A stretch of 64,000 bases of DNA from Bacilli bacterium. Its GTDB lineage: Bacteria > Bacillota_I > Bacilli_A > RF39 > UBA660. A program made the position numbers and the translations under genes. A model generated the notes under the pieces. That model ran no database searches. It saw only the letters and a list, made by a program, of their open reading frames with translations, and was not told where the DNA came from. Positions within the stretch are counted from its first letter, which is position 1. Every line of letters begins with the position of its first letter. Location of the stretch: the NCBI GenBank assembly GCA_017441065.1, contig JAFSAI010000016.1, forward strand, positions 17,599-81,598. The letters are read 5' to 3'. Positions 1 to 64,000 of this stretch are shown here, piece by piece.

Positions 1-1
1 A

Positions 2-118
2 GAAAATCATAATATTTATTTTATTGGAGATGGTGCTGGTAAAGCAGGAAATATTGTTGCTGCAGCAGCTACAGGATTAGTAGCATCAAGAGATATTTTA
101 AGAAGAATTAACGAGTAA
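2..118 (+). CDS. 3' end of an FAD/NAD(P)-binding oxidoreductase-like gene (5' part outside window)
   Basis: Open frame from the window edge reads ENHNIYFIGDGAGKAGNIVAAAATGLVASRDILRRINE, then TAA at 116-118. The GDGAG..AAAxG pattern is typical of the C-terminal FAD-binding segment of flavoproteins. The family cannot be assigned from 38 aa. Confidence 0.4.
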   Translation, partial: ENHNIYFIGDGAGKAGNIVAAAATGLVASRDILRRINE

Positions 119-148
119 AAATATTTTGAAAAAATTAGGTCAAAAAGG

Positions 149-177
149 TTGACAAAAATAATAAAATCGATTAGGAT
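149..177 (+). promoter_or_regulatory. Candidate sigma-A promoter (TTGACA-17 nt-TAGGAT)
   Basis: TTGACA at 149-154, 17-nt spacer, TAGGAT at 172-177. It lies between two convergent genes and upstream of a short hairpin-rich segment that ends in a terminator. Confidence 0.3.
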
Positions 178-183
178 AGTAAT

Positions 184-277
184 CACCAATTCGGAAATAC
201 TGGATTGGTGCTAGTATCACACTAGTCAACCCCTTTTTATTCTTTGAGACCACAAGTTAATGTGGTCTCCTTTTTTT
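184..277 (+). ncRNA. Candidate ~90-nt small RNA of unknown class
   Basis: Hairpin CACCAAT(184-190)/ATTGGTG(204-210), hairpin CTAGT..ACTAG, then terminator hairpin GAGACCACA/TGTGGTCTC plus a T7 run. No ORF. It sits after the candidate promoter and there is no downstream gene on this strand. Confidence 0.3.
246..277 (+). terminator. Rho-independent terminator (plus strand)
   Basis: 9-bp perfect stem GAGACCACA-agttaa-TGTGGTCTC followed by TTTTTTT. Confidence 0.7.
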
Positions 278-279
278 GC

Positions 280-312
280 ACAAAAAATCACTATATTAAT
301 TATAGTGATTTT
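280..312 (-). terminator. Rho-independent terminator of the pyruvate:ferredoxin oxidoreductase gene
   Basis: Stem ATCACTATA/TATAGTGAT (287-309) just after the stop at 317, followed on the minus strand by a T-run. Confidence 0.6.
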
Positions 313-316
313 TATT

Positions 317-3300
317 TTATATTAATTTTTTATAATAATTATATCTTTTGATAGCGTTTTCTTTTTGTAAATTAAGTAGTTCTTCAGCTAATTCTTTATC
401 TTTAATTTTTAATGCTTTAAATCTAACTTCGTTATCTAAAAATTCATGATATCTTTCAAAATCAGGTTCTTTACTATCAATATATAATTTTTCTTCTTCT
501 GGTTTATAATGCATTAAGATTTGATATCCAACATCTATCGCAAGTTTTCCTTCACTCATTGAACAAGACATTCCATTTTTTATACCATGTTCTACACAAG
601 GAGAATATGCAATAATTATTGCTGGTCCATTATGTTCCATAGCTTCTTTAAATATCTTTATTGTATGCATAATATTACTTCCTAAAGAAATACTTGCTAC
701 ATAACAATTTGGATAGCTCATTGCAATTCTAAATAAGTCTTTCTTATAAGTTTTCTTACCAAAATCTGCAAATTCTGCTACTGCCCCAATTCTACTTGAT
801 TTACTTGCTTGTCCACCAGTATTTGAATATACTTCAGTGTCTAAAACTAAACATTTAACATTTTCATTTTGACTCATAACATGATCTAGTCCACCAAAAC
901 CAATGTCATATGCCCAACCATCGCCACCTACTGCCCAAACAACTCTAGCAGGTACATAAGAAAGTAAATCTTTTAAATCGTTTGGTATATTTTTTCCTTC
1001 CAATTTATTTTTAATATCCATAGTTATTTTTGCATCTTCACTATTTTCTAACCATTCATTAAATAATGATTTTACTTCATCATCTACTGAATCTAAACTC
1101 ATAGTCATTATTTCTCTTACTCTATCTCTTTTTTGTTTGTAAGATGCATGGATACCCAATGCAAATTCTGCATTATCTTCAAATAATGAATTTGCCCAAG
1201 GAATACTATAAGGAGTTGATGGTGCACTACCACCATAAATTGATGAACATCCAGTTGCATTAGCTATTACTAATTCATCTCCAAAAATTTGAGTTAATAA
1301 CTTAATATATGATGTTTCACCACAACCTGCGCAAGCTCCATGAAACTTAAATTTACTTTGTTGTAAGCTTGCGCCTTTCATTGTAAATTTATTCATAAGT
1401 TCTGGATTTTCATGAGTTTCAAAATATTTATCACATATTTCTCTATTTTCCTTATTACCACTACCAAAACTCAAGGCATTAGTTGGACAATTTTTAATAC
1501 ATAATCCACAACCAGTACAATCATATTCACTAATTGCTAAATAATAATGATTTTCAGTATTGCCTAAGCATTCTTTACCAACAATTTCTTTTAATATTAA
1601 TGGTCTAATAACTCCATGTGGGCAAACTATATTACATTGTCCACATTCAATACATTTCTTTGGATCCCATACAGGAACTTCATAAGAAGTATTTCTCTTT
1701 TCAAATTTTGTTAATTCACTTGGGAATGCACCATTTCTATAAGGTACTAAATCACTTACTTTAAGTTCATTACCCATTCTAGCATTTATTTTTTCAAATA
1801 TATTTTTCTTTAATTTTACTGCTTCATCATTTAATGTAATATTATCTAAAATACTTAAGTTATCCATTGATGATTTTAAAGCATTTAAATTGTTATTAAC
1901 TATGTCTTCACCTTTAGTTGCAAATGTTTTTCTAATTAATTCACAAACCTTTTCATAACCATCTTTAATATTTAATAATTTTAATATTATAACTTCCATT
2001 ATTTTATTAATCTTACCACTTATATTATTTAAAATAGCTATCTTAGATGCATCAATATAATATACTATAATATTCTTTCTATTTATTATTTCTTTAATAT
2101 CATTTGGTAAGAAATCATTTAATTCTTTGCCTTTTTTAGAAGTATTAATTAAAAGTATTCCATTATCTTTAATATCATTTAATATTTTAAATTTATGAAA
2201 ATATTCTTCTTTAGTAACAACAACTATTTCTGGATTATTAACGTAGAATGGTGCTTTTATTTCATTTTTACTCCATCTTAAATTAGATACAGTAACTCCA
2301 CCACTTTTTTTAGAATCATATTCAAAATATCCTTGAACATAGTAATCATCTTTAGAAATAATTTTAAGTATTTCTTTACTTGCACTAACCATACCATCTG
2401 AACCAAAACCAAATATTTTTATTTCTCTAGCATCTAATTTTATTTCATAATCATATTCTTCTAAACTTAAGTTAGTTACATCATCATCTATTCCAATTGT
2501 AAAATTATTTTTAAGAGTACCTTCTAGCATTTTATAAACACTATAAATATGTTTTGGAGTAGTATTTTTACTCGACAATCCATAACGACCACCAACTATA
2601 TTAATATTTTTGCCATTTAAAGCACTAACTACATCTAAATATAATGGTTCTCCAATACTTCCTGCTTCTTTTGTTCTATCAAGAACAGCTATATTTTTTA
2701 CTGTTTTAGGAAGTACATCTAATAAATATTTAATACTAAATGGTCTATATAAATGAACATTAATAACTCCAACATTGCCACCATTTTTATTTATTTCATC
2801 AACTACCAGTTTAATAGTATCTGTTATACTTCCCATAGCAATAATAATATTTTCGGAAGTACTACTTCCATAATAATTAAATGGTTTATAATCTGTATTC
2901 ATAATATTATTAATTTGTTCCATATAATTATTAACTATATCAGGCATTTTATTATAAAGTTCATTTCTAGCCTCAACAGATTGAAAATAAATATCTTCAT
3001 TTTCTGCCATACCATATTGATATCCACATCTAACATTTAATGCTCTATCTTTAAAAGCATTTACTTCATCCCAAGGAACTAATTTTAATAATTCTTTTGA
3101 ATCTAATTCTTCAATTGTATTCAGTTCGTGACTTGTTCTAAAACCATCAAAAAAATGAATAAATGGAAGACTACCTTTAATTGCCGAAAGGTGTGCTACT
3201 GCAGCTAAATTTTGAGCATCAAATACATTAGAACTTGATAACATACAAAAGCCTGTTTGGCGAGCACTATAAACATCCGAATGATCTCCAAAAATTGATA

Positions 3301-3652
3301 ATGCATGAGTTGCAATAGTTCTGCTTGCTACATGAATTACGCCAGGTAAACATTCACCAGCTATTTTATACATATTAGGAATCATTAATAAAAGTCCTTG
3401 ACTAGCAGTAAATGTTGATGCTAGGGAACCTGATAATAATGCTCCATGCATTGTTCCTGCTGCTCCCGCTTCACTTTGCATTTCTATAACTCTAGGTTTA
3501 CTATTATATATATTTTTTAAATCAGTATTAGTTAAATAATCTACATTTGATGCCATAGTACTAGATGGTGTAATAGGATATATACTACATATTTCACTAA
3601 ATAAATATGCAATATTACTACACGCAGTATTTCCATCAACTTGTTTTTTCAT
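317..3652 (-). CDS. nifJ: Pyruvate:ferredoxin (flavodoxin) oxidoreductase, single-polypeptide type
   Basis: 1111 aa. N-terminal GNTACSNIAYLFSEICSIYPITPSS, two 4Fe-4S ferredoxin motifs (CIECGQCNIVCP, CTGCGLCIKNCP) and a TPP-binding region GGDGWAYDIGFGGLDH. Confidence 0.95.
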   Translation of the reverse strand: MKKQVDGNTACSNIAYLFSEICSIYPITPSSTMASNVDYLTNTDLKNIYNSKPRVIEMQSEAGAAGTMHGALLSGSLASTFTASQGLLLMIPNMYKIAGECLPGVIHVASRTIATHALSIFGDHSDVYSARQTGFCMLSSSNVFDAQNLAAVAHLSAIKGSLPFIHFFDGFRTSHELNTIEELDSKELLKLVPWDEVNAFKDRALNVRCGYQYGMAENEDIYFQSVEARNELYNKMPDIVNNYMEQINNIMNTDYKPFNYYGSSTSENIIIAMGSITDTIKLVVDEINKNGGNVGVINVHLYRPFSIKYLLDVLPKTVKNIAVLDRTKEAGSIGEPLYLDVVSALNGKNINIVGGRYGLSSKNTTPKHIYSVYKMLEGTLKNNFTIGIDDDVTNLSLEEYDYEIKLDAREIKIFGFGSDGMVSASKEILKIISKDDYYVQGYFEYDSKKSGGVTVSNLRWSKNEIKAPFYVNNPEIVVVTKEEYFHKFKILNDIKDNGILLINTSKKGKELNDFLPNDIKEIINRKNIIVYYIDASKIAILNNISGKINKIMEVIILKLLNIKDGYEKVCELIRKTFATKGEDIVNNNLNALKSSMDNLSILDNITLNDEAVKLKKNIFEKINARMGNELKVSDLVPYRNGAFPSELTKFEKRNTSYEVPVWDPKKCIECGQCNIVCPHGVIRPLILKEIVGKECLGNTENHYYLAISEYDCTGCGLCIKNCPTNALSFGSGNKENREICDKYFETHENPELMNKFTMKGASLQQSKFKFHGACAGCGETSYIKLLTQIFGDELVIANATGCSSIYGGSAPSTPYSIPWANSLFEDNAEFALGIHASYKQKRDRVREIMTMSLDSVDDEVKSLFNEWLENSEDAKITMDIKNKLEGKNIPNDLKDLLSYVPARVVWAVGGDGWAYDIGFGGLDHVMSQNENVKCLVLDTEVYSNTGGQASKSSRIGAVAEFADFGKKTYKKDLFRIAMSYPNCYVASISLGSNIMHTIKIFKEAMEHNGPAIIIAYSPCVEHGIKNGMSCSMSEGKLAIDVGYQILMHYKPEEEKLYIDSKEPDFERYHEFLDNEVRFKALKIKDKELAEELLNLQKENAIKRYNYYKKLI

Positions 3653-3705
3653 GTAAAATCACCTAAATAAATTATACACTAAAAAAGACTAGATTTACTA
3701 GTCTA

Positions 3706-4935
3706 TTATTTATTTAATAATTCTTCTATTTTCATTAATCTATTATACTTAGCAATTCGCTCTCCTCTACAAACTGAACCGGTTTTAATAAAAGGAATTC
3801 CAAATCCTACAGCTAAATCTGCTATAAAAGTATCTTCTGTTTCACCACTTCTATGACTAATAATAGTTTTATAATTATTCTTTTTAGCAGTCATGATAGT
3901 TTTAGTCATTTCTGATACTGTACCTATTTGATTAGCTTTTAAAAGTATTGCATTACCGGCATTTATTTTAATTCCTGCTTCAAGTAATGTATTATTAGTA
4001 CAGAAATAATCATCTCCTACTAACATAACTTTATCTCCTACCAATTTTGTAAGTACTGCTAAACTTTCTAAATCATTTTCTTCAAATGGATCTTCTATAC
4101 TAATAATTGGATAATTTCTAATAAGTTCAATATAATACTTTATTAAATCATTAGCATTTAAATAAGTTCCATCTATTTTATAAACATTTTTATTCTTGTC
4201 ATACATTTCTGATGCCGCAACATCAAGTGCTATAAGAACATCTTTGCCAGGACGATAATTAGCTTCATTTATAGCATCCATTATTAAATCTAGAGCTTCT
4301 GTTGTTTTGCCTAAGTTTGGAGCAAAACCGCCTTCATCACCAACACCAGTTGATAATCCTCTTTCTTTTAATATTTTCTTCAATGTGTGAAATATTTCAC
4401 TAGCCGATCTTACTCTATTAGCTTCTCCTTTTACAATTGGGACAATCATAAACTCTTGAACATCTAAATTATTATCAGCATGAGCTCCCCCATTAATGAT
4501 ATTAATCATTGGAATTGGTAAACTCACCTTTCCATAAGTAACATATTCATATAATTCTTTATCTTGTAGTTTAGCTAAACATTTCAAACAACATAAAGAT
4601 ACAGCAAGCATAGCATTTGCACCCAAATTACTCTTATTAGGAGTTCCATCTAATTTAAGTAATATCTTATCAACATTAACTTGATCTAATTTTTGACCAA
4701 TTAATGCTTTCCTAATAGTTGTATTAACATTTTCAACTGCTTTTAAAACACCCTTACCTAAATATCTAGATGCATCATTATCTCTAAGCTCTAATGCTTC
4801 TTTAGAACCAGTTGATGCTCCGCTTGGAACAGATGCAACTGCACTTATATTATTTGCTAAAATCATTTCAACTTCAACAGTGGGATTACCTCTACTATCT
4901 AAGATTTCTCTTGCATGTATATCTTTTATATTCAT
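3706..4935 (-). CDS. eno: Enolase (phosphopyruvate hydratase)
   Basis: MNIKDIHAREILDSRGNPTVEVE.., SHRSGETEDTFIADLAV. Start moved to the ATG at 4935, preceded by AGGTGG; the tracked GTG start lies inside that RBS. Confidence 0.97.
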   Translation of the reverse strand: MNIKDIHAREILDSRGNPTVEVEMILANNISAVASVPSGASTGSKEALELRDNDASRYLGKGVLKAVENVNTTIRKALIGQKLDQVNVDKILLKLDGTPNKSNLGANAMLAVSLCCLKCLAKLQDKELYEYVTYGKVSLPIPMINIINGGAHADNNLDVQEFMIVPIVKGEANRVRSASEIFHTLKKILKERGLSTGVGDEGGFAPNLGKTTEALDLIMDAINEANYRPGKDVLIALDVAASEMYDKNKNVYKIDGTYLNANDLIKYYIELIRNYPIISIEDPFEENDLESLAVLTKLVGDKVMLVGDDYFCTNNTLLEAGIKINAGNAILLKANQIGTVSEMTKTIMTAKKNNYKTIISHRSGETEDTFIADLAVGFGIPFIKTGSVCRGERIAKYNRLMKIEELLNK

Positions 4936-5015
4936 TGTTACCACCTATATTTTTAGTATACCCAAGAGTAAATAATTTAACAATAAAAAAATAGATGTTT
5001 GACACATCCATTTTA

Positions 5016-5567
5016 CTACGCTATAAAGTAACTACTTCTTCGTCTTAATAGTATTGTATTAACAAAGTTTATTATCCCATAACCTAAAAGGGCAATACCA
5101 GTTACTATCACAACATTATCTTTACTAGTAAAAAATAAAATTATAGCTATAATCATGAAAAGAATTCCAATAACTAATGTTACTAACCAAGATGATTCAT
5201 TAAATTTTTTAAATTCTATTCCATAGAATATTTTTTGTGCTCCTACAACTATTAAATAAATTCCTAAACCAATAGCTAAATGATAATTTAAAAATAATGC
5301 AACTAATCCAACTATAATTAAAAGAATTCCAAATATAATATTTAAGTTAAATAAAACAATTCCTCCACGACGTATATAAGATATTAAACTAGATACACCA
5401 TTTCCAATCAATAACAATCCCGTTATTACTGCTACTACAATAGGATTCATAGTTTGAATTGAAAAACAAATAATTCCAAATAATACACATATAGCTGATA
5501 TAATCAAATCAATTATAGTAATAGTATTAAATATTCCCTTTACATTTCCAAAGATTTTTTCTAACAT
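5016..5567 (-). CDS. Multi-pass membrane protein, DUF308/HdeD-like
   Basis: About six hydrophobic helices with repeated small-helix architecture. ATG at 5567 is preceded by AGGTGA, whereas the longer ORF starts at TTG without an RBS. Confidence 0.5.
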   Translation of the reverse strand: MLEKIFGNVKGIFNTITIIDLIISAICVLFGIICFSIQTMNPIVVAVITGLLLIGNGVSSLISYIRRGGIVLFNLNIIFGILLIIVGLVALFLNYHLAIGLGIYLIVVGAQKIFYGIEFKKFNESSWLVTLVIGILFMIIAIILFFTSKDNVVIVTGIALLGYGIINFVNTILLRRRSSYFIA

Positions 5568-5653
5568 ATTATCACCTACTGAAATTATACTAATAAAATC
5601 TTCCTTAATCAAGGTAATTATGGTATAATATAGTACTTAGAAAGAGGTGAATT

Positions 5654-6898
5654 ATGACATTTAAAGAACTAAATATTGAAGAATTTACAAATTTTCAAAA
5701 AAATCATCCATTATCTAATTTTTATCAAACTATTAATTATGCTCTTTTAATGGCAGAAAATGGATTTGAATATGATTTAGTTGGTTTAGTTGATGAATAC
5801 GACAATATTCTTGCTGCATCATTAATTCTTTTAAAACCAATTGGAATAAAATGTTTTTATGGTTATGCACCAAGAGGTTTTTTAATTGATTATAGTAATG
5901 AATATTTAGTTAATAAATTTACCGAAGCTTTAAAAGAATATTATTATAATAAAAACGTTATTTTTATTAAATTAAATCCTAATTTACCTATTGGTGAAAT
6001 AGATAATAAAACTTTTGATGTGACATATAACTCTAACAAAGAAATAGCATTTACATTAAATAGGTATAATTATAAAAAATTAAAAAATAATTTATATTTT
6101 GAATCACAATTACCTAGGTTTAATGCTTTTATAAATTTAAAAACATTTAATGTTAATAATTTAGATAAAAACACTAAAAATAAAATTAAAAAGGGAATTA
6201 GAAAAGGCTTAGTTATTGATAGATACCCAAAAGAATATATTGGAGAATTTTATAAATTAATGCAAAAGAAAAAAGATAATACCGAATACTATTATCAAGA
6301 TTACTACACAGTATTTGATAAAAATGATTCAGTAGATTTATTCTTAGTATCTATTGACTACAACGAATTTTTACAAAATAGCCAATATGTATATAATGCA
6401 GAATTAGAAAAAAATAATAAATTAAATGAAAAATTAGCAAGAAGTAATAGTGAACATACTATAAATACAAAAATGAATAGTGACAAAATATTATTATCAT
6501 ACAAAAATGATATTATGGAAGCTACTAAAGGTATTTCTGATAACAAACAAGTATTTATAGCAGGAGCATTAGTAATTAAACATAATAATTCAGTTAGTAT
6601 TGTATTTAGTGGATATGATCAAAATTATAAAAGATTTGCACCAAACTATTTCTTACATTATAGTTTAATTAAGTACTACAAAGATAATTATGATTATTTA
6701 GATTTAAATGGTATGGTTGGTAACTTTACAGAAGAAAATCCATATTCAGGATTAAATAGATTTAAATTAGGTTTTAATCCTCAAGTATATGAATACATTG
6801 GAGAATTTGATTTAATTGTGGAACCAAAAAGTTATGATATACTTTTATCAAATGGTATTCTAGCAAAAGAATTTAATAAAAAAGATATAAAAAAATAA
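5654..6898 (+). CDS. FemAB-family peptidoglycan interpeptide-bridge aminoacyltransferase
   Basis: 414 aa. N-terminal FxxFxxxHPxxNFxQT pattern, a central coiled-coil insertion and C-terminal FSGYD..RFAPNYFL..LNGM, as in FemX/FemA/MurM proteins. Confidence 0.8.
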   Translation: MTFKELNIEEFTNFQKNHPLSNFYQTINYALLMAENGFEYDLVGLVDEYDNILAASLILLKPIGIKCFYGYAPRGFLIDYSNEYLVNKFTEALKEYYYNKNVIFIKLNPNLPIGEIDNKTFDVTYNSNKEIAFTLNRYNYKKLKNNLYFESQLPRFNAFINLKTFNVNNLDKNTKNKIKKGIRKGLVIDRYPKEYIGEFYKLMQKKKDNTEYYYQDYYTVFDKNDSVDLFLVSIDYNEFLQNSQYVYNAELEKNNKLNEKLARSNSEHTINTKMNSDKILLSYKNDIMEATKGISDNKQVFIAGALVIKHNNSVSIVFSGYDQNYKRFAPNYFLHYSLIKYYKDNYDYLDLNGMVGNFTEENPYSGLNRFKLGFNPQVYEYIGEFDLIVEPKSYDILLSNGILAKEFNKKDIKK

Positions 6899-6921
6899 CA
6901 ACAATAGTTGTTATTTTTAAT

Positions 6922-8652
6922 TTACATTCTATTTGGTAATTCAATAGCTAAAATATTTAATAATATTTTGTTTACTTCATACACAATTTTAGTTAAATAT
7001 AACCAAGATTCTCTTTTTAATTCATCAGTTTCTTTTAAAATAATATTTTCTGTATAAAATCTATTATAAATAGTAGTTAATTTATATAAATATTCAGTAA
7101 TATCATTTAAAGACTTAGAATCAAAAGCTCTATTTAATATTAAATCTAAATTATTTAATGCAAGAATTACATCTCGATCAAATTGATTAGCAATAATATT
7201 TATTTTATTATAAGAAACATTTGCTTCTTCTGCTTTTTTTAATAAAGATTTCATTCTAATAGTAGAATATAGAATATATGGTCCTGTTTTTCCATCTAAA
7301 TCACAGAATTTTTCGACATCAAATATATAATCTGATTCTCTATTAGGTAAAAGATCAGCAAATTTAACTGCAGACATAGCTATTTTTTCTGCTATCTCAT
7401 CTCTATCATCTAGAATACTTTCATTAAGTCTTTTTAAACTTTCATCCTTTACTAATTGAAGTAAGTCATTTAGTCTCATTACTCCACCATCACGAGTTTT
7501 AAATGGTTTACCATCACTACCATTCATGGTTCCAAATCCAGCAAAGATTAATTTTGTATCATCGTTTGCAATTTTTGACTTATAAGCCGCTCTAAATACT
7601 TGAGTAAAATGAAGGCTTTGTCTTTTATCTACAATATACCAAATTTCATCTGGTTTATCATTTTTCATTCTATCATAAATAGTAGCAAGTTCAGTTGTAC
7701 TATAAAGTATTCCACCATCAGATTTTATTAATAACATTGGAGGTATTTCTAATTTATCAGTATCTAAAGATACATTAATAACTTTAGCACCTTCACTTTC
7801 TTCTACTATATTCAACTTATCTAAATAGTTAAGCATTTCTGGAACATAGCGTTCTGCATCGCTTTCACCTTTATATAAATCAAAATTAGCATTTAATCTA
7901 TCATAAATTTTCTTAATATCAGTTTTAGAAACATCCATTATTTTATTCCATAATGCAATTATTCCTCTTACACCATTTTGTAACTTGGTAGTCATAATTT
8001 GTGCTTCTTTTAAATATTCTTCGTCTTCTTTCGCTTTACTTGATGCATATGGATATATTTCTTCTAATAAAGAGTTTGTTATTTCTACATCTGGATATTC
8101 GCCTTCAAATGATTCATCAAAATAAACCCAGTCAGGATGTCTTTTAGATAACTCCAAAATAACTAACCCTAAAGGTCTACCCCAATCCCCTAAATGAGTA
8201 TCTGATATAGTATCATATCCTAAAAATTTACATAATCTATTTAATGCTTCACCAATATTTGCACTTCTTAAATGGCCTACATGTAAACTTTTAGCAACAT
8301 TTGCACCACCATAATCTAAAAATATTAATTTATTATTTTTGGGATATTCATAATCATTTTGATTAGTAAAATCTATTAAAGTGATATCACTAATAGTCAT
8401 ATTGATAAAACCTGGACCAGCTATATTAACATTCTTAAAAAAACTATCCTTTTCAAGTTCAGAAACAACATCTTTAGCTATATCAATTGGACTTTTATGA
8501 TAAACTTTTGCAAGTGGCATCACTCCATTAAATTGATATTCTCCTAAGTCTGGTCTATTAGATTCATTAACAACAACTTCTTCTACTTGATAACCGCATG
8601 AATCTAAAGCTTTGCTTATTTTTTCTTCTATAATCTTATAAAATTTTTTCAT
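6922..8652 (-). CDS. argS: Arginine--tRNA ligase
   Basis: Class I HIGH motif (SLHVGHLRSANIGEAL), GPGFINMTI, and a C-terminal anticodon-binding domain ending ..NRM. Start taken at MKKFYKII (GGTGA RBS). Confidence 0.95.
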   Translation of the reverse strand: MKKFYKIIEEKISKALDSCGYQVEEVVVNESNRPDLGEYQFNGVMPLAKVYHKSPIDIAKDVVSELEKDSFFKNVNIAGPGFINMTISDITLIDFTNQNDYEYPKNNKLIFLDYGGANVAKSLHVGHLRSANIGEALNRLCKFLGYDTISDTHLGDWGRPLGLVILELSKRHPDWVYFDESFEGEYPDVEITNSLLEEIYPYASSKAKEDEEYLKEAQIMTTKLQNGVRGIIALWNKIMDVSKTDIKKIYDRLNANFDLYKGESDAERYVPEMLNYLDKLNIVEESEGAKVINVSLDTDKLEIPPMLLIKSDGGILYSTTELATIYDRMKNDKPDEIWYIVDKRQSLHFTQVFRAAYKSKIANDDTKLIFAGFGTMNGSDGKPFKTRDGGVMRLNDLLQLVKDESLKRLNESILDDRDEIAEKIAMSAVKFADLLPNRESDYIFDVEKFCDLDGKTGPYILYSTIRMKSLLKKAEEANVSYNKINIIANQFDRDVILALNNLDLILNRAFDSKSLNDITEYLYKLTTIYNRFYTENIILKETDELKRESWLYLTKIVYEVNKILLNILAIELPNRM

Positions 8653-8751
8653 AAAATCACCACTAAGCATATTTTATCAAAAATAATGTTATATGACAAA
8701 TAAGTTATATTATTTTTAACTCTTTTCTAGTATAATTAATATGGTGATTAA

Positions 8752-9582
8752 ATGACTTCAGTTAAAAAAAAGAAAAAATTACGTTTTAAAAAGTCTGTAA
8801 TCTATTTTTTTATTCTAGTGATTCCATTACCATTACTTATTTTTTCAACATATGAAATTATAAATTATTTAATTGATTCACCAAATACAAAAGAAATTAT
8901 TACTAATGTTATTGATAAAACTGAAATTATAGAATATGAAAGTGAAGATGCTGAGATTATTGAAACAGAAGAACATCCAGACACTCCATATTGGAATTTT
9001 ATAAAAATGAATTTAATTGATGTTGATTTTAGTGAACTAAAAAATACCAATTCAGATACAGTAGCATGGCTTTATGTTGGAGGAACAAATATTAATTATC
9101 CGGTTGTTCAAACAAGTGATAACGATTATTATTTAACTCATTCTTTTGATAAAAGTTCTAATAAAGCAGGATGGTTATTTATGGACTATCGTAATAATAA
9201 AAACGAGTATAAAGAAAATACTATTATTTATGCCCACAATAGAAAAGATAAAACAATGTTTGGTTCATTAGATAATTTACTTACTAGTGATTGGTATAAT
9301 ATTGAAGATAATAGAGTTATAAAAATGTCTTCTGAAACTCATAATACATTGTGGCAAATATTTAGTGTATATACTATTGAAACAACAAACGATTATATAA
9401 GAACTCATTTTGAAAACGCAGAAGATTATTTAGGGTTTTTAAATTTAATAAAAGGAAGAAGCTACAGAAACTTTAAAACTTCAGTTACTTCAAATGATAA
9501 AGTACTTACTTTATCCACTTGTCACGGTGAAACAAAAAAATTGGTTGTTCATGCAAAACTTATAAAAATAGAAGCAAAATAA
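8752..9582 (+). CDS. srtB: Class B sortase
   Basis: N-terminal membrane anchor, AWLYVGGTNINYPVVQTSDNDYYLTHSF, catalytic TLSTC motif (KVLTLSTCHGE). Confidence 0.85.
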   Translation: MTSVKKKKKLRFKKSVIYFFILVIPLPLLIFSTYEIINYLIDSPNTKEIITNVIDKTEIIEYESEDAEIIETEEHPDTPYWNFIKMNLIDVDFSELKNTNSDTVAWLYVGGTNINYPVVQTSDNDYYLTHSFDKSSNKAGWLFMDYRNNKNEYKENTIIYAHNRKDKTMFGSLDNLLTSDWYNIEDNRVIKMSSETHNTLWQIFSVYTIETTNDYIRTHFENAEDYLGFLNLIKGRSYRNFKTSVTSNDKVLTLSTCHGETKKLVVHAKLIKIEAK

Positions 9583-9596
9583 TTTGCTTCTATTTT

Positions 9597-10214
9597 TTAT
9601 TCATAAATAACTTTTGTACCACTTATTAAATCGTGTAAACCTCTTTTATCTTTTCTTATATTCATCATCACAAATGACATAATAGCTATACCGAAGAACA
9701 AATATACTACTACTGAATTTATTGATGCAAAATGTGAACTACCAATAATAAATACTAGTATTGATGTTATAATAATAGGAATAACACTACCAATAAATAT
9801 ATAATATGTTGGTAAAATTCTTAAGAAATATGACCAAACACTTAACTTTTTATCACTATTGCTTACTACCTTTATTTTCATTATCTTCTTTCCTAAAGTT
9901 TGACCATTATTAAACTTTTGAAATAAACCAAAATAAGCAAATATTACTAATATTACAACTATATTAGTACTAACACCATATTTAGTTGCTTTATAAATAT
10001 ATTCTTTTTGATATTCTAATACTTCATCTTCAGTAATTTTCTTTTCATTATAATCATTAATTATTTCTTGATATTCATTTGATGTTTCTATTAATTTATC
10101 ATAAGTTGGATTTATAAATCTAATACCAGTTATTAATGACATAAAAAGATAAATTAAACAAATATCTAATAAATATGCACTTACTCTTTTTGATACATTA
10201 GCTATATTTTCCAT
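9597..10214 (-). CDS. RDD-family membrane protein
   Basis: 205 aa with 3-4 TM helices; GQTLGKKIMKIKVV and C-terminal RGLHDLISGTKVI are typical of RDD domains. Confidence 0.6.
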   Translation of the reverse strand: MENIANVSKRVSAYLLDICLIYLFMSLITGIRFINPTYDKLIETSNEYQEIINDYNEKKITEDEVLEYQKEYIYKATKYGVSTNIVVILVIFAYFGLFQKFNNGQTLGKKIMKIKVVSNSDKKLSVWSYFLRILPTYYIFIGSVIPIIITSILVFIIGSSHFASINSVVVYLFFGIAIMSFVMMNIRKDKRGLHDLISGTKVIYE

Positions 10215-10222
10215 ATAATCCC

Positions 10223-11335
10223 CTAACTAAGTTCTGCTTTTGAAGTTAACTTAACAGAAACAGTTTTTTCTTTACCATCTCTTATTATTACAACTTTAAT
10301 TGTATTTCCTACTTTATATTTATATAATTCATACCTTAAATATGCTACATTACTAATTTCTTTACCATTTATTTCTTTAATAATATCTCCTGTTTGTAAT
10401 TTAGCATTTTCTGCTGAACTATTTTTAGTAACTGTAGCAATTAATACACCACTAGTAATTTCACCATAATTCGTATATCTATAATATGATGAAAAACGAT
10501 TTATATTAGATACATTATACATTTCTATTCCTAAGAAAGGATATTCTGTTGACTCACCACTTATCATTTGTTCAACTTTTTCAATTGCAGTTTCTATTGG
10601 TATTGCAAATCCCATTCCTTCTACCCCAGTTGAACTTATTTTAGCAGAAATAACACCAATTACTTCTCCATTTGAATCACACAACGGACCACCACTATTA
10701 CCACTATTAACGGCAGCATCTGTTTGTAATACATTCATAACATAATCACTACTTGAATTATTACTTGTAGAAACTTCTACTAATCTTTCTTTACCTGATA
10801 TAATTCCTCTTGTAACTGTCCATGAATAAGCATAATCTAAAGGTGCACCAACAGTAAATGTAGTATCTCCAACTCTTAGTGCTTCAGTACTACCTATATT
10901 AACTGCTTTAATATTGTCTTTAGTTTTAACTTCTAAAACAGCTATATCTGCATATTGATCTCCACCTAAAAGTTTTGCTTCCAATACATCTCCATCAGTA
11001 TAAGTTATTTCAAATTTATCTCCATCTGCAATAACATGATGATTAGTTATAATATATGATTTCTTGTTATCAATTTTATAAACAAAACCACTTCCTGATG
11101 AATATAACATATCATTTTTATATGTTGATACAATAATTACTGAATCATAAACTTTTTCAACTGCATCTGCAATTCCTTTATCAGTTACTGTAACATCTTT
11201 TTCAATTTTTGTTATAGTTTCTTGGAATAAAGTTGGAAATTTGTAAATAATTCCATATACTAAAAATACTCCTAAAAATACACCAAAAATTGTATAAATT
11301 ATTATTCTTGTTTTCTTACCAGAATTTTGTTTCAT
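10223..11335 (-). CDS. htrA: HtrA/DegP-family serine protease with C-terminal PDZ domain
   Basis: TM anchor, trypsin-like catalytic residues (TNHHV, DIAVL, GNSGGPL) and a PDZ segment (LQTGDIIKEINGKEI). Confidence 0.9.
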   Translation of the reverse strand: MKQNSGKKTRIIIYTIFGVFLGVFLVYGIIYKFPTLFQETITKIEKDVTVTDKGIADAVEKVYDSVIIVSTYKNDMLYSSGSGFVYKIDNKKSYIITNHHVIADGDKFEITYTDGDVLEAKLLGGDQYADIAVLEVKTKDNIKAVNIGSTEALRVGDTTFTVGAPLDYAYSWTVTRGIISGKERLVEVSTSNNSSSDYVMNVLQTDAAVNSGNSGGPLCDSNGEVIGVISAKISSTGVEGMGFAIPIETAIEKVEQMISGESTEYPFLGIEMYNVSNINRFSSYYRYTNYGEITSGVLIATVTKNSSAENAKLQTGDIIKEINGKEISNVAYLRYELYKYKVGNTIKVVIIRDGKEKTVSVKLTSKAELS

Positions 11336-12270
11336 TAATTTACCCTCACAATTTCTCTATAATTTATTGGAAATCCCATTGCTTCTAAAACTTTAGTAAT
11401 TTCTATTGTTTCTAATTTTCCATCTAAAACATCTAATTCATAACTTATTTCATTCATCATTAAATGAAAATCTTCATCTTTAAGTATTTGTTTCATAATT
11501 ATTATGATTGAAAATAAATCATTTACTCCGCAAATATATTCATAATCATCATTTCTTGGAATATTTAATAAATCATGATACTTAGTATGTTCAATTTTCT
11601 TATGAGTATGATTGTTAAAGCAAACATCTTCGTGAGCACATAGATTACGATAATTAGCAAGTATTGGTAGATAATTAACTAAACTATTTACTGATACTTT
11701 ATAAATATCTGCAATTTCTTCTTGATCCTCTCTTTGAAGAATTGAATAAAGTTCTCCCACTATTCCAAATGATAATACTTTTACTACTACCCATAAAGGA
11801 ATATATCCATAGTTATTAATATAGTGACTTGTCGCAGCATGTTGTTTACCATTAACATTTATTTGTCTTTTCATTTTTCTAAGTAAATCATTTATTTGTC
11901 TTGATTTATTATAATCTTGAACAAAATTTTCTGCATTTAAATAATGTTGCTCTTTAAATCCATGATTTTTACTCATTACATAAGACAAAATGCTTTTTAA
12001 GTTATTTTCTACTATTAAAATATTTTTAAATAGAATATTTCTTAATTGTCTATCAAAATTAAATATACCATATAATTCTCTAAAGTTAGTACCATAGATA
12101 AATTTTCTACTACCATCTTCTCTTAAGAATAAATGACGATATCCACTTAAAAAGAAATAGTTTTCTCTTAATAACACTTCTTTAGCATAATCAACATCAT
12201 CAATAACTAATCCCTTTTGCTTTAATAATTCAATTTGTTCATCTAAATTTTTAAATGTTTTAGACCCCAT
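11335..12270 (-). CDS. Abi_2 (AbiD/AbiD1/AbiF-like) abortive-infection family protein
   Basis: KTFKNLDEQIELLKQKGLVIDDVDYAKEVLLRENYFFLSGY.. and ..YRNLCAHED match the Abi_2 family layout. Its stop overlaps the htrA start (TAATG). Start taken at the ATG after AGGTGA. Confidence 0.8.
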   Translation of the reverse strand: MGSKTFKNLDEQIELLKQKGLVIDDVDYAKEVLLRENYFFLSGYRHLFLREDGSRKFIYGTNFRELYGIFNFDRQLRNILFKNILIVENNLKSILSYVMSKNHGFKEQHYLNAENFVQDYNKSRQINDLLRKMKRQINVNGKQHAATSHYINNYGYIPLWVVVKVLSFGIVGELYSILQREDQEEIADIYKVSVNSLVNYLPILANYRNLCAHEDVCFNNHTHKKIEHTKYHDLLNIPRNDDYEYICGVNDLFSIIIIMKQILKDEDFHLMMNEISYELDVLDGKLETIEITKVLEAMGFPINYREIVRVN

Positions 12271-12393
12271 ATTATTCACCTATATAAAATTATATCACAA
12301 GAAGCAATATAAATATATCTATTTTTATTGTAAATTTAGTAGTATTTTTGTGTTTTTTATGTGAATTTTGTTATAATTAATTAAGGTGATATT

Positions 12394-13284
12394 ATGCCGG
12401 CATTACATACACATTATAAATTTGGCCAAGATGTTTTAAATAAATTAAATAAACAATTACAAACAAATATAAAAAGTAACGTTAGTTACTATAATATGTT
12501 TAATCAAGGATTTGATAATTTATATTATTATTTAATAAATTGGAAATATTATAGAACTTTTGGAATACAAGCTCATAAACATAATATTGATTTATTTTTT
12601 GAAAATATATTTAATTATATAAAAGATAATAAACTAGAAAATAACTCAGAAATAACAAATATTATTTATGGATTTATAAATCATTACACTTTAGATACAT
12701 TATTACATCCCTATATTAACTATCAAGTTAAAAATTTAAATATACCTCATACTAAAATTGAATTTATGTTAGATAGTAAATTAACTGATAATAATAGTTC
12801 TAAATTTTATAAGACATTAATTCCTAAAATTAAATTTCCAAATAAATTAATTGAGTTATTAAATGAAGTATTTGAAAAAACATATAAAGAAAAAAATATT
12901 GGAAAAATATTTAATAAATCACACAATCTTGGTTATTATATTTATAGATATTTTATTAATGATAAATATGGAATTAAGACTTTCTTATATAAAATAATAG
13001 ATTTTATAATACCAAAAAAAGATATTAAATTTTCCAAAAATACTTTTTATTCAAAACAATTTGATGAAAGACTTTTAAATAGTAAAAAAAATATTTGGAA
13101 TCATCCAAACAATAAAGAAGAAACATATAATTATTCTTTTAATGAACTATATAATTTAGCAATTGAAGTTTGTACTAAACTTAATAATGATGCTTATGAA
13201 GTTTTAAATAATCGAAAAGACTTAGAAGAATTAATTAATAATATAAAATCAATTAATCTTAAAAGTATTCAAGAACTCCTTTAA
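12394..13284 (+). CDS. Zinc-dependent phospholipase C-like / metal-dependent hydrolase family protein
   Basis: N-terminal MPALHTHYKFG and further His clusters (QAHKHN, INHYTLDTLLHP), as in the bacterial zinc-dependent PLC superfamily. Assigned from motif memory only. Confidence 0.4.
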   Translation: MPALHTHYKFGQDVLNKLNKQLQTNIKSNVSYYNMFNQGFDNLYYYLINWKYYRTFGIQAHKHNIDLFFENIFNYIKDNKLENNSEITNIIYGFINHYTLDTLLHPYINYQVKNLNIPHTKIEFMLDSKLTDNNSSKFYKTLIPKIKFPNKLIELLNEVFEKTYKEKNIGKIFNKSHNLGYYIYRYFINDKYGIKTFLYKIIDFIIPKKDIKFSKNTFYSKQFDERLLNSKKNIWNHPNNKEETYNYSFNELYNLAIEVCTKLNNDAYEVLNNRKDLEELINNIKSINLKSIQELL

Positions 13285-13903
13285 CAATAGATTTTACTAA
13301 ATCTTTTTGATAATCTTCTTTTTGAAGTAATTCTCTTTCTTTTGCATTAGATAAAAAACCACATTCAATTAATACCCCAGGTACTTTAATTTTGTTATAC
13401 ATATAAGTATCAGTAGGTATTTTTTTTATATCCCTATTACTGTTTGTAAATTCATTCATACTATTTTGAATGGATTCTGCCAATAACTTATTGTCCATAG
13501 AAAAAAATACTTGAGGACCATAATAACTAGAATCACTTAAGTAATTTAAATGAATGCTTAAATATAAATCCGCATTACTTTCATTTATTAATTTAATTCT
13601 ATTATCAAAATCACTCTTTTTTCTATACTTAGCATTAGGAGTTGATAAATCATAATCACCATCTCTTGTTAAGATTACCTCAGCACCCATACTTCCCAAT
13701 TCTTTTTCTAAAAATAATCCAATACTTAAATTAATATTTTTTTCATATACATTGCCGTAACTAGTTCCCGGATCTTCCAAACCATGACCTGGATCAATAA
13801 CTATAATTTTGCCAGTAAGAGGCATTACAGCTTCAACTTTTAAAGAATACATAATTAATACACCAATAAAAAAGGTAAATAAAACGATAAAATATTTTTT
13901 CAT
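13259..13903 (-). CDS. cwlD: N-acetylmuramoyl-L-alanine amidase, CwlD-like (Amidase_3)
   Basis: Signal anchor, IVIDPGHGLEDPGT, SIHLN and ECGFLSN motifs; size and layout match germination-specific CwlD. Confidence 0.75.
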   Translation of the reverse strand: MKKYFIVLFTFFIGVLIMYSLKVEAVMPLTGKIIVIDPGHGLEDPGTSYGNVYEKNINLSIGLFLEKELGSMGAEVILTRDGDYDLSTPNAKYRKKSDFDNRIKLINESNADLYLSIHLNYLSDSSYYGPQVFFSMDNKLLAESIQNSMNEFTNSNRDIKKIPTDTYMYNKIKVPGVLIECGFLSNAKERELLQKEDYQKDLVKSIVKGVLEYF

Positions 13904-13926
13904 ACTTAATCTTATTTAAAATATAT

Positions 13927-13976
13927 AAAAAAATAACGGAGTGATAGGTTATTTCGTAAAATAAACCATCTCCGTT
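13927..13976 (-). terminator. Long-stem rho-independent terminator of element copy A
   Basis: AACGGAG..GGTTTATTT / AAATAACC..CTCCGTT stem followed by a T-run on the minus strand. The differences from copy B fall in the internal loop. Confidence 0.7.
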
Positions 13977-14195
13977 TTCAATTTGGAATAAATTCCTAGA
14001 TAATCTTTGTCCTCTATCTTCCCAAAAATATAGCCTTGGCCATATCATCATTCAAGTTATAGTGGGCTGGGCGAACCGAATTCGCATTACTCAAGTTTTG
14101 ATTGTTGACATTACCGTTCGAATTCACATTCCACGCATTGTAATTACTACCATTAAGACCGTAACGCGCAAATACATTCTCAAGACTACCTAACC
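13927..14195 (-). repeat. Copy A of a ~270-nt conserved element (candidate ncRNA; DGR template-repeat-like core plus conserved 3' hairpin)
   Basis: Roughly 85-90% identical by eye to 37091-37370 in the same orientation. Has an extended -10 TGATATAAT (about 14188-14196), an Asn-codon-rich A-avoiding core (14064-14168) that ends in a GC-rich GGTTCGCCCAGCCC segment, and a long terminator hairpin. Confidence 0.8.
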
Positions 14196-14206
14196 TAATT
14201 ATATCA

Positions 14207-14695
14207 TTATTTTTTGTTAATAACTTTATAGTTTTCCACAATTTTATCTAGTGAAATTGCACAATTAGCAGGTGATGGCGAATATAAATAAACTGCCGAA
14301 ACTTTAGTATTGTTAAAACAATATTTATTATAAAGTTCAAAAGCTTTTTTACCAGTACAATAAATATATTTTATATTAGTTTTATCTAATATACTTTTTA
14401 TATCATTAACAATAACATTTTTTATTGATGAATCAGATGATCCATCAATGTCACAAGATTCAATAACATCCCATAAAGCTATTTTATGTTTACTTAAAAA
14501 TTGTTTCTTATCATCTATAGACTTTCCAATATATTCATTAAAAACTATACTTAAAATTTGCCAAAATCTATTTTTCGGATGCATGTAGTAAAAGCCTAGT
14601 TCACGAGATTTAACTGAAGGCATACTACCTAATATAAGAATTCTACTATCACTATTATAGAATGCATCAAATGTATGATACACTTTATTTTCCAT
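14207..14695 (-). CDS. DNA-deoxyinosine (hypoxanthine) glycosylase, UDG-superfamily
   Basis: 162 aa; RILILGSMPSVKSRELGFYYMHPKNRFWQIL and SPSPAN motifs are typical of the small hypoxanthine-DNA glycosylase family. Confidence 0.7.
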   Translation of the reverse strand: MENKVYHTFDAFYNSDSRILILGSMPSVKSRELGFYYMHPKNRFWQILSIVFNEYIGKSIDDKKQFLSKHKIALWDVIESCDIDGSSDSSIKNVIVNDIKSILDKTNIKYIYCTGKKAFELYNKYCFNNTKVSAVYLYSPSPANCAISLDKIVENYKVINKK

Positions 14696-14724
14696 AAAAA
14701 ACCACCTAGTGATAAATATTATAA

Positions 14725-15699
14725 CTAATTATTATTAAATGATACAGTATTAATTAAATCTAATGTTTCTTTAAAATTAAAATCTCCATAAAACATAATA
14801 CCATACTCTACATCATTATCTATTATATGATAACTAATCAAGTTTTTATCATATATAAGAACATAACCAGATAAATCTCCGCGTATTTCACGCACTTCTT
14901 TAAATGAATGATGCGTATTGATATATAACGAGCATTTGAAATAATATTCTTCTAAAAAAGAAACAGAACTAAAAATAGAATGATTTTCTGGATGAAATTC
15001 TGAAATAAATTTATAAATATCTATATCTCTTTTTAAGTTTAGTTTATCAGAATAATACTCTCTATTAATAAAATCTTCAGCATAACCTGCACCAATTATA
15101 ACATTATTTGCCACTCCACTCATTATAGAAATTATTTTATTTTCTGCTATTTTATAAGATACATAATCAATTTCTTCTTTATAAATGTTATCGCTGGAAA
15201 AAACATTTTTTATTCTCATATTTTTAAAATAATAATAATCATTAACACTTACGTTATTAATATAAATTGGAGTACCATACTCTTTACTAGTATTATCGTC
15301 CATTTCAACAATATTTTCTTCGATTCTATCTATTGCATACATTAAAAATCCTTTATAAGAAAATAGGACACTAACAAATATTATTAATAAAGCTGCTATT
15401 ATTACAATATATTTTTTTCTTCTTTCTATAATTAATTGTTTTTTTGAGTAATCTATCGTATTTTCTATAGCATTATCAGCATTGTTATTATCTTTCTCAC
15501 CATTAATAATTTCAGTAATTGATACTTCTAAAATATTACTTAACGGTTTTAATAAAGACATATCCATTAAACAGACTCCGCGTTCCCATTTACTAACAGC
15601 ATTAACACTTACTCCTAATTTTTCTGCCAATTCCTTTTGCGTTAAATTTTTATCCCTTCTCGTTTCAGAAATAAATTCACCAATCTTTTTTTGATTCAT
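14725..15699 (-). CDS. Membrane-anchored XRE-family HTH regulator with extracytoplasmic domain
   Basis: N-terminal HTH_3 (LTQKELAEKLGVSVNAVSKWERG), one TM helix (YIVIIAALLIIFVSVLF) and a ~200-aa C-terminal domain of unknown function. Confidence 0.75.
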   Translation of the reverse strand: MNQKKIGEFISETRRDKNLTQKELAEKLGVSVNAVSKWERGVCLMDMSLLKPLSNILEVSITEIINGEKDNNNADNAIENTIDYSKKQLIIERRKKYIVIIAALLIIFVSVLFSYKGFLMYAIDRIEENIVEMDDNTSKEYGTPIYINNVSVNDYYYFKNMRIKNVFSSDNIYKEEIDYVSYKIAENKIISIMSGVANNVIIGAGYAEDFINREYYSDKLNLKRDIDIYKFISEFHPENHSIFSSVSFLEEYYFKCSLYINTHHSFKEVREIRGDLSGYVLIYDKNLISYHIIDNDVEYGIMFYGDFNFKETLDLINTVSFNNN

Positions 15700-15789
15700 A
15701 TTATCACACCTTCAATAAAAATCTAACATATAGTTTTTATAAAGTACACACACCATAAGTTTAATTTTAAAAAAAGTCCTTAATGGACT

Positions 15790-16581
15790 TTATACTAATT
15801 CTTTTTTATTATATTTTATATAAGTACTTAGAATAAATAATGTTGTTAATAAAAAACTTATTATAATCATTTCAAAATTTATAGAGTTATTAATTAAAAC
15901 GTTTCTAACATCTGCTAAAGTATAAACAGTAAAATATTTAAAAAATTCTGTTACTTCATTCATTTCAGATAATATTTGTAAGAAATAACTAATAAAAGTA
16001 ATACCCAAACTTATTCCAAAAGTGTTTTTTGTTTTATTAAAAAATGTAGAAATAAATAAATTTATTGCAAATAAAGGTAATGCAGATAATAATGGTGTAA
16101 TACTTAATAAAAGATATTGTTTAATATCAAATGTTCCACTTAATGTTAAACAAATAAGATTAAATATTCCTACGATTAATATCATTAAAATAATATAAAA
16201 AATTGCACAGATAATCTTTTTAGTTAAAATAGCACTTCTTTTTATTGGTAAAGAATTTAAATATTCAATAGTTTTGTCACTTTCTTCTTTTAAGACAATA
16301 GTTGAACCCATTATTGATGCATAAACTCCAGTTATTAGTAAAACAAAGATAAAACCTTCTGTTTTAAGCCATCCATAAGCTGTATCAATTGAGGCAATAT
16401 CCATATTAAATGCTTTTAACATTTCCTTAGGGAATATTTTCATCATTTCATCTATCATCTTAATATTATCACTATTAATTATTGAAGGATAAATAAGATA
16501 AACTGTCATAAATAATAATACTAATATACCTGTCCAAATTAAAAAACTTTTTAAATTAACTTTTAATTCTCTTTTTAACAT
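15790..16581 (-). CDS. ABC-2 type transporter permease
   Basis: 263 aa with six predicted TM helices, immediately downstream of the ABC ATPase gene. Confidence 0.7.
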   Translation of the reverse strand: MLKRELKVNLKSFLIWTGILVLLFMTVYLIYPSIINSDNIKMIDEMMKIFPKEMLKAFNMDIASIDTAYGWLKTEGFIFVLLITGVYASIMGSTIVLKEESDKTIEYLNSLPIKRSAILTKKIICAIFYIILMILIVGIFNLICLTLSGTFDIKQYLLLSITPLLSALPLFAINLFISTFFNKTKNTFGISLGITFISYFLQILSEMNEVTEFFKYFTVYTLADVRNVLINNSINFEMIIISFLLTTLFILSTYIKYNKKELV

Positions 16582-16591
16582 AATAATACTC

Positions 16592-17473
16592 CTATTTATA
16601 ATATTCTATAAATAAATCTTCTATAGAAACTTCTTCTATCAACAATTTTTTTATTTTATATTTATTAATTTTTTTTAATAAAACATTAGGATTTAAATTA
16701 TTAACAAATTTAACTATATTATCATGACTAGATATAATATTTAAATCTAAGTCTTTCTTAATTTTTTCAATATCTTCTGATTCAATAGTTAAATAAGTTA
16801 TATTATTTTTTACAATATTTTCAACATTATCTTCTTTAATTATTTTTCCTTCTTTGATTAAGCCAATTCGATCACATATTTTTGAAACTTCACTTAAAAT
16901 ATGCGTAGAATAAAGAATTGTTGTTCCTTTTTTCTTTTCTTCTAAAAGTAATTTATAAAATATATTTTGCATAATAGGGTCTAATCCACTTGTTGGTTCA
17001 TCTAATATTAATATTTTTGGACTATGCATTAACGCTAAAATAATTCCTAATTTTTTCGAATTTCCTAAAGATAAATCTTCTACTTTTTTTGTATCATCTA
17101 ATTTTAATAATTTAACTAATTCTTTTCTTCTTTTACTTATATTTTGTTCATAAAAACTTTCATGAAAATCCAACATTTCCTTAACAGTTAAATCATCATA
17201 TAAACAAATTTCACTAGGAAGATATCCAATTAACTTTTTTTGTTCTAAATTATTTTTTTCTAATTCTTTTCCATTAATAAGTATTGTTCCACTAGTTTTA
17301 TTAATCAAACTCATAATAGTTCTTAAAGTAGTCGATTTTCCAGAACCATTCGGGCCAATAAAACCATATATTTCACCACATTTTAACTTTAATGAAACAT
17401 CTTCAACACCCCTAATGGTCCCATAATATTTTTTTAAATTAATTATTTCTAATATAACATCTTTATCTTTCAT
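16592..17473 (-). CDS. ABC transporter ATP-binding protein
   Basis: Walker A GPNGSGKST, signature LSLGNSKKL, Walker B ILILDEPTSGLD. Confidence 0.9.
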   Translation of the reverse strand: MKDKDVILEIINLKKYYGTIRGVEDVSLKLKCGEIYGFIGPNGSGKSTTLRTIMSLINKTSGTILINGKELEKNNLEQKKLIGYLPSEICLYDDLTVKEMLDFHESFYEQNISKRRKELVKLLKLDDTKKVEDLSLGNSKKLGIILALMHSPKILILDEPTSGLDPIMQNIFYKLLLEEKKKGTTILYSTHILSEVSKICDRIGLIKEGKIIKEDNVENIVKNNITYLTIESEDIEKIKKDLDLNIISSHDNIVKFVNNLNPNVLLKKINKYKIKKLLIEEVSIEDLFIEYYK

Positions 17474-17489
17474 ATATTAATCCTCAATA

Positions 17490-18206
17490 CTATATTATAT
17501 TAATAATATCTCCATCTTCTGGAACAATAACATTACCAATTCTTTTTTCTTTTAATAATTCTCTTGTATCATTTTCCATATGACTTACAATAAACTTACA
17601 ATTCGGATATTTTTGACTTAATTCTTCTAAATGATTAATTCCCATATGTTTTTGAGTTCCATTTATAAACATACAATCACAAAACAAATAATCACAAATA
17701 CTAGATATATAATATACATTATTACATAATCCTGTATCACCAGTAAAACCAATTTTCATATTATCTTTTTCAATTACATATCCATAAGCAGGTTTCATTC
17801 TACCATGATTTACTAAATATCTTTCTATTTTATAATCTTCAATATTAAATTTATCATCAAAGCAAAATGCAGAATTAGTTTCTTTTAATACATCTTTAAA
17901 AGAATTTGGAAAAGCTAATTTAATTAAATTTACAATCTTTCTTTTTCCATTTCTACTACAATAAATATTAATGTTTTTATTTTCTGATTTTGATTTTAAC
18001 AACATATAAAATGGTATATCAAAAAAATGGTCTCCATGAAAATGAGTAATTAAAATATTTTTATAATCTCTAGGATCTTTATTTTGTCTAAATAAATACT
18101 TACACATACCATTTGGCATATCCACAATTATATTATCATCTATTAAATAAGAAGCACTATTATGTTCATTCCACATGCTTCCACTACCTACAACTTTTAC
18201 TTTCAT
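17490..18206 (-). CDS. MBL-fold metallo-hydrolase
   Basis: HxHxDH motif (ITHFHGDHFFD); 238 aa. Confidence 0.8.
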   Translation of the reverse strand: MKVKVVGSGSMWNEHNSASYLIDDNIIVDMPNGMCKYLFRQNKDPRDYKNILITHFHGDHFFDIPFYMLLKSKSENKNINIYCSRNGKRKIVNLIKLAFPNSFKDVLKETNSAFCFDDKFNIEDYKIERYLVNHGRMKPAYGYVIEKDNMKIGFTGDTGLCNNVYYISSICDYLFCDCMFINGTQKHMGINHLEELSQKYPNCKFIVSHMENDTRELLKEKRIGNVIVPEDGDIINII

Positions 18207-18264
18207 TATTACACTCCTATAATAATTATAGCATAAATAAAAAGCCTCTTATAGGCTTTTCAAT

Positions 18265-18871
18265 TTATTTGGATAATACTTTTTTATTCCATGAACGCTT
18301 ATTACAATTAGGACACTTCATATATCTTGTTCTATTAATATGCATAGCCCATAAAACACTTTTAAAAGTTGGAACATATTTATGATGACATTTACTACAT
18401 TCATAATATCCTGCAATTTGTTCTATCTTTAAACAATATGTAACGCCTATTATAAAAGGTATAAATCCAGTGATTATAATTAACACTCTATATATATCAT
18501 TCATTTCTACATAAGATGCAACAAATACACAAGTTATAACTATTATTGAAACTAATACACCAATAAATATTTCCAAACTTAATAACTGTTTGTCTTTTTG
18601 TTCTTTAAGTTTTACCATTTCTAATAAATTTTTTTCTAATCTTTTCTCGTTATCTTTCATATCTACCACTTCTCCACTAAATAAATCATTAATAGTAATA
18701 TTTAAAATTTTGCATAATAAAGGTATTATTCCAGAATCTGGCATACAAATACCATTTTCCCATTTTGAAATTGCTCTATCAGTAATACCTAATTTTTCTG
18801 CTAATTCAATTTAAGTAATTTTTTTCTTTTCTTCTTTCACTAATAAATTTACCTATCTTAATTTGATTCAT
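18265..18871 (-). pseudogene. Disrupted XRE-family HTH / TM / zinc-ribbon regulator
   Basis: ATG at 18871 gives MNQIKIGKFISERRKEK, then the frame is lost in an A7 run (T-run 18819-18825 on plus). The HTH continues in the +1 frame (..IT*IELAEKLGITDRAISKWENGICMPDSG..) with an in-frame TAA (18811-18813) where CAA is expected, and joins the tracked ORF 18265-18744 (TM helices plus CSKC..CPNC). Confidence 0.7.
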
Positions 18872-18990
18872 ATAGTTTTCCTTTCTTATTGAAATAATAT
18901 AATATTTTTTGCATAATTAACACGAACTTATAGTTGAGTTTACTATTTAATCATAACATAATATTGAATAAATATAAGTTTTAATGTATA

Positions 18991-19017
18991 AAAAAAGCCA
19001 GATAAGAAACTGACTTT
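18991..19017 (-). terminator. Rho-independent terminator
   Basis: Minus strand: AAAAGTCAG-tttctta-TCTGGCTTTTTTT. Same hairpin family as 20106, 22329, 25934 and 27863. Confidence 0.6.
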
Positions 19018-19027
19018 TATAATATTT

Positions 19028-19924
19028 TTAATTATACATTCTAGCTTTAGAATCTTTTTGCATTTCATAACCATATTCAAATATATATGACATACTAAAT
19101 ATAATTAAAATTTCTAATATATTCATTAATTCAAATGGACTATTTCCTTCTGAAACACCTAATAACAAGTTAATTATAATATCTGATAAAGGTGTTATTA
19201 TAATTAAAGCAATCATTAAATAAGAAATATTTTTTATAAATTTTACATTATCTAAAGTAAAGGGTGTATTATTATCTTTTATATTATTAAATAACTTTTC
19301 TACATAACTTAATATTATTATCATAATTATTATATCTATCAATAAAAACACTAATGCAATTTCAATATAACCAATGATTTTAGTATTAGAATTATTTTCA
19401 AGCAATTCAATTACATCATAAGATTCATCTTCAATATCAAATTCACCAACAACAATATCATGAATTTCAATTTTATTTTCATCTATTATTTTTATATTAT
19501 CTGTTTTAAATGCTATTTCATTATTCTTAATTTCAACATTATTAACTACATAAGGAACTAATAACATTGCAAATATAATAAATGGAATAGCTACCTTTAA
19601 AATAATTGCACCAATTTTTCCTATTAAGCTAATTATATTACTTAAAGCTTTTACTTCCTTTTGTTTCTTTTCATTAAACTTAACTACATTCATCACAATT
19701 TCTGTATCTAATGAAGAAATATCTGTCATATCAGTATGAACAAGATCATTTAATTTACAATTAAATATCTTACATAATTCCAAAATATTGTTCATTTCTG
19801 GATAGGATTCTCCATTCTCCCATTTTGAAACAGATTGTCTTGTAACATTAACTTTTTCAGCTAATTGTTCCTGTGACATGTTTTTATTTTTTCTAATTTG
19901 TCTTAAATTATCTCCAAACTTCAT
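19028..19924 (-). CDS. XRE-family HTH fused to a multi-TM (DUF2975-like) domain
   Basis: MSQEQLAEKVNVTRQSVSKWENGESYP HTH_3 motif, followed by about four TM helices. Confidence 0.75.
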   Translation of the reverse strand: MKFGDNLRQIRKNKNMSQEQLAEKVNVTRQSVSKWENGESYPEMNNILELCKIFNCKLNDLVHTDMTDISSLDTEIVMNVVKFNEKKQKEVKALSNIISLIGKIGAIILKVAIPFIIFAMLLVPYVVNNVEIKNNEIAFKTDNIKIIDENKIEIHDIVVGEFDIEDESYDVIELLENNSNTKIIGYIEIALVFLLIDIIIMIIILSYVEKLFNNIKDNNTPFTLDNVKFIKNISYLMIALIIITPLSDIIINLLLGVSEGNSPFELMNILEILIIFSMSYIFEYGYEMQKDSKARMYN

Positions 19925-20105
19925 TAGATTACTCCTTTCTAAATATGAGTATAATATTATATAATCTTTTTTACTATCTATTTTCAGTTGCGATTACATA
20001 AAAAGCAAAAAATTTTTTTCATCCAATTCTACACCTACTACCACTTACTATATATTAGTATATCACGCTTAGCAACATTATGGTAAAAAATACATTTCCT
20101 GACAA

Positions 20106-20135
20106 GCAAAAAGCCAGATATAAAATCTGACTTTT
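20106..20135 (-). terminator. Rho-independent terminator (junction-module copy)
   Basis: Minus strand: AAAAAGTCAGAT-tttat-ATCTGGCTTTTTGCTTGTC. Confidence 0.65.
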
Positions 20136-20236
20136 TAAACTTTAAATAATTATGAATATTTATTAAATTTACTTTTATTGGTGCACAATTACAGTGTTTT
20201 TGTATCTTATTATTCAACTAATAAATTATAATTTGA

Positions 20237-22201
20237 TTACTTGTTTTTTTCATATTTAGCTACTATTGTCATATTTCCTTCAGCTATATTTTGTTTATGT
20301 ACTACTTCCTTATTACTATTTTGTTGTACCCATCCTACAAATGTGTAACCTTCTTTTATAGGGTCTTGTGGAACATTAATCCAACTTCCTATATATTGTT
20401 TGTATATAAAGTCTGGTTGACCATTTCCTAATTTAAATGTTATTGTAGCAAATCCATTTGCCACAGTACCTTGTGCTTCTGAAAAATTTACTGTTGTATT
20501 TTCGGTTGCTACACTGCCATTAAGATAGAATTTTCCTTCTTTATTTGTCCAACCTTGAGCACCTTCGTCACCAATATATTTTTCTGGAAATGTTAAATCA
20601 ATCGGTGTTCCTTTTTCAACCCACTCAAAAGATTCATCGCCATAGTAGTATGTTATTAGAATTTTATCTTTTCTAAATTCATTTATTTTATTTAAAGATA
20701 TCATTCCATATATTGATAATACTATTGATACAACAATAATTAATATTTTTACTATTTTATTTCTTAATTTGAAATTTTTTCTAAATAATATAATCAATCC
20801 AACTAACAATACTACTGAAATTAGCATCATTAACCCATTACTTGAGATAATATACCAAAATTTAGAAGCAACACTAATACTCATTATCGCTAATAAAATT
20901 AGTACTATTGTAGTTACAATATTTAATATTAAAAGTATTTTCTTTTCTTTTGCCTCAGCAATCTTACTTTTTATTATCTTTTCAGCTAGTTCCTTGCATT
21001 CTGGCTTAATTTTTTCAATATCTTCTTCTTTTATATACTTACATGATTCTATAGCTTTTAATGATACATCTAAAATATTGTGGATATCTTCTTTTGAAGC
21101 GTTTTGAAATTTGCTTTTTGTAACTTCTAAAATTCTAGTTACTATTTGGTTTCTAAAAATATACTTATCATTTTTTAGATAAATAACAAGTTTTACATCT
21201 CCACCATCATATTCAAATGAATTATATTTTGCATAATAATTCATTAAATTTTCTAAAGCTTCGTTTTGTAGATTTTCATCCAATTCAAAATCAAAAAATT
21301 TTATTGCTTTATCAAAATTTTCTAAATCTTCTTCTTTTAAGTCCGGAATTACTGCACAATAATGACTATATATTAACGGATTGTCATTTAAGTCATTTCC
21401 TGTTTTATCAATAAAATCGACACAGATTAAATTTTTAATTTTTGCTGATAATAAGTCTTCAAAATTGTTATTAAAATTTACAACCGTTTTATTTCTAAGT
21501 TTTTTTAATCCTTCTACTGCTTTTTTATTTGCAATATCCACAGGAATAGATCCAATTAATGACGCAGCGTGACGGGCACCGGCTACCATTCCTTCATGAT
21601 ATGCTTTATCGCTAAAACCTTGAGATACATAACCTGTTACTCTTTCTCCATAAATTGGATCATTATAACTATCAAGTGTTACATAAGTACTTTTTTTACT
21701 ATCTATGTCTGCTAGGGACGATATTAATGATTCTTGTGCTTCCATTGCACCTTCTCTTTGTGCTTCAGCCATTTTTATATTATATTCAGATAACGTGCTT
21801 TGAATATCTCTTCCTAAAGTATCTATTGCCCCATTACATAATGTTATAAATTTTTCTGCTACTTCTTGTGTTAAATCAAAATTGTTATAAGCGTATTTAA
21901 TAAAGTCAGTAAAATAGATAATTGCATTATTTACAATGTTTTTGCATGATGCAGTAACATCTTCTGATACTGATACACTATTATTAAAGTTATTTCTTGC
22001 ATTATATAATATATTACTAAATTCTTTTGAATTTCTGTTTATTTTTGATAGTTCAATAGTATATTTACCTATTTTTATTGTTTCTTCTTTTATTTTGCTT
22101 TTGTAATCATAATCTCTTTTAGGTATAAATGTGTAATTTTCTAAGTTTATTTTTTGCCCCATACTTAAAAGATAATTTTCAATCATGTCTTCTACTTTCA
22201 T
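20237..22201 (-). CDS. Large membrane protein: unknown cytoplasmic N-domain, 3 TM helices, C-terminal Listeria/Bacteroides-type (Flg_new) repeats
   Basis: 654 aa. GGAGG RBS. TM cluster at about aa 420-510. C-terminus TITFKLGNGQPD..EGYTFVGWVQQ resembles the InlB B-repeat/Flg_new fold. The N-terminal 400 aa have no recognisable motif. Confidence 0.6.
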   Translation of the reverse strand: MKVEDMIENYLLSMGQKINLENYTFIPKRDYDYKSKIKEETIKIGKYTIELSKINRNSKEFSNILYNARNNFNNSVSVSEDVTASCKNIVNNAIIYFTDFIKYAYNNFDLTQEVAEKFITLCNGAIDTLGRDIQSTLSEYNIKMAEAQREGAMEAQESLISSLADIDSKKSTYVTLDSYNDPIYGERVTGYVSQGFSDKAYHEGMVAGARHAASLIGSIPVDIANKKAVEGLKKLRNKTVVNFNNNFEDLLSAKIKNLICVDFIDKTGNDLNDNPLIYSHYCAVIPDLKEEDLENFDKAIKFFDFELDENLQNEALENLMNYYAKYNSFEYDGGDVKLVIYLKNDKYIFRNQIVTRILEVTKSKFQNASKEDIHNILDVSLKAIESCKYIKEEDIEKIKPECKELAEKIIKSKIAEAKEKKILLILNIVTTIVLILLAIMSISVASKFWYIISSNGLMMLISVVLLVGLIILFRKNFKLRNKIVKILIIVVSIVLSIYGMISLNKINEFRKDKILITYYYGDESFEWVEKGTPIDLTFPEKYIGDEGAQGWTNKEGKFYLNGSVATENTTVNFSEAQGTVANGFATITFKLGNGQPDFIYKQYIGSWINVPQDPIKEGYTFVGWVQQNSNKEVVHKQNIAEGNMTIVAKYEKNK

Positions 22202-22328
22202 ATATATTTTTACCTCCAGACCTTCTATTACAATTTTATTATATCATAAAACTTCTTATTATAAATATACCTAATAAATCGTTATTTGAAAACATCTTGA
22301 TATAAACCAAAAATGCATTTTTAGACAA

Positions 22329-22358
22329 GCAAAAAGCCAGATATAAAATCTGACTTTT
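22329..22358 (-). terminator. Rho-independent terminator (junction-module copy)
   Basis: Same hairpin as at 20106-20135, followed by GCTTGTC. Confidence 0.65.
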
Positions 22359-22466
22359 AAAACATATGAAATAATTCTTAACGTTTACTAAATTAGCTTC
22401 CCTTTATTTATGCGGGTTTACAGCATTTTTGTATGATACTTGTATGATACTGCAGTGTCTTCAACC
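22359..22466 (-). repeat. R-block copy containing a pseudo 3' end of rpsI (att-like direct repeat)
   Basis: 22378-22397 TTAACGTTTACTAAATTAGC aligns with rpsI 27935-27955 TTAACGTTTTGAGAATTGTGG. The flanks align with 25962-26060, and a degenerate core TGTATGATACTTGTATGATAC lies at about 22430-22450. Confidence 0.75.
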
Positions 22467-22574
22467 GATGCTAAAGTATCTTAGTAATTTTTTACTTATT
22501 TATAATTTGGCAACAGCTTAATAAATTTAATAAAAATATTTTTATATTAGTTAAATATACTAAGTTTTCTATTT

Positions 22575-23015
22575 TTAAATTTTTTCTTCTATGCTTTTAA
22601 TATATTTATCTAAACTCCTATGATTTTTAATTTCAGAAACAAAATCTAATTTGAACTGACCTAGATATTTAATAATTAAATCTGCATATCTATCCAAGTT
22701 TGAATCGTTTACGACTTCTTCTAAATATTTATTTATTCCTTTAGTTTGATTTACTCTTTCAACATAAAAAGCTAATAAATTACTTGAACCTATTTTTTCC
22801 TTTGCAAGAAGAACTATTGATTCTAAATTTTCTCTTGAACAAAAATATCTTGGTTTATAAACTCCTGCCATAGAAAACATTATTAATACACTACCAATAA
22901 AAAGTTTATCTGTACCATCATTTGGAAATGTTTTTTGTGTAAACTTTATTAAACCATCAATTGTATTATTTTCTGAATAATCATCATATAATTCCATTAA
23001 AATCCTGTTAATCAT
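22575..23015 (-). CDS. Hypothetical protein (146 aa), no recognisable domain
   Basis: Intact ORF with AGAGG RBS; predicted helical and acidic. Last gene of the cassette bounded by the pseudo-rpsI repeats. Confidence 0.55.
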   Translation of the reverse strand: MINRILMELYDDYSENNTIDGLIKFTQKTFPNDGTDKLFIGSVLIMFSMAGVYKPRYFCSRENLESIVLLAKEKIGSSNLLAFYVERVNQTKGINKYLEEVVNDSNLDRYADLIIKYLGQFKLDFVSEIKNHRSLDKYIKSIEEKI

Positions 23016-23241
23016 TTTTTACCTCTTTTTAATTATTAAATTAATTTTATTTAATCAATTTATTTTCCAAAATCTTTTTTTACCCTAATAACAGAACTAA
23101 TACTAGCACAACTAACTTCTAAATTTTATAAAGATTTCGAAAATATTTTGTCTCCTCAATTTATTCTTTTACTTTTTTTATTTCTAATCGATAAATTACA
23201 ATTTATTATTATCACATTATTAAAATATATTTTGTTATTTA

Positions 23242-24015
23242 TCATATCATCATATCAAACTCCAATTGTCTTTCTTTCACTTCTAGCATTTCTTTACAAG
23301 CAATAGATAATGAATCTACTACTTTGATTGATGATGGATTCAAATATTTATAATTAGATTTCGAAAAAATATAATTAATGATCAATACATATGGCTCATA
23401 CTTTTTTAAACAATAACCATCTGCTACAAAAACATGTTTATTATAGAAATCAATACAATCGAAGTTTAAACGTGAATATTCGTATTTACAATAAAACAAC
23501 TCCAAATATGATTTTTCAAAATCAATATTTTTAGCATCGTCTAACAATTTGTCAAAGTCTTTTTCTAATTTAATTATTTCTGTATTTTCTAATAATCTTT
23601 TTCTATAATTAGGGAGAAATATTCTTATATCACACTCTTCACAGGCTGGCACATGTCCTTTAAAATATTCATAACAATCAACACTTATTTCCTCATCTAA
23701 ATTGTGAAGATTTATTAATTTACAATATCTTTTACCATTTTTCTCTACTACATAAAAATGAAAATATCTTTGCCCATACCAACCTTTATCATCTGTAGTA
23801 TTTAATCTATATCTACATTGTAGTAACACATTTTCGTCTTTATCTATAGTATAATATGTATCTTTCCATTGAATGTTTCTATCAACTTGAGACATATCAT
23901 TTTGATGAAATTCTCTTACATAATCTCTTTTAAAAGATTTATTTTCAGTTACTTCTTTCTTCTTGTGAGTATCATTTTTTAATTTATTTTTCCTACTCCA
24001 TAACATCTTTGTCAC
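23242..24015 (-). CDS. Hypothetical protein (257 aa), Cys/Tyr-rich, no recognisable domain
   Basis: Intact ORF with AGAGGTGA RBS, driven by a copy of the shared promoter module. Basic N-terminus and CEECD motif; no family assignable. Confidence 0.6.
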   Translation of the reverse strand: MTKMLWSRKNKLKNDTHKKKEVTENKSFKRDYVREFHQNDMSQVDRNIQWKDTYYTIDKDENVLLQCRYRLNTTDDKGWYGQRYFHFYVVEKNGKRYCKLINLHNLDEEISVDCYEYFKGHVPACEECDIRIFLPNYRKRLLENTEIIKLEKDFDKLLDDAKNIDFEKSYLELFYCKYEYSRLNFDCIDFYNKHVFVADGYCLKKYEPYVLIINYIFSKSNYKYLNPSSIKVVDSLSIACKEMLEVKERQLEFDMMI

Positions 24016-24140
24016 CTCTACAAATTACTATTTATCTACCAGATACATTATAACATATATTTTAGAGAGTTAGAGTGCAAGAACGACTAGTGGCTAGATT
24101 TTATAATGGTTTTCGTTATATCATGTATGCTGTGTGTATG
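24016..24140 (-). promoter_or_regulatory. Shared promoter/operator module, copy 3 (diverged)
   Basis: Core TGTATGCTGTGTGT at 24124-24137, CATTATAAAATCT, direct-repeat-like AGAGTGCAAGAAC (24072-24084), and -10 TGTTATAAT. Confidence 0.5.
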
Positions 24141-24174
24141 TTACGCTAAGCGTCTCTGAAGTGTCTTAAATACT

Positions 24175-24708
24175 TTATTTATTTCGATTATTATAGAAGT
24201 CTACTATAAGTTGATATAATTGTACCAACAATATACTTATTTCTGTTAATGGAATACTTATACTAAATCTTTTTATTATTTTAGGTTTTCTTTTATAATT
24301 TTCATTTGTATCAAAAACTGTTAACGATTTTCCTGGTTCAAATATAAATTTTGAATGAGAAACTGCGTTGCGAATATGACCTACAAAATCCCCATTTTTG
24401 TAATCATCTGTATTTAAAACATAAATTTTACTATCTATCTTATCCTTTATAAAATCATTAATTATTTCATATTGCAATTTATCCGCATATATTTCCTTTG
24501 GAACGACGAAAAAAATATACATTAAAATCATTACAACGCCTTGAGAATCTAAAGTCATTTTTCTCAACGTCTCCTTAAATTCAAAATTATAATTTTTTAA
24601 AAAATAATCTGATTCAAGAAAATCTTTAGATTTTAATTCCATTAGTAAAATTCCTATTGCAATAGATTGTACTACTAGATTATCTTTATCATCAATTTTT
24701 ATTGTCAT
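24175..24708 (-). CDS. Small HEPN-like protein (Rx4H motif)
   Basis: 177 aa. GHIRNAVSHSKF contains R-N-x3-H, the HEPN RNase signature. The start overlaps the upstream radical SAM gene by 17 nt. The HEPN call rests on this motif only. Confidence 0.55.
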   Translation of the reverse strand: MTIKIDDKDNLVVQSIAIGILLMELKSKDFLESDYFLKNYNFEFKETLRKMTLDSQGVVMILMYIFFVVPKEIYADKLQYEIINDFIKDKIDSKIYVLNTDDYKNGDFVGHIRNAVSHSKFIFEPGKSLTVFDTNENYKRKPKIIKRFSISIPLTEISILLVQLYQLIVDFYNNRNK

Positions 24709-25768
24709 GTAACCTCCTTGAATTTTTCATATATATTTTTCTGCAAAGTGGTTCTACCCTTTTTCCACCAGGTGTTTTTACTTCTTCTAAATTTTCATAA
24801 ATACTATAATGTTTAATTCCATATTTTTTCATTGTGGCTATATCCAATTCTTTGAATGCTGGACATGGCAATACTGTTCCATCAAATTTTATATCTAGTT
24901 TTTCTAATCCCGCATTACATTTATGTGAAGTATCTCCCATTAATGGTATCCCAATTCTTATATGACCACCATATAAATTTCTAGAATTATTTAAAAGCTT
25001 CATAAATTCTACTAATTCACTTTCACTTAACATTAAATCATTTGCATTTTTCGACCCTCTACCTTGAGGTACAAAATTAAGTATGCTAATATTATTTATT
25101 CCAGCAATTTCTAACATTTCTAATATATCTGGGATTTCTCTATAATTTGGTTTCATCGGAATAAAATGAACATCCGTTTCTAATCCAACAATTGAAGCAT
25201 TCAATAATGAATCCAATAAGCAAGCATGCTTTTGTCTATTTCTTCCCATTAAATATTCATCAGTTTCATGTTCATATGCTTGATAATCAAAAACTATTTT
25301 ATCTAATCCCATTGATTTTAGCAAAATTAGCTCTTCTTTGGTTATAGGGCTGAATGCAGGTGGATGTATTATTCTTTCATAATAATTTTTTACGTTATTT
25401 TTTAATCTTTCGTTCCAAGATTCATGTTTTTCTATTTCTGCTAATTTAAGATTCATTTCTTTGATATAAAAATCTATTGCTTCAGCAGATAGTGGTAAAG
25501 ATTTTTTTATACCACTTGTAAATATTACTGTCCTTATTCCAAATGATTTAGCGTATTCAACCATCCTTAATAAATCAGGATGTAAAAAAGGTTCTCCACC
25601 ACTTAAAGATAATTCCTCTATTCCACCCTCACTTATAAAATAATCTATAACTCTTTTAAAATCATCAAATGAAATAATTTGCTTTTTATCAATACATGAA
25701 TTTGAAGAACAAAACTTACATTCATTTGGACATGATTCAATTATTTCAAAACATAAATCTTTTACCAT
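24692..25768 (-). CDS. Radical SAM enzyme with C-terminal SPASM/twitch-like Cys motif
   Basis: CPNECKFC (CxxxCxxC), SLSGGEPFLHPDL, and C-terminal HKCNAGLEKLDIKFDGTVLPCP. Start taken at the ATG after GGTGG (MVKDLCF..). Confidence 0.85.
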   Translation of the reverse strand: MVKDLCFEIIESCPNECKFCSSNSCIDKKQIISFDDFKRVIDYFISEGGIEELSLSGGEPFLHPDLLRMVEYAKSFGIRTVIFTSGIKKSLPLSAEAIDFYIKEMNLKLAEIEKHESWNERLKNNVKNYYERIIHPPAFSPITKEELILLKSMGLDKIVFDYQAYEHETDEYLMGRNRQKHACLLDSLLNASIVGLETDVHFIPMKPNYREIPDILEMLEIAGINNISILNFVPQGRGSKNANDLMLSESELVEFMKLLNNSRNLYGGHIRIGIPLMGDTSHKCNAGLEKLDIKFDGTVLPCPAFKELDIATMKKYGIKHYSIYENLEEVKTPGGKRVEPLCRKIYMKNSRRLHDNKN

Positions 25769-25780
25769 AAAACCACCCAT

Positions 25781-25961
25781 TTATTAATTTTTATTATATC
25801 ATAAATTCACCGAAAATTAGAACGCGAGAACTACTATCTTCAAGATTTTATAATGCTTTGCTCAATCTCGTGTATGATGTATGTATGCTGTGTGTTATCT
25901 TTAGGGTAAAAATAGCCTATTTTTTTTATTGCAGCAAAAAAGCCCGTAAATACGGACTTTT
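25781..25961 (-). repeat. Terminator-core-promoter junction module, copy 2
   Basis: Aligns over about 170 nt with 27723-27890: terminator 25934-25961, core TGTATGCTGTGTGT 25882-25895, AGAACGCGAGAAC 25819-25831, and -10 TGATATAAT (25793-25801). Confidence 0.8.
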
Positions 25962-26060
25962 GAAACATTTGAAATAATTCTTAACGTTTTGTAAATTAGT
26001 GTCCCCGTATTTATGCGAGTTTGCGGAGTTTTTGTATGCTGTGTGTATGCTACACAAACG
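25962..26060 (-). repeat. R-block copy containing a pseudo 3' end of rpsI (att-like direct repeat)
   Basis: 25981-26001 TTAACGTTTTGTAAATTAGTG matches rpsI 27935-27955 at about 18/21 positions. A second core TGTATGCTGTGTGT lies at 26033-26046 with the flanking inverted repeat TGTGTA..TACACA. Confidence 0.8.
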
Positions 26061-26101
26061 GTCTTAATAGGACCTTAAATAATTATAAAAATTTTTTAAA
26101 G

Positions 26102-26131
26102 AAAAAAATCAACCTGATTAAGTTGACTCTT
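26102..26131 (-). terminator. Rho-independent terminator of the 26.1-27.7 kb cassette
   Basis: Minus strand: GAGTCAAC-ttaatcag-GTTGATTTTTTT. Confidence 0.6.
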
Positions 26132-26531
26132 TTCCACAAATATGCAACTAACACTAAATTGTATACAAAATAATATTAATTGTTTACACTGCATGGCTAA
26201 TCACTTCCACACCCATAATTTACTATTTGCATTGATTAATAGCGGCTAAACGGGTTTAGCAAAGAAAATTCATTTATAATCAAAAAAACTTTATCATGAT
26301 TGTAACTCCAGAAAAATATCGTGAAATTATAGTACCAAGATTTTTGTTTATAAATTTCGAAAGAACTTCCTAAACTAAGAGTGTCCCGCTAAAGGTAAAG
26401 CGCCTTGTAATAAGGCATCCCTCCTTCGTGTAGTATAATCTTTTAAAACTATACCACTAGAAAAAGTGTACCATTTTTAGGCAAATTTTGCAACACAATC
26501 AAACGTTTTTTCGCAGTTTAATACAGATTTT

Positions 26532-27704
26532 TCAATCTGAAAATTTATCATTTTGCATATATCGCCAATGAAAACCACCACATCTATAATTTCCATTTAC
26601 AGAAGCTATTATACTACAAGGTTTCTTATTAACAAATTCTGCTGCAGATTTAACTGATTCAAAAGTTTTATTTAACTCTACACAAAAAACCTTTTTATAC
26701 GCTTTAGTATATCTGCATTTTGGGCAACCGCATCTATCTTTACCTGTTCTTGATGCCACAACTGAAGAATATGAATTTTTGCACTTAGGACAAATCCACC
26801 ATGTTTTTTTGCCAGTATGTGCTGATATTTTATCCGGTGTTAACGGATAATTTTTTTCATAATCCCATTCCTTTGAAATTTCAGGATATAAATAATCTAA
26901 AGAATTAAAACCTATTGTAGAAAGGACTTTCCTACATATATCAGCATTATCCCTATTACAATCGACATCAATATTCATATTACAACCATATTCATTATTT
27001 AAAATTTCAATAATTTGATTTATTGGTTCACTCATATGCGTTCCATTTGTAGTCGGCTTAGGAGTTATAATACAATGATGAGAACTTTCCATTATAGGAC
27101 ATCTTGGTTCCCTTATACGAATTATTGTAATTCCGTTCTTTAAACAAATATTATTTTTAAAATTATCTTTTGCTACGTCTTTATGCCATCTATAACCGTC
27201 ATATTCTATACCCAAATTTAAGGATGGAATAAATATATCTATTTCTTTTCCGTCTAAAAAATCAGGTCGATATTGTTCTTGTATATCTTCAAAATATTTT
27301 GATAAATAATAGAAAATCATTTTTTCGGGAATTGATACTCGAGACATACAAATTCCACAACTTAATGATTTATAAGCTTTTAAATTGCTTTCCAATATCA
27401 CTTTAGTTCTTCCACAAAGACATTCACAGAGCCATTGTTTTTCATGCGCTTGAGATTTTGGCTTAATATAATCATGTGCTTGTTCCTTAACGGTTAAATA
27501 ACCAAATACGTTCCCAATTTTTATTGGTTTTACATGCTTGCATCCATCTCTCCCAAGGCGTTGATTTTTATGAAACCAATCTGTTGTAATTTCAACTTCA
27601 TTTTCGCAAACTTGGCAAATACAGCGCCATTTACTATTACCAATATATTCTTTAGCTATAAGCGTGCCTGATATTTGACCTGTCAATTCTTGCAAACTTC
27701 CCAT
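26532..27704 (-). CDS. Zinc-ribbon-rich protein with a central Vsr/DUF559-like PD-(D/E)XK nuclease core and a phage-type C-terminal DNA-binding tail
   Basis: Repeated W.C.C..C../SCGIC ribbons. EIDIFIPSLNLGIEYDGYRWH resembles the PD-(D/E)XK Vsr/DUF559 core. YPEISKEWDYEKN..WWICPKCKNSY is a DUF4379-type ribbon. The C-terminal FESVKSAAEFV..GGFHWRY is common in homing-endonuclease-like phage proteins. Start at the ATG after GGAGG (MGSLQ..). Confidence 0.6.
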   Translation of the reverse strand: MGSLQELTGQISGTLIAKEYIGNSKWRCICQVCENEVEITTDWFHKNQRLGRDGCKHVKPIKIGNVFGYLTVKEQAHDYIKPKSQAHEKQWLCECLCGRTKVILESNLKAYKSLSCGICMSRVSIPEKMIFYYLSKYFEDIQEQYRPDFLDGKEIDIFIPSLNLGIEYDGYRWHKDVAKDNFKNNICLKNGITIIRIREPRCPIMESSHHCIITPKPTTNGTHMSEPINQIIEILNNEYGCNMNIDVDCNRDNADICRKVLSTIGFNSLDYLYPEISKEWDYEKNYPLTPDKISAHTGKKTWWICPKCKNSYSSVVASRTGKDRCGCPKCRYTKAYKKVFCVELNKTFESVKSAAEFVNKKPCSIIASVNGNYRCGGFHWRYMQNDKFSD

Positions 27705-27722
27705 AATATTAACCTCCAACAA

Positions 27723-27890
27723 TTTATATTATATCATAAATTCATCGAAAAATAGAACGCGAGAACGACTAGCTTTTAGGTTTTATAATGGTTTGATTAA
27801 CATTGTGTATGCTGTGTGTCATCTTCAGGACAAAATTAGCTTATTTTTCATAATTTAGACAAGCAAAAAAGCCCGTAAATACGGACTTTT
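27723..27890 (-). repeat. Terminator-core-promoter junction module, copy 1 (directly after rpsI)
   Basis: Terminator 27863-27890, core TGTATGCTGTGTGT 27806-27819, AGAACGCGAGAAC 27754-27766, -10 TGATATAAT (27728-27736), then GGAGG RBS. Confidence 0.8.
27863..27890 (-). terminator. Rho-independent terminator of rplM-rpsI
   Basis: Minus strand: AAAAGTCCGTA-ttt-ACGGGCTTTTTTGC, 45 nt after the rpsI stop. Confidence 0.75.
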
Positions 27891-27934
27891 CGAAACATTG
27901 AAATACGTAATATTGTACCAATATTGGTAATTTT

Positions 27935-28354
27935 TTAACGTTTTGAGAATTGTGGAGCACGACGTGCTTTCTTTAAACCATACTTTTTACGTTCTTTAAC
28001 TCTTGGATCTCTTGTAACGAAACCAGCAGTTTTAAGAATATGTCTATAACTATCTTCTCTAGTTTGATCTGTATTTGCATCAAATTCAAGTAAAGCTCTA
28101 GTAATAGCTAATCTTATAGCACCAGTTTGTCCTGAGAAACCACCACCGTTAACTTTAACTTCGATATCGAATCTATTTTCATTATCAGTTGCTACTAATG
28201 GTTGTTTTAAATCCATTACTAATGTAGCATAAGGCATATATTCATCAACATCAATACCATTAACAGTAATTTTACCAGTACCACCAACTAATTTAACTTG
28301 TGCTACTGATCTTTTTCTTCTACCTGTTGCAGTCCAAATTTGTTTACTTGCCAT
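27935..28354 (-). CDS. rpsI: 30S ribosomal protein S9
   Basis: [10 protein letters not shown].., ..[26 protein letters not shown]-terminus. Confidence 0.97.
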
Positions 28355-28362
28355 AAGTCCTC

Positions 28363-28794
28363 CTAATCAATATCCATAGCTACTGGTTTTTGAGCTTCAT
28401 GTTTATGTTCACTACCAGCATAAACAAATAACTTTTTACCCATAGCTCTACCTAATCTATTATGTGGAAGCATACCCTTAACAGCTCTTTCAAGCATTTC
28501 TTCAGGATATTTTTCAATCATAACTTCAGCAGTTCTTTCTCTTAATCCTCCTGGAAATCCAGAGTGATTATAGTATTTTTTGTCTTGTAACTTATTACCA
28601 GTTAACGCAACTTCTTTAGCATTGATAATAATTACATTGTCACCACAATCAATGTGTGGAGTATAAGTTGGTTTATGTTTTCCACGTAAAATGTGTGCTG
28701 CTTTTGTTGCAACTCTACCTAATGGTTTACCAGCTGCATCAATAACATACCAGTTTCTTTCAACTGTTTCTTTTGTTTGCATAAATGTTTTCAT
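28363..28794 (-). CDS. rplM: 50S ribosomal protein L13
   Basis: [33 protein letters not shown].. matches canonical L13. Confidence 0.97.
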
Positions 28795-28873
28795 ATTTTT
28801 TCCCTTTCATTATGTCCTCTACCAAACTTTCCCAGGGTTCAATAAATTCCATAAATAAAATGTACCATTTAAA

Positions 28874-28902
28874 ATTATATGTAAAAAAGCCTAATTTGTC
28901 AA
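28874..28902 (-). promoter_or_regulatory. rplM-rpsI promoter (TTGACA-17-TATAAT)
   Basis: Minus strand: TTGACA (28897-28902), 17-nt spacer, TATAAT (28874-28879). An ~75-nt leader follows before the RBS; it may correspond to an L13 autoregulatory leader, which I could not verify. Confidence 0.6.
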
Positions 28903-28926
28903 TTAAAATCGCACTTTCACATCTAT

Positions 28927-29634
28927 TTAATAATTAATTTTCAATAAATAAAGTCCATTTGGACTACTAGTAGGTAATCTCTTATCAATTTCAGGATGTT
29001 TTAGCATATTTTCAATAGTTTTTTTAGATGCTTTTCCTTTACCAACTTCAAGTAATGCCCCAACCAAATTTCTAACCATATATCTATAAAAACCAATACC
29101 CTTAAATTTAAAATATAGAATATTATTAAATTTATATATTTTTATATCTAATATTGTACCAATATAATCTAATCTTTCTCCTGCTACAAAATTTTTAAAA
29201 TCATGCGTTCCTAAAAACAAACTACTTACTTTTTTCATTTCTTTAATATCTAGATTATTTCTTACTTTTAAATAATAATTTTCATCTTTATTATTTGATA
29301 AATCCACCTTATATAAATAAGTTTTATTTTTAACACTATGTCTAGCATGAAAATCTTCATTTACTTTTTTTATCTTTTTAATTTTCAAGTCTTCTAAAAC
29401 ACTATTAAGTGATTTTTTTAAATTAGAGACATCTTTACTAGTTTCAAAGTGAACAACTTGATATAATGCATGAACTCCACGATCAGTTCTACCTGCGCCT
29501 TTAACAATTATTTCTTCATTTAATATTTTACTTAATTCATCTTCAAGATATCCTTGAACATTTCTAACATTTTTTTGTCTTTGAAATCCATGAAATTTAG
29601 AACCATCATAACTTATAACCATCATATATTTCAT
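28927..29634 (-). CDS. truA: tRNA pseudouridine(38-40) synthase
   Basis: ISYDGSKFHGFQRQ, catalytic GAGRTDRGVHA, and C-terminal PNGLYL. Confidence 0.93.
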   Translation of the reverse strand: MKYMMVISYDGSKFHGFQRQKNVRNVQGYLEDELSKILNEEIIVKGAGRTDRGVHALYQVVHFETSKDVSNLKKSLNSVLEDLKIKKIKKVNEDFHARHSVKNKTYLYKVDLSNNKDENYYLKVRNNLDIKEMKKVSSLFLGTHDFKNFVAGERLDYIGTILDIKIYKFNNILYFKFKGIGFYRYMVRNLVGALLEVGKGKASKKTIENMLKHPEIDKRLPTSSPNGLYLLKINY

Positions 29635-30197
29635 TATGACACTCTCCTATAAATATCTTTAAGTAATTCATATATTTCTAGAGTTTTATCTACCCTTATT
29701 TTATCTTTATTAACATAAGCAATAAACTCTATTATCTTAGGCATCATAACATATTCATACAATTTCTCATCAAATAAATCACTTGTTTCAAAAATAATAT
29801 CTTTATCTTTTATAACTACTACTTTATTTGCTACATTTATGAAAGAATTAACATTATTATCAATAATAACTATTTTCTTATGATAATCATTACTTAACTT
29901 AATAAATAGTTTCTTCATATATTCTCTATCTTTATAAATTAATGAATCATACATATTACCAACAATAATTACATCTTTATCAAGTTTAGTTAATAATTCA
30001 ATTTTCCATAATTCGCTTATAGTTAAATTATCATAATCATATTCTAAGTATGTATCATCAAGTCCGACCATTTTTAATGCTTTACTAATATTTTTAACTT
30101 CTAACGCACTTACTTTTCCATTAAATCGAAAGTTACTCTTATATTTACTAGCAACTCCAATTATATTATTATCTTTAAGAATATTTTTTATTTCCAT
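29634..30197 (-). CDS. Degenerate ABC-ATPase-like protein (EcfA-like, catalytic motifs lost)
   Basis: 187 aa, collinear with an ECF/ABC ATPase. Walker A is degraded (IIGVASKYKSNF), the signature is degraded (LTISELWKIELL) and Walker B is degraded (DVIIVGNMYDSL). It occupies the canonical ecfA position upstream of truA. Confidence 0.5.
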   Translation of the reverse strand: MEIKNILKDNNIIGVASKYKSNFRFNGKVSALEVKNISKALKMVGLDDTYLEYDYDNLTISELWKIELLTKLDKDVIIVGNMYDSLIYKDREYMKKLFIKLSNDYHKKIVIIDNNVNSFINVANKVVVIKDKDIIFETSDLFDEKLYEYVMMPKIIEFIAYVNKDKIRVDKTLEIYELLKDIYRRVS

Positions 30198-30640
30198 AAT
30201 TTATCAGCAAGACTTTCTTTATCTATATAAATATCATCAACTAAATTATAATCTTTTAATAATAAGGATAATTCTACTATAAATGGCAAATTAAGACCTA
30301 AACGTTTAAATAATTTTTCATTTTTTAATACTTCTAAAGTAGAACCTTCCATAAGAATCTTAGATTTATCATACACAATTAAGTAATCTGTATATAAACA
30401 TAACTCAACATCATTAGTAACATTAATAAACAAGATATTGTTATCTTTTAAATATTTAAACAATTTTTTTAATTCTTTTTCGCTTAAATTATTCAAGATA
30501 TTAAAAAACACTACTTTCTTCTTCTCATGAATTTCTTCATAAGAAAAATCACCATCAATAACATGATAATCTTCATATTTATTTAATATTTTCTTATTCA
30601 AATTAGTACTTATAATGGTAACGTTTGTTATTTTATCCAT
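30188..30640 (-). CDS. Truncated/degenerate EcfA-like protein (C-terminal half only)
   Basis: 150 aa. ILFINVTNDVELCLYTDYLIVYDKSKILMEGSTLEVL..LGLNLPFIVELSLLLKDYNL matches the H-loop-to-C-terminal helix region of EcfA. There is no Walker A or B. Confidence 0.5.
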   Translation of the reverse strand: MDKITNVTIISTNLNKKILNKYEDYHVIDGDFSYEEIHEKKKVVFFNILNNLSEKELKKLFKYLKDNNILFINVTNDVELCLYTDYLIVYDKSKILMEGSTLEVLKNEKLFKRLGLNLPFIVELSLLLKDYNLVDDIYIDKESLADKLWK

Positions 30641-30645
30641 ATTAT

Positions 30646-31551
30646 CTACTTCTTTTCTATATTTAAATGATTTTCTTTTATTTTTCTAAGCTTAATAAAA
30701 TGGTGATTTATACCTGATTTACCAACTTTATAATCTGTTTCTAAACTAATAATATCTGCTAGTTCTTGATAAGATGATTCTGGATATTTTTTACGATATT
30801 CAATAACAATTTGCATTTTTTCATCTATAAGAGTTAATAAATCATTTTCTTCTAAATATTTAATATCCTCTACTTGGCTTAAACCACTTTTTATTGTTTT
30901 TTCTTGATTAGCTATCTCACAATTATTTAATCTATTAACCATATTTTTATGATCTCTATATATTCTAGTATCTTCAAATTCAAATAAAGAATTTATTGCT
31001 TTAAACATCTTTATTAAATCACTAATACTTTCACTCATTTTTATATATGCAATAAACTTGTAACCTCTTTTTATTACTTTAGCATTTAATCTAAAATAAT
31101 TTAGTAAATTAGCAATATATTCAGCATCACTTTCTTCATCTAAAATATATTCTAAATGATAACCACTAGTCTTAGGATTAGATACATTACCAACTCCAAG
31201 AAAAGCTCCTTTCAAATAAGCAATTTTTTCTTCATCACTATCTATTAATGGTTCTTTATCAATATTTAACAATTCCTTTATATATTCTACTTTTTCATTT
31301 ATTTCTAAAATATATATTTGCTTTACTCTAAATCTTTTTTGAATACGAATAGTTATTTTTGCTGAAATACCAAATGTTTCTTTAATTAATTTGTAAACAA
31401 ATCTTGTAACTGAAGCATTTTCTAAAGTTATAGTAATATTATCTCTAATTAAAGAATTATATCTTAAAAAAGCATCAATAACACTTCTTCTTTCAATTTC
31501 ATTATTATCTAATTTACTAATTTCTTCTTTTATTCTTGTAGTAAATGTCAT
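30646..31551 (-). CDS. whiA: DNA-binding protein WhiA
   Basis: MTFTTRIKEEISK.., a degenerate LAGLIDADG-like core, and a C-terminal HTH (SYQELADIISLETDYKVGKSGINHHFIKLR). Confidence 0.92.
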   Translation of the reverse strand: MTFTTRIKEEISKLDNNEIERRSVIDAFLRYNSLIRDNITITLENASVTRFVYKLIKETFGISAKITIRIQKRFRVKQIYILEINEKVEYIKELLNIDKEPLIDSDEEKIAYLKGAFLGVGNVSNPKTSGYHLEYILDEESDAEYIANLLNYFRLNAKVIKRGYKFIAYIKMSESISDLIKMFKAINSLFEFEDTRIYRDHKNMVNRLNNCEIANQEKTIKSGLSQVEDIKYLEENDLLTLIDEKMQIVIEYRKKYPESSYQELADIISLETDYKVGKSGINHHFIKLRKIKENHLNIEKK

Positions 31552-32501
31552 TTTATGCCATCCATTAAGTATGAGAATATTACATAAGCTGTCTTTAATT
31601 CATCATGTCTATAATAATTTTCTTCTATCTTATATAATTTATCTGCTATTACTTTTTTATTCATTTTTTCTAAATTATCTAAATCTAATATTACTTGATC
31701 TTTTTGCTCTTCAGTTTCATATTTTTTTACTAATGCTGAATTCATTTTTGTGTTATTTGCTACTACTATATCTATAGAATTTTTCCCTAAATATTCTTCT
31801 AACAATTCTATATGATTACTTACAGTATAGTCATCTGTTTCTCCCGGTTGAGTAAATAGATTACATACATACATAGTTCTTGCTTTACTATTCTTTATTG
31901 CATTATTTAATTTACTATCAAGTAAATGAGGAATAATACTTGTAATTAAACTACCTGATGAAAATATTATTAAATCTGCTTTTTTTACTGCATCAATTAC
32001 TTTTGGATTAACTGTTATTTCATCTGAATAACATATTCTTTCAATATGCTTCTTAGTTTTAGTAATTTGTTCTTCACCAATTAATCTTTTTCCTTCACTC
32101 GTAATACCTACTAAATCAACATTATCCTCAGTTAAAGGAAGCACATTTCCTTTAATGTCTAATAACTTAACTAAGATAGGTAAAGAAGATGCAAAATCTC
32201 CTTTTAAATCCAAAAGAGCAGTCAATAATAAATTCTTAATTGAATGATTTCCTAATGTTTTTGATTTAGTAAATCTATAATTCATTAAATCCTTTATTTC
32301 ATTGCTACATTCACTCATTGATAATAATACTTTAGTAATATCACCAACTGCAGGAATATTATAATCTTTACGTAATCTTCCTGTACTTCTCCCATTATCT
32401 GAAACAGACACTACTGCTGTTACATCTATAGGAAATAATTTTAAACCTTTTAATAGTTGAGATAGTCCACTACCTCCACCAAATATTACAATCTTTTTCA
32501 T
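31548..32501 (-). CDS. yvcK: YvcK-family gluconeogenesis factor (CofD-like)
   Basis: KIVIFGGGSGLSQLLKGLK.., AVVSVSDNGRSTGRLR, PAVGDI. Confidence 0.88.
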   Translation of the reverse strand: MKKIVIFGGGSGLSQLLKGLKLFPIDVTAVVSVSDNGRSTGRLRKDYNIPAVGDITKVLLSMSECSNEIKDLMNYRFTKSKTLGNHSIKNLLLTALLDLKGDFASSLPILVKLLDIKGNVLPLTEDNVDLVGITSEGKRLIGEEQITKTKKHIERICYSDEITVNPKVIDAVKKADLIIFSSGSLITSIIPHLLDSKLNNAIKNSKARTMYVCNLFTQPGETDDYTVSNHIELLEEYLGKNSIDIVVANNTKMNSALVKKYETEEQKDQVILDLDNLEKMNKKVIADKLYKIEENYYRHDELKTAYVIFSYLMDGIK

Positions 32502-32565
32502 AATTAATCACATCTAATATTTTATCACAAATAATAAAACTAGCAAAGTAATTGCTAGTTTGTTG

Positions 32566-33801
32566 TTATCTACTATAGAACCAACCATTTTTATTTGGAA
32601 ATCCTGGTGGATTAATATAATTTGCAGTAAACTTAGAATATGTTTGTGTTTTATCTGCTGTATAATGATTATTTTTAGAAACACCATAATGTAAATGGGC
32701 TCCAGTTGAACAAGATTCCCAACTTTTAGTTTTTTTACCTCCACCAACAGTACCAATTACTGTCGATGTTGTTACTTGTTGTCCTTCTTTAACGTTAATA
32801 TCTAATAAATGCATAAATACAACTGTATATTTAACATTTTGGATAGTTACCCACAAATAAACCATTTTTCCACCACATCTTGGAGATTTAACCCCATTTT
32901 GACCAGGAATACTAACTATTGCAACAACTCCAGTTGCTGGAGCATAGATTTTAGTACCTTCCCCATTACCACCAATATCTATACCATTATGAAATCTTTT
33001 ATCTCCATAAACAGGATGAATACGATATCCAAAAGCGCTAGTTATAACGCCTCTATTTAATGGTTTTGTCCAACCAGCATTATTCCCAACTTTTATACAT
33101 GTACTTAGTTTATCAGCATCTTTACAACCCATATTTTCATACATTTTAATAGTTGATTTCATTTCTGCTATTTCTTCGTCAATATCTTTAGCACCTTCTT
33201 GAATATCAATTAAACTTGTTTTTAAATCACTAATTTTTTCTTCATATTCAACCATTTTTTTTGCTAAATCATCCTGATATTTGACTAATTTTTTACTCAT
33301 TTTTTCATTACTAGAAATCATCAGTTCTAAGCTATTTAATTTTTTTTCATTATTTTCTGTTATTTTATTAATATCGTTCATACGAATTACTAATTCAGTC
33401 ATAGTTTTAGATCCTGATAAATATGAAGCATATATATTTTCATTTTCTAATTTTTGCATTAATTTTAATATCTCTGCAGTATCCTTCTTTATTTTAACTA
33501 TTTCTTCATTAGTGTTTGTAATTTGTTTTTCTAATTCAGTTACTTCATTTTTGGCATCTTCAATCTCTTTGCCTGCTTCTGCATACTTATTATAATTACT
33601 ATTTATTTGAGATTGTGTTAATTTTTCTTTTTCTTTTTGTGCTTTAGCATCTGCTTCCAATTTTTTTAATGCTTTTTTATAATCTCCCAAAGTTTCTTCT
33701 TCATTAATCGTTATAGCATTAACAGGAATAATTGCAACATATTCAAAAACTACCATTATTAGAAGTAATATTTTTACGGCATTTAATACTATCTTTTTCA
33801 T
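32566..33801 (-). CDS. Coiled-coil M23 metallopeptidase (EnvC/PcsB-like partner of FtsEX)
   Basis: Signal peptide, ~200-aa coiled coil, and C-terminal M23 motifs HNGIDIG..HLHYGV. Its start overlaps the ftsX stop. Confidence 0.85.
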   Translation of the reverse strand: MKKIVLNAVKILLLIMVVFEYVAIIPVNAITINEEETLGDYKKALKKLEADAKAQKEKEKLTQSQINSNYNKYAEAGKEIEDAKNEVTELEKQITNTNEEIVKIKKDTAEILKLMQKLENENIYASYLSGSKTMTELVIRMNDINKITENNEKKLNSLELMISSNEKMSKKLVKYQDDLAKKMVEYEEKISDLKTSLIDIQEGAKDIDEEIAEMKSTIKMYENMGCKDADKLSTCIKVGNNAGWTKPLNRGVITSAFGYRIHPVYGDKRFHNGIDIGGNGEGTKIYAPATGVVAIVSIPGQNGVKSPRCGGKMVYLWVTIQNVKYTVVFMHLLDINVKEGQQVTTSTVIGTVGGGKKTKSWESCSTGAHLHYGVSKNNHYTADKTQTYSKFTANYINPPGFPNKNGWFYSR

Positions 33802-34691
33802 ATTTTCAAATACTTTCTTACAGCATTTAAGCTTCCAAACATACCAATTATAGCTCCTAGTAAAAGTATTATAATTCCTACATCAAAAACAAAATTATAT
33901 GGATTAATTAAATTTACTATATTACTTATTATGTGTCCACCCATTTTTTCATATATAATAATATAACCATATATTATTATAATTATAGGAATAAAGGAAC
34001 CTAATATACCAATTATAAAACCTTCAAATACAAATGGTAGTTTAATTGCCATATTACTAGCTCCAACTAAACGCATTATTTCTATTTCACTTCTTCTTGC
34101 ATATATAGCTAATTTAATTGTATTTGTAATTAAGAATGCTGTGACAAAGACAAGAGCTATTACTACAATAATAGTAACTTTTTCTATAAAACTAAAAGCT
34201 TCTACAATGGTATCAACTGAATTTTCACCATATAAAGCGCTTTCTACGTTATCCATCACTTTTATCTCTTCTGCAATACTATTTAATTTTTCAGCATCAT
34301 CTACTGTTATTATAAATGTGTTTAATAAAGGACTATCCTCATAACTTTCAAAAATTGTTGCATATGATGAGGAATATTCACTCATTTCCAATTCTCTTTC
34401 TTCATTACTCTTATATATTACTTCTTCTACACCTTTTATTGCTTTTATTTTTGATTCCAAAAAACTAATGTCATCTTCTTTTGCACTCTCTTCTAAATAT
34501 ACTACTATACTTAATTCGCTTTCTAAATCTTTAGTAATACTATTAACATTACCAGCAATTAGTAATGATATAGCTACAACCATAAGTGTTATAGTGGCAC
34601 ATAGTATAGATGCCATACTTAAACTAAAATTACGAAATACGCTTTTAAAAGCGTCTCGTATACTTCTAAAAAAAATTCTAAACGCTTTCAT
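33798..34691 (-). CDS. ftsX: Cell-division ABC transporter permease FtsX
   Basis: 297 aa with 4 TM helices and a large extracellular loop after TM1; RRSEIEIMRLVGA motif. Confidence 0.88.
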   Translation of the reverse strand: MKAFRIFFRSIRDAFKSVFRNFSLSMASILCATITLMVVAISLLIAGNVNSITKDLESELSIVVYLEESAKEDDISFLESKIKAIKGVEEVIYKSNEERELEMSEYSSSYATIFESYEDSPLLNTFIITVDDAEKLNSIAEEIKVMDNVESALYGENSVDTIVEAFSFIEKVTIIVVIALVFVTAFLITNTIKLAIYARRSEIEIMRLVGASNMAIKLPFVFEGFIIGILGSFIPIIIIIYGYIIIYEKMGGHIISNIVNLINPYNFVFDVGIIILLLGAIIGMFGSLNAVRKYLKI

Positions 34692-35379
34692 GTGACTTGT
34701 AACTTCCTTTCAAGTAATCTCCAGTTAATACGCCATGTTCAATAAGTAATACTCTCTTTTTCATCCTATTAACTATATCTTTATCATGAGTAGCCATAAT
34801 AACTGTAGTTCCTAAATCTTTATTAATACTATCAATTACTTTCATAATTTCTTTACTAGTTTCAGGGTCTAAATTTCCAGTAGGTTCATCACAAATTAAA
34901 AGTTTTGGTTCATTAACTATAGCTCTTGCTATACAAACTCTTTGTTGTTCTCCACCTGATAATTGATGAGGGAAACTTCTAACCTTCTCTTTTAACCCAA
35001 CTATCTCAATTGCTTTCATTACTTTAGGTCTTATTTCTTTTTCTTTCATACCTAAGCATTCTAAGGCAAAAGCAACATTTTCATATACTGTAAGTTTAGG
35101 TAATAATTTAAAGTCTTGAAATACTACCCCAATCTTTCTTCTTAATTTATAAACACGGCCATTGCGTAGTTTAGCTACATTAACGCCACCAACTACTACG
35201 CTTCCTTTTGTAGGTTTTTCTTCTCTATACAACATTTTTATAAATGTTGATTTTCCACTAGCAGTATGACCTATTACAAAGACAAATTCGCCTTTATCAA
35301 TAACAACTGACATATCTGCAAGTGCAGTAACACCAGTTGAATAAGTTTTATTTACATTTTTTAATTCAATAAACTTCAT
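34678..35379 (-). CDS. ftsE: Cell-division ATP-binding protein FtsE
   Basis: Walker A GHTASGKST, LSGGEQQRVCIARA, LLICDEPTGNLD. Confidence 0.92.
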   Translation of the reverse strand: MKFIELKNVNKTYSTGVTALADMSVVIDKGEFVFVIGHTASGKSTFIKMLYREEKPTKGSVVVGGVNVAKLRNGRVYKLRRKIGVVFQDFKLLPKLTVYENVAFALECLGMKEKEIRPKVMKAIEIVGLKEKVRSFPHQLSGGEQQRVCIARAIVNEPKLLICDEPTGNLDPETSKEIMKVIDSINKDLGTTVIMATHDKDIVNRMKKRVLLIEHGVLTGDYLKGSYKSHESV

Positions 35380-35417
35380 ATCATATACTCCTACTTAATT
35401 ATATCAAAAAAAAACCA

Positions 35418-36311
35418 TTATATAAATGGTAAATTTGACCTTTTTACACCGCCCTGAACTTCATAACAATCACTAATTACAAAGAATGCAGTAGGATCTA
35501 TTTCTTTGATTCGCATTTTAAATAAATTAACATCCCTATTTCCAATAACACACATAATCATTGCTCCTCTTATATGTGAGTATCCACCAACTGTAGGAAA
35601 TATAGTAAAACCAGTCATAAATTCTTCTTCAATTAATGTTTTTACTTTTCTTGATTCTCTTGTATAAATCATAAATTTTTTACTATCAGATATACCAATA
35701 ATTATTTTATCAACAACCATTGAACTAACAACAAGAATAATTATTGAATATACTCCCATATCAAAGCCAAACACAAATGAACCTAGTAAAATAATTGTTA
35801 TATTAAATATTATAGAACTTACCCCTTCACTAAAATGACAATATTTGCAAAGGACTTGCATCATAACGTCTGAGCCACCTGTAGTATAACCAAATTTATA
35901 AATTATTCCATTACTAAAACCATATAATAAACTTGCTAAAACTACAGTAACTAGTATTTCTTGAAAAGATAAATAAATTAATAAGAATTTTGCTATAGGT
36001 TCAGTAAATGTTACAAAAATTGGATATAAAAGTGAACCAACAACCGTTCTTTTTGTAACTTCTTTTCCCAAAAATATATAACTTACTATTAACAGTATAA
36101 TTGATGATATATAAATAAAAATTTGTTTATCAAATCCAGTTAATTCCTCAATAACAATAGCTAAACCAGAAGTGCCACCAACAACTAAATTATTCGGAAC
36201 AAAAAACAAGTTATAACACAATGCTAAACAAAATGTTCCAAATACAAATGAACAACCTGTTAATAAAACTTCTTTAGTATCTTTACTAATCTTTTCTTTA
36301 TCCTTTTTCAT
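35418..36311 (-). CDS. YitT-family membrane protein (DUF2179 C-terminal domain)
   Basis: Five TM helices plus C-terminal FTIFPTVGGYS..FFVISDCYEVQGG. Confidence 0.8.
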   Translation of the reverse strand: MKKDKEKISKDTKEVLLTGCSFVFGTFCLALCYNLFFVPNNLVVGGTSGLAIVIEELTGFDKQIFIYISSIILLIVSYIFLGKEVTKRTVVGSLLYPIFVTFTEPIAKFLLIYLSFQEILVTVVLASLLYGFSNGIIYKFGYTTGGSDVMMQVLCKYCHFSEGVSSIIFNITIILLGSFVFGFDMGVYSIIILVVSSMVVDKIIIGISDSKKFMIYTRESRKVKTLIEEEFMTGFTIFPTVGGYSHIRGAMIMCVIGNRDVNLFKMRIKEIDPTAFFVISDCYEVQGGVKRSNLPFI

Positions 36312-36400
36312 TCTAATCTACCTAAAATAATTATACAAAAATATTATTTTAGTTGCAATAATAATTAAATTAAACATATATTTTAAAGAGGTGACTTTTA

Positions 36401-36763
36401 ATGAACGGAAATTATTATCAAAATCCCACATTTCCAACAAATCAAAATACAATACCAACACCATCTTCTCCACCAGGAAATATTTCATCACAAAGCATGA
36501 TGCCAATTGAACAAAGTTATATTGAAAATATTCTAAGACTTAACAAAGGAAAAAGGGTTAATGCATATGTATCTTATCCAGATAGTAATGAATGGAGAGA
36601 TAAGGTATATTCCGGCATTATTGAAGAAGCAGGTAGAGATCATTTAATAATAAGTGATCCAGTAAATGGAAATTGGTATTTAATAAGAATGATTTATTTG
36701 GATTATGTAGAATTTATGGAAAGAATAAATTATTCTCATGATTATTCAGAAAAAACTTTTTAA
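36401..36763 (+). CDS. gerQ: Spore coat protein GerQ
   Basis: Q/P/N-rich N-terminus followed by IEQSYIENILRLNKGK..IEEAGRDHLIISDP..YLIRMIYLDYVEF, closely matching the conserved GerQ (YwdL) core. Confidence 0.75.
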   Translation: MNGNYYQNPTFPTNQNTIPTPSSPPGNISSQSMMPIEQSYIENILRLNKGKRVNAYVSYPDSNEWRDKVYSGIIEEAGRDHLIISDPVNGNWYLIRMIYLDYVEFMERINYSHDYSEKTF

Positions 36764-36819
36764 AATATAGGTTATAAATTTACATAATTTTTTTCTTAAT
36801 GTATAATCTAATTACAAAG

Positions 36820-36862
36820 AAGTCAATCCTGGCCCGCATTGGGCTGAGGTCGACTTTTTTTT
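36820..36862 (+). terminator. GC-rich rho-independent terminator after gerQ
   Basis: AAGTC..CCTGGCCC-gcat-TGGGCTGAGG..GACTT followed by T8. Confidence 0.7.
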
Positions 36863-37090
36863 GAATAATCTAACACTACTTTTTTACCGTCCGCTTCATA
36901 TTTAATTCCACCATGTTCATAATATAATTAATCTTCTACTTTATAACTATTAGGTGTAGCATCTCTTAACCATTCATCAGTTACATCTATATAATTTTTA
37001 TTCATATTTTAATTTCATACATCCATACCTCCTCATATATATGTTTACAACTTTTTTCGTTCATTTCCTTTTTTTAAACAAAATTTCAAC

Positions 37091-37370
37091 AAAAAATAAC
37101 GGAGTAACAGGTTATTTCGTAAAATAAACCATCTCCGTTTTTAATTTGGAATAAAATTCCTAGATAATCTTTGTCCTCTATCTTCCCAAAAATATAGTCT
37201 TAACCATATTATCATTCAAGTTATAGTGGGCTGGGCGAACCGAATTCGTATTCGTCAAATTATTGTTATTGACTTGCCCGTTCGAATTCACATTCCACGC
37301 ATTGTAATTACCACTGCTATTAGCTCCGTAACGCGACTCTTTATCCAAGATTACCTACAATAATTATATG
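37091..37370 (-). repeat. Copy B of the ~270-nt conserved element (candidate ncRNA; DGR template-repeat-like core plus conserved 3' hairpin)
   Basis: Same architecture as 13927-14195: own promoter, A-avoiding Asn-codon-rich core (37228-37335) ending in GGTTCGCCCAGCCC, a conserved ~110-nt tail, and a terminator hairpin (37091-37139). Confidence 0.8.
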
Positions 37371-37392
37371 TTGATAACTTATTACTTATCAA
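37363..37392 (-). promoter_or_regulatory. Promoter of element copy B (TTGATA-18-TATAAT)
   Basis: Minus strand: TTGATA (37387-37392), 18-nt spacer, TATAAT (37363-37368), located just after the terminator of the upstream gene. Confidence 0.5.
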
Positions 37393-37420
37393 CAAAAAAT
37401 GGAAGGCTTAAAGCCTCCCG
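37393..37420 (-). terminator. Rho-independent terminator of the 554-aa surface-protein gene
   Basis: Minus strand: GGAGGCTT-taa-GCCTTCC followed by ATTTTTT. Confidence 0.6.
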
Positions 37421-37460
37421 AAGGGTTAAGTTTCTATTTTAACGTCTTCGTTGACGATTA

Positions 37461-39125
37461 CTAATTTATTATATATGGATTATCTATTGTTCCCGTTCCA
37501 CCGGTTATTTTTATATCACTTGTTAGATAGAAGACCGGACGATATGTTCGTTTTAGTGCTGTTGAAGAATATGCTGAAAATAACCCGGAATTTGAGGTAT
37601 TAAAAACCCAAGCCACACCATCAGCTTTTCGATCTATAGACCATTCATAAACTCCTGAATAAATCCAAGAATCTATATTATCTTCATCCGTACAATAATA
37701 ATCTAATGTAGATACAATGCCAACTTTTGCATCGACTGAATAACCACTAGTAGGTTGATTAGTATAATAACTTTTATCGCCATAGTTCCAAGTAACTGTT
37801 GCTATTTTATTTTCCCATCCTGTTGGTACATATGTTGTATTTGTTAAAAATGTGCTACTATTTATTGCGCTATATATAGGACTATTAATCCATCTATCTG
37901 TATTAGAACTAGCCCATTTTAGTTGTCCCATATCTTTTCTTTTTACAACTTTAATTTGCCCTTGTGAATTAATACTAATTATTCTATACATATATTTATC
38001 TTGATTATTAGTACAAGTTGATTTATCATTTGTTCCAAAACATATATAATTATTATCAACTACATCATCTGTTCCTTCATATCTATGAAAATCATTACAA
38101 GTACTCCAAGAATAACTTGATAAATTTGATATAGCACTAATGTTACGACCTCCATATTCATTAGCCATACATGTTCTCACATCAGGGTAAGATGAACACA
38201 ATTTATACAAGTTCATCGGTAATGCTTTAATACTTACTGTACTAGTCAGATGTCCTATATTTCCTGCTTTATCTTTTACATGTATGTAATAACTACTGGT
38301 TACAGTTACTGCTGTGGTACTTGTAAATGTTGTTCCACTTACTTCATCCCATATACATCCGCTTGTTGATGTTCTACTTTGATTTACACATACATGTGAT
38401 ACTCCACTTCCTGTTTCTGTAACGGTTACATTTGCTGTTCCCGCTCCACTATCACTTGCACTTGTTATTACTGGTGCTACACTATCTAAAAATACTACAT
38501 CACTTACTACTGGTGATATATTTTCTGCTGCATCTCTTATGAAGGCATATCTTGTATTACTTCCTTGTGTACTTATTGTATAACTTGGTGTTACTGAATT
38601 ACCTGTTGTACTTATCCAACTACAACTACTTGAATTGTTTTCTGTATTTATACAATAACTTTCTATATCATTATCTGTCCATGAAAGGTATGCTGTTGTA
38701 TTTGTACTAGTTATATATTCTGGATTTGTATTTCCTCCTAGATAAAATGTAAATGTTTGTGGAGGTATTTTATCTAAATCAAAGTACAAATAACAGAATA
38801 GTGTTTTATTACTTGATACAGTTATTTTATTATTGTTATACGATATTACATCATTTACTACTTTACCTTTATTATCAGTACAATTACTTCTTTCTTCGTT
38901 AAAGTAATATTTTAATCCTATTGGATAGTATTCACAGTCTGTATATTCCTCGTATTCTCCATCTTTATTCTCTACATACATTGAAAACATTTCTTTATCT
39001 ACTTTATTTTCTTCTTTTATCTCTTTTATATCTTTATTGTTAAATGATTTAATACTTAAAAACACAAATGTAAATTCAATTAATAAAAGTAATGTAATTA
39101 TTACTTTAAAATACTTCTTACACAT
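37461..39125 (-). CDS. Membrane-anchored surface protein with Ig-like repeats and a C-terminal DUF1566/lectin-like domain
   Basis: N-terminal anchor, Thr/Ser-rich repeats ending in ..RDAAENIS / ..KDKAGNIGH (D-x-AGN motif of bacterial Ig-like domains), and C-terminal ..YEWSIDRKADGVAWVFNTSNSG..RTYRPVFYL in the DUF1566-like pattern. Visibly higher GC than its neighbours. Confidence 0.65.
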   Translation of the reverse strand: MCKKYFKVIITLLLLIEFTFVFLSIKSFNNKDIKEIKEENKVDKEMFSMYVENKDGEYEEYTDCEYYPIGLKYYFNEERSNCTDNKGKVVNDVISYNNNKITVSSNKTLFCYLYFDLDKIPPQTFTFYLGGNTNPEYITSTNTTAYLSWTDNDIESYCINTENNSSSCSWISTTGNSVTPSYTISTQGSNTRYAFIRDAAENISPVVSDVVFLDSVAPVITSASDSGAGTANVTVTETGSGVSHVCVNQSRTSTSGCIWDEVSGTTFTSTTAVTVTSSYYIHVKDKAGNIGHLTSTVSIKALPMNLYKLCSSYPDVRTCMANEYGGRNISAISNLSSYSWSTCNDFHRYEGTDDVVDNNYICFGTNDKSTCTNNQDKYMYRIISINSQGQIKVVKRKDMGQLKWASSNTDRWINSPIYSAINSSTFLTNTTYVPTGWENKIATVTWNYGDKSYYTNQPTSGYSVDAKVGIVSTLDYYCTDEDNIDSWIYSGVYEWSIDRKADGVAWVFNTSNSGLFSAYSSTALKRTYRPVFYLTSDIKITGGTGTIDNPYIIN

Positions 39126-39262
39126 ACAACTTAACCTCTCATTTATTTTCTAAATGAATTATATAAAGATTTATTAATAACATTTGTTATTTACACCTAA
39201 TAAAGTGTAATATTAATACACCCTAAAAAATGTATGAAATTATATTTTTAGAGGGTTATTTT

Positions 39263-39532
39263 ATGAATATACAGAGATTAAAAGAAATAAGAGAGGATAG
39301 GGATATTCCTCAAAAAGAAGTTGCTACTATATTAAATACAACACAACAGCAATACTCTAAATACGAGTTAGGAATACAATTAATACCAATAGATAAACTA
39401 TGTGAATTAGCAGACTTTTATAATGTTAGTTTAGATTATCTTGTTGGACGTACCGATGAAAGAAAAGCTTATACAAAAAGCAAGTATTTTTACACTAAAT
39501 TTACTAAAAATAAGATTACTTCTTGTAAATAA
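39263..39532 (+). CDS. Small XRE-family HTH regulator
   Basis: IPQKEVATILNTTQQQYSKYELGIQLIPIDKLCELADFYNVSLDYLVGRTD. Start taken at the ATG after AGAGGG. Confidence 0.8.
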   Translation: MNIQRLKEIREDRDIPQKEVATILNTTQQQYSKYELGIQLIPIDKLCELADFYNVSLDYLVGRTDERKAYTKSKYFYTKFTKNKITSCK

Positions 39533-39571
39533 ATAGCATTCTAAAATATAATAATATATAGGAGTGGTTTT

Positions 39572-41206
39572 ATGAGAAAAAGTGGATTTTTAGAAGGTGC
39601 AATCATTGCAACTTTAGCAATATTTTTTACAAAATTCATTGGAATTGTTTATGTCATTCCTTTTTATGGTATAGTTGGTTCCCAAGGTGGAGCATTATAT
39701 GGCTATGCATATAATATTTATAATTTATTTTTAATAATATCTAGTGCTGGTATTCCTCTTGCGATAAGTAAGCTAGCTAGTGAATACAATGCTTTAAATA
39801 AACAAAAAGAAAAAGAATATATGTTTCAAATTACAAGAAAAATAATATTAGCTTTTTCAATAATATCTTTTCTGATTTGTTATATATTTGCTCCCCAAAT
39901 AGCTAGTTTAATAATAGGTAATGTAGAAGGTGGAAATACTCCTGAAGCTATCGCAACTGTTATAAGATGTGTATCATTTGCTATTTTAATAGTACCAATG
40001 CTTGCAATTAGTAGAGGTTATCTTCAAGGTCATGGTTACATAAGACCCGCTTCATTTAGTCAAGTTATTGAACAAATTGTAAGAGTAATCGTTATTCTTG
40101 GCGGAAGTTATTTCGTCTTAAATATTTTAGATTTAAGTTTAACAACTGCTGTTGGTGTGGCAGTATTTGGAGCTTGTGCGGGTGCTATTGCAGCCTATGT
40201 TTACTTAATAAATAAGATGAACAAAGTCAAAAAAGATGGTATTGTAGATACAAAGGATTTAAAAAAAGAAGAAAGATTAGAAATAGCAAAAAAAATTGTG
40301 TTATATTCTATACCGTTTATTATAACTAATATTGCTAACTCATTATATAATTCAACTGATATGATTTTATTAATAAGAGGGCTTGATTATTTAAACTTTA
40401 ATGCTATAGATATTGAAACAATTAGTAGTGTATTTACTACATGGGGACATAAACTAAATACTATAGTAACAAGTATTGCTACAGGTATTGCAATAAGTTT
40501 AGTACCTAATATAGCTAAAAGTTATGCAAAAAAAGATTTTGAAGATATAAATATTAAGTTTAATAAGACTTTACAAATATTTTTCTATGTAGCAATGCCA
40601 CTTGCAATTTTTATGAGTGTCTTTGCTAAAGAAATATGGCAAATATTCTATGGTATTAGTTCAAATGATCCAATAAGTTATTATGGGCCAATAATATTTA
40701 GATTTTCTATTATAACAGCTGCTGTAGACGCTTTATATATAATGATTTGTAATGGTTTACAAGGCTTAAATAAATCTAAATTAATATATATATCTGTAGG
40801 ACTTGGTTTACTTATTAATTTATGTTTAGATATACCTTTAATGATTTTATTTAATAGTATTGGTATTTATCCATATTATGGTGCAATTGCAGCTACTATA
40901 ATTGGCTATAGCATATCACTGATAATTCCACTTGTTACATTAAAGAAAAAATACAACTTAAATTATTCAAGTACAACAAAAAAATTACCAAAATTATTTG
41001 GGATTTATTTAATAATGATACTTTTATCTTTAGGTTATCGTGGTATAATAAATAATGTAAATGGTAGAATGATTATGATTCCGTTAATTGGTATTATAGG
41101 TATTATTTTAGTTATACTTTATTATTTCTTAAATAAAAAAGAAATTGAAGAAATACTTGGTGGAAATATTATAGAAATTATAAAAAGAAAGAAAAGGGAT
41201 AAATAA
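39572..41206 (+). CDS. MOP-superfamily flippase (SpoVB/MurJ-like polysaccharide biosynthesis protein)
   Basis: 544 aa with about 14 TM helices; N-terminal GAIIATLAIFFTKFIGIVYVIPF is typical of SpoVB/MurJ-like proteins. Confidence 0.8.
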   Translation: MRKSGFLEGAIIATLAIFFTKFIGIVYVIPFYGIVGSQGGALYGYAYNIYNLFLIISSAGIPLAISKLASEYNALNKQKEKEYMFQITRKIILAFSIISFLICYIFAPQIASLIIGNVEGGNTPEAIATVIRCVSFAILIVPMLAISRGYLQGHGYIRPASFSQVIEQIVRVIVILGGSYFVLNILDLSLTTAVGVAVFGACAGAIAAYVYLINKMNKVKKDGIVDTKDLKKEERLEIAKKIVLYSIPFIITNIANSLYNSTDMILLIRGLDYLNFNAIDIETISSVFTTWGHKLNTIVTSIATGIAISLVPNIAKSYAKKDFEDINIKFNKTLQIFFYVAMPLAIFMSVFAKEIWQIFYGISSNDPISYYGPIIFRFSIITAAVDALYIMICNGLQGLNKSKLIYISVGLGLLINLCLDIPLMILFNSIGIYPYYGAIAATIIGYSISLIIPLVTLKKKYNLNYSSTTKKLPKLFGIYLIMILLSLGYRGIINNVNGRMIMIPLIGIIGIILVILYYFLNKKEIEEILGGNIIEIIKRKKRDK

Positions 41207-41736
41207 TGAATATATACTTAATTTTATTAATAATTTTTGCAGTAATAGCAATTGTAGCACTTTTATATTTCAGTGGATATTCTAAGCTAAAAAAATATAA
41301 AGAAAAAATGGATAAAGCTGAAAACATTATAGATGAGAACTTAAATGAAAAATTAAATTTAATTATTACTATAAATGGTGAAGTAAAAAAAGTTACTGGA
41401 AAAAAAGATTATTTAAAAGATTATGTATCTGTTCAAGATTTGATTATATCTAACATAGAAAAGGATTTAAAATTAGATGAAGCAGTTAAATTAATAAATG
41501 ATTTAATGGTTGACTTTACAGAGTTAAATACTGATACTGAATTTAATGAATTAATGAAAAAATTAAGAGAAATAGATGAATTATTAACATCAGCAAAAAA
41601 TATGTTCAATCAAAATGCAGTACAATCAAATCAATTAATTAAAACTTTTCCAAACAACATAATAGCTAAACTTAGCAAATTTAGAATTAGAAGCTTTTAT
41701 AACAATAATAAAACCGATGACATAGAAACTTTTTAA
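41206..41736 (+). CDS. LemA-like single-TM protein
   Basis: 176 aa. N-terminal TM followed by a helical domain with LemA-like spacing; diverged. ATGA-coupled to the flippase gene. Confidence 0.4.
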   Translation: MNIYLILLIIFAVIAIVALLYFSGYSKLKKYKEKMDKAENIIDENLNEKLNLIITINGEVKKVTGKKDYLKDYVSVQDLIISNIEKDLKLDEAVKLINDLMVDFTELNTDTEFNELMKKLREIDELLTSAKNMFNQNAVQSNQLIKTFPNNIIAKLSKFRIRSFYNNNKTDDIETF

Positions 41737-42392
41737 AGTTTCCAGTCTATCGGTTTTAATTTGTTCTTAATTAAAAAATCGTTAGTTTTTGAAAATGGTT
41801 TAGAACCAAAGAATCCACTATTTGCAGAAAATGGTGATGGATGAGGACTAGTTAAAACTAAATGTTTTGGATTAGTTATATATTTCTTTTTATCTTTCGC
41901 AAAGTTTCCCCAAAGAATAAATACTATTGGTTCTTCTTTTTGATTTAAAGATTTAATAATATAATCAGTTAATAATTCCCAACCTAAATTTCGATGCGAT
42001 GCTGGTTTATCTTTTTCAACAGTTAATACAGCATTAAGAAGTAATACTCCTTCTTTTGCCCATTTAGTTAAATCACCTTCATTATGAGGACTAATACCTA
42101 AATCACTATACAATTCTTTATAAATATTTTGTAGTGATGGTGGTATCTTAATTCCTTTCTGAACACTAAATGATAAACCATGAGCTTCCCCTACTCCATG
42201 ATATGGATCCTGACCTACAATAACAACTTTAGTATCTTTAAAGCTAGTTAATTTTAATGCGTTAAAAATATAGTTTTTTGGAGGGAATACCGTACTTGTA
42301 TTATATTTTTCATTGATAATAGAAAGAAACTTTTTAAAGCCTTCGCTTTCTTCAACAACCTTTAATACTTCATCCCAATCATTACCTATCAT
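41733..42392 (-). CDS. ung: Uracil-DNA glycosylase (family 1)
   Basis: VVIVGQDPYHG, GLSFSV, HPSPFSA motifs. Confidence 0.95.
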   Translation of the reverse strand: MIGNDWDEVLKVVEESEGFKKFLSIINEKYNTSTVFPPKNYIFNALKLTSFKDTKVVIVGQDPYHGVGEAHGLSFSVQKGIKIPPSLQNIYKELYSDLGISPHNEGDLTKWAKEGVLLLNAVLTVEKDKPASHRNLGWELLTDYIIKSLNQKEEPIVFILWGNFAKDKKKYITNPKHLVLTSPHPSPFSANSGFFGSKPFSKTNDFLIKNKLKPIDWKL

Positions 42393-43588
42393 AAACTAAT
42401 TTCACCTTTTTCTTTTGAACGTAGCTTAATTGCTTGGAAACCATAAATAATTTGAAATATAGCAAATATTATTGCAAAGATAAAACTATATCTTGTGCCA
42501 ATAGTAATAGTTAATCCACATATTAAATTACCTATAGCTTCTGCTAGATAACTAACCATTTCTTGTAAGTTACAAAAAGCAAGCTGATTTTCAGTACTAA
42601 AACGATTAACATATGGAGCATCAGTTATATGAGCATATGATTCAGAGAATAATAACATATAAACAATTCCTAAAACATATAACAGTTTATAATCAAATAT
42701 AGCAGCAATAATATAAATTATTAATCTACCAACATATTTAATAGAAAAATTTATATAATCATTTTTACTAGTTAATTTTTCTAAAATTAAAGTACCAAGT
42801 AATACTGCTACTATACCAAGTATTAATTTGAAGGTTGATGCTCCGGAAGCACTAAACCCTAAATTAGATGTTAATAATGTTATAAGTAATCCGTAGACAC
42901 AATGATATGATATTGTACTTGTTAAACGGAAAGCTAAGAACTTTTTAGATATTTTATCTTCTTTTACAATTTTAATTACTTTATATAAAGCATTATGATC
43001 ATTATTTAATTCAATATTTTTATTATATTTATTTAAATCAACTGTTTTTAAAGTAATATAAGATACTAACATTAAAATACTTCCTAATAAACAATAAGTA
43101 TTAAAGTTTATATTAAAAGTAAATAATGTTTTTCCTAATAAGAAAGAAGTTAAAAGTATACCGCCATAATAAGCATAACTATATATTAAACCTCTTAAAG
43201 CATATACTTTATCATTTTTAGTAATAAAAGTTATTAATGGATAAATACAAGCATATATTTCAGCATCAATAACAAAATCAAGCATAATTAAAAATTTTAT
43301 TAGAACATTTAATCCGGTATGATTTAATATAAATAAAAGAAATAAAATTATAACTTTTAGAAGTAATAATATACAAGAAAATTTCTTTAATCTTTGTTTA
43401 GTAATTAAATTAGAACATAAAAATATAGTTGAAACAGATAATAATGCACATAAACTAAAGACAATTCCTATAGTTTGAGTAGATAAATGATTATCTGCCA
43501 TCCATAATTCTTGAAAATTATAAAATATACCGCCAGATAAAGCATAAAATGCTAATACAATAAATATCTTCTTTACATCTTTATTCAT
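42389..43588 (-). CDS. MFS-type transporter
   Basis: 399 aa with about 12 TM helices in a 6+6 arrangement. Confidence 0.65.
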   Translation of the reverse strand: MNKDVKKIFIVLAFYALSGGIFYNFQELWMADNHLSTQTIGIVFSLCALLSVSTIFLCSNLITKQRLKKFSCILLLLKVIILFLLFILNHTGLNVLIKFLIMLDFVIDAEIYACIYPLITFITKNDKVYALRGLIYSYAYYGGILLTSFLLGKTLFTFNINFNTYCLLGSILMLVSYITLKTVDLNKYNKNIELNNDHNALYKVIKIVKEDKISKKFLAFRLTSTISYHCVYGLLITLLTSNLGFSASGASTFKLILGIVAVLLGTLILEKLTSKNDYINFSIKYVGRLIIYIIAAIFDYKLLYVLGIVYMLLFSESYAHITDAPYVNRFSTENQLAFCNLQEMVSYLAEAIGNLICGLTITIGTRYSFIFAIIFAIFQIIYGFQAIKLRSKEKGEISL

Positions 43589-43599
43589 AATTAACTCCT

Positions 43600-44037
43600 T
43601 TATTTATGGTAACGTTCGTTATTATTTATTTTAAATGCTCTATAAATTTGTTCTAGTAAAATTCCTCTAAATAAGCCATGTGGGAAAGTAAAAGATGAAA
43701 AGCTTAGTTTCTCATCACATAAATTAATAATCTCTTCTTCTAGGCCATTAGAACCACCAATTATAAAAGATATTGTTCCGTTATAATTAAAAAGTGAATC
43801 TAAATGTTTAGAAAAGGAAATACTATCATAATTTTTTCCATTAATGCATAATGCTATATTATAATCTTTTGAACTAATATACTTTAATAATTCATTGGTT
43901 TCTTTTGTAATATCATCATTATCTTTTAACTCAATTATTTCAAGCTTATGATATTTACTAATTCTCTTTTCATAATCATCTATTAATTCTTTTAAATAAT
44001 TCTCTTTTATTTTTCCAACACATATTATTTTTATCAT
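43600..44037 (-). CDS. rlmH: 23S rRNA (pseudouridine1915-N3)-methyltransferase
   Basis: MIKIICVGKIKENYLKELIDDYEKRISKY.., IIGGSNGL, and C-terminal HGLFRGILLEQIYRAF. Confidence 0.92.
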   Translation of the reverse strand: MIKIICVGKIKENYLKELIDDYEKRISKYHKLEIIELKDNDDITKETNELLKYISSKDYNIALCINGKNYDSISFSKHLDSLFNYNGTISFIIGGSNGLEEEIINLCDEKLSFSSFTFPHGLFRGILLEQIYRAFKINNNERYHK

Positions 44038-44798
44038 ATATTTACCACTTCACTAATACTATCTTGTTCAGCACATTCTATATTTTTAAAATCAATTTTA
44101 TATTCATTCAATGTATCATTTACTGTCTTAAGTGCTATTTCACTATTATTATTAACTTCACTTAAGTGCATTAAAAATACTTTTTTTGTTTTTTCTCCAA
44201 TAAGCTTAGATAAATAAAAACCAGCAGCTTGATTTGATAAGTGGCCCTCATCACTCAATACTCTTGTCTTTAACCAATCAGGATAAGGACCATGAGTTAA
44301 CATTTCTATATCATGATTGCTTTCAAGTAAATATACATCTCTATTCTTAAGTAAATTAAAATATTTACTTTTTATATACCCTGTATCTGTTATTTGTACT
44401 ATTGAAGAATCTCCCTCTTCAATAATAAAGTTTCTAGAACCAATCGCATCATGACTAGATTTTATTGCATAAATTTTTATATCATCAAATAATATTTCAT
44501 CTTCATATATTCTTATATGTTCATAATTTTGAATACTATCTAAGCTAGCAAACATTTCCTGTGGCATACATACTGTAACTTTATATGTTTTAATAAATGC
44601 TTCTAAAGCAGAGATGTGATCACTATGAAGGTGACTTATTAATATAATATCAATCTCTTTAGGATCAACATCTATCTTTTTTAAAGCATCCACTATATAT
44701 TTTTTCTTCTTGCCCATATCAAGAAGTATTTTATGATTTTTTGTTTCTATATAAGTTACATTACCTTTAGAACCACTTGCAAGTACACATACCTTCAT
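44034..44798 (-). CDS. MBL-fold metallo-hydrolase, YycJ/WalJ-like
   Basis: MKVCVLASGSKGN.., ISHLHSDH motif; 254 aa. Confidence 0.85.
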   Translation of the reverse strand: MKVCVLASGSKGNVTYIETKNHKILLDMGKKKKYIVDALKKIDVDPKEIDIILISHLHSDHISALEAFIKTYKVTVCMPQEMFASLDSIQNYEHIRIYEDEILFDDIKIYAIKSSHDAIGSRNFIIEEGDSSIVQITDTGYIKSKYFNLLKNRDVYLLESNHDIEMLTHGPYPDWLKTRVLSDEGHLSNQAAGFYLSKLIGEKTKKVFLMHLSEVNNNSEIALKTVNDTLNEYKIDFKNIECAEQDSISEVVNI

Positions 44799-46318
44799 TA
44801 TCTATACAGATCCCTTGGATTATAGAATGTACCACCACTACGTGGATTTCCAATTGATACACCAAAGTGTAAGTGCGTTCCTGTTGATTGACCACTATTA
44901 CCCATATGTCCAATAACTTGTTTTTTAGAAACATATTGACCAACTCTTACTGGTATATCTCTCATCATATGGGCATAAATTGTAAATACATTATTACTAT
45001 GATCAATTACTACTTGATTTCCGTATCCTCCACCACAGCTATTTGGATAACTACCATTATTTGGACAACCAGAATAAGTATATACAACTGTTCCTTCATT
45101 GGCTGCATATATATTTGAACCCCATGGAGTACCAGAAATATCTATACCATTATGTTTCTTTCCTCCACCTAATTCACGATAACCAAATGCACTTGTAACC
45201 ACATAACGGTCAATTGTTGGCCATGTCCAACCAGTACCAGTATCTTCAAAGACTTCCCATCCCCAAGATACAACAACTTTTTTACCTTTAGTAGTAACTT
45301 GATTAACAGTTTTTCTTATTTCTTCATAAGCTATATTTTTAACATCACTAGACAATTTTCCATTTACAACAGTATAACCGGAAGTTACACGAGCAAGCCC
45401 TTTTACACCAGGAGTAGTTATTTCACTATAACTTGAAGGCTTAGTATTATCTCTTACTATTTCTTTGTCAAAATCATATTCTACTTCTTTCATTTCATTA
45501 ACTTCATAAGTAAAAGAAATTTCTGGAATTACATATGCAATCATTAACTTATCACCAATAGTAAGCAAACTATCTTTACTAGAATATCTAGAATTAGCAA
45601 TTAAAATTTCTTGAGGATTTAATTCAAAAGTTTCGGCAACTGATTCAATTGTATCTCCAACTTTAACAGTATAACTTTGCTCTTTATAATTAAATCCAAA
45701 TAACAAATCTTGTGCTAACTCATTACTAGTTTCATAAATTTTATCATTAGTACTTATATATTTTTCTCTTATAGAAATATCTTCAACAAATCCCATTTCT
45801 TTGTATATTATACCCACATCTTCAATATTTCCTTGTGTTCCATTAATATAATTTTCATAACTTTGTTCATCTATAAAAGCAAGTATAAAATCTTCAATTG
45901 CTTCTGTAAAAACTTCTCTATCAAGAACATAAATATTAAAAGCTTCATGATCCTTAGTTGCAGACATTTTAACTTCATAACCATGTATAGTAAAATCCTG
46001 TAATTCTTCTATTTTATTATATATAGTATTTAAATCAGTTGTTTTTGTATTATATGAGTAAGTTTCTATAACTTCTAAACTATTAGGAGGATAAACATTT
46101 TCAACATTATATTTATCTTTTATTGCTTGTTGTTTTTCATCAATTAGATTATATAATGCTTCTTTATCATCAATTGCTCCGATTATTTCACCATCTAAAT
46201 ATACTTTATATATTTTATTTATATTACTATCTACACACTTATAACTACCTGCTATAAAATATATACAAATAATTATCGCACAAAAAATCCCCGTTATTAT
46301 TTTATCCTTTGATTTCAT
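44798..46318 (-). CDS. LysM-containing M23 metallopeptidase
   Basis: TM anchor, LysM (YTVKVGDTIESVAETFELNPQEILIAN), and M23 motifs HNGIDISG..HLHFGV. Confidence 0.85.
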   Translation of the reverse strand: MKSKDKIITGIFCAIIICIYFIAGSYKCVDSNINKIYKVYLDGEIIGAIDDKEALYNLIDEKQQAIKDKYNVENVYPPNSLEVIETYSYNTKTTDLNTIYNKIEELQDFTIHGYEVKMSATKDHEAFNIYVLDREVFTEAIEDFILAFIDEQSYENYINGTQGNIEDVGIIYKEMGFVEDISIREKYISTNDKIYETSNELAQDLLFGFNYKEQSYTVKVGDTIESVAETFELNPQEILIANSRYSSKDSLLTIGDKLMIAYVIPEISFTYEVNEMKEVEYDFDKEIVRDNTKPSSYSEITTPGVKGLARVTSGYTVVNGKLSSDVKNIAYEEIRKTVNQVTTKGKKVVVSWGWEVFEDTGTGWTWPTIDRYVVTSAFGYRELGGGKKHNGIDISGTPWGSNIYAANEGTVVYTYSGCPNNGSYPNSCGGGYGNQVVIDHSNNVFTIYAHMMRDIPVRVGQYVSKKQVIGHMGNSGQSTGTHLHFGVSIGNPRSGGTFYNPRDLYR

Positions 46319-47661
46319 TAACTCTCATCCTTAATTTCATTAGCTACACTTCTAAATGCACTCATATTTAATTCAAATAATAAATCAATAGTTCCTAAAC
46401 TACCTTTACGATGCTTAGCAATAACTAATTCTGCTGGAACTATCTTTTCTTTTTGATCTTTTTTTGCCTCATAGTAATCTTTTCTATTAATGAAAAGTAC
46501 CATATCGGCATCTTGTTCGATAGAACCTGATTCTCTTAAGTCTGCAAGCATTGGCATATTACTTTCTCTTTTTTCAGCACTTCTTGATAATTGTGATAAA
46601 GCAATTACTGGAACTCCTAATTCTAAGGCCATAGTTTTTAGACTACGAGATATTTCAGATACTTCTACTTGTCTTGATTCTATTCTTTTATTTCCTGTAG
46701 TAACTAATTGTAAGTAGTCAATTACTACTAAACCTAAACCTTTAGGCATATTAGCAAGTCTTCTACATTTTGCTTTTATTTCAGCAACAGTTACTCCAGA
46801 ATTATCTTCTATAAATAAATTTGTCTCAGCAAGTTGATTCATAGCTTCATTATATCTTTTCCAATCTCTTTCTTGCATTTGACCAGTTTGTAGTTTGTAA
46901 GCATCAATACCACCTTGAGCACTAATAATTCTATTAACTAATTGTTCAGCAGGCATTTCTAAGTTAAATATTGCTACAGCTTTATCAGTTGTTGTCGCAG
47001 CATATGTAGCCATATTAAGAGCAAGTGCTGTTTTACCCATACCTGGACGAGCAGCTAAAATAATAAGTTCACCAGGTTGAAATCCAGTAGTTATTTTGTC
47101 GAAATCATAAAAACCTGTTTCAAGTCCAGTAATTAATTTTTTAGATTTAGTCAATTCTTCTAATTTAGCTTGTGCTCTTCTAAGAATCTCATGAATAGGT
47201 ACGAAATCTTTTACTGTTCTTACCTTTACAACATTTAAAATATTTCTTTCAGCATTATCTAAAACGGTAGTAACATCTTCTTCATCATAAGCTTCAGTAA
47301 CAATTTCTGTTGCTGCATTAATTAGATTTCTTCTAGTAGCATTTTCTTTTAATATTTCAATATAATAACTTAAATTTGCAGTAGTTATTACTGAATCAAT
47401 AACTTCACTAATATATTCAATTCCTCCAACTGCACTAAGTCTTTTCTTTTTATCTAATTCTTCTTTAACCATTCCAGCATCTACTGGAACCCCATTCTTA
47501 TGAAGTTCATTTACAGCTTCAAACAAAAATTTATTTCTTTCGTCAAAAAACATATCTGCTCTTACTTCTTCACAGATACTATCTATTAAACTATTATCAA
47601 TAAATGTTACCCCAAGAACACTCATTTCTGCTTCTTTGTTAGATGGCATAACACGAGCCAT
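46318..47661 (-). CDS. dnaB: Replicative DNA helicase
   Basis: PSNKEAEMSVLG.., Walker A ARPGMGKTA, IDYLQL, SQLSR. Confidence 0.96.
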   Translation of the reverse strand: MARVMPSNKEAEMSVLGVTFIDNSLIDSICEEVRADMFFDERNKFLFEAVNELHKNGVPVDAGMVKEELDKKKRLSAVGGIEYISEVIDSVITTANLSYYIEILKENATRRNLINAATEIVTEAYDEEDVTTVLDNAERNILNVVKVRTVKDFVPIHEILRRAQAKLEELTKSKKLITGLETGFYDFDKITTGFQPGELIILAARPGMGKTALALNMATYAATTTDKAVAIFNLEMPAEQLVNRIISAQGGIDAYKLQTGQMQERDWKRYNEAMNQLAETNLFIEDNSGVTVAEIKAKCRRLANMPKGLGLVVIDYLQLVTTGNKRIESRQVEVSEISRSLKTMALELGVPVIALSQLSRSAEKRESNMPMLADLRESGSIEQDADMVLFINRKDYYEAKKDQKEKIVPAELVIAKHRKGSLGTIDLLFELNMSAFRSVANEIKDES

Positions 47662-47669
47662 ATCATCAC

Positions 47670-48110
47670 CTACTTACTTACTACAATATTTATAAAAAAA
47701 CTTACTTTCTTATGTAATTCAACTAATACTTTATGAACACCCAAAGTATCTATATTACTATTAGTTTTAATACATTTTTTATCTATGTTATATCCTTTTT
47801 TCTTTAATTCATCACATATTTGTTTTGTTGAAATATTTCCAAATACACGATCTTGTGCTCCAGTATTAACTTTAAACTTAATATCTTTATTTTCTAATTT
47901 CTTTTTTATTTCATTTAACTCTTCTACTAAAGCATCTTCTTTTTCTTGTCTCACATTTAATTCTTTATCTAAAACATTCTTGCTTCCTTTAGTATAAAGA
48001 ACACCTAATTTATTCTTAATAAGAAAATTATTTCCATAACCATCACTTACTTCAATAATCTCATCTTTTTTACCTTTTCCTTTAACATCTTTAAGTAAAA
48101 TTATCTTCAT
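47670..48110 (-). CDS. rplI: 50S ribosomal protein L9
   Basis: MKIILLKDVKGKGKKDEIIEVSDGYGNNFLI.. Confidence 0.93.
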   Translation of the reverse strand: MKIILLKDVKGKGKKDEIIEVSDGYGNNFLIKNKLGVLYTKGSKNVLDKELNVRQEKEDALVEELNEIKKKLENKDIKFKVNTGAQDRVFGNISTKQICDELKKKGYNIDKKCIKTNSNIDTLGVHKVLVELHKKVSFFINIVVSK

Positions 48111-48172
48111 AAATTCCCTCCTAAAACGTTTACAATATTATAACATATAATTTACTCAAATAGAATATTTCC

Positions 48173-48370
48173 TTATTCTATCTTCCATGCCCTTTTTTTA
48201 CCAGTATCAATCAATTTAATTTTACCACTATCTTTTAATATTTTAAAATATCTTCTTATAGTTCTTTCTGTATATCCATATTTATTTGCTAAAGTCAATT
48301 CGGTAACTTTAGAATCGGCTTTTATTTCTATTAAAATTATTTCTAGCATCTCCTTATTTATCTTTTTCAT
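48173..48370 (-). CDS. Small winged-helix DNA-binding protein
   Basis: 65 aa. LANKYGYTERTIRRYFKILKDSGKI is an HTH_11/DeoR-like motif. It sits where gdpP-type genes often lie between rpsR and rplI. Confidence 0.5.
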   Translation of the reverse strand: MKKINKEMLEIILIEIKADSKVTELTLANKYGYTERTIRRYFKILKDSGKIKLIDTGKKRAWKIE

Positions 48371-48456
48371 AAACTACTCCCTACACTATATATATAGTGC
48401 ACTAAGTAGTCAATTTCCTTTTTTTAAAGAAAAAAATTCACAAAAATTGTGAATTT

Positions 48457-48672
48457 CTATTTAACATATGGTATTAAAGCCATAAATCTTGCATATTTAA
48501 TTTGTTCTGCAATATGTCTTTGATGTTTAGCACAAGCACCAGTAACACGTCTAGGTAATATTTTACCTTTTTCATTTATATATTTATTGATAATCATAAC
48601 ATCTTTATAATCAACACTTTTACCAGCGCACATTTGACATATTTTCTTTTTCTTACGATAAAATTCTGCCAT
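48457..48672 (-). CDS. rpsR: 30S ribosomal protein S18
   Basis: Start at the ATG after AAGGAGG ([15 protein letters not shown]..); ..[32 protein letters not shown]. Confidence 0.93.
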
Positions 48673-48688
48673 TTTATATCCTCCTTTT

Positions 48689-49156
48689 TTAGAATGGTAA
48701 ATCGTCACTACTTAAAGTAATTTCTTCGCCAAAACTCTTAAAAGGGTCTTCTGTTAAGTCAGCTGTTTCCATAGGCATATTTGCAAGTTCATTTGCATCA
48801 GGAACAAAATCATTTCTTGAAGAAGTTGATTCCCCACCAGTTCTTGAACTTAAGAAGTTAACTGTATCACATACAACTTCTGTTGTATATCTTTTAGTTC
48901 CATCTTGAGCATCATAACTACTAGTTCTAATTCTTCCTTCTGCAGAAACTAAAGTACCTTTACGGCAATATTTAGATATATTATCTGCTTGTCTTCCCCA
49001 AGCGCTACAATTGATAAAATCTGCTCCTCTTTCTCCATTTTTGTTAGTAAAATTTTGAGAAACAGCAATTGTAAATCTTGTAACTGCCATACCACTTGGT
49101 GTTGTTCTTAACTCAGGATCCCTTGTTAGTCTTCCTACTAATAATACTTTATTCAT
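48689..49156 (-). CDS. ssb: Single-stranded DNA-binding protein
   Basis: [17 protein letters not shown].. OB fold and acidic tail ..SSDDLPF. Confidence 0.95.
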
Positions 49157-49159
49157 GTA

Positions 49160-49450
49160 CTACTCACTTTCTTTTTTTAAAATTAAATGTCTTAACATAT
49201 TTTCGTTAATTCTAAGTTTTCTGTCGAATTCTTGAATAGCTTCAGTTGTAGCTTCAACATTCATTAAATAATAGAAACCACTAACTTCTTTTTTAATTGG
49301 ATAAGCTAATTTTTTTCTACCCATATCTTTGAATTCGATAACTTTAGATTTATTGTCAGTTATTAACTTTTGTACTTCTTTAGTAATATTATTTAAAGCA
49401 GTTTCATCTAATGTTGCCTTAACAATAAACATAATTTCATATTTAGTCAT
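49160..49450 (-). CDS. rpsF: 30S ribosomal protein S6
   Basis: MTKYEIMFIVKATLDE.., GRKKLAYPI. Confidence 0.93.
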   Translation of the reverse strand: MTKYEIMFIVKATLDETALNNITKEVQKLITDNKSKVIEFKDMGRKKLAYPIKKEVSGFYYLMNVEATTEAIQEFDRKLRINENMLRHLILKKESE

Positions 49451-49606
49451 CTTTTTCCACCTCCTTATGGTCTTTTGGCTTCATAAATGAAGCAAGGAGT
49501 AATAAATTTACTCGTGTTATAGTATATCAAAAATAGTTTTAAATGTAAACAATTTAATGATGAATATGTCTTATTTATTTGATATAATGAACTATATTAG
49601 GAGTGT

Positions 49607-50968
49607 ATGAATTTTATGAAAAAAATATTATTTTTATTAACAATTATATTAATACCAATAAATGTATTTGCAAAAGATATTACAAGTTCAAGTACAATAA
49701 CGATAAACAATGAAAAATATACTAAAATAACTGATAATAAAGAAAATACTTATATTAATGTTGAAAAAGATAAAGTTATCAACATAAAAAGTAATGAAGA
49801 TATCGCTGGTATATATATTATTTATGAACTTAATAGCCAAACAGGAATTATTAAAGCAAATAATAAATTCATAGAAATAGGAACTAAAGGTTTTTTACAC
49901 GAATATATTGATTTAAAAGATATTGGATTAACTAAAGAATTAGAAATAACTTATAATAATAACGTTAAAATTGGTGAAATTTATATTTTAAGTGCCGGAG
50001 AACTTCCTAGTTATGTAGAAGTTTGGGAAGAATCTTGTAAAGAAGCAGATTTGTTATTATTTACTACTCATAGTGATGATGAACAATTATTCTTTTTAGG
50101 ATTACTTCCAACTTACGTTGCTAAAGGAGCGAGTGTACAAGTTGTATATTTTACTAATCATAATGATAATCCAAAAAGATTACATGAACAATTACATGGA
50201 CTATATACAGTTGGAATTAGAAATTACCCAGTAATGGGTTTAATACCAGATGCATATTCAGAAACTTTAAATGGTGCGATAAAGAATATTGAAAAAGCAG
50301 GACTAACTGTAGAAGACGCTACTAATTTTGAAGTTGAAATGATAAGAAGATTTAAACCGCTTGTAGTAGTTGGACATGATGAATTAGGTGAATATTCTCA
50401 TGGTCAACATATATTAAATACACATGTACTTAAAATTGCATTAGAAAAAGCAAATGATAAAACATACCATGCTGAATCATATGATAAATATGGAATATGG
50501 GATGTGCCAAAAACTTATTTACATTTATATAAAGAAAATAAAATTATTATGAATTATGATGAACCATTAGAATACTTTAATAGTAAAACAGCCTATGAGG
50601 TATCAAAAGAAGGATATAGTAAACATTTATCACAACAATGGACATGGTTTACTAAATGGATAAATGGAAGTAATAATAGCTATACAAAAGCTACTGATAT
50701 AAAAACATATTCTCCATTAGAATATGGATTATACAGAACAACAGTTGGAGAAGATATTAATAAAAATGATATGTTTGAAAATTTAATATTTAGAAAAGAT
50801 GAAGTACAAGAAGAAGTTGTTGAAAATGATAAAGTTATCAACATTACAGATGAAGGAAATCAAGAATACTATAGTAGATATAAAAATTATATTATAATTG
50901 GAACAATATTTATTTTAACTGTGACAATTACATTAGTATCAAAGAAAAAAAATAAAGTTAGAAAATAA
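49607..50968 (+). CDS. PIG-L/LmbE-family deacetylase with signal peptide and C-terminal TM anchor
   Basis: LLLFTTHSDDEQLF (HxDD), HDELGEYSHGQH, and a C-terminal hydrophobic anchor plus KKKNKVRK. Confidence 0.7.
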   Translation: MNFMKKILFLLTIILIPINVFAKDITSSSTITINNEKYTKITDNKENTYINVEKDKVINIKSNEDIAGIYIIYELNSQTGIIKANNKFIEIGTKGFLHEYIDLKDIGLTKELEITYNNNVKIGEIYILSAGELPSYVEVWEESCKEADLLLFTTHSDDEQLFFLGLLPTYVAKGASVQVVYFTNHNDNPKRLHEQLHGLYTVGIRNYPVMGLIPDAYSETLNGAIKNIEKAGLTVEDATNFEVEMIRRFKPLVVVGHDELGEYSHGQHILNTHVLKIALEKANDKTYHAESYDKYGIWDVPKTYLHLYKENKIIMNYDEPLEYFNSKTAYEVSKEGYSKHLSQQWTWFTKWINGSNNSYTKATDIKTYSPLEYGLYRTTVGEDINKNDMFENLIFRKDEVQEEVVENDKVINITDEGNQEYYSRYKNYIIIGTIFILTVTITLVSKKKNKVRK

Positions 50969-50970
50969 CT

Positions 50971-52041
50971 TTATTTTTTTTGGAAATTTACATTACATCT
51001 TCTCTCAATATATTGAAGATAATCTTCAACTTCAATTGCACCATATTTAAATAACTTATCCATCATATAATCAAAATTTTCTATTCCAATAGCAGGAATT
51101 AAAGATTCTAATGCTTTAGCATTTAAATTTTCTTTAGTTACAAAGAATCCAACTAATTGATCAATATCTTCTATATTAGTTTGATTAGAATAAGCTTTAT
51201 TCTTAATCTTTAAAAATTCTTTTTCATCAAAAATTTGCCACTTTTGTAAATCATCTAATAATAATTCAAAATCACCAGTAGTCATTATATTTTTAAGTTC
51301 AACTACCATATCAATGCTTAATTTACCAATAATTCCTAAATAAATTATTTCTCTATAATAAGTCTTAGTTGGTTTTCTATCAAATAAAGCATCTTTAGGC
51401 TTTTCATCAATAGTTGTAAACAAAGTATATTCTGTTTCATTTGCTTTAGTAATTGGATTATCAATTGCAGGATTAATTTCTTTTGTATATGATGAAATGA
51501 TATAATCATTTATTCTATTACGTTGAGATTTTTTTCTATCCATTTCAGAATACACAAAATCTGTAACTTCACCTTTAGTTGATTCCTTTAAAGATTTATA
51601 AGGACCAACTTTAAGTTTTCTACATATTGCTATAAAAGATGTTAATTCTTCTTTTACAATAAAATAACCCTTATATTCAGTTAATTCAAAAGCTGTTCTT
51701 CCATCTGCATTATTAAGTATTCCTAATAAAGTTAAATAATCTTCAGTTAATTCATTTTCTTCACTACCACGATTTTGACATACTACCTTTAATGCCGAAT
51801 TAAATCGATTTAAAACATCAAAATCTTTAGCATTTTTAAGTAAATAAAATGTTCTTTCTGCATCTAGAAGTTCTTCAAACTCTTTTGCATATTCTACAGC
51901 TATTTCATACCATAATTTACTTACAAAATAGTTATTATAATTTTCATTTAATTCTATTACACTTATTTCTGTTTTTCTTTGTTCACTTAGCGCAATAATT
52001 TCTTTGATTCTTTCAATTATATCTCCATAAGTTTGCATCAC
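50971..52041 (-). CDS. Hypothetical protein (356 aa)
   Basis: Intact ORF immediately downstream of ychF; no recognisable motif. Confidence 0.55.
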   Translation of the reverse strand: MMQTYGDIIERIKEIIALSEQRKTEISVIELNENYNNYFVSKLWYEIAVEYAKEFEELLDAERTFYLLKNAKDFDVLNRFNSALKVVCQNRGSEENELTEDYLTLLGILNNADGRTAFELTEYKGYFIVKEELTSFIAICRKLKVGPYKSLKESTKGEVTDFVYSEMDRKKSQRNRINDYIISSYTKEINPAIDNPITKANETEYTLFTTIDEKPKDALFDRKPTKTYYREIIYLGIIGKLSIDMVVELKNIMTTGDFELLLDDLQKWQIFDEKEFLKIKNKAYSNQTNIEDIDQLVGFFVTKENLNAKALESLIPAIGIENFDYMMDKLFKYGAIEVEDYLQYIERRCNVNFQKK

Positions 52042-52053
52042 AATACCCCAATT

Positions 52054-53154
52054 CTAAACATTAAATCTAAAGTAACAAATGTCACCATCTTGCATTATAT
52101 ATTCTTTTCCTTCAAGTCTTAATTTACCATTTTCACGAACCTTTATTTCACTACCAGCTTCCCTTAAATCATTAAAACTCATTACTTCTGCTTTAATAAA
52201 TCCTTTTTCAAAATCACTATGGATAATTCCTGCACACTGAGGTGCTTTCATGCCTCTTCTAAAAGTCCATGCTCTACATTCATCAGTACCTGATGTAAAG
52301 AATGTTGCAAGTCCTAATAAATCATACGTTGCAAATATTAATTTATCTAAACCACTATTAGATATACCAACATCTTGTAGGAATATTTTCTTTTCTTCTT
52401 CATCTAAATCTGCAAGTTCACTTTCCATCTTAGCGCACATTACTATTACTGAAGAACCTTCTTTCTCAGCATATTCTTTTAGTTTAAGTGAATAATCATT
52501 ATCTCCTAAAGATGCTGAAATTTCATCTACGTTTGCAACATATATAACTTTCTTTAAAGTAATAAAGTTAAAATTTTTAACTACTAATAATTCATCTTCA
52601 TTAAATTCAACTGATCTTAAAGGAATACTTTTTTCTAAATTATCTTTAACTTTTCTTAAAGCTCCAACTTCTAAAAGCGCTTCTTTATCTTTTGTAGTTT
52701 CTGCTTTTTTTTCTATTTTACCAAGTCTATTTAGAGCAATTTCTAAATCTGCTAAGATAAGCTCGGTATTAATTATTTCAATATCTCTTATTGGATCAGT
52801 TTTTCCTTCAACATGAGTAATATTTTCATCATCGAAGCATCTAACTACTTCAACAATTGCATCTACTTCTCTTATGTGAGCTAAAAACTTATTACCTAAA
52901 CCTTCACCATTACTTGCGCCACTTACTAAGCCTGCTATATCAATAAATTCAAATGTTGTTGGTACAATACTTTTAGGATTATATAAATCCACCAAATAAT
53001 CTAATCGTGTATCTGGAACTGTTACAACTCCAACATTTGGTTCTATAGTAGCAAATGGATAATTCGCTGCTAAAATATGTTTTTTTGTAATTGCATTAAA
53101 TAATGTCGATTTTCCAACATTAGGCAATCCAACTATTCCTGCTTTTAAACTCAC
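52054..53154 (-). CDS. ychF: Redox-regulated ATPase YchF
   Basis: GIVGLPNVGKSTLFNA, DIAGLV, and the C-terminal TGS-like ..GKEYIMQDGDICYFRFNV. Confidence 0.96.
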   Translation of the reverse strand: MSLKAGIVGLPNVGKSTLFNAITKKHILAANYPFATIEPNVGVVTVPDTRLDYLVDLYNPKSIVPTTFEFIDIAGLVSGASNGEGLGNKFLAHIREVDAIVEVVRCFDDENITHVEGKTDPIRDIEIINTELILADLEIALNRLGKIEKKAETTKDKEALLEVGALRKVKDNLEKSIPLRSVEFNEDELLVVKNFNFITLKKVIYVANVDEISASLGDNDYSLKLKEYAEKEGSSVIVMCAKMESELADLDEEEKKIFLQDVGISNSGLDKLIFATYDLLGLATFFTSGTDECRAWTFRRGMKAPQCAGIIHSDFEKGFIKAEVMSFNDLREAGSEIKVRENGKLRLEGKEYIMQDGDICYFRFNV

Positions 53155-53166
53155 TTTTAAAACCTC

Positions 53167-54708
53167 CTATATTGTTGGGAAACTACTTACTCCCAAAGGT
53201 AAACCTATTATATACCAAACTGCTAATAATACAAGCATTGTTAAACCAATTATTATTGAATATGGTAATTGATATTTAATAGATTCAAATAAATTAACTT
53301 TTTTATCACTTTGATTATATTTTTCTAAAAATGCTATATAAACAATAAAATATGCTAATAAAGGTGTAATATTCATTGTAGATGTTTCTGCAAATCTAAA
53401 TACTATTTGGGCAAATGCAGGTGTCATTTCTGCTTCCATCATAATTGGTATAACTGTTGATGATAACATATACCACTTTAATTGTGATGATGGTACAAAC
53501 AATGTACATACTGCAACACCGATAAATACTATTATTATTAATGGTAAGCCATTAAATCCTGAATTTGCAATAATATCACCAATAAATGCGACTACTACAT
53601 TACCAATATTTGTTTGTTTAAATATACTAATAAATGCTGATGCCAAGAAAATCATAACTAACATATTTCCTATACCATCAAGTGAATGACCTAAATCATC
53701 ACAGAAATCTTTATGATTTTTTATTGACTTATATCCTATTCCATAAAATAATCCTAAAATAATAAATAACATTGTAACAATAAATACAAAACCATTACTA
53801 AAGAATGAATTAACACTAAATAATTTATCAATGTAAGCTACTTGGCTATTATCAAGTAAAGCTCCACTTAAAGGAAGTCCAGGAATAATATTATAAATAA
53901 ATATTACTAAATAAATAAGAGCGCTTCCACAAGCATAAAGCATACCTCTTTTTTCTCCTTTAGTAACAATATCTTCTTCTAATTCTGTTTCACTAAATTC
54001 ATATTTAGGTAATTTTTTAACTATAATATTTTCAGTAACAATTGTTATTATATATGATACTAGTAAAACTGCTACTAACATAATAAATACAAATGCTAAT
54101 GAATTTATAGTATAACTTGAATTAACTGTTTGTGCTGCTAATTTTGTATAAGCAAGTAATCCTGAATCACTACTAGTAAATATTACATTAATTGAGCTTC
54201 CACAAGATAATGCTGCAAATGATGCAATAATACCTATAGCAGGATTTCTTTTACCATAATAAAATAATAAAGCTCCAAGGGGTATAAATATTAAATAAGA
54301 CAAATTTCCAAACACACTAGATAAAACACAAATAAGTACAAATATAAATGTTAATGTTTTCTTTTGTAATTTCTTTGTAGTTAATGTTATAGCAGTTTGT
54401 AAAAATCCACTCTTATCCATTATACTAATACCCATAAGAATAATAATTAAATTAGATAAAACAGTAAAATTTGCAAAATTAGATACTGTACTAGTAAATA
54501 TATATTTAATACCACTAATACTAAATAAAGAATTAACAATTTCTGTTTCTGGCAATAAATCTAATGTAACAGTATTAATTTTATAAAATGTTGCCTGTGT
54601 ATCTAAAATTTGTAAAAATCCACTTAATACTATTGAACAAACAATTAATAAAACATAAGTCATCAGTGGATGTAATCCTTGTTTCTCAGTTTTCCTTAAT
54701 CTCTTCAT
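53167..54708 (-). CDS. AbgT-family (p-aminobenzoyl-glutamate-type) transporter
   Basis: 513 aa with about 12 TM helices. The N-terminal LRKTEKQGLHPLMTYVLLIV pattern is typical of AbgT/MtrF. Confidence 0.65.
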   Translation of the reverse strand: MKRLRKTEKQGLHPLMTYVLLIVCSIVLSGFLQILDTQATFYKINTVTLDLLPETEIVNSLFSISGIKYIFTSTVSNFANFTVLSNLIIILMGISIMDKSGFLQTAITLTTKKLQKKTLTFIFVLICVLSSVFGNLSYLIFIPLGALLFYYGKRNPAIGIIASFAALSCGSSINVIFTSSDSGLLAYTKLAAQTVNSSYTINSLAFVFIMLVAVLLVSYIITIVTENIIVKKLPKYEFSETELEEDIVTKGEKRGMLYACGSALIYLVIFIYNIIPGLPLSGALLDNSQVAYIDKLFSVNSFFSNGFVFIVTMLFIILGLFYGIGYKSIKNHKDFCDDLGHSLDGIGNMLVMIFLASAFISIFKQTNIGNVVVAFIGDIIANSGFNGLPLIIIVFIGVAVCTLFVPSSQLKWYMLSSTVIPIMMEAEMTPAFAQIVFRFAETSTMNITPLLAYFIVYIAFLEKYNQSDKKVNLFESIKYQLPYSIIIGLTMLVLLAVWYIIGLPLGVSSFPTI

Positions 54709-54889
54709 TTTTGTTCACCTTCTTAAGTTTTTTTTGAAATTCTAATCTATCCATCATTATTTCCCTACCACAATTATCACATTTAATTTTGATATCTACA
54801 CCCATTCTTGTGATAGTCCATAAATTAGTTCCACAAGCATGTTGTTTTTTCATAATGACTTGATCATTTAATGCAAATGATTTATCCAT
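54686..54889 (-). CDS. DUF951-family small protein (YyzM-like)
   Basis: VIMKKQHACGTNLWTITRMGVDIKIKCDNCGREIMM; conserved neighbour of parB in Bacillota. Confidence 0.7.
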   Translation of the reverse strand: MDKSFALNDQVIMKKQHACGTNLWTITRMGVDIKIKCDNCGREIMMDRLEFQKKLKKVNKNEEIKEN

Positions 54890-54892
54890 AGA

Positions 54893-55783
54893 TTATTCAT
54901 CTCCTATAGAAATATTAAATATTTCCATAATTCTTTCTAAATCTTTTACTGAGTCAAATGTAATTTCTATTTTATTTTTATTTATTTTTACTTTGTTTCC
55001 AATTTTATCACTTATTATACTTTCATATATATGAAATTTTGGCTCTTTAGATTGAACAATTATAGGCTTTCTTTTAACAACATTACCATTACTTACTAAT
55101 TCTTCTAAATCCCTTACATTCATATTTTCTCTAACAATTTTCTCTGCAAGTTCGTCTATTTGATTAGCATCCTCTAATTTGCTTAATACTCTTGCATGAG
55201 ATGTTGATAACTCTTTATTTATCAACATTATTTGAATATTATCTGGTAATTTTAACAAACCTATTAAATTTGTTATATAACTTCTACTTTTTCCAAATTT
55301 AGTAGCAAATTCTTCTTGAGTCCATCCTCTTAATTTAATTATATTAAGTACACTTTTAGCTTCATCTATTGGATTTAAATCTTCTCTTTGAATATTTTCA
55401 ATTAAAGCAATTTCCATCATTTCTTGGTCAGTAAATTCTTTAATTATAGCTGGTACTTCAGTAAGTCCTGCTAAGCGTGATGCTTTGCAACGACGTTCAC
55501 CAGCAATAAGCTCATAACCTTTTATACTCTTTTTAACAATAACAGGTTGAACAACGCCATATTCCTTAATAGATACTGCTAATTCTTTTAAACTTTCTTC
55601 ATTGAAAGTTTTTCTTGGCTGATACGGATTACTTCTAATATCATCAAGTTTAATCATCGTAACATCATTCTTATTTTCAGTTACGATTTCTTTTTCAAAA
55701 TTATCAAAGTCAATTACATTATTAGTAAATAACTGTTCTAATCCTTTTCCTAAAGCCTTTTTCTTAGTTTCCATTTCTACCAA
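54893..55783 (-). CDS. parB: Chromosome partitioning protein ParB/Spo0J
   Basis: KALGKGLEQLF, PYQPRK, GERRCKASRLAGL. The exact start is ambiguous (TTG at 55783 or ATG at 55774). Confidence 0.93.
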   Translation of the reverse strand: MVEMETKKKALGKGLEQLFTNNVIDFDNFEKEIVTENKNDVTMIKLDDIRSNPYQPRKTFNEESLKELAVSIKEYGVVQPVIVKKSIKGYELIAGERRCKASRLAGLTEVPAIIKEFTDQEMMEIALIENIQREDLNPIDEAKSVLNIIKLRGWTQEEFATKFGKSRSYITNLIGLLKLPDNIQIMLINKELSTSHARVLSKLEDANQIDELAEKIVRENMNVRDLEELVSNGNVVKRKPIIVQSKEPKFHIYESIISDKIGNKVKINKNKIEITFDSVKDLERIMEIFNISIGDE

Positions 55784-56549
55784 TCACTTCCTTTGCTAAA
55801 TTACGATAAGCTTCAGTCGCTCTACTAGTTGGATCATATTCATTTATTGGCTTACCATGAGATGGAGCTTCAACTAAACGTACTAATCTAGGAATGATTG
55901 TGTTAAATACTTTATCTTTAAAGTATTTTCTTATTTCTTCAATAACTTCTAATCCTATATTAGTTCTTCCATCTAACATAGTAAGTAATACTCCTTCAAT
56001 TCTAAGTGTAGGATTCATACTTGATTGAACCATTATTATTGAATTTAATAATTGAGTAATTCCATCTAACGCAAAAAATTCACATTGAACCGGAATAATT
56101 ACTGAATCACTTGCAACCAACGCATTCATAGTACCTAATCCAAGTGAAGGCTGACAATCAATAATAACATAATCAAAAATATGTCTTACTTCATTTATTG
56201 CATTTTTTAATTGTTCATTTTGTCTGAATGTTTGATCCTCTAACATTCTTTTAACAAATTCTACATCAACACCAGCTAAATTTAATGTTGATGGCACTAT
56301 AGCTAAATTTTCAAATTTAGTTTTCTTTATACCTTCTTCTATAGTACATTTACCAGTTATCACTTCATAAACATCATGATCAAAATCATTAGAATTTAAA
56401 CCAAGTCCAGTAGTAGCATTACTTTGGGGATCTAAATCTATTAATAAAACTTTTTTACCTTCTTTCCCTAATGCTGCAGCAAGATTTATACTTGTTGTAG
56501 TCTTTCCAACGCCACCCTTTTGATTAACTAATGAAATAACTTTAGCCAT
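55764..56549 (-). CDS. parA: Chromosome partitioning ATPase ParA/Soj
   Basis: Deviant Walker A NQKGGVGKTTT, LIDLDPQSNAT. Confidence 0.95.
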   Translation of the reverse strand: MAKVISLVNQKGGVGKTTTSINLAAALGKEGKKVLLIDLDPQSNATTGLGLNSNDFDHDVYEVITGKCTIEEGIKKTKFENLAIVPSTLNLAGVDVEFVKRMLEDQTFRQNEQLKNAINEVRHIFDYVIIDCQPSLGLGTMNALVASDSVIIPVQCEFFALDGITQLLNSIIMVQSSMNPTLRIEGVLLTMLDGRTNIGLEVIEEIRKYFKDKVFNTIIPRLVRLVEAPSHGKPINEYDPTSRATEAYRNLAKEVIGRNGN

Positions 56550-56877
56550 AACACACCTCTATTTTTTATATATTTCCACTACTTAATATTTTAACATAGA
56601 AAGTATAATTATTGTAGAAGAAAATATCAAAAAATATAAATAACATATTTATTTTAAATTCATATAAAAACTACTTTTTGATATAATTTATATTACAGCA
56701 ACTGATTGCAGATTATTTTTCCATATATAATAGAACAGAATGTTAAATATTACTTAATTCTTTACAATTTAAAATACATTCATACTAACGAATTAAAAAT
56801 AATTATCAAAAAGTTGAACCTTTAGTGGAAAATATCAAACTTTGGATAAAATCATTTATATACAAAGAAATTTTTCT

Positions 56878-56934
56878 AAAATAAAAAAGATTAAATATTT
56901 CTTTATTAAAGAAATATTTAATCTTTTTTATTTT
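56878..56934. terminator. Long perfect palindrome; probable bidirectional terminator
   Basis: AAAATAAAAAAGATTAAATATTTCTTTA|TTAAAGAAATATTTAATCTTTTTTATTTT, a ~27-bp stem with A/T runs on both sides. Confidence 0.6.
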
Positions 56935-57095
56935 ATACCACCATAACTTGAATCTAAATTTTCGTCAAATATATTTGGTAATTCTGGTAGTACTACTGGT
57001 TCTTGAATTATATTTCCATTTCTATCAAAATTCACCTTAATACCTTTTTCTCCATTTGAATAGCAGAATGATATCTTTTTTGTAAAACTATTCAT
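56928..57095 (-). CDS. Possible small protein (55 aa), below the ORF-track cutoff
   Basis: ATG at 57095 preceded by TGAGGAA. MNSFTKKISFCYSNGEKGIKVNFDRNGNIIQEPVVLPELPNIFDENLDSSYGGIK. Immediately downstream of the 182-aa ORF. No homology recognisable. Confidence 0.3.
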   Translation of the reverse strand: MNSFTKKISFCYSNGEKGIKVNFDRNGNIIQEPVVLPELPNIFDENLDSSYGGIK

Positions 57096-57116
57096 ATTAA
57101 TTTCCTCACATCAGTT

Positions 57117-57665
57117 TTATTTTATATTCTTTAAAATTTTTTTTGCATTTTCTATACTAATTTTTCTGTCATAATATAAATTTTGTGTCAATCGTATTGA
57201 TGTTGGATGTGTCATTCTTGTTAAATCTTCTAACTTTTCTTGATTTAATATTGATTTTTTTAATTGTTGATTAATTTTTACTTCTTCCTTTTTTAAAAGT
57301 TTTTCCAGTTCCTTTAATAACTTTTTATTACCTCTAAACATAGATTTAATATCAAGCCATACATCATATTTTATATTTTGATTAGTTAAAAACATAAATG
57401 CGTTAAATATCTGATTTATTTCATTTTTTTCTATGCTATCTTTAAGAACGTTAATTTCATCAGAAATTTTTTCATCTTTTGAACGAATATCTTTTGGAAT
57501 ATTTTCTAATTTTAGAAGTTCCATATCAATACTATCTATTAGTTCACTAAAAATTTCATTTGTTTTATTGTCAATTCCTAATTTTCTTTTAAAATCATTT
57601 AATTCAGTTTTATTCATTTTTAGTAAATCAAATGCGGTTAAATTTGAATAATCATTTGGCTTCAT
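57117..57665 (-). CDS. Hypothetical coiled-coil protein (182 aa)
   Basis: Intact ORF, Lys/Glu-rich and helical, lying between rplQ and parA; no recognisable motif. Confidence 0.5.
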   Translation of the reverse strand: MKPNDYSNLTAFDLLKMNKTELNDFKRKLGIDNKTNEIFSELIDSIDMELLKLENIPKDIRSKDEKISDEINVLKDSIEKNEINQIFNAFMFLTNQNIKYDVWLDIKSMFRGNKKLLKELEKLLKKEEVKINQQLKKSILNQEKLEDLTRMTHPTSIRLTQNLYYDRKISIENAKKILKNIK

Positions 57666-57773
57666 AAAACACCTCTATTAAAAGTATAACATATATTATT
57701 TTATTAATTATAAAATATATAAATTTTTATTAAAAAAATGTAAATAAAAAGAGCCATAAATTGGCTCTAAATA

Positions 57774-58115
57774 TTAAACTAATTCAATTCTAACTTCTAA
57801 AGCATCATCGCCACGACGTTCATTTAATTTAATTAATTTAGTATATCCGCCATTACGATTTTCATAACGTTTTGCAAGTTCATTAAAGATTTTATTAGTA
57901 ACATCTTTATCGTTATGTAAGAATGCTAAAGCTTTACGACGAGAAACTAATGTTCCTCTTTTTCCGTAAGTAATCATTTTGTCAACAAACTTGCGAACTT
58001 CTTTAGCTCTTGCTTCAGTAGTTACTACAGATTCATGCATTATAACATCTTTAGTTAATCCTGCTAAAATGCTTCTTCTTATACGTGTTTCTCTACCTAA
58101 TTTTCTATATGCCAT
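57774..58115 (-). CDS. rplQ: 50S ribosomal protein L17
   Basis: MAYRKLGRETRIRRSILAGL..TTEARAKEVR.. Confidence 0.96.
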   Translation of the reverse strand: MAYRKLGRETRIRRSILAGLTKDVIMHESVVTTEARAKEVRKFVDKMITYGKRGTLVSRRKALAFLHNDKDVTNKIFNELAKRYENRNGGYTKLIKLNERRGDDALEVRIELV

Positions 58116-58121
58116 AATCCA

Positions 58122-59066
58122 TTACTCCTTAAATGTAAGTCCTAAATCAGCAACTTTATCAAGAACTTCTTTTAAAGATTTCTTTCCTAAGTTTCTAATT
58201 TTAGTAACTTCTACTTCTCTTTTATCAACTAAATCTTGAACTGTATGTATTCCAGCTCTTTTTAAACAATTATATGCTCTAACACTAAATTCAACTTCTT
58301 CAATTGGAGTTTCTAGTGTTTTAGTAATAGTATCTACTTTCTTTTCTTGCATTAATCCTGAAAAATCACTAATTGCATTTAAATCTGCTACAATGTTAAA
58401 ATGTTCAACTAAAATTTTAGCAGCTAAAGCTAATGCTTCTTCTGGAGTAATGCTTCCATTTGTAGAAACTTCCATAATTAATTTATCATAATTTTCATTT
58501 TGTCCAACACGAGTATCAACCACTTCGTATTTAACAAGTTCAATTGGAGAATATGAAGAATCAATTGCAATAGTACCAACTTTTGCATCTTCTAATCTCT
58601 TTTTGTTTTCTTTTGCATCAACATATCCACGACCATTTTCAACAGTCATTTCAATATCAATTTTTCCACCGCTAACTAAATTACAAATAACTAAATCAGT
58701 ATTTATAACATCAACATCAGCGTCTTTTTCAATCATTCCAGCAGTAACTGGACCTTCAGTATCAGCATAAAGTCTAATAGTTTTCATTTCATTTGAATGA
58801 TTTTTAACAACTAAATTTTTAATAGCTAATACGATAGCAGTAACGTCTTCACGTACTCCTTCGATTTTTTGGAACTCATGTAGAACTCCATCAATTTTAA
58901 TGCTAGTAACAGCACTTCCTGGTAAACTAGATAATAGTACTCTACGTAAAGCATTTCCTATTGTAGTACCAAATCCTCTTTCTAAAGGATCAATTTCAAA
59001 TTTTCCAAAATGATTGCTTTCGATGTATTCAGTAATTTTGTATTCTGGTTTTTCAAATTTTATCAT
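58122..59066 (-). CDS. rpoA: DNA-directed RNA polymerase subunit alpha
   Basis: GFGTTIGNALRRVLLSSLPG.., C-terminal domain SVRAYNCLKRAGI. Confidence 0.97.
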   Translation of the reverse strand: MIKFEKPEYKITEYIESNHFGKFEIDPLERGFGTTIGNALRRVLLSSLPGSAVTSIKIDGVLHEFQKIEGVREDVTAIVLAIKNLVVKNHSNEMKTIRLYADTEGPVTAGMIEKDADVDVINTDLVICNLVSGGKIDIEMTVENGRGYVDAKENKKRLEDAKVGTIAIDSSYSPIELVKYEVVDTRVGQNENYDKLIMEVSTNGSITPEEALALAAKILVEHFNIVADLNAISDFSGLMQEKKVDTITKTLETPIEEVEFSVRAYNCLKRAGIHTVQDLVDKREVEVTKIRNLGKKSLKEVLDKVADLGLTFKE

Positions 59067-59089
59067 AATACAATATTCCTTTCTTAAAG

Positions 59090-59473
59090 TTAATTTCTAG
59101 GTCTTTTAGGTGGACGACATCCATTGTGAGGGATTGGAGTTTCATCAACAATACTTGTAACTTCTAATCCAGCACTTTGTAATGATCTGATTGCATTTTC
59201 ACGTCCTGGTCCTAAACCTTTAACATAAACTTCAACTTTTTTAACACCTTGTTCAATTGCAGCAGCAGCAGCAGCTTCAGCTGTTAAACCTGCAGCAAAT
59301 GGAGTTTTCTTTTTGCTTCCAAGATATCCGATTCTTCCAGCACTTGACCAACTAATAGCATTTCCATCTTTATCACTAATTGTAACAATTGTGTTATTGT
59401 ATGTTGAATGAATATGAGCTTCAGCTTCTGGAATATTTTTCTTAATTTTTCTTTTTCTTCTATTATATGCCAT
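59090..59473 (-). CDS. rpsK: 30S ribosomal protein S11
   Basis: ..[40 protein letters not shown]. Confidence 0.97.
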
Positions 59474-59483
59474 AAGTTATCCT

Positions 59484-59858
59484 CTACTTTCCAACCTTTT
59501 TCTTGTTAGCTACAACTTTTCCTTTACCTTTACGAGTTTTAGCATTTCTACTAGTTCTTTGTCCTCTTACCGGTAAACCTTTTTTGTGTCTAACACCTTC
59601 ATAACAATTTATTTCCATTTTATTTTTAATGCTCATTTGAACATCTCTACGTAAGTCACCTTCAACTACATATTTATCTACTTCTTTACGTAATGCAGTA
59701 ACTTCATCTTCAGTTAAATCTTTAATTTTTTTAGTTTCGTCTACTTTTGCATCTTTACAAATTGTTTTTGCAAGTGGACGACCAATACCATAAATTGCTG
59801 TAAGTCCTATACAAGTATGTTTTTCTCCTGGTAATTCAATATTCTTAATTCTTGCCAT
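59484..59858 (-). CDS. rpsM: 30S ribosomal protein S13
   Basis: [29 protein letters not shown]. Confidence 0.97.
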
Positions 59859-59867
59859 AATTTCCTC

Positions 59868-59981
59868 CTAACCTTGAACTTGTTTATGTTTAGGATTATC
59901 ACAGATAACCATAACTTTTCCGTTTCTTCTAATAATTTTACATTTTTTGCAAATCTTTTTTACTGATGGTCTAACTTTCAT
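59868..59981 (-). CDS. rpmJ: 50S ribosomal protein L36
   Basis: Not in the ORF track because it is short. My translation is [37 protein letters not shown], which is canonical L36. Confidence 0.9.
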
Positions 59982-59993
59982 AACTATCCTCCA

Positions 59994-60221
59994 TTATCTT
60001 TTGTTCCATGTTATTATCCCACGTGTTAAATCGTAAGGCGACAATTGTACTGTAACTGTATCACCTGGTAGAATACGTATCATATTAATGCGCATTTTAC
60101 CAGAAACGTAGGCTTTTACAGTATGTCCGTTAGGAAGTTCTACTAGATAATCTGATCCTTTTAAAACTTCTACTACTTTGCCTTCAACTTCAATTTTATC
60201 ATTCTTTTTGGATTCTGCCAA
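59994..60221 (-). CDS. infA: Translation initiation factor IF-1
   Basis: ..[44 protein letters not shown]. Likely TTG start at 60221, about 10 nt after GGAG; the tracked GTG at 60230 abuts the RBS. Confidence 0.93.
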
Positions 60222-60226
60222 TTTTC

Positions 60227-60970
60227 TCACTCTCCTGTTAATATAACAAATCCATCTTTGGTAACTAATACTGTATGTTCAAAATGGGCACTAGGTAGTC
60301 CATCTTCTGTTTTGATAGTCCACTCGTCTTCTTCCATATAAATATGTCTACTTCCCAAATTTAACATTGGTTCAACAGCAATTACCATACCTGCTCTTAA
60401 TCTTGTAACATCATTCGTATAATAATTTGGTACATCTGGATCTTCATGTATACTACTTCCAACCCCATGACCAACTAATTCACGAACTACTCCTAAGTTG
60501 TTCATTTTTGCAAAATTTTCAATTTTGCTTCCAATATCACTTATTTTAACACCATCTTTGATAACACTCAAGCCTTCATATAAACTTTTTCTTGTGTTTT
60601 CAACTAAATCTTCGATTTCTTTTGATGCATGTCCGACTATATAAGTATTAGCGGAATCTGAATGATATCCTTTATATTCAACGCCAATGTCTACAGATAC
60701 TACATCACCATCTTTAAGCTTTCTTTTAGATGGTATTCCATGTACTACTTCATCATTAACGGATATACAGATACTTGCTGGGTATCCTTCATAATTTAGA
60801 AATGAAGGATTACATCCATTATCTAAGATAAACTTATGAGCTATATCATTTAAAGCCTTGGTAGAAATACCAGCTTTAATATTTTTAGCAACTTCTAAGT
60901 GTGTTAAATAATTGATATGCCCAGCATGTTTCATTAATTCTATTTCTCTATCACTTTTAATACTAATCAT
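60227..60970 (-). CDS. map: Type I methionine aminopeptidase
   Basis: ..[27 protein letters not shown]. Confidence 0.95.
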
Positions 60971-61605
60971 TTTAAAATGTCCTTAATTTTATCTGTAATA
61001 TTTTCATTACCAATTTTAGTATCTATTATATGTAATTTATTTTTACTTTTATAGAATTCCATAATTGGTTCATTATTTTTTAAGAATGTATCAAATCTAT
61101 TTCTAAATGTTTCTTCATTATCATCAGTTCTTTGAACTAAAGCCTTTCCACATTTATCACAAATATTTTCTTTTTTTGGTTTTAATTTTTCAAAGAAAAT
61201 ATTATAAGATAATCCACATTCACATGTAAGACGACCTAATGCTCTTTTTAATGCTTCTTCTAATTCAATATCTAAATATATAACTTCATAGTTATTAATT
61301 TTTAAATCATTAAGTAATTTATCTAACATATAAGCTTGATTCAAAGTTCTTGGAAAACCATCTAATATAAATGGCTTATCAATAGTTTTAAACTTATTAG
61401 TTATAAGTTCAAAAACAATTTCATCACTAACAAGTGAACCACTAGTCATAATGTCTTTAATTTGAATTCCAATGTCGCTTTCTTTATTAATTTCTTCTCT
61501 AAGCATATTACCAGTAGAAATATGTTCATAACCTAAATCTACTAGTTTACTGCTTTGAGTACCTTTTCCAGCAACTGGTGGAGCAATAAAAATCACATTT
61601 TTCAT
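60967..61605 (-). CDS. adk: Adenylate kinase
   Basis: IFIAPPVAGKGTQ, GFPRTLNQA, and a zinc-lid CECG..CDKCG. Confidence 0.95.
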   Translation of the reverse strand: MKNVIFIAPPVAGKGTQSSKLVDLGYEHISTGNMLREEINKESDIGIQIKDIMTSGSLVSDEIVFELITNKFKTIDKPFILDGFPRTLNQAYMLDKLLNDLKINNYEVIYLDIELEEALKRALGRLTCECGLSYNIFFEKLKPKKENICDKCGKALVQRTDDNEETFRNRFDTFLKNNEPIMEFYKSKNKLHIIDTKIGNENITDKIKDILK

Positions 61606-62867
61606 TATCTTAATCTCTTTCTCTTTTCTTTATAACTTCTTGCAAGTAAACTACTTTCCATTTGTTTATATGTTTCAATTGCAACTCCTACTACGATAAG
61701 TAATCCTGTTCCTCCAATAGTAACTGTACTAGGAAGACTAGATATTTTACTTATAAGTACAGGAAGCACTGCAATGATTGTTAAGAAAATACTTCCAACA
61801 ATAGTTAATCTACTAATAGATGAACTAATATATTTTGATGTATCTTCTCCAGGTCTAATTCCTGGAATATAGCCTCCTCTTTCATTTAAATTCTTACTCA
61901 TTTCTTCTGGATTCATTACCATAAATGTATAGAAATAACCAAAGAAGAAAATAAGAATTATATAAAGTAGAAGACCAGTAGTTGATGTATAAACAATATA
62001 ATTATTTACAAAATTAATTGCTGCTTCATTACCTATTAATGCTACTACTGTAGAAGGTACTGTTAATAATATTTGAGCAAATATTACTGGAATAACTCCT
62101 GCAGAATTAATTTTTATTGGTAAATAACTTTGTTGTGCACCATATGCACTAGTAGTTCTATTTGCATATTGTATTGGAATTCTTCTTTCAGCAAGCTGAA
62201 TATAAATAATTCCAACTAGTACTAAAACATAAACTAAAATGAATACAATAAATAAAGTAATACCTAATCCTAAAGCATAAGAACCATTGATAAATGCATC
62301 ATATGCTCCGATAAATACATTTGGCATACTTTGAATAATACCTGCTAAAATAATCATTGAAGAACCATTACCAATACCTTTTTTAGTAATTTGATCTCCT
62401 AACCATAAACAGAATGATGTACCAGCAGTCATTACTAATGCTGTTTTTATCATATCCATTGTACCTAATGACTTCATATAAAATATACATAAAGCATAGG
62501 CTTGTACAAATGCTAGTACTATTGCTAAATATCTTGTGATTTTATTTATTTTTTGTCTTCCAACATATCCTTGTTCTTTTAGTTCCTTAAAATAAGGAAT
62601 AATATCCATTTGTAATAATTGCGTAATGATAGAAGCAGTTATGTAAGGAGAAACTCCTAATGCAAATATTGAAAAGTTTTGCAAACCGCCTCCACTCATT
62701 AAGTTGAATATTTCTAAAAATCCAAGATCTTGATATATTTTAGAAGCCCAAGGTATCGTAACAGTTGTTCCCAAACAGAACAAACCTAAACAAGCTAAAG
62801 TAAAATATATTCTTTTTCTTAAATCCTTATTAGATTTACTAAAAAGTTGGGAAAACCCACGAAACAT
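61605..62867 (-). CDS. secY: Preprotein translocase subunit SecY
   Basis: 420 aa with 10 TM helices; FALGVSPYITASII, GIGNGSSMII. Confidence 0.96.
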   Translation of the reverse strand: MFRGFSQLFSKSNKDLRKRIYFTLACLGLFCLGTTVTIPWASKIYQDLGFLEIFNLMSGGGLQNFSIFALGVSPYITASIITQLLQMDIIPYFKELKEQGYVGRQKINKITRYLAIVLAFVQAYALCIFYMKSLGTMDMIKTALVMTAGTSFCLWLGDQITKKGIGNGSSMIILAGIIQSMPNVFIGAYDAFINGSYALGLGITLFIVFILVYVLVLVGIIYIQLAERRIPIQYANRTTSAYGAQQSYLPIKINSAGVIPVIFAQILLTVPSTVVALIGNEAAINFVNNYIVYTSTTGLLLYIILIFFFGYFYTFMVMNPEEMSKNLNERGGYIPGIRPGEDTSKYISSSISRLTIVGSIFLTIIAVLPVLISKISSLPSTVTIGGTGLLIVVGVAIETYKQMESSLLARSYKEKRKRLR

Positions 62868-63311
62868 CTAAATCACCTCAGCTTTGCCACCGGCTTCTTC
62901 TATTTTAGTTACAGCCTTACTTGAGAATCTTTGTGCTTTAATAGTTAATTTTTTATCTAAATTTCCATTAGCTAAAACTTTAATACCACACAAACTATTC
63001 TTTATTATTCCTCTTTCTTTTAAAATTTCTGGTGTTACTACATCACCATCTTTGAAAAATTTATTTAATTCATCAAGATTAATTGTTGCAAATTCGCATC
63101 TAAATCTTTTATTATTGAAACCTCTTTTAGGAAGTCTTCTATATAATGGAGATTGTCCACCTTGGAACCAAGCTGGAATTGAAGCACCGCTTCTAGACTT
63201 TTGTCCATTTTCTCCACGAGTTGATGTTTTACCCATTCCTGATCCTGGACCTCTACCAACTCTTTTTATACTTTTTGTTTCTTTAGATTTTGGTAAATTT
63301 TCTAATCTCAT
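62868..63311 (-). CDS. rplO: 50S ribosomal protein L15
   Basis: Start at MRLENLPK.. (63311); [17 protein letters not shown]. Confidence 0.95.
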
Positions 63312-63312
63312 A

Positions 63313-63828
63313 TTATAATTCCTCCACTTTTTTGCCACGTAATTCAGCAATATGTTCAGGAGTTCTTTGAGCTTGTAATGCTTCTAATGTAGCTTTAGCA
63401 ACATTAATTTGAGTACTTGCTCCTAAACTCTTAGCAACTATATCTTTTACACCAGCTAGTTCTAATACAGCACGAGCTGCTCCACCAGCGATGATTCCGC
63501 GACCTTCTTTTGCAGGTTTTACTAATACTATACTTCTACCAACTTTTCCAGTTTCTTCATGAGGTATAGTTCTATTATCAATTAAAGATATTTTTACAAC
63601 GTTTTTATTAGCAGCTTGAATAGCTTTTTTGATTGCTTCTGAAACTTCATTAGCTTTTCCAGTTCCAATACCTACTAATCCTTTTCTATTTCCAACAGCA
63701 ACATCTGCTTTGAAACGGAAATGTCTTCCACCTTTAGTAACTTTTGTTACTTTAGATATAGATATAACTTTTTCTTCTAATAAGTTTTTCTTAGCATCAT
63801 TATTTTTTCTAACAACTTTCTTATCCAT
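63313..63828 (-). CDS. rpsE: 30S ribosomal protein S5
   Basis: ..[35 protein letters not shown]. Confidence 0.96.
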
Positions 63829-63837
63829 ACGTCCTCC

Positions 63838-64000
63838 TTATATCTCTAATCCTGCTTCTCTAGCAGCATCTGCTAAAGCGCTTACACGACCATGATATAA
63901 GTATCCACCACGGTCAAAAACTACTTTATTAATTTTAGCTTTTTTACATTTTTCAGCAATGTCTTTACCAACTAATTTAGCAGCTTCAACATTACCTCCA
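63838..64000 (-). CDS. rplR: 50S ribosomal protein L18 (3' part; 5' end outside window)
   Basis: Minus-strand frame reads ..[53 protein letters not shown] with the stop at 63838-63840. Confidence 0.9.

Follow-up and report, generated by a model that had tools for sequence, protein, structure and literature searches.

An array of small, uniform gene cassettes downstream of rpsI in uncultured Bacilli

Layout and cargo of the rpsI locus

The 64-kb window described here, the whole stretch of DNA that was analysed, has a base composition of 25% GC. Its host is one of the uncultured low-GC gut Bacilli. On the minus strand, the rplM-rpsI operon is followed by a series of small gene units and then by an ancestral border; the features, from rplM onward, are as follows.

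28363..28794, minus strand: rplM (ribosomal protein L13), first gene of the rplM-rpsI operon (ORF, PF00572)
27935..28354, minus strand: rpsI (ribosomal protein S9) (ORF, PF00380)
27863..27934, minus strand: docking site, the genuine rpsI 3' UTR and intrinsic terminator A (RNA fold -12.8 kcal/mol, z = -4.4)
27723..27862, minus strand: L module A (repeats, alignment, nhmmer E = 6e-36)
26532..27722, minus strand: cassette 1 cargo, a 390/396-aa protein with a DUF4379 treble-clef zinc finger (Pfam 6.8e-16)
26111..26531, minus strand: non-coding but structured tail of cassette 1, bearing a terminator of its own at about 26100-26130 (fold of 26054-26531, z = -4.4)
25934..26110, minus strand: junction B, cassette-end side, with R module, pseudo-rpsI end, short UTR and terminator B (repeats, alignment, nhmmer, fold)
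25781..25933, minus strand: L module B, predicted promoter for the radical-SAM/HEPN cassette (repeats, alignment, nhmmer E = 6e-36)
24175..25780, minus strand: cassette 2 cargo, a radical-SAM protein and an overlapping HEPN-like protein (Pfam, NCBIfam)
24016..24174, minus strand: junction X, R-type 11-nt repeats joined straight to the remainder of an L module and its promoter (repeats, alignment, nhmmer)
22575..24015, minus strand: cassettes 3 and 4, orphan genes (ORFs; partial L by nhmmer)
22329..22574, minus strand: junction C, with R module, pseudo-rpsI end, short UTR and terminator C (repeats, alignment, nhmmer, fold)
20237..22201, minus strand: cassette 5 cargo, a 654-aa membrane protein with a Listeria-Bacteroides repeat domain (ORF and domain searches)
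20106..20236, minus strand: junction D, a decayed R module and pseudo-end (20136-20236) and terminator D (20106-20135) (repeats, alignment, fold -13.8 kcal/mol)
18991..19924, minus strand: distal unit, an XRE-type HTH/transmembrane regulator (19028-19924) and terminator E (18991-19017) (ORF, domain, fold)
10223..13903, minus strand: ancestral distal border, with a cwlD-like amidase (13259-13903), an Abi_2-family gene (11335-12279) and htrA (10223-11335) (Pfam and synteny)

The distal border is syntenic with rpsI in at least 45 species, at gaps of 70 nt to 9 kb, and in at least eight related species the site is empty, with rpsI 70-170 nt from its ancestral neighbour (an Abi_2-like gene, then htrA). 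The corresponding gap in the window is 15.6 kb. Rather than the decayed or satellite islands, two or three at the least, that were proposed in an earlier note on this DNA, it holds mini-cassettes of uniform build, five or six as a minimum, which measure 0.6-2.3 kb and have an L (promoter) and an R (end) module each. Beyond the distal XRE unit we found no further R or L modules.

Cargo proteins of neighbouring cassettes are mutually unrelated. The types of cargo named in the earlier note were recovered. The protein of cassette 1, read there as Zn-ribbon and PD-(D/E)XK-like, is a zinc-finger protein, with a nuclease-like DUF2726 match that falls below threshold. The non-coding tail of this cassette gave no match in Rfam. 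Cassette 2 comprises radical-SAM (24692-25780) and HEPN-like (24175-24708) genes, and the two orphans that follow, of 257 aa (23242-24015) and 146 aa (22575-23015), have a partial L module between them (about 23093-23154) and no family matches. The description of the cargo as defence-like holds only loosely. PADLOC returned no complete known defence system; its matches were partial, linking the radical-SAM core with pVip models and the XRE protein with HTH models. Cassettes of relatives carry diverse cargo, including phosphatases, kinase-like P-loop proteins, a methyltransferase, and ASCH, CitG-like and MBL-fold proteins. The presence of HEPN, ADP-ribosylglycohydrolase and Apyc1-like MBL cargo is suggestive of defence; the remaining cargo is metabolic or of no known function.

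A conserved module at the cassette junctions

The last 17 nt of rpsI (27935-27951) are the stretch copied at cassette ends, and by nhmmer rpsI and the R modules are homologous over no more than the final 16-17 nt of the gene. We confirmed rpsI-terminus-like stretches at 25981-26001 and 22378-22397, in the same orientation as 27935-27955, and five hairpins at 27863-27890 (A), 25934-25961 (B), 22329-22358 (C), 20106-20135 (D) and 18991-19017 (E). As minus-strand RNA, the strand of the genes, the hairpins fold at -9 to -14 kcal/mol and run into a U-run, whereas their plus-strand folds are weaker (-4.6 to -8 kcal/mol); the strong minus-strand folds and the U-run therefore identify them as intrinsic terminators of minus-strand genes. 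GCTTGTC follows three of the five. The spacer thought to be the same at every copy is common to copies B and C, but the genuine rpsI site has 25 extra nt with TACCAATATTGGTA, a palindrome at 27916-27929 inside the genuine 3' UTR.

Taken alone, the 21-nt similarity to the rpsI terminus is no better than chance in the window: allowing up to six mismatches, four 21-mers were observed against 4.1 in shuffles, and allowing up to four, nine 17-mers against 12.7. This result, together with the abundance of similarly shaped terminators in AT-rich genomes, is what favours immobile repeats with no specific link to rpsI, be they a generic dispersed intergenic repeat or terminator family or the products of tandem duplication on the spot. 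The actual repeat unit is far longer than the ~21 nt first proposed. The segments 22344-22450 and 25947-26053 are 80% identical over 107 nt, 25786-25884 and 27721-27819 are 84% identical over 99 nt, and a 76-nt repeat family has three copies in the window. The motif TGTATGCTGTGTGT has four exact occurrences, all in this region, where 0.33 are expected, and in a sister strain (L010) a 90-nt direct repeat of 95.6% identity extends from 16 nt inside rpsI through the terminator. On the strength of the longer repeats, the motif and this direct repeat, the repeats are real; a further relative (L073) has a 48-nt direct repeat that includes the rpsI end, at 94%.

The inter-cassette junction is thus a conserved module of ~350 nt. 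It opens with an R block and the copied 17-nt rpsI end, continues with a 3' UTR and an intrinsic terminator, and closes with an L block that ends in a promoter. Junction alignment, repeat analysis and nhmmer agree on this layout. L modules span ~150-170 nt and contain one to three 11-nt direct repeats, an operator-like conserved block and an extended -10 promoter; in L module A these parts are GCTTGTC, the 11-nt repeat ACACACAGCATACA, a CAATGT and TTATAAAAC-CTAnAAGCTAGTCGTTCT block, and the extended -10 promoter TGATATAAT, predicted to serve the DUF4379 gene. R modules, of at least 110 nt, contain two 11-nt direct repeats and an invariant block of ~26 nt. At junction B the two repeats lie at 26033-26053, followed by an invariant ATAAATA..CTAATTTA block and the pseudo-rpsI end at 25981-25997; at junction C the repeats are of AGTATCATACA type and the pseudo-end occupies 22378-22394. 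Junction X has neither an rpsI-like core nor a terminator. Its R-type repeats (24124-24140) adjoin a segment that nhmmer aligns to L-module positions 44-151, and it looks like a deletion between repeats.

The only robust hairpin at the junctions is the intrinsic terminator. RNAalifold predicted no pairs (0) on 12 R modules, giving no sign of a conserved RNA structure in R. Folded as single-stranded DNA, junction B gave z = -2.9 and -2.7 on its two strands, and inspection by eye found no compensating changes in the junction folds, the R block being invariant and the terminator sequences variable. Tandem 11-nt repeats in both arms and an R module without conserved RNA structure fit putative protein-binding DNA sites. 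The pseudo-ends themselves look composite: in every case the 8 nt on the left belong to the element type (TAATTTAGT or TAATTTACA), and the last 9 nt match the codon choice of the host (AAACGTTAA or AAGAGATAA) in six of seven species; L096 is a hybrid. An attR hybrid site would be expected to look like this.

Variation among strains and species

Strains with identical RpsI and RplM proteins fall into four haplotypes. Their first cassettes encode, respectively, the DUF4379 protein, the radical-SAM and HEPN pair, an ADP-ribosylglycohydrolase, and an unannotated protein with an HD-like motif and no Pfam match. The haplotypes diverge directly past a common rpsI-UTR-terminator stretch, and the docking site is identical in all four except for one UTR substitution in the window (caatatt vs caaaatt). 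The first cassette varies between strains, and the site is therefore a genuine gene-swapping hotspot. Cassette 1 is present in some strains and absent from others; cassette 2 comes first in strains of one type (L002) and in another species (L121). With empty sites in related species and alternative cargo in sister strains both found by comparing relatives, the insertion hotspot proposed at the rpsI 3' end is borne out.

In several other species an R module borders unrelated cargo beside rpsI, and 12 aligned cassette ends share the invariant block and the rpsI-like end. All R copies found lie downstream of rpsI or on short cassette-only contigs, and among more than 100 loci, covering up to 10 kb on each side of rpsI, no module occurred elsewhere than downstream of the gene. 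The earlier note had named an invariant gene order in related strains and a generic dispersed repeat as the two findings that would count against it; gene order varies between strains, and the copies are tied to rpsI. Together with the confinement of module copies in the window to 20.1-27.9 kb, the strain polymorphism, the empty sites and the unrelated cargo of neighbouring cassettes, this distribution largely refutes the dispersed-repeat or duplication account, which we now regard as barely credible. REP-, BOX- or MITE-like dispersed repeats were rejected as candidates on the same two counts, position in the window and restriction to the downstream side of rpsI in the loci fetched.

The main rival that does not invoke a dedicated recombinase, and which we consider rather unlikely, holds that the ~350-nt modules and rpsI are portable homology for RecA-type recombination, with cassettes gained, lost or swapped by double crossover with the DNA of other strains or by deletion between repeats, and with module conservation reflecting promoter, operator and terminator functions. 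Several observations fit it. Strains with 98-99% identity in their coding regions differ by 12% in the L modules of one and the same cassette, a mosaic pattern (88% identity in L) indicative of ordinary recombination or gene conversion between modules. The indel that separates L002-type strains from the window ends within the longest identical tract, the 28-nt terminator; junction X resembles a deletion between 11-nt repeats; and the UTR and terminator after the pseudo-end resemble the host's own UTR (L073, L121, L096 and L099). However, homologous recombination does not account for how unrelated genes first gained R and L flanks, for a ~26-nt block and rpsI-like 17-mer that stay invariant though RpsI is only ~65-80% identical across species, or for the element-type left half and host-type right half of the pseudo-end. 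Moreover, modules in one genome are only 80-84% identical, leaving few tracts long enough for efficient exchange.

Divergence of cargo between species (HEPN 71%, MBL 62%) is about equal to that of RpsI; some of the cassettes may therefore be old, having been inherited vertically. The point at which exchange seems to occur is not consistent: within the species it falls at the terminator's 3' edge, and in comparisons with L036, L097 and L099 at the stop codon. Two Logan contigs (L110 and L111, 1957-1958 nt) consist of the DUF4379 cassette with ends in the 28-nt terminator repeat; such ends are compatible with a circle and equally with an assembly broken by the repeat. Among the contigs examined, none showed a circular or attP form.

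Recombinases and phage contigs

As first reported, the window has no recombinase. Pfam detected no recombinase domains among the ORFs of the 64-kb window, where no tyrosine or serine recombinase, transposase or HUH enzyme and no match to PF00589 was found; precomputed Pfam matches were used as well for ~18-37.5 kb, and for the cluster of ribosomal-protein genes at 57.7-64 kb those on a matching contig. About 100 related loci likewise yielded none within 10 kb of rpsI, in a screen by motif search with Pfam on selected ORFs only, which is weaker than a full domain scan. The lack of a recombinase in cis at any locus screened is also as expected if homologous recombination moves the cassettes.

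Integrases do occur at rpsI in phage sequences. In one IMG/VR contig (L144) a tyrosine integrase adjoins the rpsI stop and terminator. Two others (L148 and L150) contain only the last ~48 nt of rpsI, the terminator and an apparent integrase 3' end, and a fourth (L145) has the same rpsI-end copy and terminator but stops before any integrase-like reading frame. For the L and R modules we detected no significant match in the arms of the phage contigs that bear an integrase, or in known phages or plasmids.

Such prophage fragments, and the accretion and subsequent decay documented at rpsI in streptococci (PMC5357655, PMC5704250), lend support to classical decay, in which a few larger ICEs, IMEs or prophages, each bringing its own integrase, would have inserted at rpsI in the past and then shed their recombination and transfer genes, leaving the units as CIME remnants. 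We find this improbable. No integrase, relaxase, mobilisation, xis, replication or phage-gene remnants were found in the cassettes; one- or two-gene units of such small size and uniform architecture recur with varied cargo in many species; and one species has four alternative first cassettes.

A model for cassette capture

The explanation that we put forward, and hold to be an even call, is that integrase-less, integron-like mini-cassettes have accreted at the rpsI terminus and are moved in trans. The cassettes, all co-oriented, would have piled up immediately downstream of rpsI, each cassette end (R, rpsI-like core, UTR and terminator) acting as a mimic of the genuine rpsI terminus. Joined to an L module, such an end would form a complete attP layout, with arm-type repeats flanking the core. 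A new cassette would be inserted next to rpsI as its core recombines with the genuine one, and older cassettes would be displaced distally and then decay. Catalysis would most likely be provided in trans by a site-specific recombinase encoded elsewhere; our best guess is a heterobivalent tyrosine integrase, as in rpsI-targeting ICEs, IMEs and phages. Homologous recombination between modules may later delete or reshuffle cassettes, of which junction X and the L002-type deletion are candidate examples. The terminators would shield each unit from rplM-rpsI read-through, and each cassette would be expressed from its own promoter.

More tentatively, the locus may represent an undescribed integron-like gene-capture platform in Gram-positive gut bacteria, with promoter-bearing mini-cassettes, a ~350-nt module and an unlinked recombinase, clade-wide in uncultured Bacilli. 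If so, the recombination module would consist of 11-nt arm repeats, the ~26-nt invariant block, and the rpsI-terminus mimic with its terminator; cassettes would dock successively at the rpsI end, served across the whole clade by an unlinked, possibly host-domesticated recombinase.

Comparison with known systems

Small, co-oriented, mostly single-gene cassettes of unrelated functions, a recombination-type conserved element at the 3' end of each, docking at a fixed site, insertion that appears to be proximal and a high turnover among strains are all shared with integrons and with CALINs, the attC clusters that have no integrase. Unlike integrons, the locus has no intI, and its docking site is the end of a ribosomal protein gene, flanked by rplM-rpsI upstream and cargo downstream. 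Nor are there attC sites: attC is an imperfect palindrome that forms a hairpin with conserved R and L boxes, whereas R here has no conserved structure (ssDNA fold z ~-2.8, no covariation). Integron cassettes are mostly promoterless and lie under a common promoter, whereas each cassette here has an extended -10 promoter and a terminator. In Firmicutes, integrons are reported to be all but absent.

Staphylococcal SCC and pseudo-SCC elements, which occupy the 3' end of rlmH (orfX), are likewise tandem, with gene-end direct repeats; some have no recombinase genes and are mobilised in trans, and some carry defence cargo (PMC11470126). They differ in target gene, in size (many kb), in the Ccr large serine recombinases encoded in the array or genome, and in having no common promoter/terminator junction module. 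Temperate phages with an rpsI-end attP (L144, L145, L148 and L150) resemble the cassettes in their rpsI-end copy, terminator and arm region; unlike the cassettes, they are full phage genomes with integrase, repressor and excisionase-like genes, and they copy 48 nt of rpsI rather than 17 nt. The phage contigs have a higher GC content, so their hosts differ.

The closest precedent for the target lies in streptococci. The earlier note was not aware of rpsI as an integration target, but its 3' end is used by three tyrosine-integrase families (Tyr_4, Tyr_5 and Tyr_7) of ICEs and IMEs, which accrete there in tandem (PMC5357655, PMC4701971, PMC5090054, PMC5704250). As in those accretions, insertion targets the final nucleotides of rpsI and is co-oriented on its downstream side, the gene end recurs in direct repeats, and tandem arrays include integrase-less members (PMC5357655, PMC5704250, PMC5090054). 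The cassettes share with integrative elements of gene 3' ends both this mode of insertion and presence/absence polymorphism with empty sites, but not a recombinase in the window or the ~100 related loci. The streptococcal elements span 5-40 kb, carry int, xis, relaxase or conjugation genes and give rise to CIMEs by decay; in the cassettes nothing attests descent from an element with integration or transfer modules. The host lineage here is another one, in which no integrase-bearing member was seen at rpsI, and the units are of 0.6-2.3 kb, with one or two genes and a dedicated promoter-containing module. The rpsI 3' end was thus already known as an attachment site, whereas the cassette format with its ~350-nt module differs from known elements.

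Organization of the rpsI locus

The window has a GC content of about 25%, and its minus strand carries all genes from 14.7 to 36 kb, including rpsI and the cargo genes that lie downstream of it in the direction of transcription.

Genes at the rpsI locus of the window
28363–28794, minus strand, rplM
27935–28354, minus strand, rpsI
26532–27722, minus strand, DUF4379 zinc-finger protein
24692–25780, minus strand, radical-SAM protein, overlapping the HEPN-like gene
24175–24708, minus strand, HEPN-like protein
23242–24015 and 22575–23015, minus strand, two orphan genes
20237–22201, minus strand, 654-aa membrane protein
19028–19924, minus strand, XRE-type regulator with transmembrane segments

The GC content of the cassettes (22–30%) is the same as that of the flanks, and we therefore rejected a compositional anomaly; a tRNA or tmRNA as integration target was rejected as well, as none is present in the window. 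Rfam gave no family at gathering thresholds across the whole window, and no match at E up to 1 within 18.9–28 kb.

Three rpsI-like stretches and five hairpins lie where the earlier note had placed them. The rpsI-end repeats described there are real, but the 21-nt match alone is not significant in this AT-rich window, and the repeats are far longer: a 107-nt repeat at 80% identity (22344–22450 and 25947–26053), a 99-nt repeat at 84% (25786–25884 and 27721–27819), and a 76-nt family with three copies in the window. The 14-mer TGTATGCTGTGTGT occurs in four exact copies, confined to the array region, against 0.33 expected. As RNA, the hairpins reach −9 to −14 kcal/mol on the gene strand, where they include a G-U pair and precede a U-run, and are thus clearly more stable than on the opposite strand (−4.6 to −8 kcal/mol); we take all five to be intrinsic terminators of minus-strand genes.

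A shared junction module

Aligning the junctions in gene orientation revealed one modular unit of four parts between cassettes.

Parts of the junction unit, in gene orientation
Part 1, R module (110 nt or more): AAAAATTACTAAGATACT block, a tandem pair of 11-nt direct repeats and then AAAA, invariant block CATAAATAAAGGGANGCTAATTTA
Part 2, rpsI-like end (pseudo-end): last 17 nt of rpsI, the Gln codon being replaced by TAA
Part 3: 3' UTR and terminator
Part 4, L module, about 150–170 nt: one to three 11-nt repeats like those of R, then CAATGT, the conserved TTATAAAAYCTAGAAGCTAGTCGTTCTAGCGTTCTAAT block with an inverted repeat, extended −10 promoter TGATATAAT

The L-module promoter is followed by a ribosome-binding site and ATG, and the unit recurs at the genuine rpsI site, where rpsI coding sequence takes the place of R. 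At junction X (24016–24174), R-type repeats are joined directly to the remaining L module and the core, that is, the rpsI-terminus sequence, is absent; the two orphan genes are separated by a partial L, and junction D (20106–20236) is a decayed copy of the module. No further R or L modules were found past 18991. For the DUF4379 cassette, with its short-UTR end TTTCAAAAGTCCGTATTTACGGGCTTTTTTGCT and its own L module TGTCTAAATTATG, a circle junction would be TTTCAAAAGTCCGTATTTACGGGCTTTTTTGCT joined to TGTCTAAATTATG.

That R might descend by decay from a more extended copy of the 3' part of rpsI was rejected, as nhmmer homology ends at the last 16–17 nt, and so was an attC-like folded site, single-stranded DNA folds on both strands being only mildly better than shuffles. 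RNAalifold on 12 cassette ends predicted no pairs within R module RNA. The R block is partly complementary to the left arm of the terminator, and no compensating changes between the two were seen; we dropped the idea of R–terminator pairing because R is invariant and the terminators vary.

The R–core–L junction is arranged like a complete attP: its core is common to the rpsI terminus, and each arm has 11-nt direct repeats. The earlier note was not aware of rpsI being described as an integration target; its 3' end is in fact well established as an attachment site, targeted by three tyrosine-integrase families of streptococcal ICEs and IMEs, tandem accretions with decayed partners have been described there, and CIMEs are integrase-less derivatives retaining attL and attR (PMC5357655, PMC4701971, PMC5090054, PMC5704250). 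Our preferred reading, held with roughly even confidence, is that the array consists of integron-like or CIME-like, integrase-less mini-cassettes. These would dock at rpsI and be mobilized in trans by a recombinase whose gene lies elsewhere, and homologous recombination between modules would contribute deletions and reshuffling. That a few large elements of the classical kind have decayed here is hard to reconcile with how uniformly the mini-cassettes are built, and we consider it distinctly improbable.

Cassette variation within the species

Contigs encoding exactly identical RpsI and RplM proteins fall into four haplotypes, which provide the alternative cargo that the earlier note had suggested looking for in related genomes.

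Haplotypes among contigs with identical RpsI and RplM
Haplotype 1, first cassette DUF4379: window, L001, L005, L009
Haplotype 2, radical-SAM/HEPN directly after rpsI: L002, L003, L004, L006
Haplotype 3, ADP-ribosylglycohydrolase, then a CitG-like gene: L010
Haplotype 4, unannotated protein, HD-like motif, without Pfam match: L117

All four haplotypes agree from the stop codon of rpsI to the end of the terminator, save one substitution in the window's UTR, and divergence begins immediately after GGGCTTTTTTGCT, into one of two L types. The cassette end in haplotype 3 is a 90-nt copy, 95.6% identical, of the segment from 16 nt inside rpsI through the terminator, and several contigs (L007, L008) break right at the divergence point. 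Two Logan contigs consist of the DUF4379 cassette bounded by a 28-nt terminator repeat, which could be a circle or an assembly break.

L modules look mosaic: strains with 98–99% identity in their genes share only 88% in these modules. Such mosaicism favors an explanation in which homologous recombination acts by itself and the modules are conserved because they serve as promoters and terminators; we rate this explanation as rather unlikely.

Several features of the cargo deserve description. A 478-nt non-coding stretch 3' of the DUF4379 gene (26054–26531, minus strand), with its own terminator near 26100–26130, folds far better than shuffles (z = −4.4), has no Rfam match, and may be an ncRNA partnering the DUF4379 protein. 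The radical-SAM and HEPN-like genes (window 24175–25780; related locus L121, 8941–10534) overlap by 17 nt and travel as a pair; in related locus L073 (10718–11260) the HEPN gene alone is intact. Resemblance to viperin and SPASM maturase models is limited to the N-terminal radical-SAM core, homologues of the HEPN protein are scarce, forming just 8 clusters in a set of 5.8 billion proteins, and the pair is a candidate two-gene system of unassigned role. Distal-end regulators of the array seem to be undergoing decay: an XRE-type HTH gene (18745–18870) upstream of the ORF at 18265–18744 is frameshifted in an A-run in the window strain and intact (202 aa) in L002, and the XRE regulator with transmembrane segments carries a nonsense codon in the L003/L114 strain (L114 14938–15000).

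Variation between species

Comparison of 80 rpsI loci from related species revealed the same border genes at a distance from rpsI in at least 45, often a cwlD-like amidase and then an Abi_2-family gene and htrA; gene order in B. subtilis is also rpsI-ybaK-cwlD. The gap between rpsI and the border is 15.6 kb in the window and several kb in other species, and at least eight species (L048, L057, L059, L060, L063, L064, L080, L084) have a gap of 70–170 nt. These last are empty sites, which the earlier note had suggested seeking in relatives.

R-bounded cassettes lie beside rpsI in L036, L073 and L121 and in nine metagenome contigs retrieved with the R block as search pattern, and R-bounded cargo in relatives includes histidine phosphatases, P-loop kinase-like proteins, a SAM methyltransferase, an ASCH protein and unknowns. 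In L096 (2601–3284), an R-bounded MBL-fold cassette directly follows rpsI, and its 62% homologue is the window gene at 17490–18206. The radical-SAM/HEPN cassette is found again in two other species, flanked by L and R each time, and in both the UTR and terminator that come after the pseudo-end are copied from the rpsI gene of the host itself.

Searches of phage and plasmid collections with the R and L modules gave no match, and scans of viral contigs with the R block, terminator and 11-mers returned nothing or unrelated higher-GC chance matches. All R copies detected in the fetched loci lie downstream of rpsI or on short contigs carrying cassettes only, and a generic dispersed repeat, the alternative raised in the earlier note, is essentially excluded.

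The variable region holds further features of its own. The window MBL-fold gene at 17490–18206 has a precomputed match to PF23023 (Anti-Pycsar Apyc1) and sits far distal, with no modules around it. In a mouse-gut MAG (L045, 12426–17773), TTACAATTTAGGAG or a close variant lies just 5' of eight different genes in the variable region past rpsI; this motif, with 9 copies in the locus versus 1.1 expected, resembles the rpsI end CACAATTTAG and may be a second, promoterless type of cassette boundary. The rpsI ORF of L091 (183–643) is cut to 119 aa, with about 30 C-terminal residues lost, within 40 nt of an R module and pseudo-rpsI end, reflecting either an imprecise deletion or metagenome misassembly. 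In L087 (10420–10760), a single small membrane-protein gene lies directly past rpsI between two identical 28-nt copies of the rpsI terminator, a minimal insertion with terminator duplication and without an R module. A 314-aa Abi_2-family gene (PF07751; window 11335–12279 and at least 45 related loci, 52–85% identity) adjoins htrA and forms the distal border of the variable region clade-wide, a conservation not usual for genes with an abortive-infection annotation. Between the amidase and Abi_2 genes, a 296-aa plus-strand ORF of very low GC (12394–13284; 16–18%) weakly matches Zn-dependent phospholipase C (E = 2e-4), and opposite-strand ORFs downstream of rpsI in L037, L039, L055 and L079 are similar to it in N-terminal sequence.

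The exchange point

Within-species and cross-species lines of evidence disagree on where exchange happens. Within the species, the haplotypes fit a cassette of L, cargo, R, pseudo-end, UTR' and terminator whose insertion point is the 3' edge of the genuine terminator. Across species, sequence comparisons point to a putative crossover in the last few nucleotides of rpsI, because what follows the pseudo-end is unlike what follows the real stop codon (L036, L097, L099) and because the pseudo-end is split into element-type and host-type parts. Its left 8 nt are always element-type and its last 9 nt match host codon choice in six of seven species; the pseudo-end of L096 is a hybrid. The state seen in L002 could be secondary, produced by homologous recombination inside the terminator.

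Search for a recombinase

That the window lacks an integrase, as the earlier note held, was borne out by Pfam searches of nearly all its ORFs of at least 120 aa (our own runs and precomputed results), which returned housekeeping families only and no recombinase domain; unannotated ORFs of the window gave none even at E up to 1. ORF motif screens in 90 loci found no recombinase, and motif screens with selected Pfam runs across about 100 related loci found none adjoining rpsI. On the strand opposite rpsI, Pfam identified in neighboring ORFs only an IS-like HTH protein (L071), UvrC, SpoIID and VanY, the IS-like fragment being the sole related find in the roughly 100 loci. The 10 kb past the window's right edge contains the ribosomal-protein operon. 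The lack of a recombinase in the window and in the related loci screened also favors homologous recombination alone.

The IMG/VR contig L144 (1–4031) carries the rpsI stop, a terminator and an opposite-strand tyrosine integrase (PF00589, 4.5e-23), together with a CI-like repressor with a Cro-like gene. Contigs L148 and L150 have only the last ~48 nt of rpsI, then a terminator and an apparent integrase 3' end, and L145 has the same rpsI-end copy and terminator but stops before any integrase-like reading frame, each showing the attP or attR layout of a phage. The layouts of these four contigs independently confirm rpsI as a phage attachment site. All four come from other hosts with higher GC, and no significant similarity links their arms to the L and R modules. 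The L144 integrase was on that account rejected as a lead, and also because the listed members of its large family are rumen Clostridia and not this clade. Xer/dif-like, IS200/IS605-like and IS110-like mechanisms, considered for the UTR palindrome and end hairpins, were set aside as no supporting enzyme or conserved dyad was found.

Relation to known systems

The hotspot principle and the target gene rpsI are already known; the combination of self-promoted miniature cassettes, a junction module of about 350 nt common to them, the lack of a cis integrase at the locus, and this host clade was not found described in the literature searched. Read conservatively, our results widen the known rpsI hotspot, so far one of ICEs and IMEs in streptococci, to include tiny cassettes that lack an integrase and belong to a distant clade. 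Should the cassettes indeed be mobile, they would represent integron-style stockpiling and exchange of single accessory genes in Firmicutes/Bacilli, where integrons are not known. The array would then offer a handle for mining accessory genes and candidate phage-defense or counter-defense genes from uncultured gut and rumen Bacilli, by reading from rpsI to the cwlD-like/Abi_2/htrA border or by searching for the invariant R block.

Among described elements, we liken these integrase-less mini-cassettes to CIMEs, and close analogies are found in the SCC elements at rlmH (PMC11470126) and in integrons. In contrast to integrons, the docking site here is the terminus of a ribosomal protein gene, and the junction includes a promoter and a terminator.

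Follow-up and report, generated by a model that had tools for sequence, protein, structure and literature searches.

The radical SAM and HEPN-family genes that overlap in the window (the whole 64,000-nucleotide stretch of Bacilli DNA analysed here) are best explained as two functionally independent genes that came to adjoin in a tandem array of mini-cassettes at the 3' end of rpsI, with the HEPN gene acting alone; we put the probability of this reading at about 0.7. An earlier note, made from the sequence alone, had proposed the pair as an undescribed two-gene defence or toxin module, to be given up if the genes were not syntenic elsewhere. They are not, and even a 96%-identical radical SAM gene (locus L008) is followed by a different gene. 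The positions of the features discussed are collected in Table 1. Both reading frames, the CxxxCxxC, GGEPF, C-x12-G-x4-C and R-x4-H motifs and the 17-nt overlap are present in the DNA as had been described.

Table 1. Features of the rpsI-proximal cassette array, in window coordinates
Feature	Position	Strand	Basis or comment
Second pseudo rpsI end with terminator, core variant ATCATACAAGTATCATACA ahead; cassette right end	22344..22450	-	Repeat families D3, D8
Two orphan ORFs (257 aa, 146 aa), separate cassette	22575..24015	-	Context
Core (24124-24137) and promoter-like module of the next cassette (257-aa orphan ORF)	24040..24137	-	D2
HEPN-family nuclease gene, PF18736 pEK499_p136 type	24175..24708	-	177 aa; family-level PF18736 matches
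R113-N-A-V-S-H118, HEPN R-x4-H catalytic motif	24355..24372	-	Conservation in 64 members
17-nt overlap of radical SAM stop and HEPN start	24692..24708	-	ORF reading
Radical SAM enzyme gene	24692..25768	-	358 aa; Pfam PF04055, Foldseek, AF2
HKCNAGLEKLDIKFDGTVLPCP, C-x12-G-x4-C twitch/SPASM beta-hairpin motif	24860..24925	-	Residues 286-307
SLSGGEPFLHPDL, GGE-type SAM-binding motif	25571..25609	-	Residues 58-70 of the radical SAM ORF
CPNECKFC, CxxxCxxC motif of the radical SAM [4Fe-4S] cluster	25709..25732	-	Residues 17-24 of the 362-aa ORF
Core ACACACAGCATACA (25882-25895), then promoter-like module (...TATGATATAAT) before radical SAM	25781..25895	-	Repeat families D2, D4
Core (26033-26046), pseudo rpsI 3' end (AAAACGTTAAGAATT) and hairpin/T-run terminator; inter-cassette right end	25947..26046	-	D3, D13
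396-aa homing-endonuclease-like gene between rpsI and radical SAM	26532..27722	-	Pfam, PHROGs
rpsI (ribosomal protein S9)	27935..28354	-	Translation; Pfam Ribosomal_S9 on orthologues

By searching with HEPN profiles (hmmsearch) we found a HEPN gene at none of 168 loci seeded with the radical SAM protein (88 + 80, with flanks of up to 4-6 kb). The genes downstream of radical SAM fall into about 50 unrelated clusters, all of which align to the HEPN profile with a probability below 2% (hhalign). Immediate neighbours are hypervariable or housekeeping genes, with Pfam assignments that include def, NTPase_I-T, GNAT, SIR2, S15, signal peptidase and UDG, and even the commonest family within two genes of radical SAM is limited to at most 14 of the 124 distinct loci. 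A metagenome scan for near relatives of the radical SAM protein returned mostly a clade of about 60% identity, labelled Clostridia among genome MAGs; it enlarged the negative synteny count and added no loci to the near-clade question. Seen from the other gene, the result is similar. Among the ten HEPN proteins whose contexts we inspected, only those 98% and 86% identical to the window protein adjoin a radical SAM gene, and eight do not. A 71%-identical relative (P0003) lies directly 3' of rpsI in another genome; three others at 60-67% (P0004, P0005 and P0006) stand solo or behind other genes, two of them with their own TTGTTATAAT promoter; and of two more distant relatives one (P0129) lies between hsdR and hsdS/hsdM of a Type I restriction-modification (R-M) operon, whereas the other (P0165) adjoins a Mob gene and a serine recombinase gene. 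In the literature searched we found no described system that combines radical SAM with HEPN, and pEK499_p136 is mentioned in one paper of it, outside any radical SAM context.

We then compared the DNA around the junction of the two genes. The L008 radical SAM gene is 96% identical to that of the window until about position 24725, a few codons before the radical SAM stop, after which the sequences diverge and a gene follows that encodes, in place of HEPN, a 155-aa protein whose N-terminus is hydrophobic. All loci that bear the pair (the window, L188-L191 and L098) share one and the same junction. Since the pair is limited to near relatives with this common junction, a single insertion is indicated. 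In the window, the radical SAM tail SRRLHDNKN is read through the ribosome-binding site of the HEPN gene (AAGGAGG, 6 nt upstream of its start codon). The overlap itself is unremarkable, as 15 of the 52 co-oriented neighbour pairs in the window overlap and 29 lie no more than 25 nt apart; tight packing is the norm of this compact genome. No separate promoter module precedes the HEPN gene. The earlier suggestion that no terminator follows the pair holds by inspection: the DNA that separates the HEPN stop from the next promoter-like module contains no hairpin with a T-run. The pair persists in L098 despite some divergence (HEPN 86% and radical SAM 87% identical to the window genes), an observation which, together with the missing HEPN promoter module, fits less easily with independent genes.

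The assignment of the small protein to a HEPN family, also proposed before, was borne out at the family level. PF18736 is precomputed on all eight close homologues and on all 120 listed of 347 profile homologues; on rescanning, 63 of 64 homologues match it (best E 9e-11). Profile E-values between the window family and annotated members range from 1e-36 to 1e-51, and NCBI names the relatives 'HEPN family nuclease'. The window protein alone scores 17 bits against a gathering cut-off of 26.6, so that its PF18736 membership is transitive, by family-level homology; it belongs to a small divergent subgroup of eight clusters. The candidate catalytic motif lies within GHIRNAVSHSKF (residues 110-121, containing R113-x4-H118), and in the 64 members R113 and N114 are invariant and A115 and H118 at least 90% conserved. 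Structure prediction (AF2) from a shallow nine-sequence alignment gave a pLDDT of 41 and a model that retrieved nothing below E 0.37 with Foldseek, and searches of PDB sequences with HEPN profiles returned chance matches alone (E ≥0.46). PADLOC-DB v2 had no match for the protein. A Pfam match to Gad1 (Gabija anti-defence 1; E 6e-4) was rejected as an identity: it falls short of the cut-off, and of the 64 family members only one shows it.

The mechanical ORF of the radical SAM protein spans 24692-25780 on the minus strand (362 aa), and translation probably starts at the second ATG, at 25768 (MVKDL...), to give 358 aa; this start is favoured by an upstream GGGTGG, by homologues that begin there and by a 100% identical database protein of 358 aa (P0009). 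The score of the Pfam Radical_SAM domain (PF04055), 58.3 bits, exceeds its cut-off of 29.5. Across 25 homologues, the cysteines C17, C21 and C24, the residues S58, S60, G61, E63, P64, F65, L66 and H67, the GGEPF sequence and the C-terminal hairpin motif (C288-x12-G301-x4-C306) are invariant, and C346 is a third conserved C-terminal cysteine. The AF2 model (pLDDT 87) has 163 PDB matches at E <0.001 by Foldseek, led by radical SAM enzymes; SkfB, SuiB and BlsE are the top matches, and viperin and PqqE are also found (TM about 0.55-0.6). A SPASM domain is a seven-cysteine motif (C-x9-15-G-x4-C...C-x2-C-x5-C-x3-C...C) that binds two auxiliary clusters. The earlier description of a SPASM/twitch-type C-terminus is supported by the alignment of the C-terminal motif to the SPASM hairpins of CteB and PqqE and by the Foldseek matches. 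Only the first element of the seven-cysteine motif and C346 are present, however; the full-SPASM CxxCx5Cx3C block is absent and Pfam SPASM (PF13186) finds no match, although distant relatives do match PF13186. Judged by these motifs, the protein is best termed twitch-like. A helical insert of some 45 aa (residues ~95-140) sets the family apart from its broader relatives, which lack it. No NCBIfam model attains its cut-off for the protein or for its distant relatives.

This radical SAM family is present in at least 157 species-level genomes of gut Bacilli and Clostridia. It is strongly conserved in these small-genome gut bacteria, with identities of 55-96% among Bacilli and Clostridia. The radical SAM tree is incongruent with those of rplM and rpsI, and a label of 'housekeeping core gene' was softened on account of this disagreement. 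Alleles of the gene are exchanged horizontally between gut bacteria, as is typical of accessory and defence genes. A 32%-identical homologue sits in an Nmad2 / 5-hmdU DNA kinase operon that adjoins a TIR candidate defence system. In phage and plasmid collections neither protein was matched, save for one 32%-identical radical SAM protein in Parabacteroides, and IMG/VR gave a single match to radical SAM, 48% identical, and nothing else. We see it as a widespread, lone and uncharacterised twitch-type family without a fixed partner gene.

The 3' end of rpsI and the intergenic region downstream of it are the template of repeated modules in this part of the window. The two pseudo rpsI ends (22344-22450 and 25947-26053, each with hairpin and T-run) are 80% identical, and the terminator of the one at 26.0 kb matches the true rpsI terminator at 89% identity (D13). 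The promoter-like module recurs likewise, with 84% identity between 25786-25884 and 27721-27819 and a third copy at 24065-24140. The 14-nt core ACACACAGCATACA has four exact copies in 24.1-27.8 kb, against a chance expectation of 0.36 matches (two mismatches or fewer) in the whole window; cores mark four unit borders, and the core shared by the units lies about 115 nt 3' of the rpsI stop. Inserted DNA is flanked in tandem by direct repeats of the rpsI 3' end, as in integrative elements that target this site. The same right-end architecture is found in L008, L098 and L188-L190, and the module ahead of radical SAM also precedes it in L008 and L190. These repeats, cores and recurrent borders support the proposal that the genes lie in acquired, variable DNA between rpsI-end repeats. 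In three other loci (L098, L012 and L016) radical SAM directly follows rpsI, with no 396-aa gene between them.

The sole mobility-type gene in 20.2-27.7 kb is that 396-aa ORF, with treble-clef zinc fingers and a Vsr/DUF2726-like nuclease (Pfam DUF4379, 7e-16; weak DUF2726 and MTES_1575) and matches to HNH/homing endonuclease families of PHROGs (2e-17 and 3e-12). No integrase was found among the six ORFs of this interval in Pfam, NCBIfam and PADLOC, nor in PHROGs, against which five of them were run. The two orphan ORFs had no match in Pfam, NCBIfam, PADLOC or PHROGs, and in the conspecific contigs L188-L191 an AMP-binding gene and other genes take their place. Because the first orphan ORF carries its own core and promoter-like module, a co-transcribed unit of four genes, as once suggested, finds no support. 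A scan of 20-29 kb with Rfam gave no match, and a scan for promoter and terminator consensus sequences gave 44 sites against 45 expected from shuffles; with no enrichment in DNA so AT-rich, that scan is uninformative.

Most likely the array carries the HEPN gene as cargo, and the gene encodes a stand-alone RNase that serves as a toxin or in defence. It probably entered as a promoterless module, a ribosome-binding site plus ORF, within the last radical SAM codons. One such insertion would have created both the nine-codon radical SAM tail and the 17-nt overlap and would have placed HEPN under the radical SAM promoter; the two genes are presumably co-transcribed. By analogy with characterised HEPN RNases, the protein would act as a dimer with a composite R-x4-H active site that might cleave cellular or phage RNA, and thus be a latent toxin or an abortive-infection effector. 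Both Type I R-M loci and mobile elements harbour relatives of the protein.

Members of the closest radical SAM clade always have a tightly packed gene after radical SAM, but not the same one. It encodes HEPN in some, and elsewhere the 155-aa protein of L008, a C39-like peptidase, a CHC2 zinc-finger protein, or a 128-aa protein together with DUF1848. This pattern resembles a set of swappable effectors and, as does the horizontal exchange of radical SAM alleles, it sits awkwardly with independent genes. Radical SAM could be the constant part of a modular system in which exchangeable second genes (HEPN, small hydrophobic-N-terminus, C39-like peptidase or zinc-finger proteins) serve as alternative effectors, and it would then make a signal or modified nucleotide, or mature its partner. 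We consider such a system unlikely. The second gene, at -17 to +23 nt from radical SAM, does differ between genomes, the two share one core-to-core unit in L008 and in the window, the radical SAM alleles move, and the 32%-identical homologue has the Nmad2 setting described above. However, most of the 124 distinct loci have rare or housekeeping neighbours that lie farther away (def, NTPase_I-T, TrmA-like methyltransferase, Ppx/GppA, NUDIX), one radical SAM gene is embedded in a cell-wall gene cluster (L005), HEPN is found independently of radical SAM, tight spacing is the genome norm and the PADLOC matches are limited to the generic radical SAM core. There is likewise a small chance that radical SAM acts by itself as an antiviral or nucleic-acid-modifying enzyme, and maybe together with swappable second genes including HEPN in one clade, so that the novelty would lie in radical SAM and its carrier rather than in the pair. 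This is suggested because the gene is conserved, is exchanged horizontally in promoter-carrying mini-cassettes that lack an integrase, and is kin to the radical SAM protein of the Nmad2 operon.

Should the pair instead be a young but genuine unit, radical SAM would modify or restrain a HEPN toxin, in the manner of an antitoxin or a maturase, or would modify the RNA that HEPN recognises. In three flanking contexts (the window, L188-L191 and L098) the two genes have kept an overlap of 17-20 nt and a common promoter while the cassettes around them changed, and the nearest structural relatives of radical SAM include the peptide- or protein-modifying maturases SkfB, SuiB, CteB and PqqE. Yet all these loci descend from one junction, so that the retained pair does not count as independent support; HEPN relatives with 60-71% identity do without radical SAM, a 96%-identical radical SAM does without HEPN, and the radical SAM family is much older and broader than the pairing. 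We regard a genuine unit as quite improbable. It is more doubtful still that the 177-aa protein is an inactivated or repurposed HEPN-like protein with, for example, an anti-defence or regulatory role. The weak Gad1 match, the low confidence of the modelled HEPN fold and the lack of a visible antitoxin-like partner would be consistent with this; the Gad1 match, however, is confined to a single member at a sub-threshold score, the R-N-x3-H motif is conserved throughout the family, and relatives occupy a classic HEPN context in Type I R-M operons.

A conserved pair would have represented a new immunity architecture in which radical chemistry is coupled to an RNase, and the evidence says otherwise; recognising a chance juxtaposition spares the effort of cloning and phage challenge. 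What emerges instead is a divergent PF18736 subgroup whose members move about as small cassettes or as modules without a promoter, and a very widespread lone radical SAM family, uncharacterised as yet, in small-genome gut Firmicutes. The hotspot of mini-cassettes 3' of rpsI, with its shared 14-nt core, may help to find where uncultured gut Bacilli keep their accessory and defence genes.

Among known systems, the HEPN gene is closest to the PF18736 'HEPN pEK499_p136' family, for which R-M-linked and mobile-element contexts have been described (Anantharaman et al. 2013, PMC3710099). Like that family, it encodes a stand-alone protein of the ~180-200 aa class with a conserved R-N-x3-H motif, and its relatives here occur in R-M and mobile contexts; unlike it, the window copy follows a radical SAM gene in an rpsI hotspot, a context that is neither conserved nor among those listed for the family. 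The relative between hsd genes recalls the PrrC/RloC-type anticodon nucleases of Type I R-M loci, and by this analogy it is likely to follow a similar logic, with a latent RNase as back-up defence. The window HEPN protein, in contrast, has no ABC-ATPase domain and lies outside any R-M locus.

The radical SAM protein shares the N-terminal CxxxCxxC motif, the partial TIM barrel and the C-x12-G-x4-C hairpin with SkfB, BlsE, SuiB, CteB, PqqE and MoaA, and differs from these twitch/SPASM enzymes in its low identity (12-18%) and its three conserved C-terminal cysteines; we saw no precursor peptide or pathway genes near it. It resembles the prokaryotic viperins (pVips) in being a single-gene radical SAM protein of similar size, with Foldseek E-values of about 1e-12 to viperin structures. 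However, the PADLOC pVip models, its only matches in that database, cover residues ~10-92 alone, and the NCBIfam model viperin_w_prok scores 39.6 bits against a cut-off of 180. To our knowledge, viperins have no twitch cysteines. A viperin identity was rejected, as only the generic N-terminal core matches. Two anti-phage operons with a radical SAM enzyme have been described, HXS, with an HxS-repeat effector and HxsB/C/D partners (PMC13128918), and Ophion, with PHP and PRTase partners (bioRxiv 10.1101/2025.09.30.679545). In contrast to the window pair, neither has a HEPN partner, none of their partner genes is at the window locus, and the HxsC models of NCBIfam are far below cut-off on our protein.

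The array itself recalls streptococci, in which ICEs, IMEs and decayed elements accrete in tandem at the rpsI 3' end (PMC5357655, PMC4701971). The target gene, the direct repeats that copy its 3' end and the presence of several tandem elements are the same. The window units, in contrast, are 1-2 kb long and hold one or two genes with no integrase or relaxase; each has its own promoter-like and terminator module, and unlike the streptococcal elements they share a 14-nt core and include a homing-endonuclease-like unit.

Both reading frames described in the earlier note, with their 17-nt overlap, are present on the minus strand (table below). The larger product (here rSAM) probably starts at the ATG at 25768, as judged from homologues opening with MVKDL and from an identical database protein of 358 aa. 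Its motifs CPNECKFC (residues 17–24), SLSGGEPFLHPDL (58–70) and HKCNAGLEKLDIKFDGTVLPCP (286–307) read as claimed, as does GHIRNAVSHSKF, including R113-x4-H118, in the smaller product (here HEPN). Pfam Radical_SAM matches rSAM significantly (58 bits) and no NCBIfam model comes near its own cut-off, the best partial matches being tungsten-cofactor maturase, PqqE, NirJ and MoaA; PADLOC viperin models cover residues 10–92 only. The structures nearest to its AF2 model (pLDDT 87) are SkfB, SuiB, BlsE, viperins, CteB, PqqE and MoaA, at TM ~0.55–0.6 and 12–18% identity. The proposal of a SPASM-type enzyme holds in part: in a profile of 25 homologues the C-terminal hairpin aligns with its SPASM counterparts in CteB and PqqE, but rSAM lacks the CxxCx5Cx3C block that marks a full SPASM domain, and only three C-terminal cysteines (C288, C306 and C346) are conserved. 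We therefore place rSAM in an uncharacterised family of twitch-like radical SAM enzymes, which comprises 891 clusters at 90% identity (E below 1e-10) or 220 representatives at 50% identity (E below 1e-30). The species-level genomes that carry it number at least 157 and are without exception uncultured, low-GC gut Bacilli or Clostridia.

Coordinates of the genes, array and related island
Feature	Location	Strand	Description
rSAM ORF	24692-25780	minus	362 aa; overlaps the 177-aa ORF by 17 nt
HEPN ORF	24175-24708	minus	177 aa
Tandem array of 1-2 kb mini-cassettes	20000-27940	minus	from rpsI at 27.9 kb down to ~20 kb
Array unit, 396-aa homing-endonuclease-like gene	26532-27722	minus	between rpsI and rSAM
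Array unit, rSAM + HEPN			
Array unit, two orphan ORFs	22575-24015	minus	257 aa and 146 aa
Array unit, 654-aa surface protein			Listeria-Bacteroides repeat and transmembrane segments
Island with 32%-identical rSAM homologue (L187)	Parabacteroides distasonis NZ_OY725812.1, 45648-50806		operon: rSAM homologue, Nmad2, 5-hmdU DNA kinase, 521-aa uncharacterised protein

Taken alone, HEPN matches PF18736 (HEPN pEK499_p136) weakly (17 bits, cut-off 26.6). PF18736 is found in 8 of 8 close homologues, in all 120 profile matches listed of 347 and, on rescanning, in 63 of 64 homologues (best E 9e-11), and several relatives carry the NCBI name ‘HEPN family nuclease’. Across the family R113 and N114 do not vary, and at least 90% of members keep H118. 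An AF2 model from a 9-sequence alignment had a pLDDT of 41, Foldseek on the same model returned noise, and sequence searches detected no related solved structure. On profile homology and the conserved R-x4-H motif, the protein is thus assigned to the HEPN family, in agreement with the earlier note, as a divergent PF18736 nuclease member.

The further claim, that the two genes form a unit, failed the synteny test that the earlier note itself had set. A HEPN-family HMM had no match in 168 rSAM-seeded loci (88 genome and 80 metagenome loci, flanks up to 4–6 kb). Genes directly 3′ of rSAM fall into about 50 unrelated clusters, which hhalign scored at under 2% against the HEPN profile, none resembling HEPN. 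Pfam places peptide deformylase, NTPase_I-T, GNAT, SIR2, S15, signal peptidase, UDG, NTP_transf_6 and others among the neighbours, and the most frequent family within two genes of rSAM occurs at most 14 times in 124 distinct loci. Conversely, HEPN relatives occur without rSAM: a 71% identical homologue (P0003) directly follows rpsI; three others (P0004–P0006, 60–67%) stand alone or behind other genes, two with their own promoter; a 34% identical one (P0129) is embedded in a Type I R-M locus, with hsdR on one side and hsdS/hsdM on the other; and another (P0165) shares its element with genes for a serine recombinase and a Mob protein. Of the 10 HEPN relatives with neighbourhoods inspected, only two (98% and 86% identical) lie behind an rSAM, and both share the window's junction. 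In L008, the locus with the closest rSAM (96% DNA identity), the next gene encodes a protein of 155 aa whose N-terminus is hydrophobic. Homology to the window stops at ~24725, a few codons short of the rSAM stop, and the 9-residue rSAM tail, SRRLHDNKN, is what the ribosome-binding site and start region of HEPN encode in a different frame. The gene overlap is unremarkable in this genome, where 15 of 52 co-oriented adjacent pairs in the window overlap and 29 of 52 are no more than 25 nt apart.

We favour, at a probability of roughly 0.7, a stand-alone nuclease gene that would have entered the end of a lone rSAM gene at the rpsI hotspot as a promoterless module, in a single event, and would since have been transcribed from the rSAM promoter. 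We count as established the domain identities, the missing synteny, the one shared junction and the layout of the cassettes. By analogy with the HEPN literature (PMC3710099), the protein may dimerise to form a composite R-x4-H site, cleave RNA and act as a latent toxin or in abortive infection.

A modular system, in which a constant rSAM is served by swappable second genes, would fit the tightly packed and variable second genes of the near clade; it is made unlikely by the housekeeping neighbours of rSAM elsewhere and by the independent existence of the HEPN gene. Somewhat less probable still is a young functional pair; that rSAM and HEPN are kept together in three flanking contexts favours it, but these contexts all stem from one event. 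That the 177-aa protein is a HEPN-like non-nuclease seems very improbable, the Gad1 match that prompted the idea being sub-threshold and confined to one sequence.

The pseudo-rpsI repeats noted earlier, each an rpsI end with terminator, are found at 26.0 and 22.4 kb. The post-rpsI intergenic region (terminator, spacer and promoter-like segment) is repeated before rSAM and partly before the 257-aa ORF. Four of the unit borders carry a 14-nt core, ACACACAGCATACA, with 4 exact copies in 24.1–27.8 kb (chance expectation 0.36 matches in the whole window, allowing up to 2 mismatches). Every cassette border bears it, at times as tandem CATACA-type repeats, followed 3′ either by a promoter-like module leading into the next gene or by a copy of the last rpsI bases, terminator and spacer and then another core. 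The same grammar is seen in L008 and in further loci (L098, L188–L190), and rSAM directly follows rpsI in three loci (L098, L012 and L016). No integrase lies within the array. The 396-aa protein combines treble-clef zinc fingers (DUF4379) with a Vsr/DUF2726-like nuclease and matches phage HNH/homing-endonuclease PHROGs (2e-17 and 3e-12); its gene could drive turnover at the rpsI site. In L089, a solo HEPN gene has, just upstream, the truncated remains of a homologue of the 396-aa protein. The orphan ORFs have no match in Pfam, NCBIfam, PADLOC or PHROGs; the 257-aa ORF has its own core and promoter-like module, and conspecific contigs keep the rSAM–HEPN pair with other genes in place of both orphans. 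One terminator-like sequence brackets the 654-aa gene (20086–20140 and 22309–22363, 91% identical), which is therefore taken as another inserted unit.

Two noncoding features were also observed. The minus-strand segment 26290–26480, 3′ of the endonuclease-like gene, contains a 12-bp hairpin and folds at −43.4 kcal/mol (z = −3.3; 1 of 200 shuffles as stable), with no Rfam match and no homologue in L008. A direct repeat of ~220 nt (13928–14150 and 37091–37314, 88–95% identical, 23 kb apart) holds a hairpin-forming segment, AACGGAG...CTCCGTT.

The rSAM alleles are themselves exchanged horizontally. Between the window and L008, identity is 96% in rSAM and just 80 and 85% in L13 and S9, the products of rplM and rpsI; L001 and L016 are 89 and 91% identical in L13 and S9 and only 64% in rSAM. 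Because these identities disagree, and the rSAM phylogeny (window 24692–25768 against L001, L008, L016 and L098) does not match that of the neighbouring ribosomal proteins, the sequences indicate horizontal replacement. In Parabacteroides, the operon of the 32% identical relative lies directly 3′ of a PDC-M50A/TIR (ThsB-like) pair, a candidate defence system, with a site-specific integrase ~1.6 kb upstream on the opposite strand. The region resembles an island for nucleic-acid modification or defence, and the operon is a hint that the broader rSAM family may act on nucleic acids. Near rSAM, a DUF1848 protein (~298 aa) occurs in three otherwise unlike loci (L001, L063 and L080) and YfbR-like HD phosphohydrolases flank rSAM in two loci (L001 and L098), weak hints of a nucleotide-related neighbourhood.

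We found no described system in the literature that joins a PF18736 HEPN to an enzyme of this rSAM family; as the pairing is unconserved, this silence is no sign of a new system. HXS and Ophion are defence systems containing a radical SAM protein, with partners other than HEPN, and the contexts reported for the PF18736 family in a 2013 survey are R-M, ART, Macro, NamA and Pgl (PMC3710099). Both genes of the pair are of kinds already known: HEPN is a divergent PF18736 nuclease, and its neighbour an uncharacterised twitch-type radical SAM enzyme. What retains interest is the role of the very widespread lone rSAM, and the mini-cassette hotspot at rpsI. Streptococcal ICEs and IMEs also target the rpsI 3′ end, where they accumulate in tandem and decayed elements occur as well (PMC5357655); the array in the window shares this target but differs in its tiny, integrase-free units.
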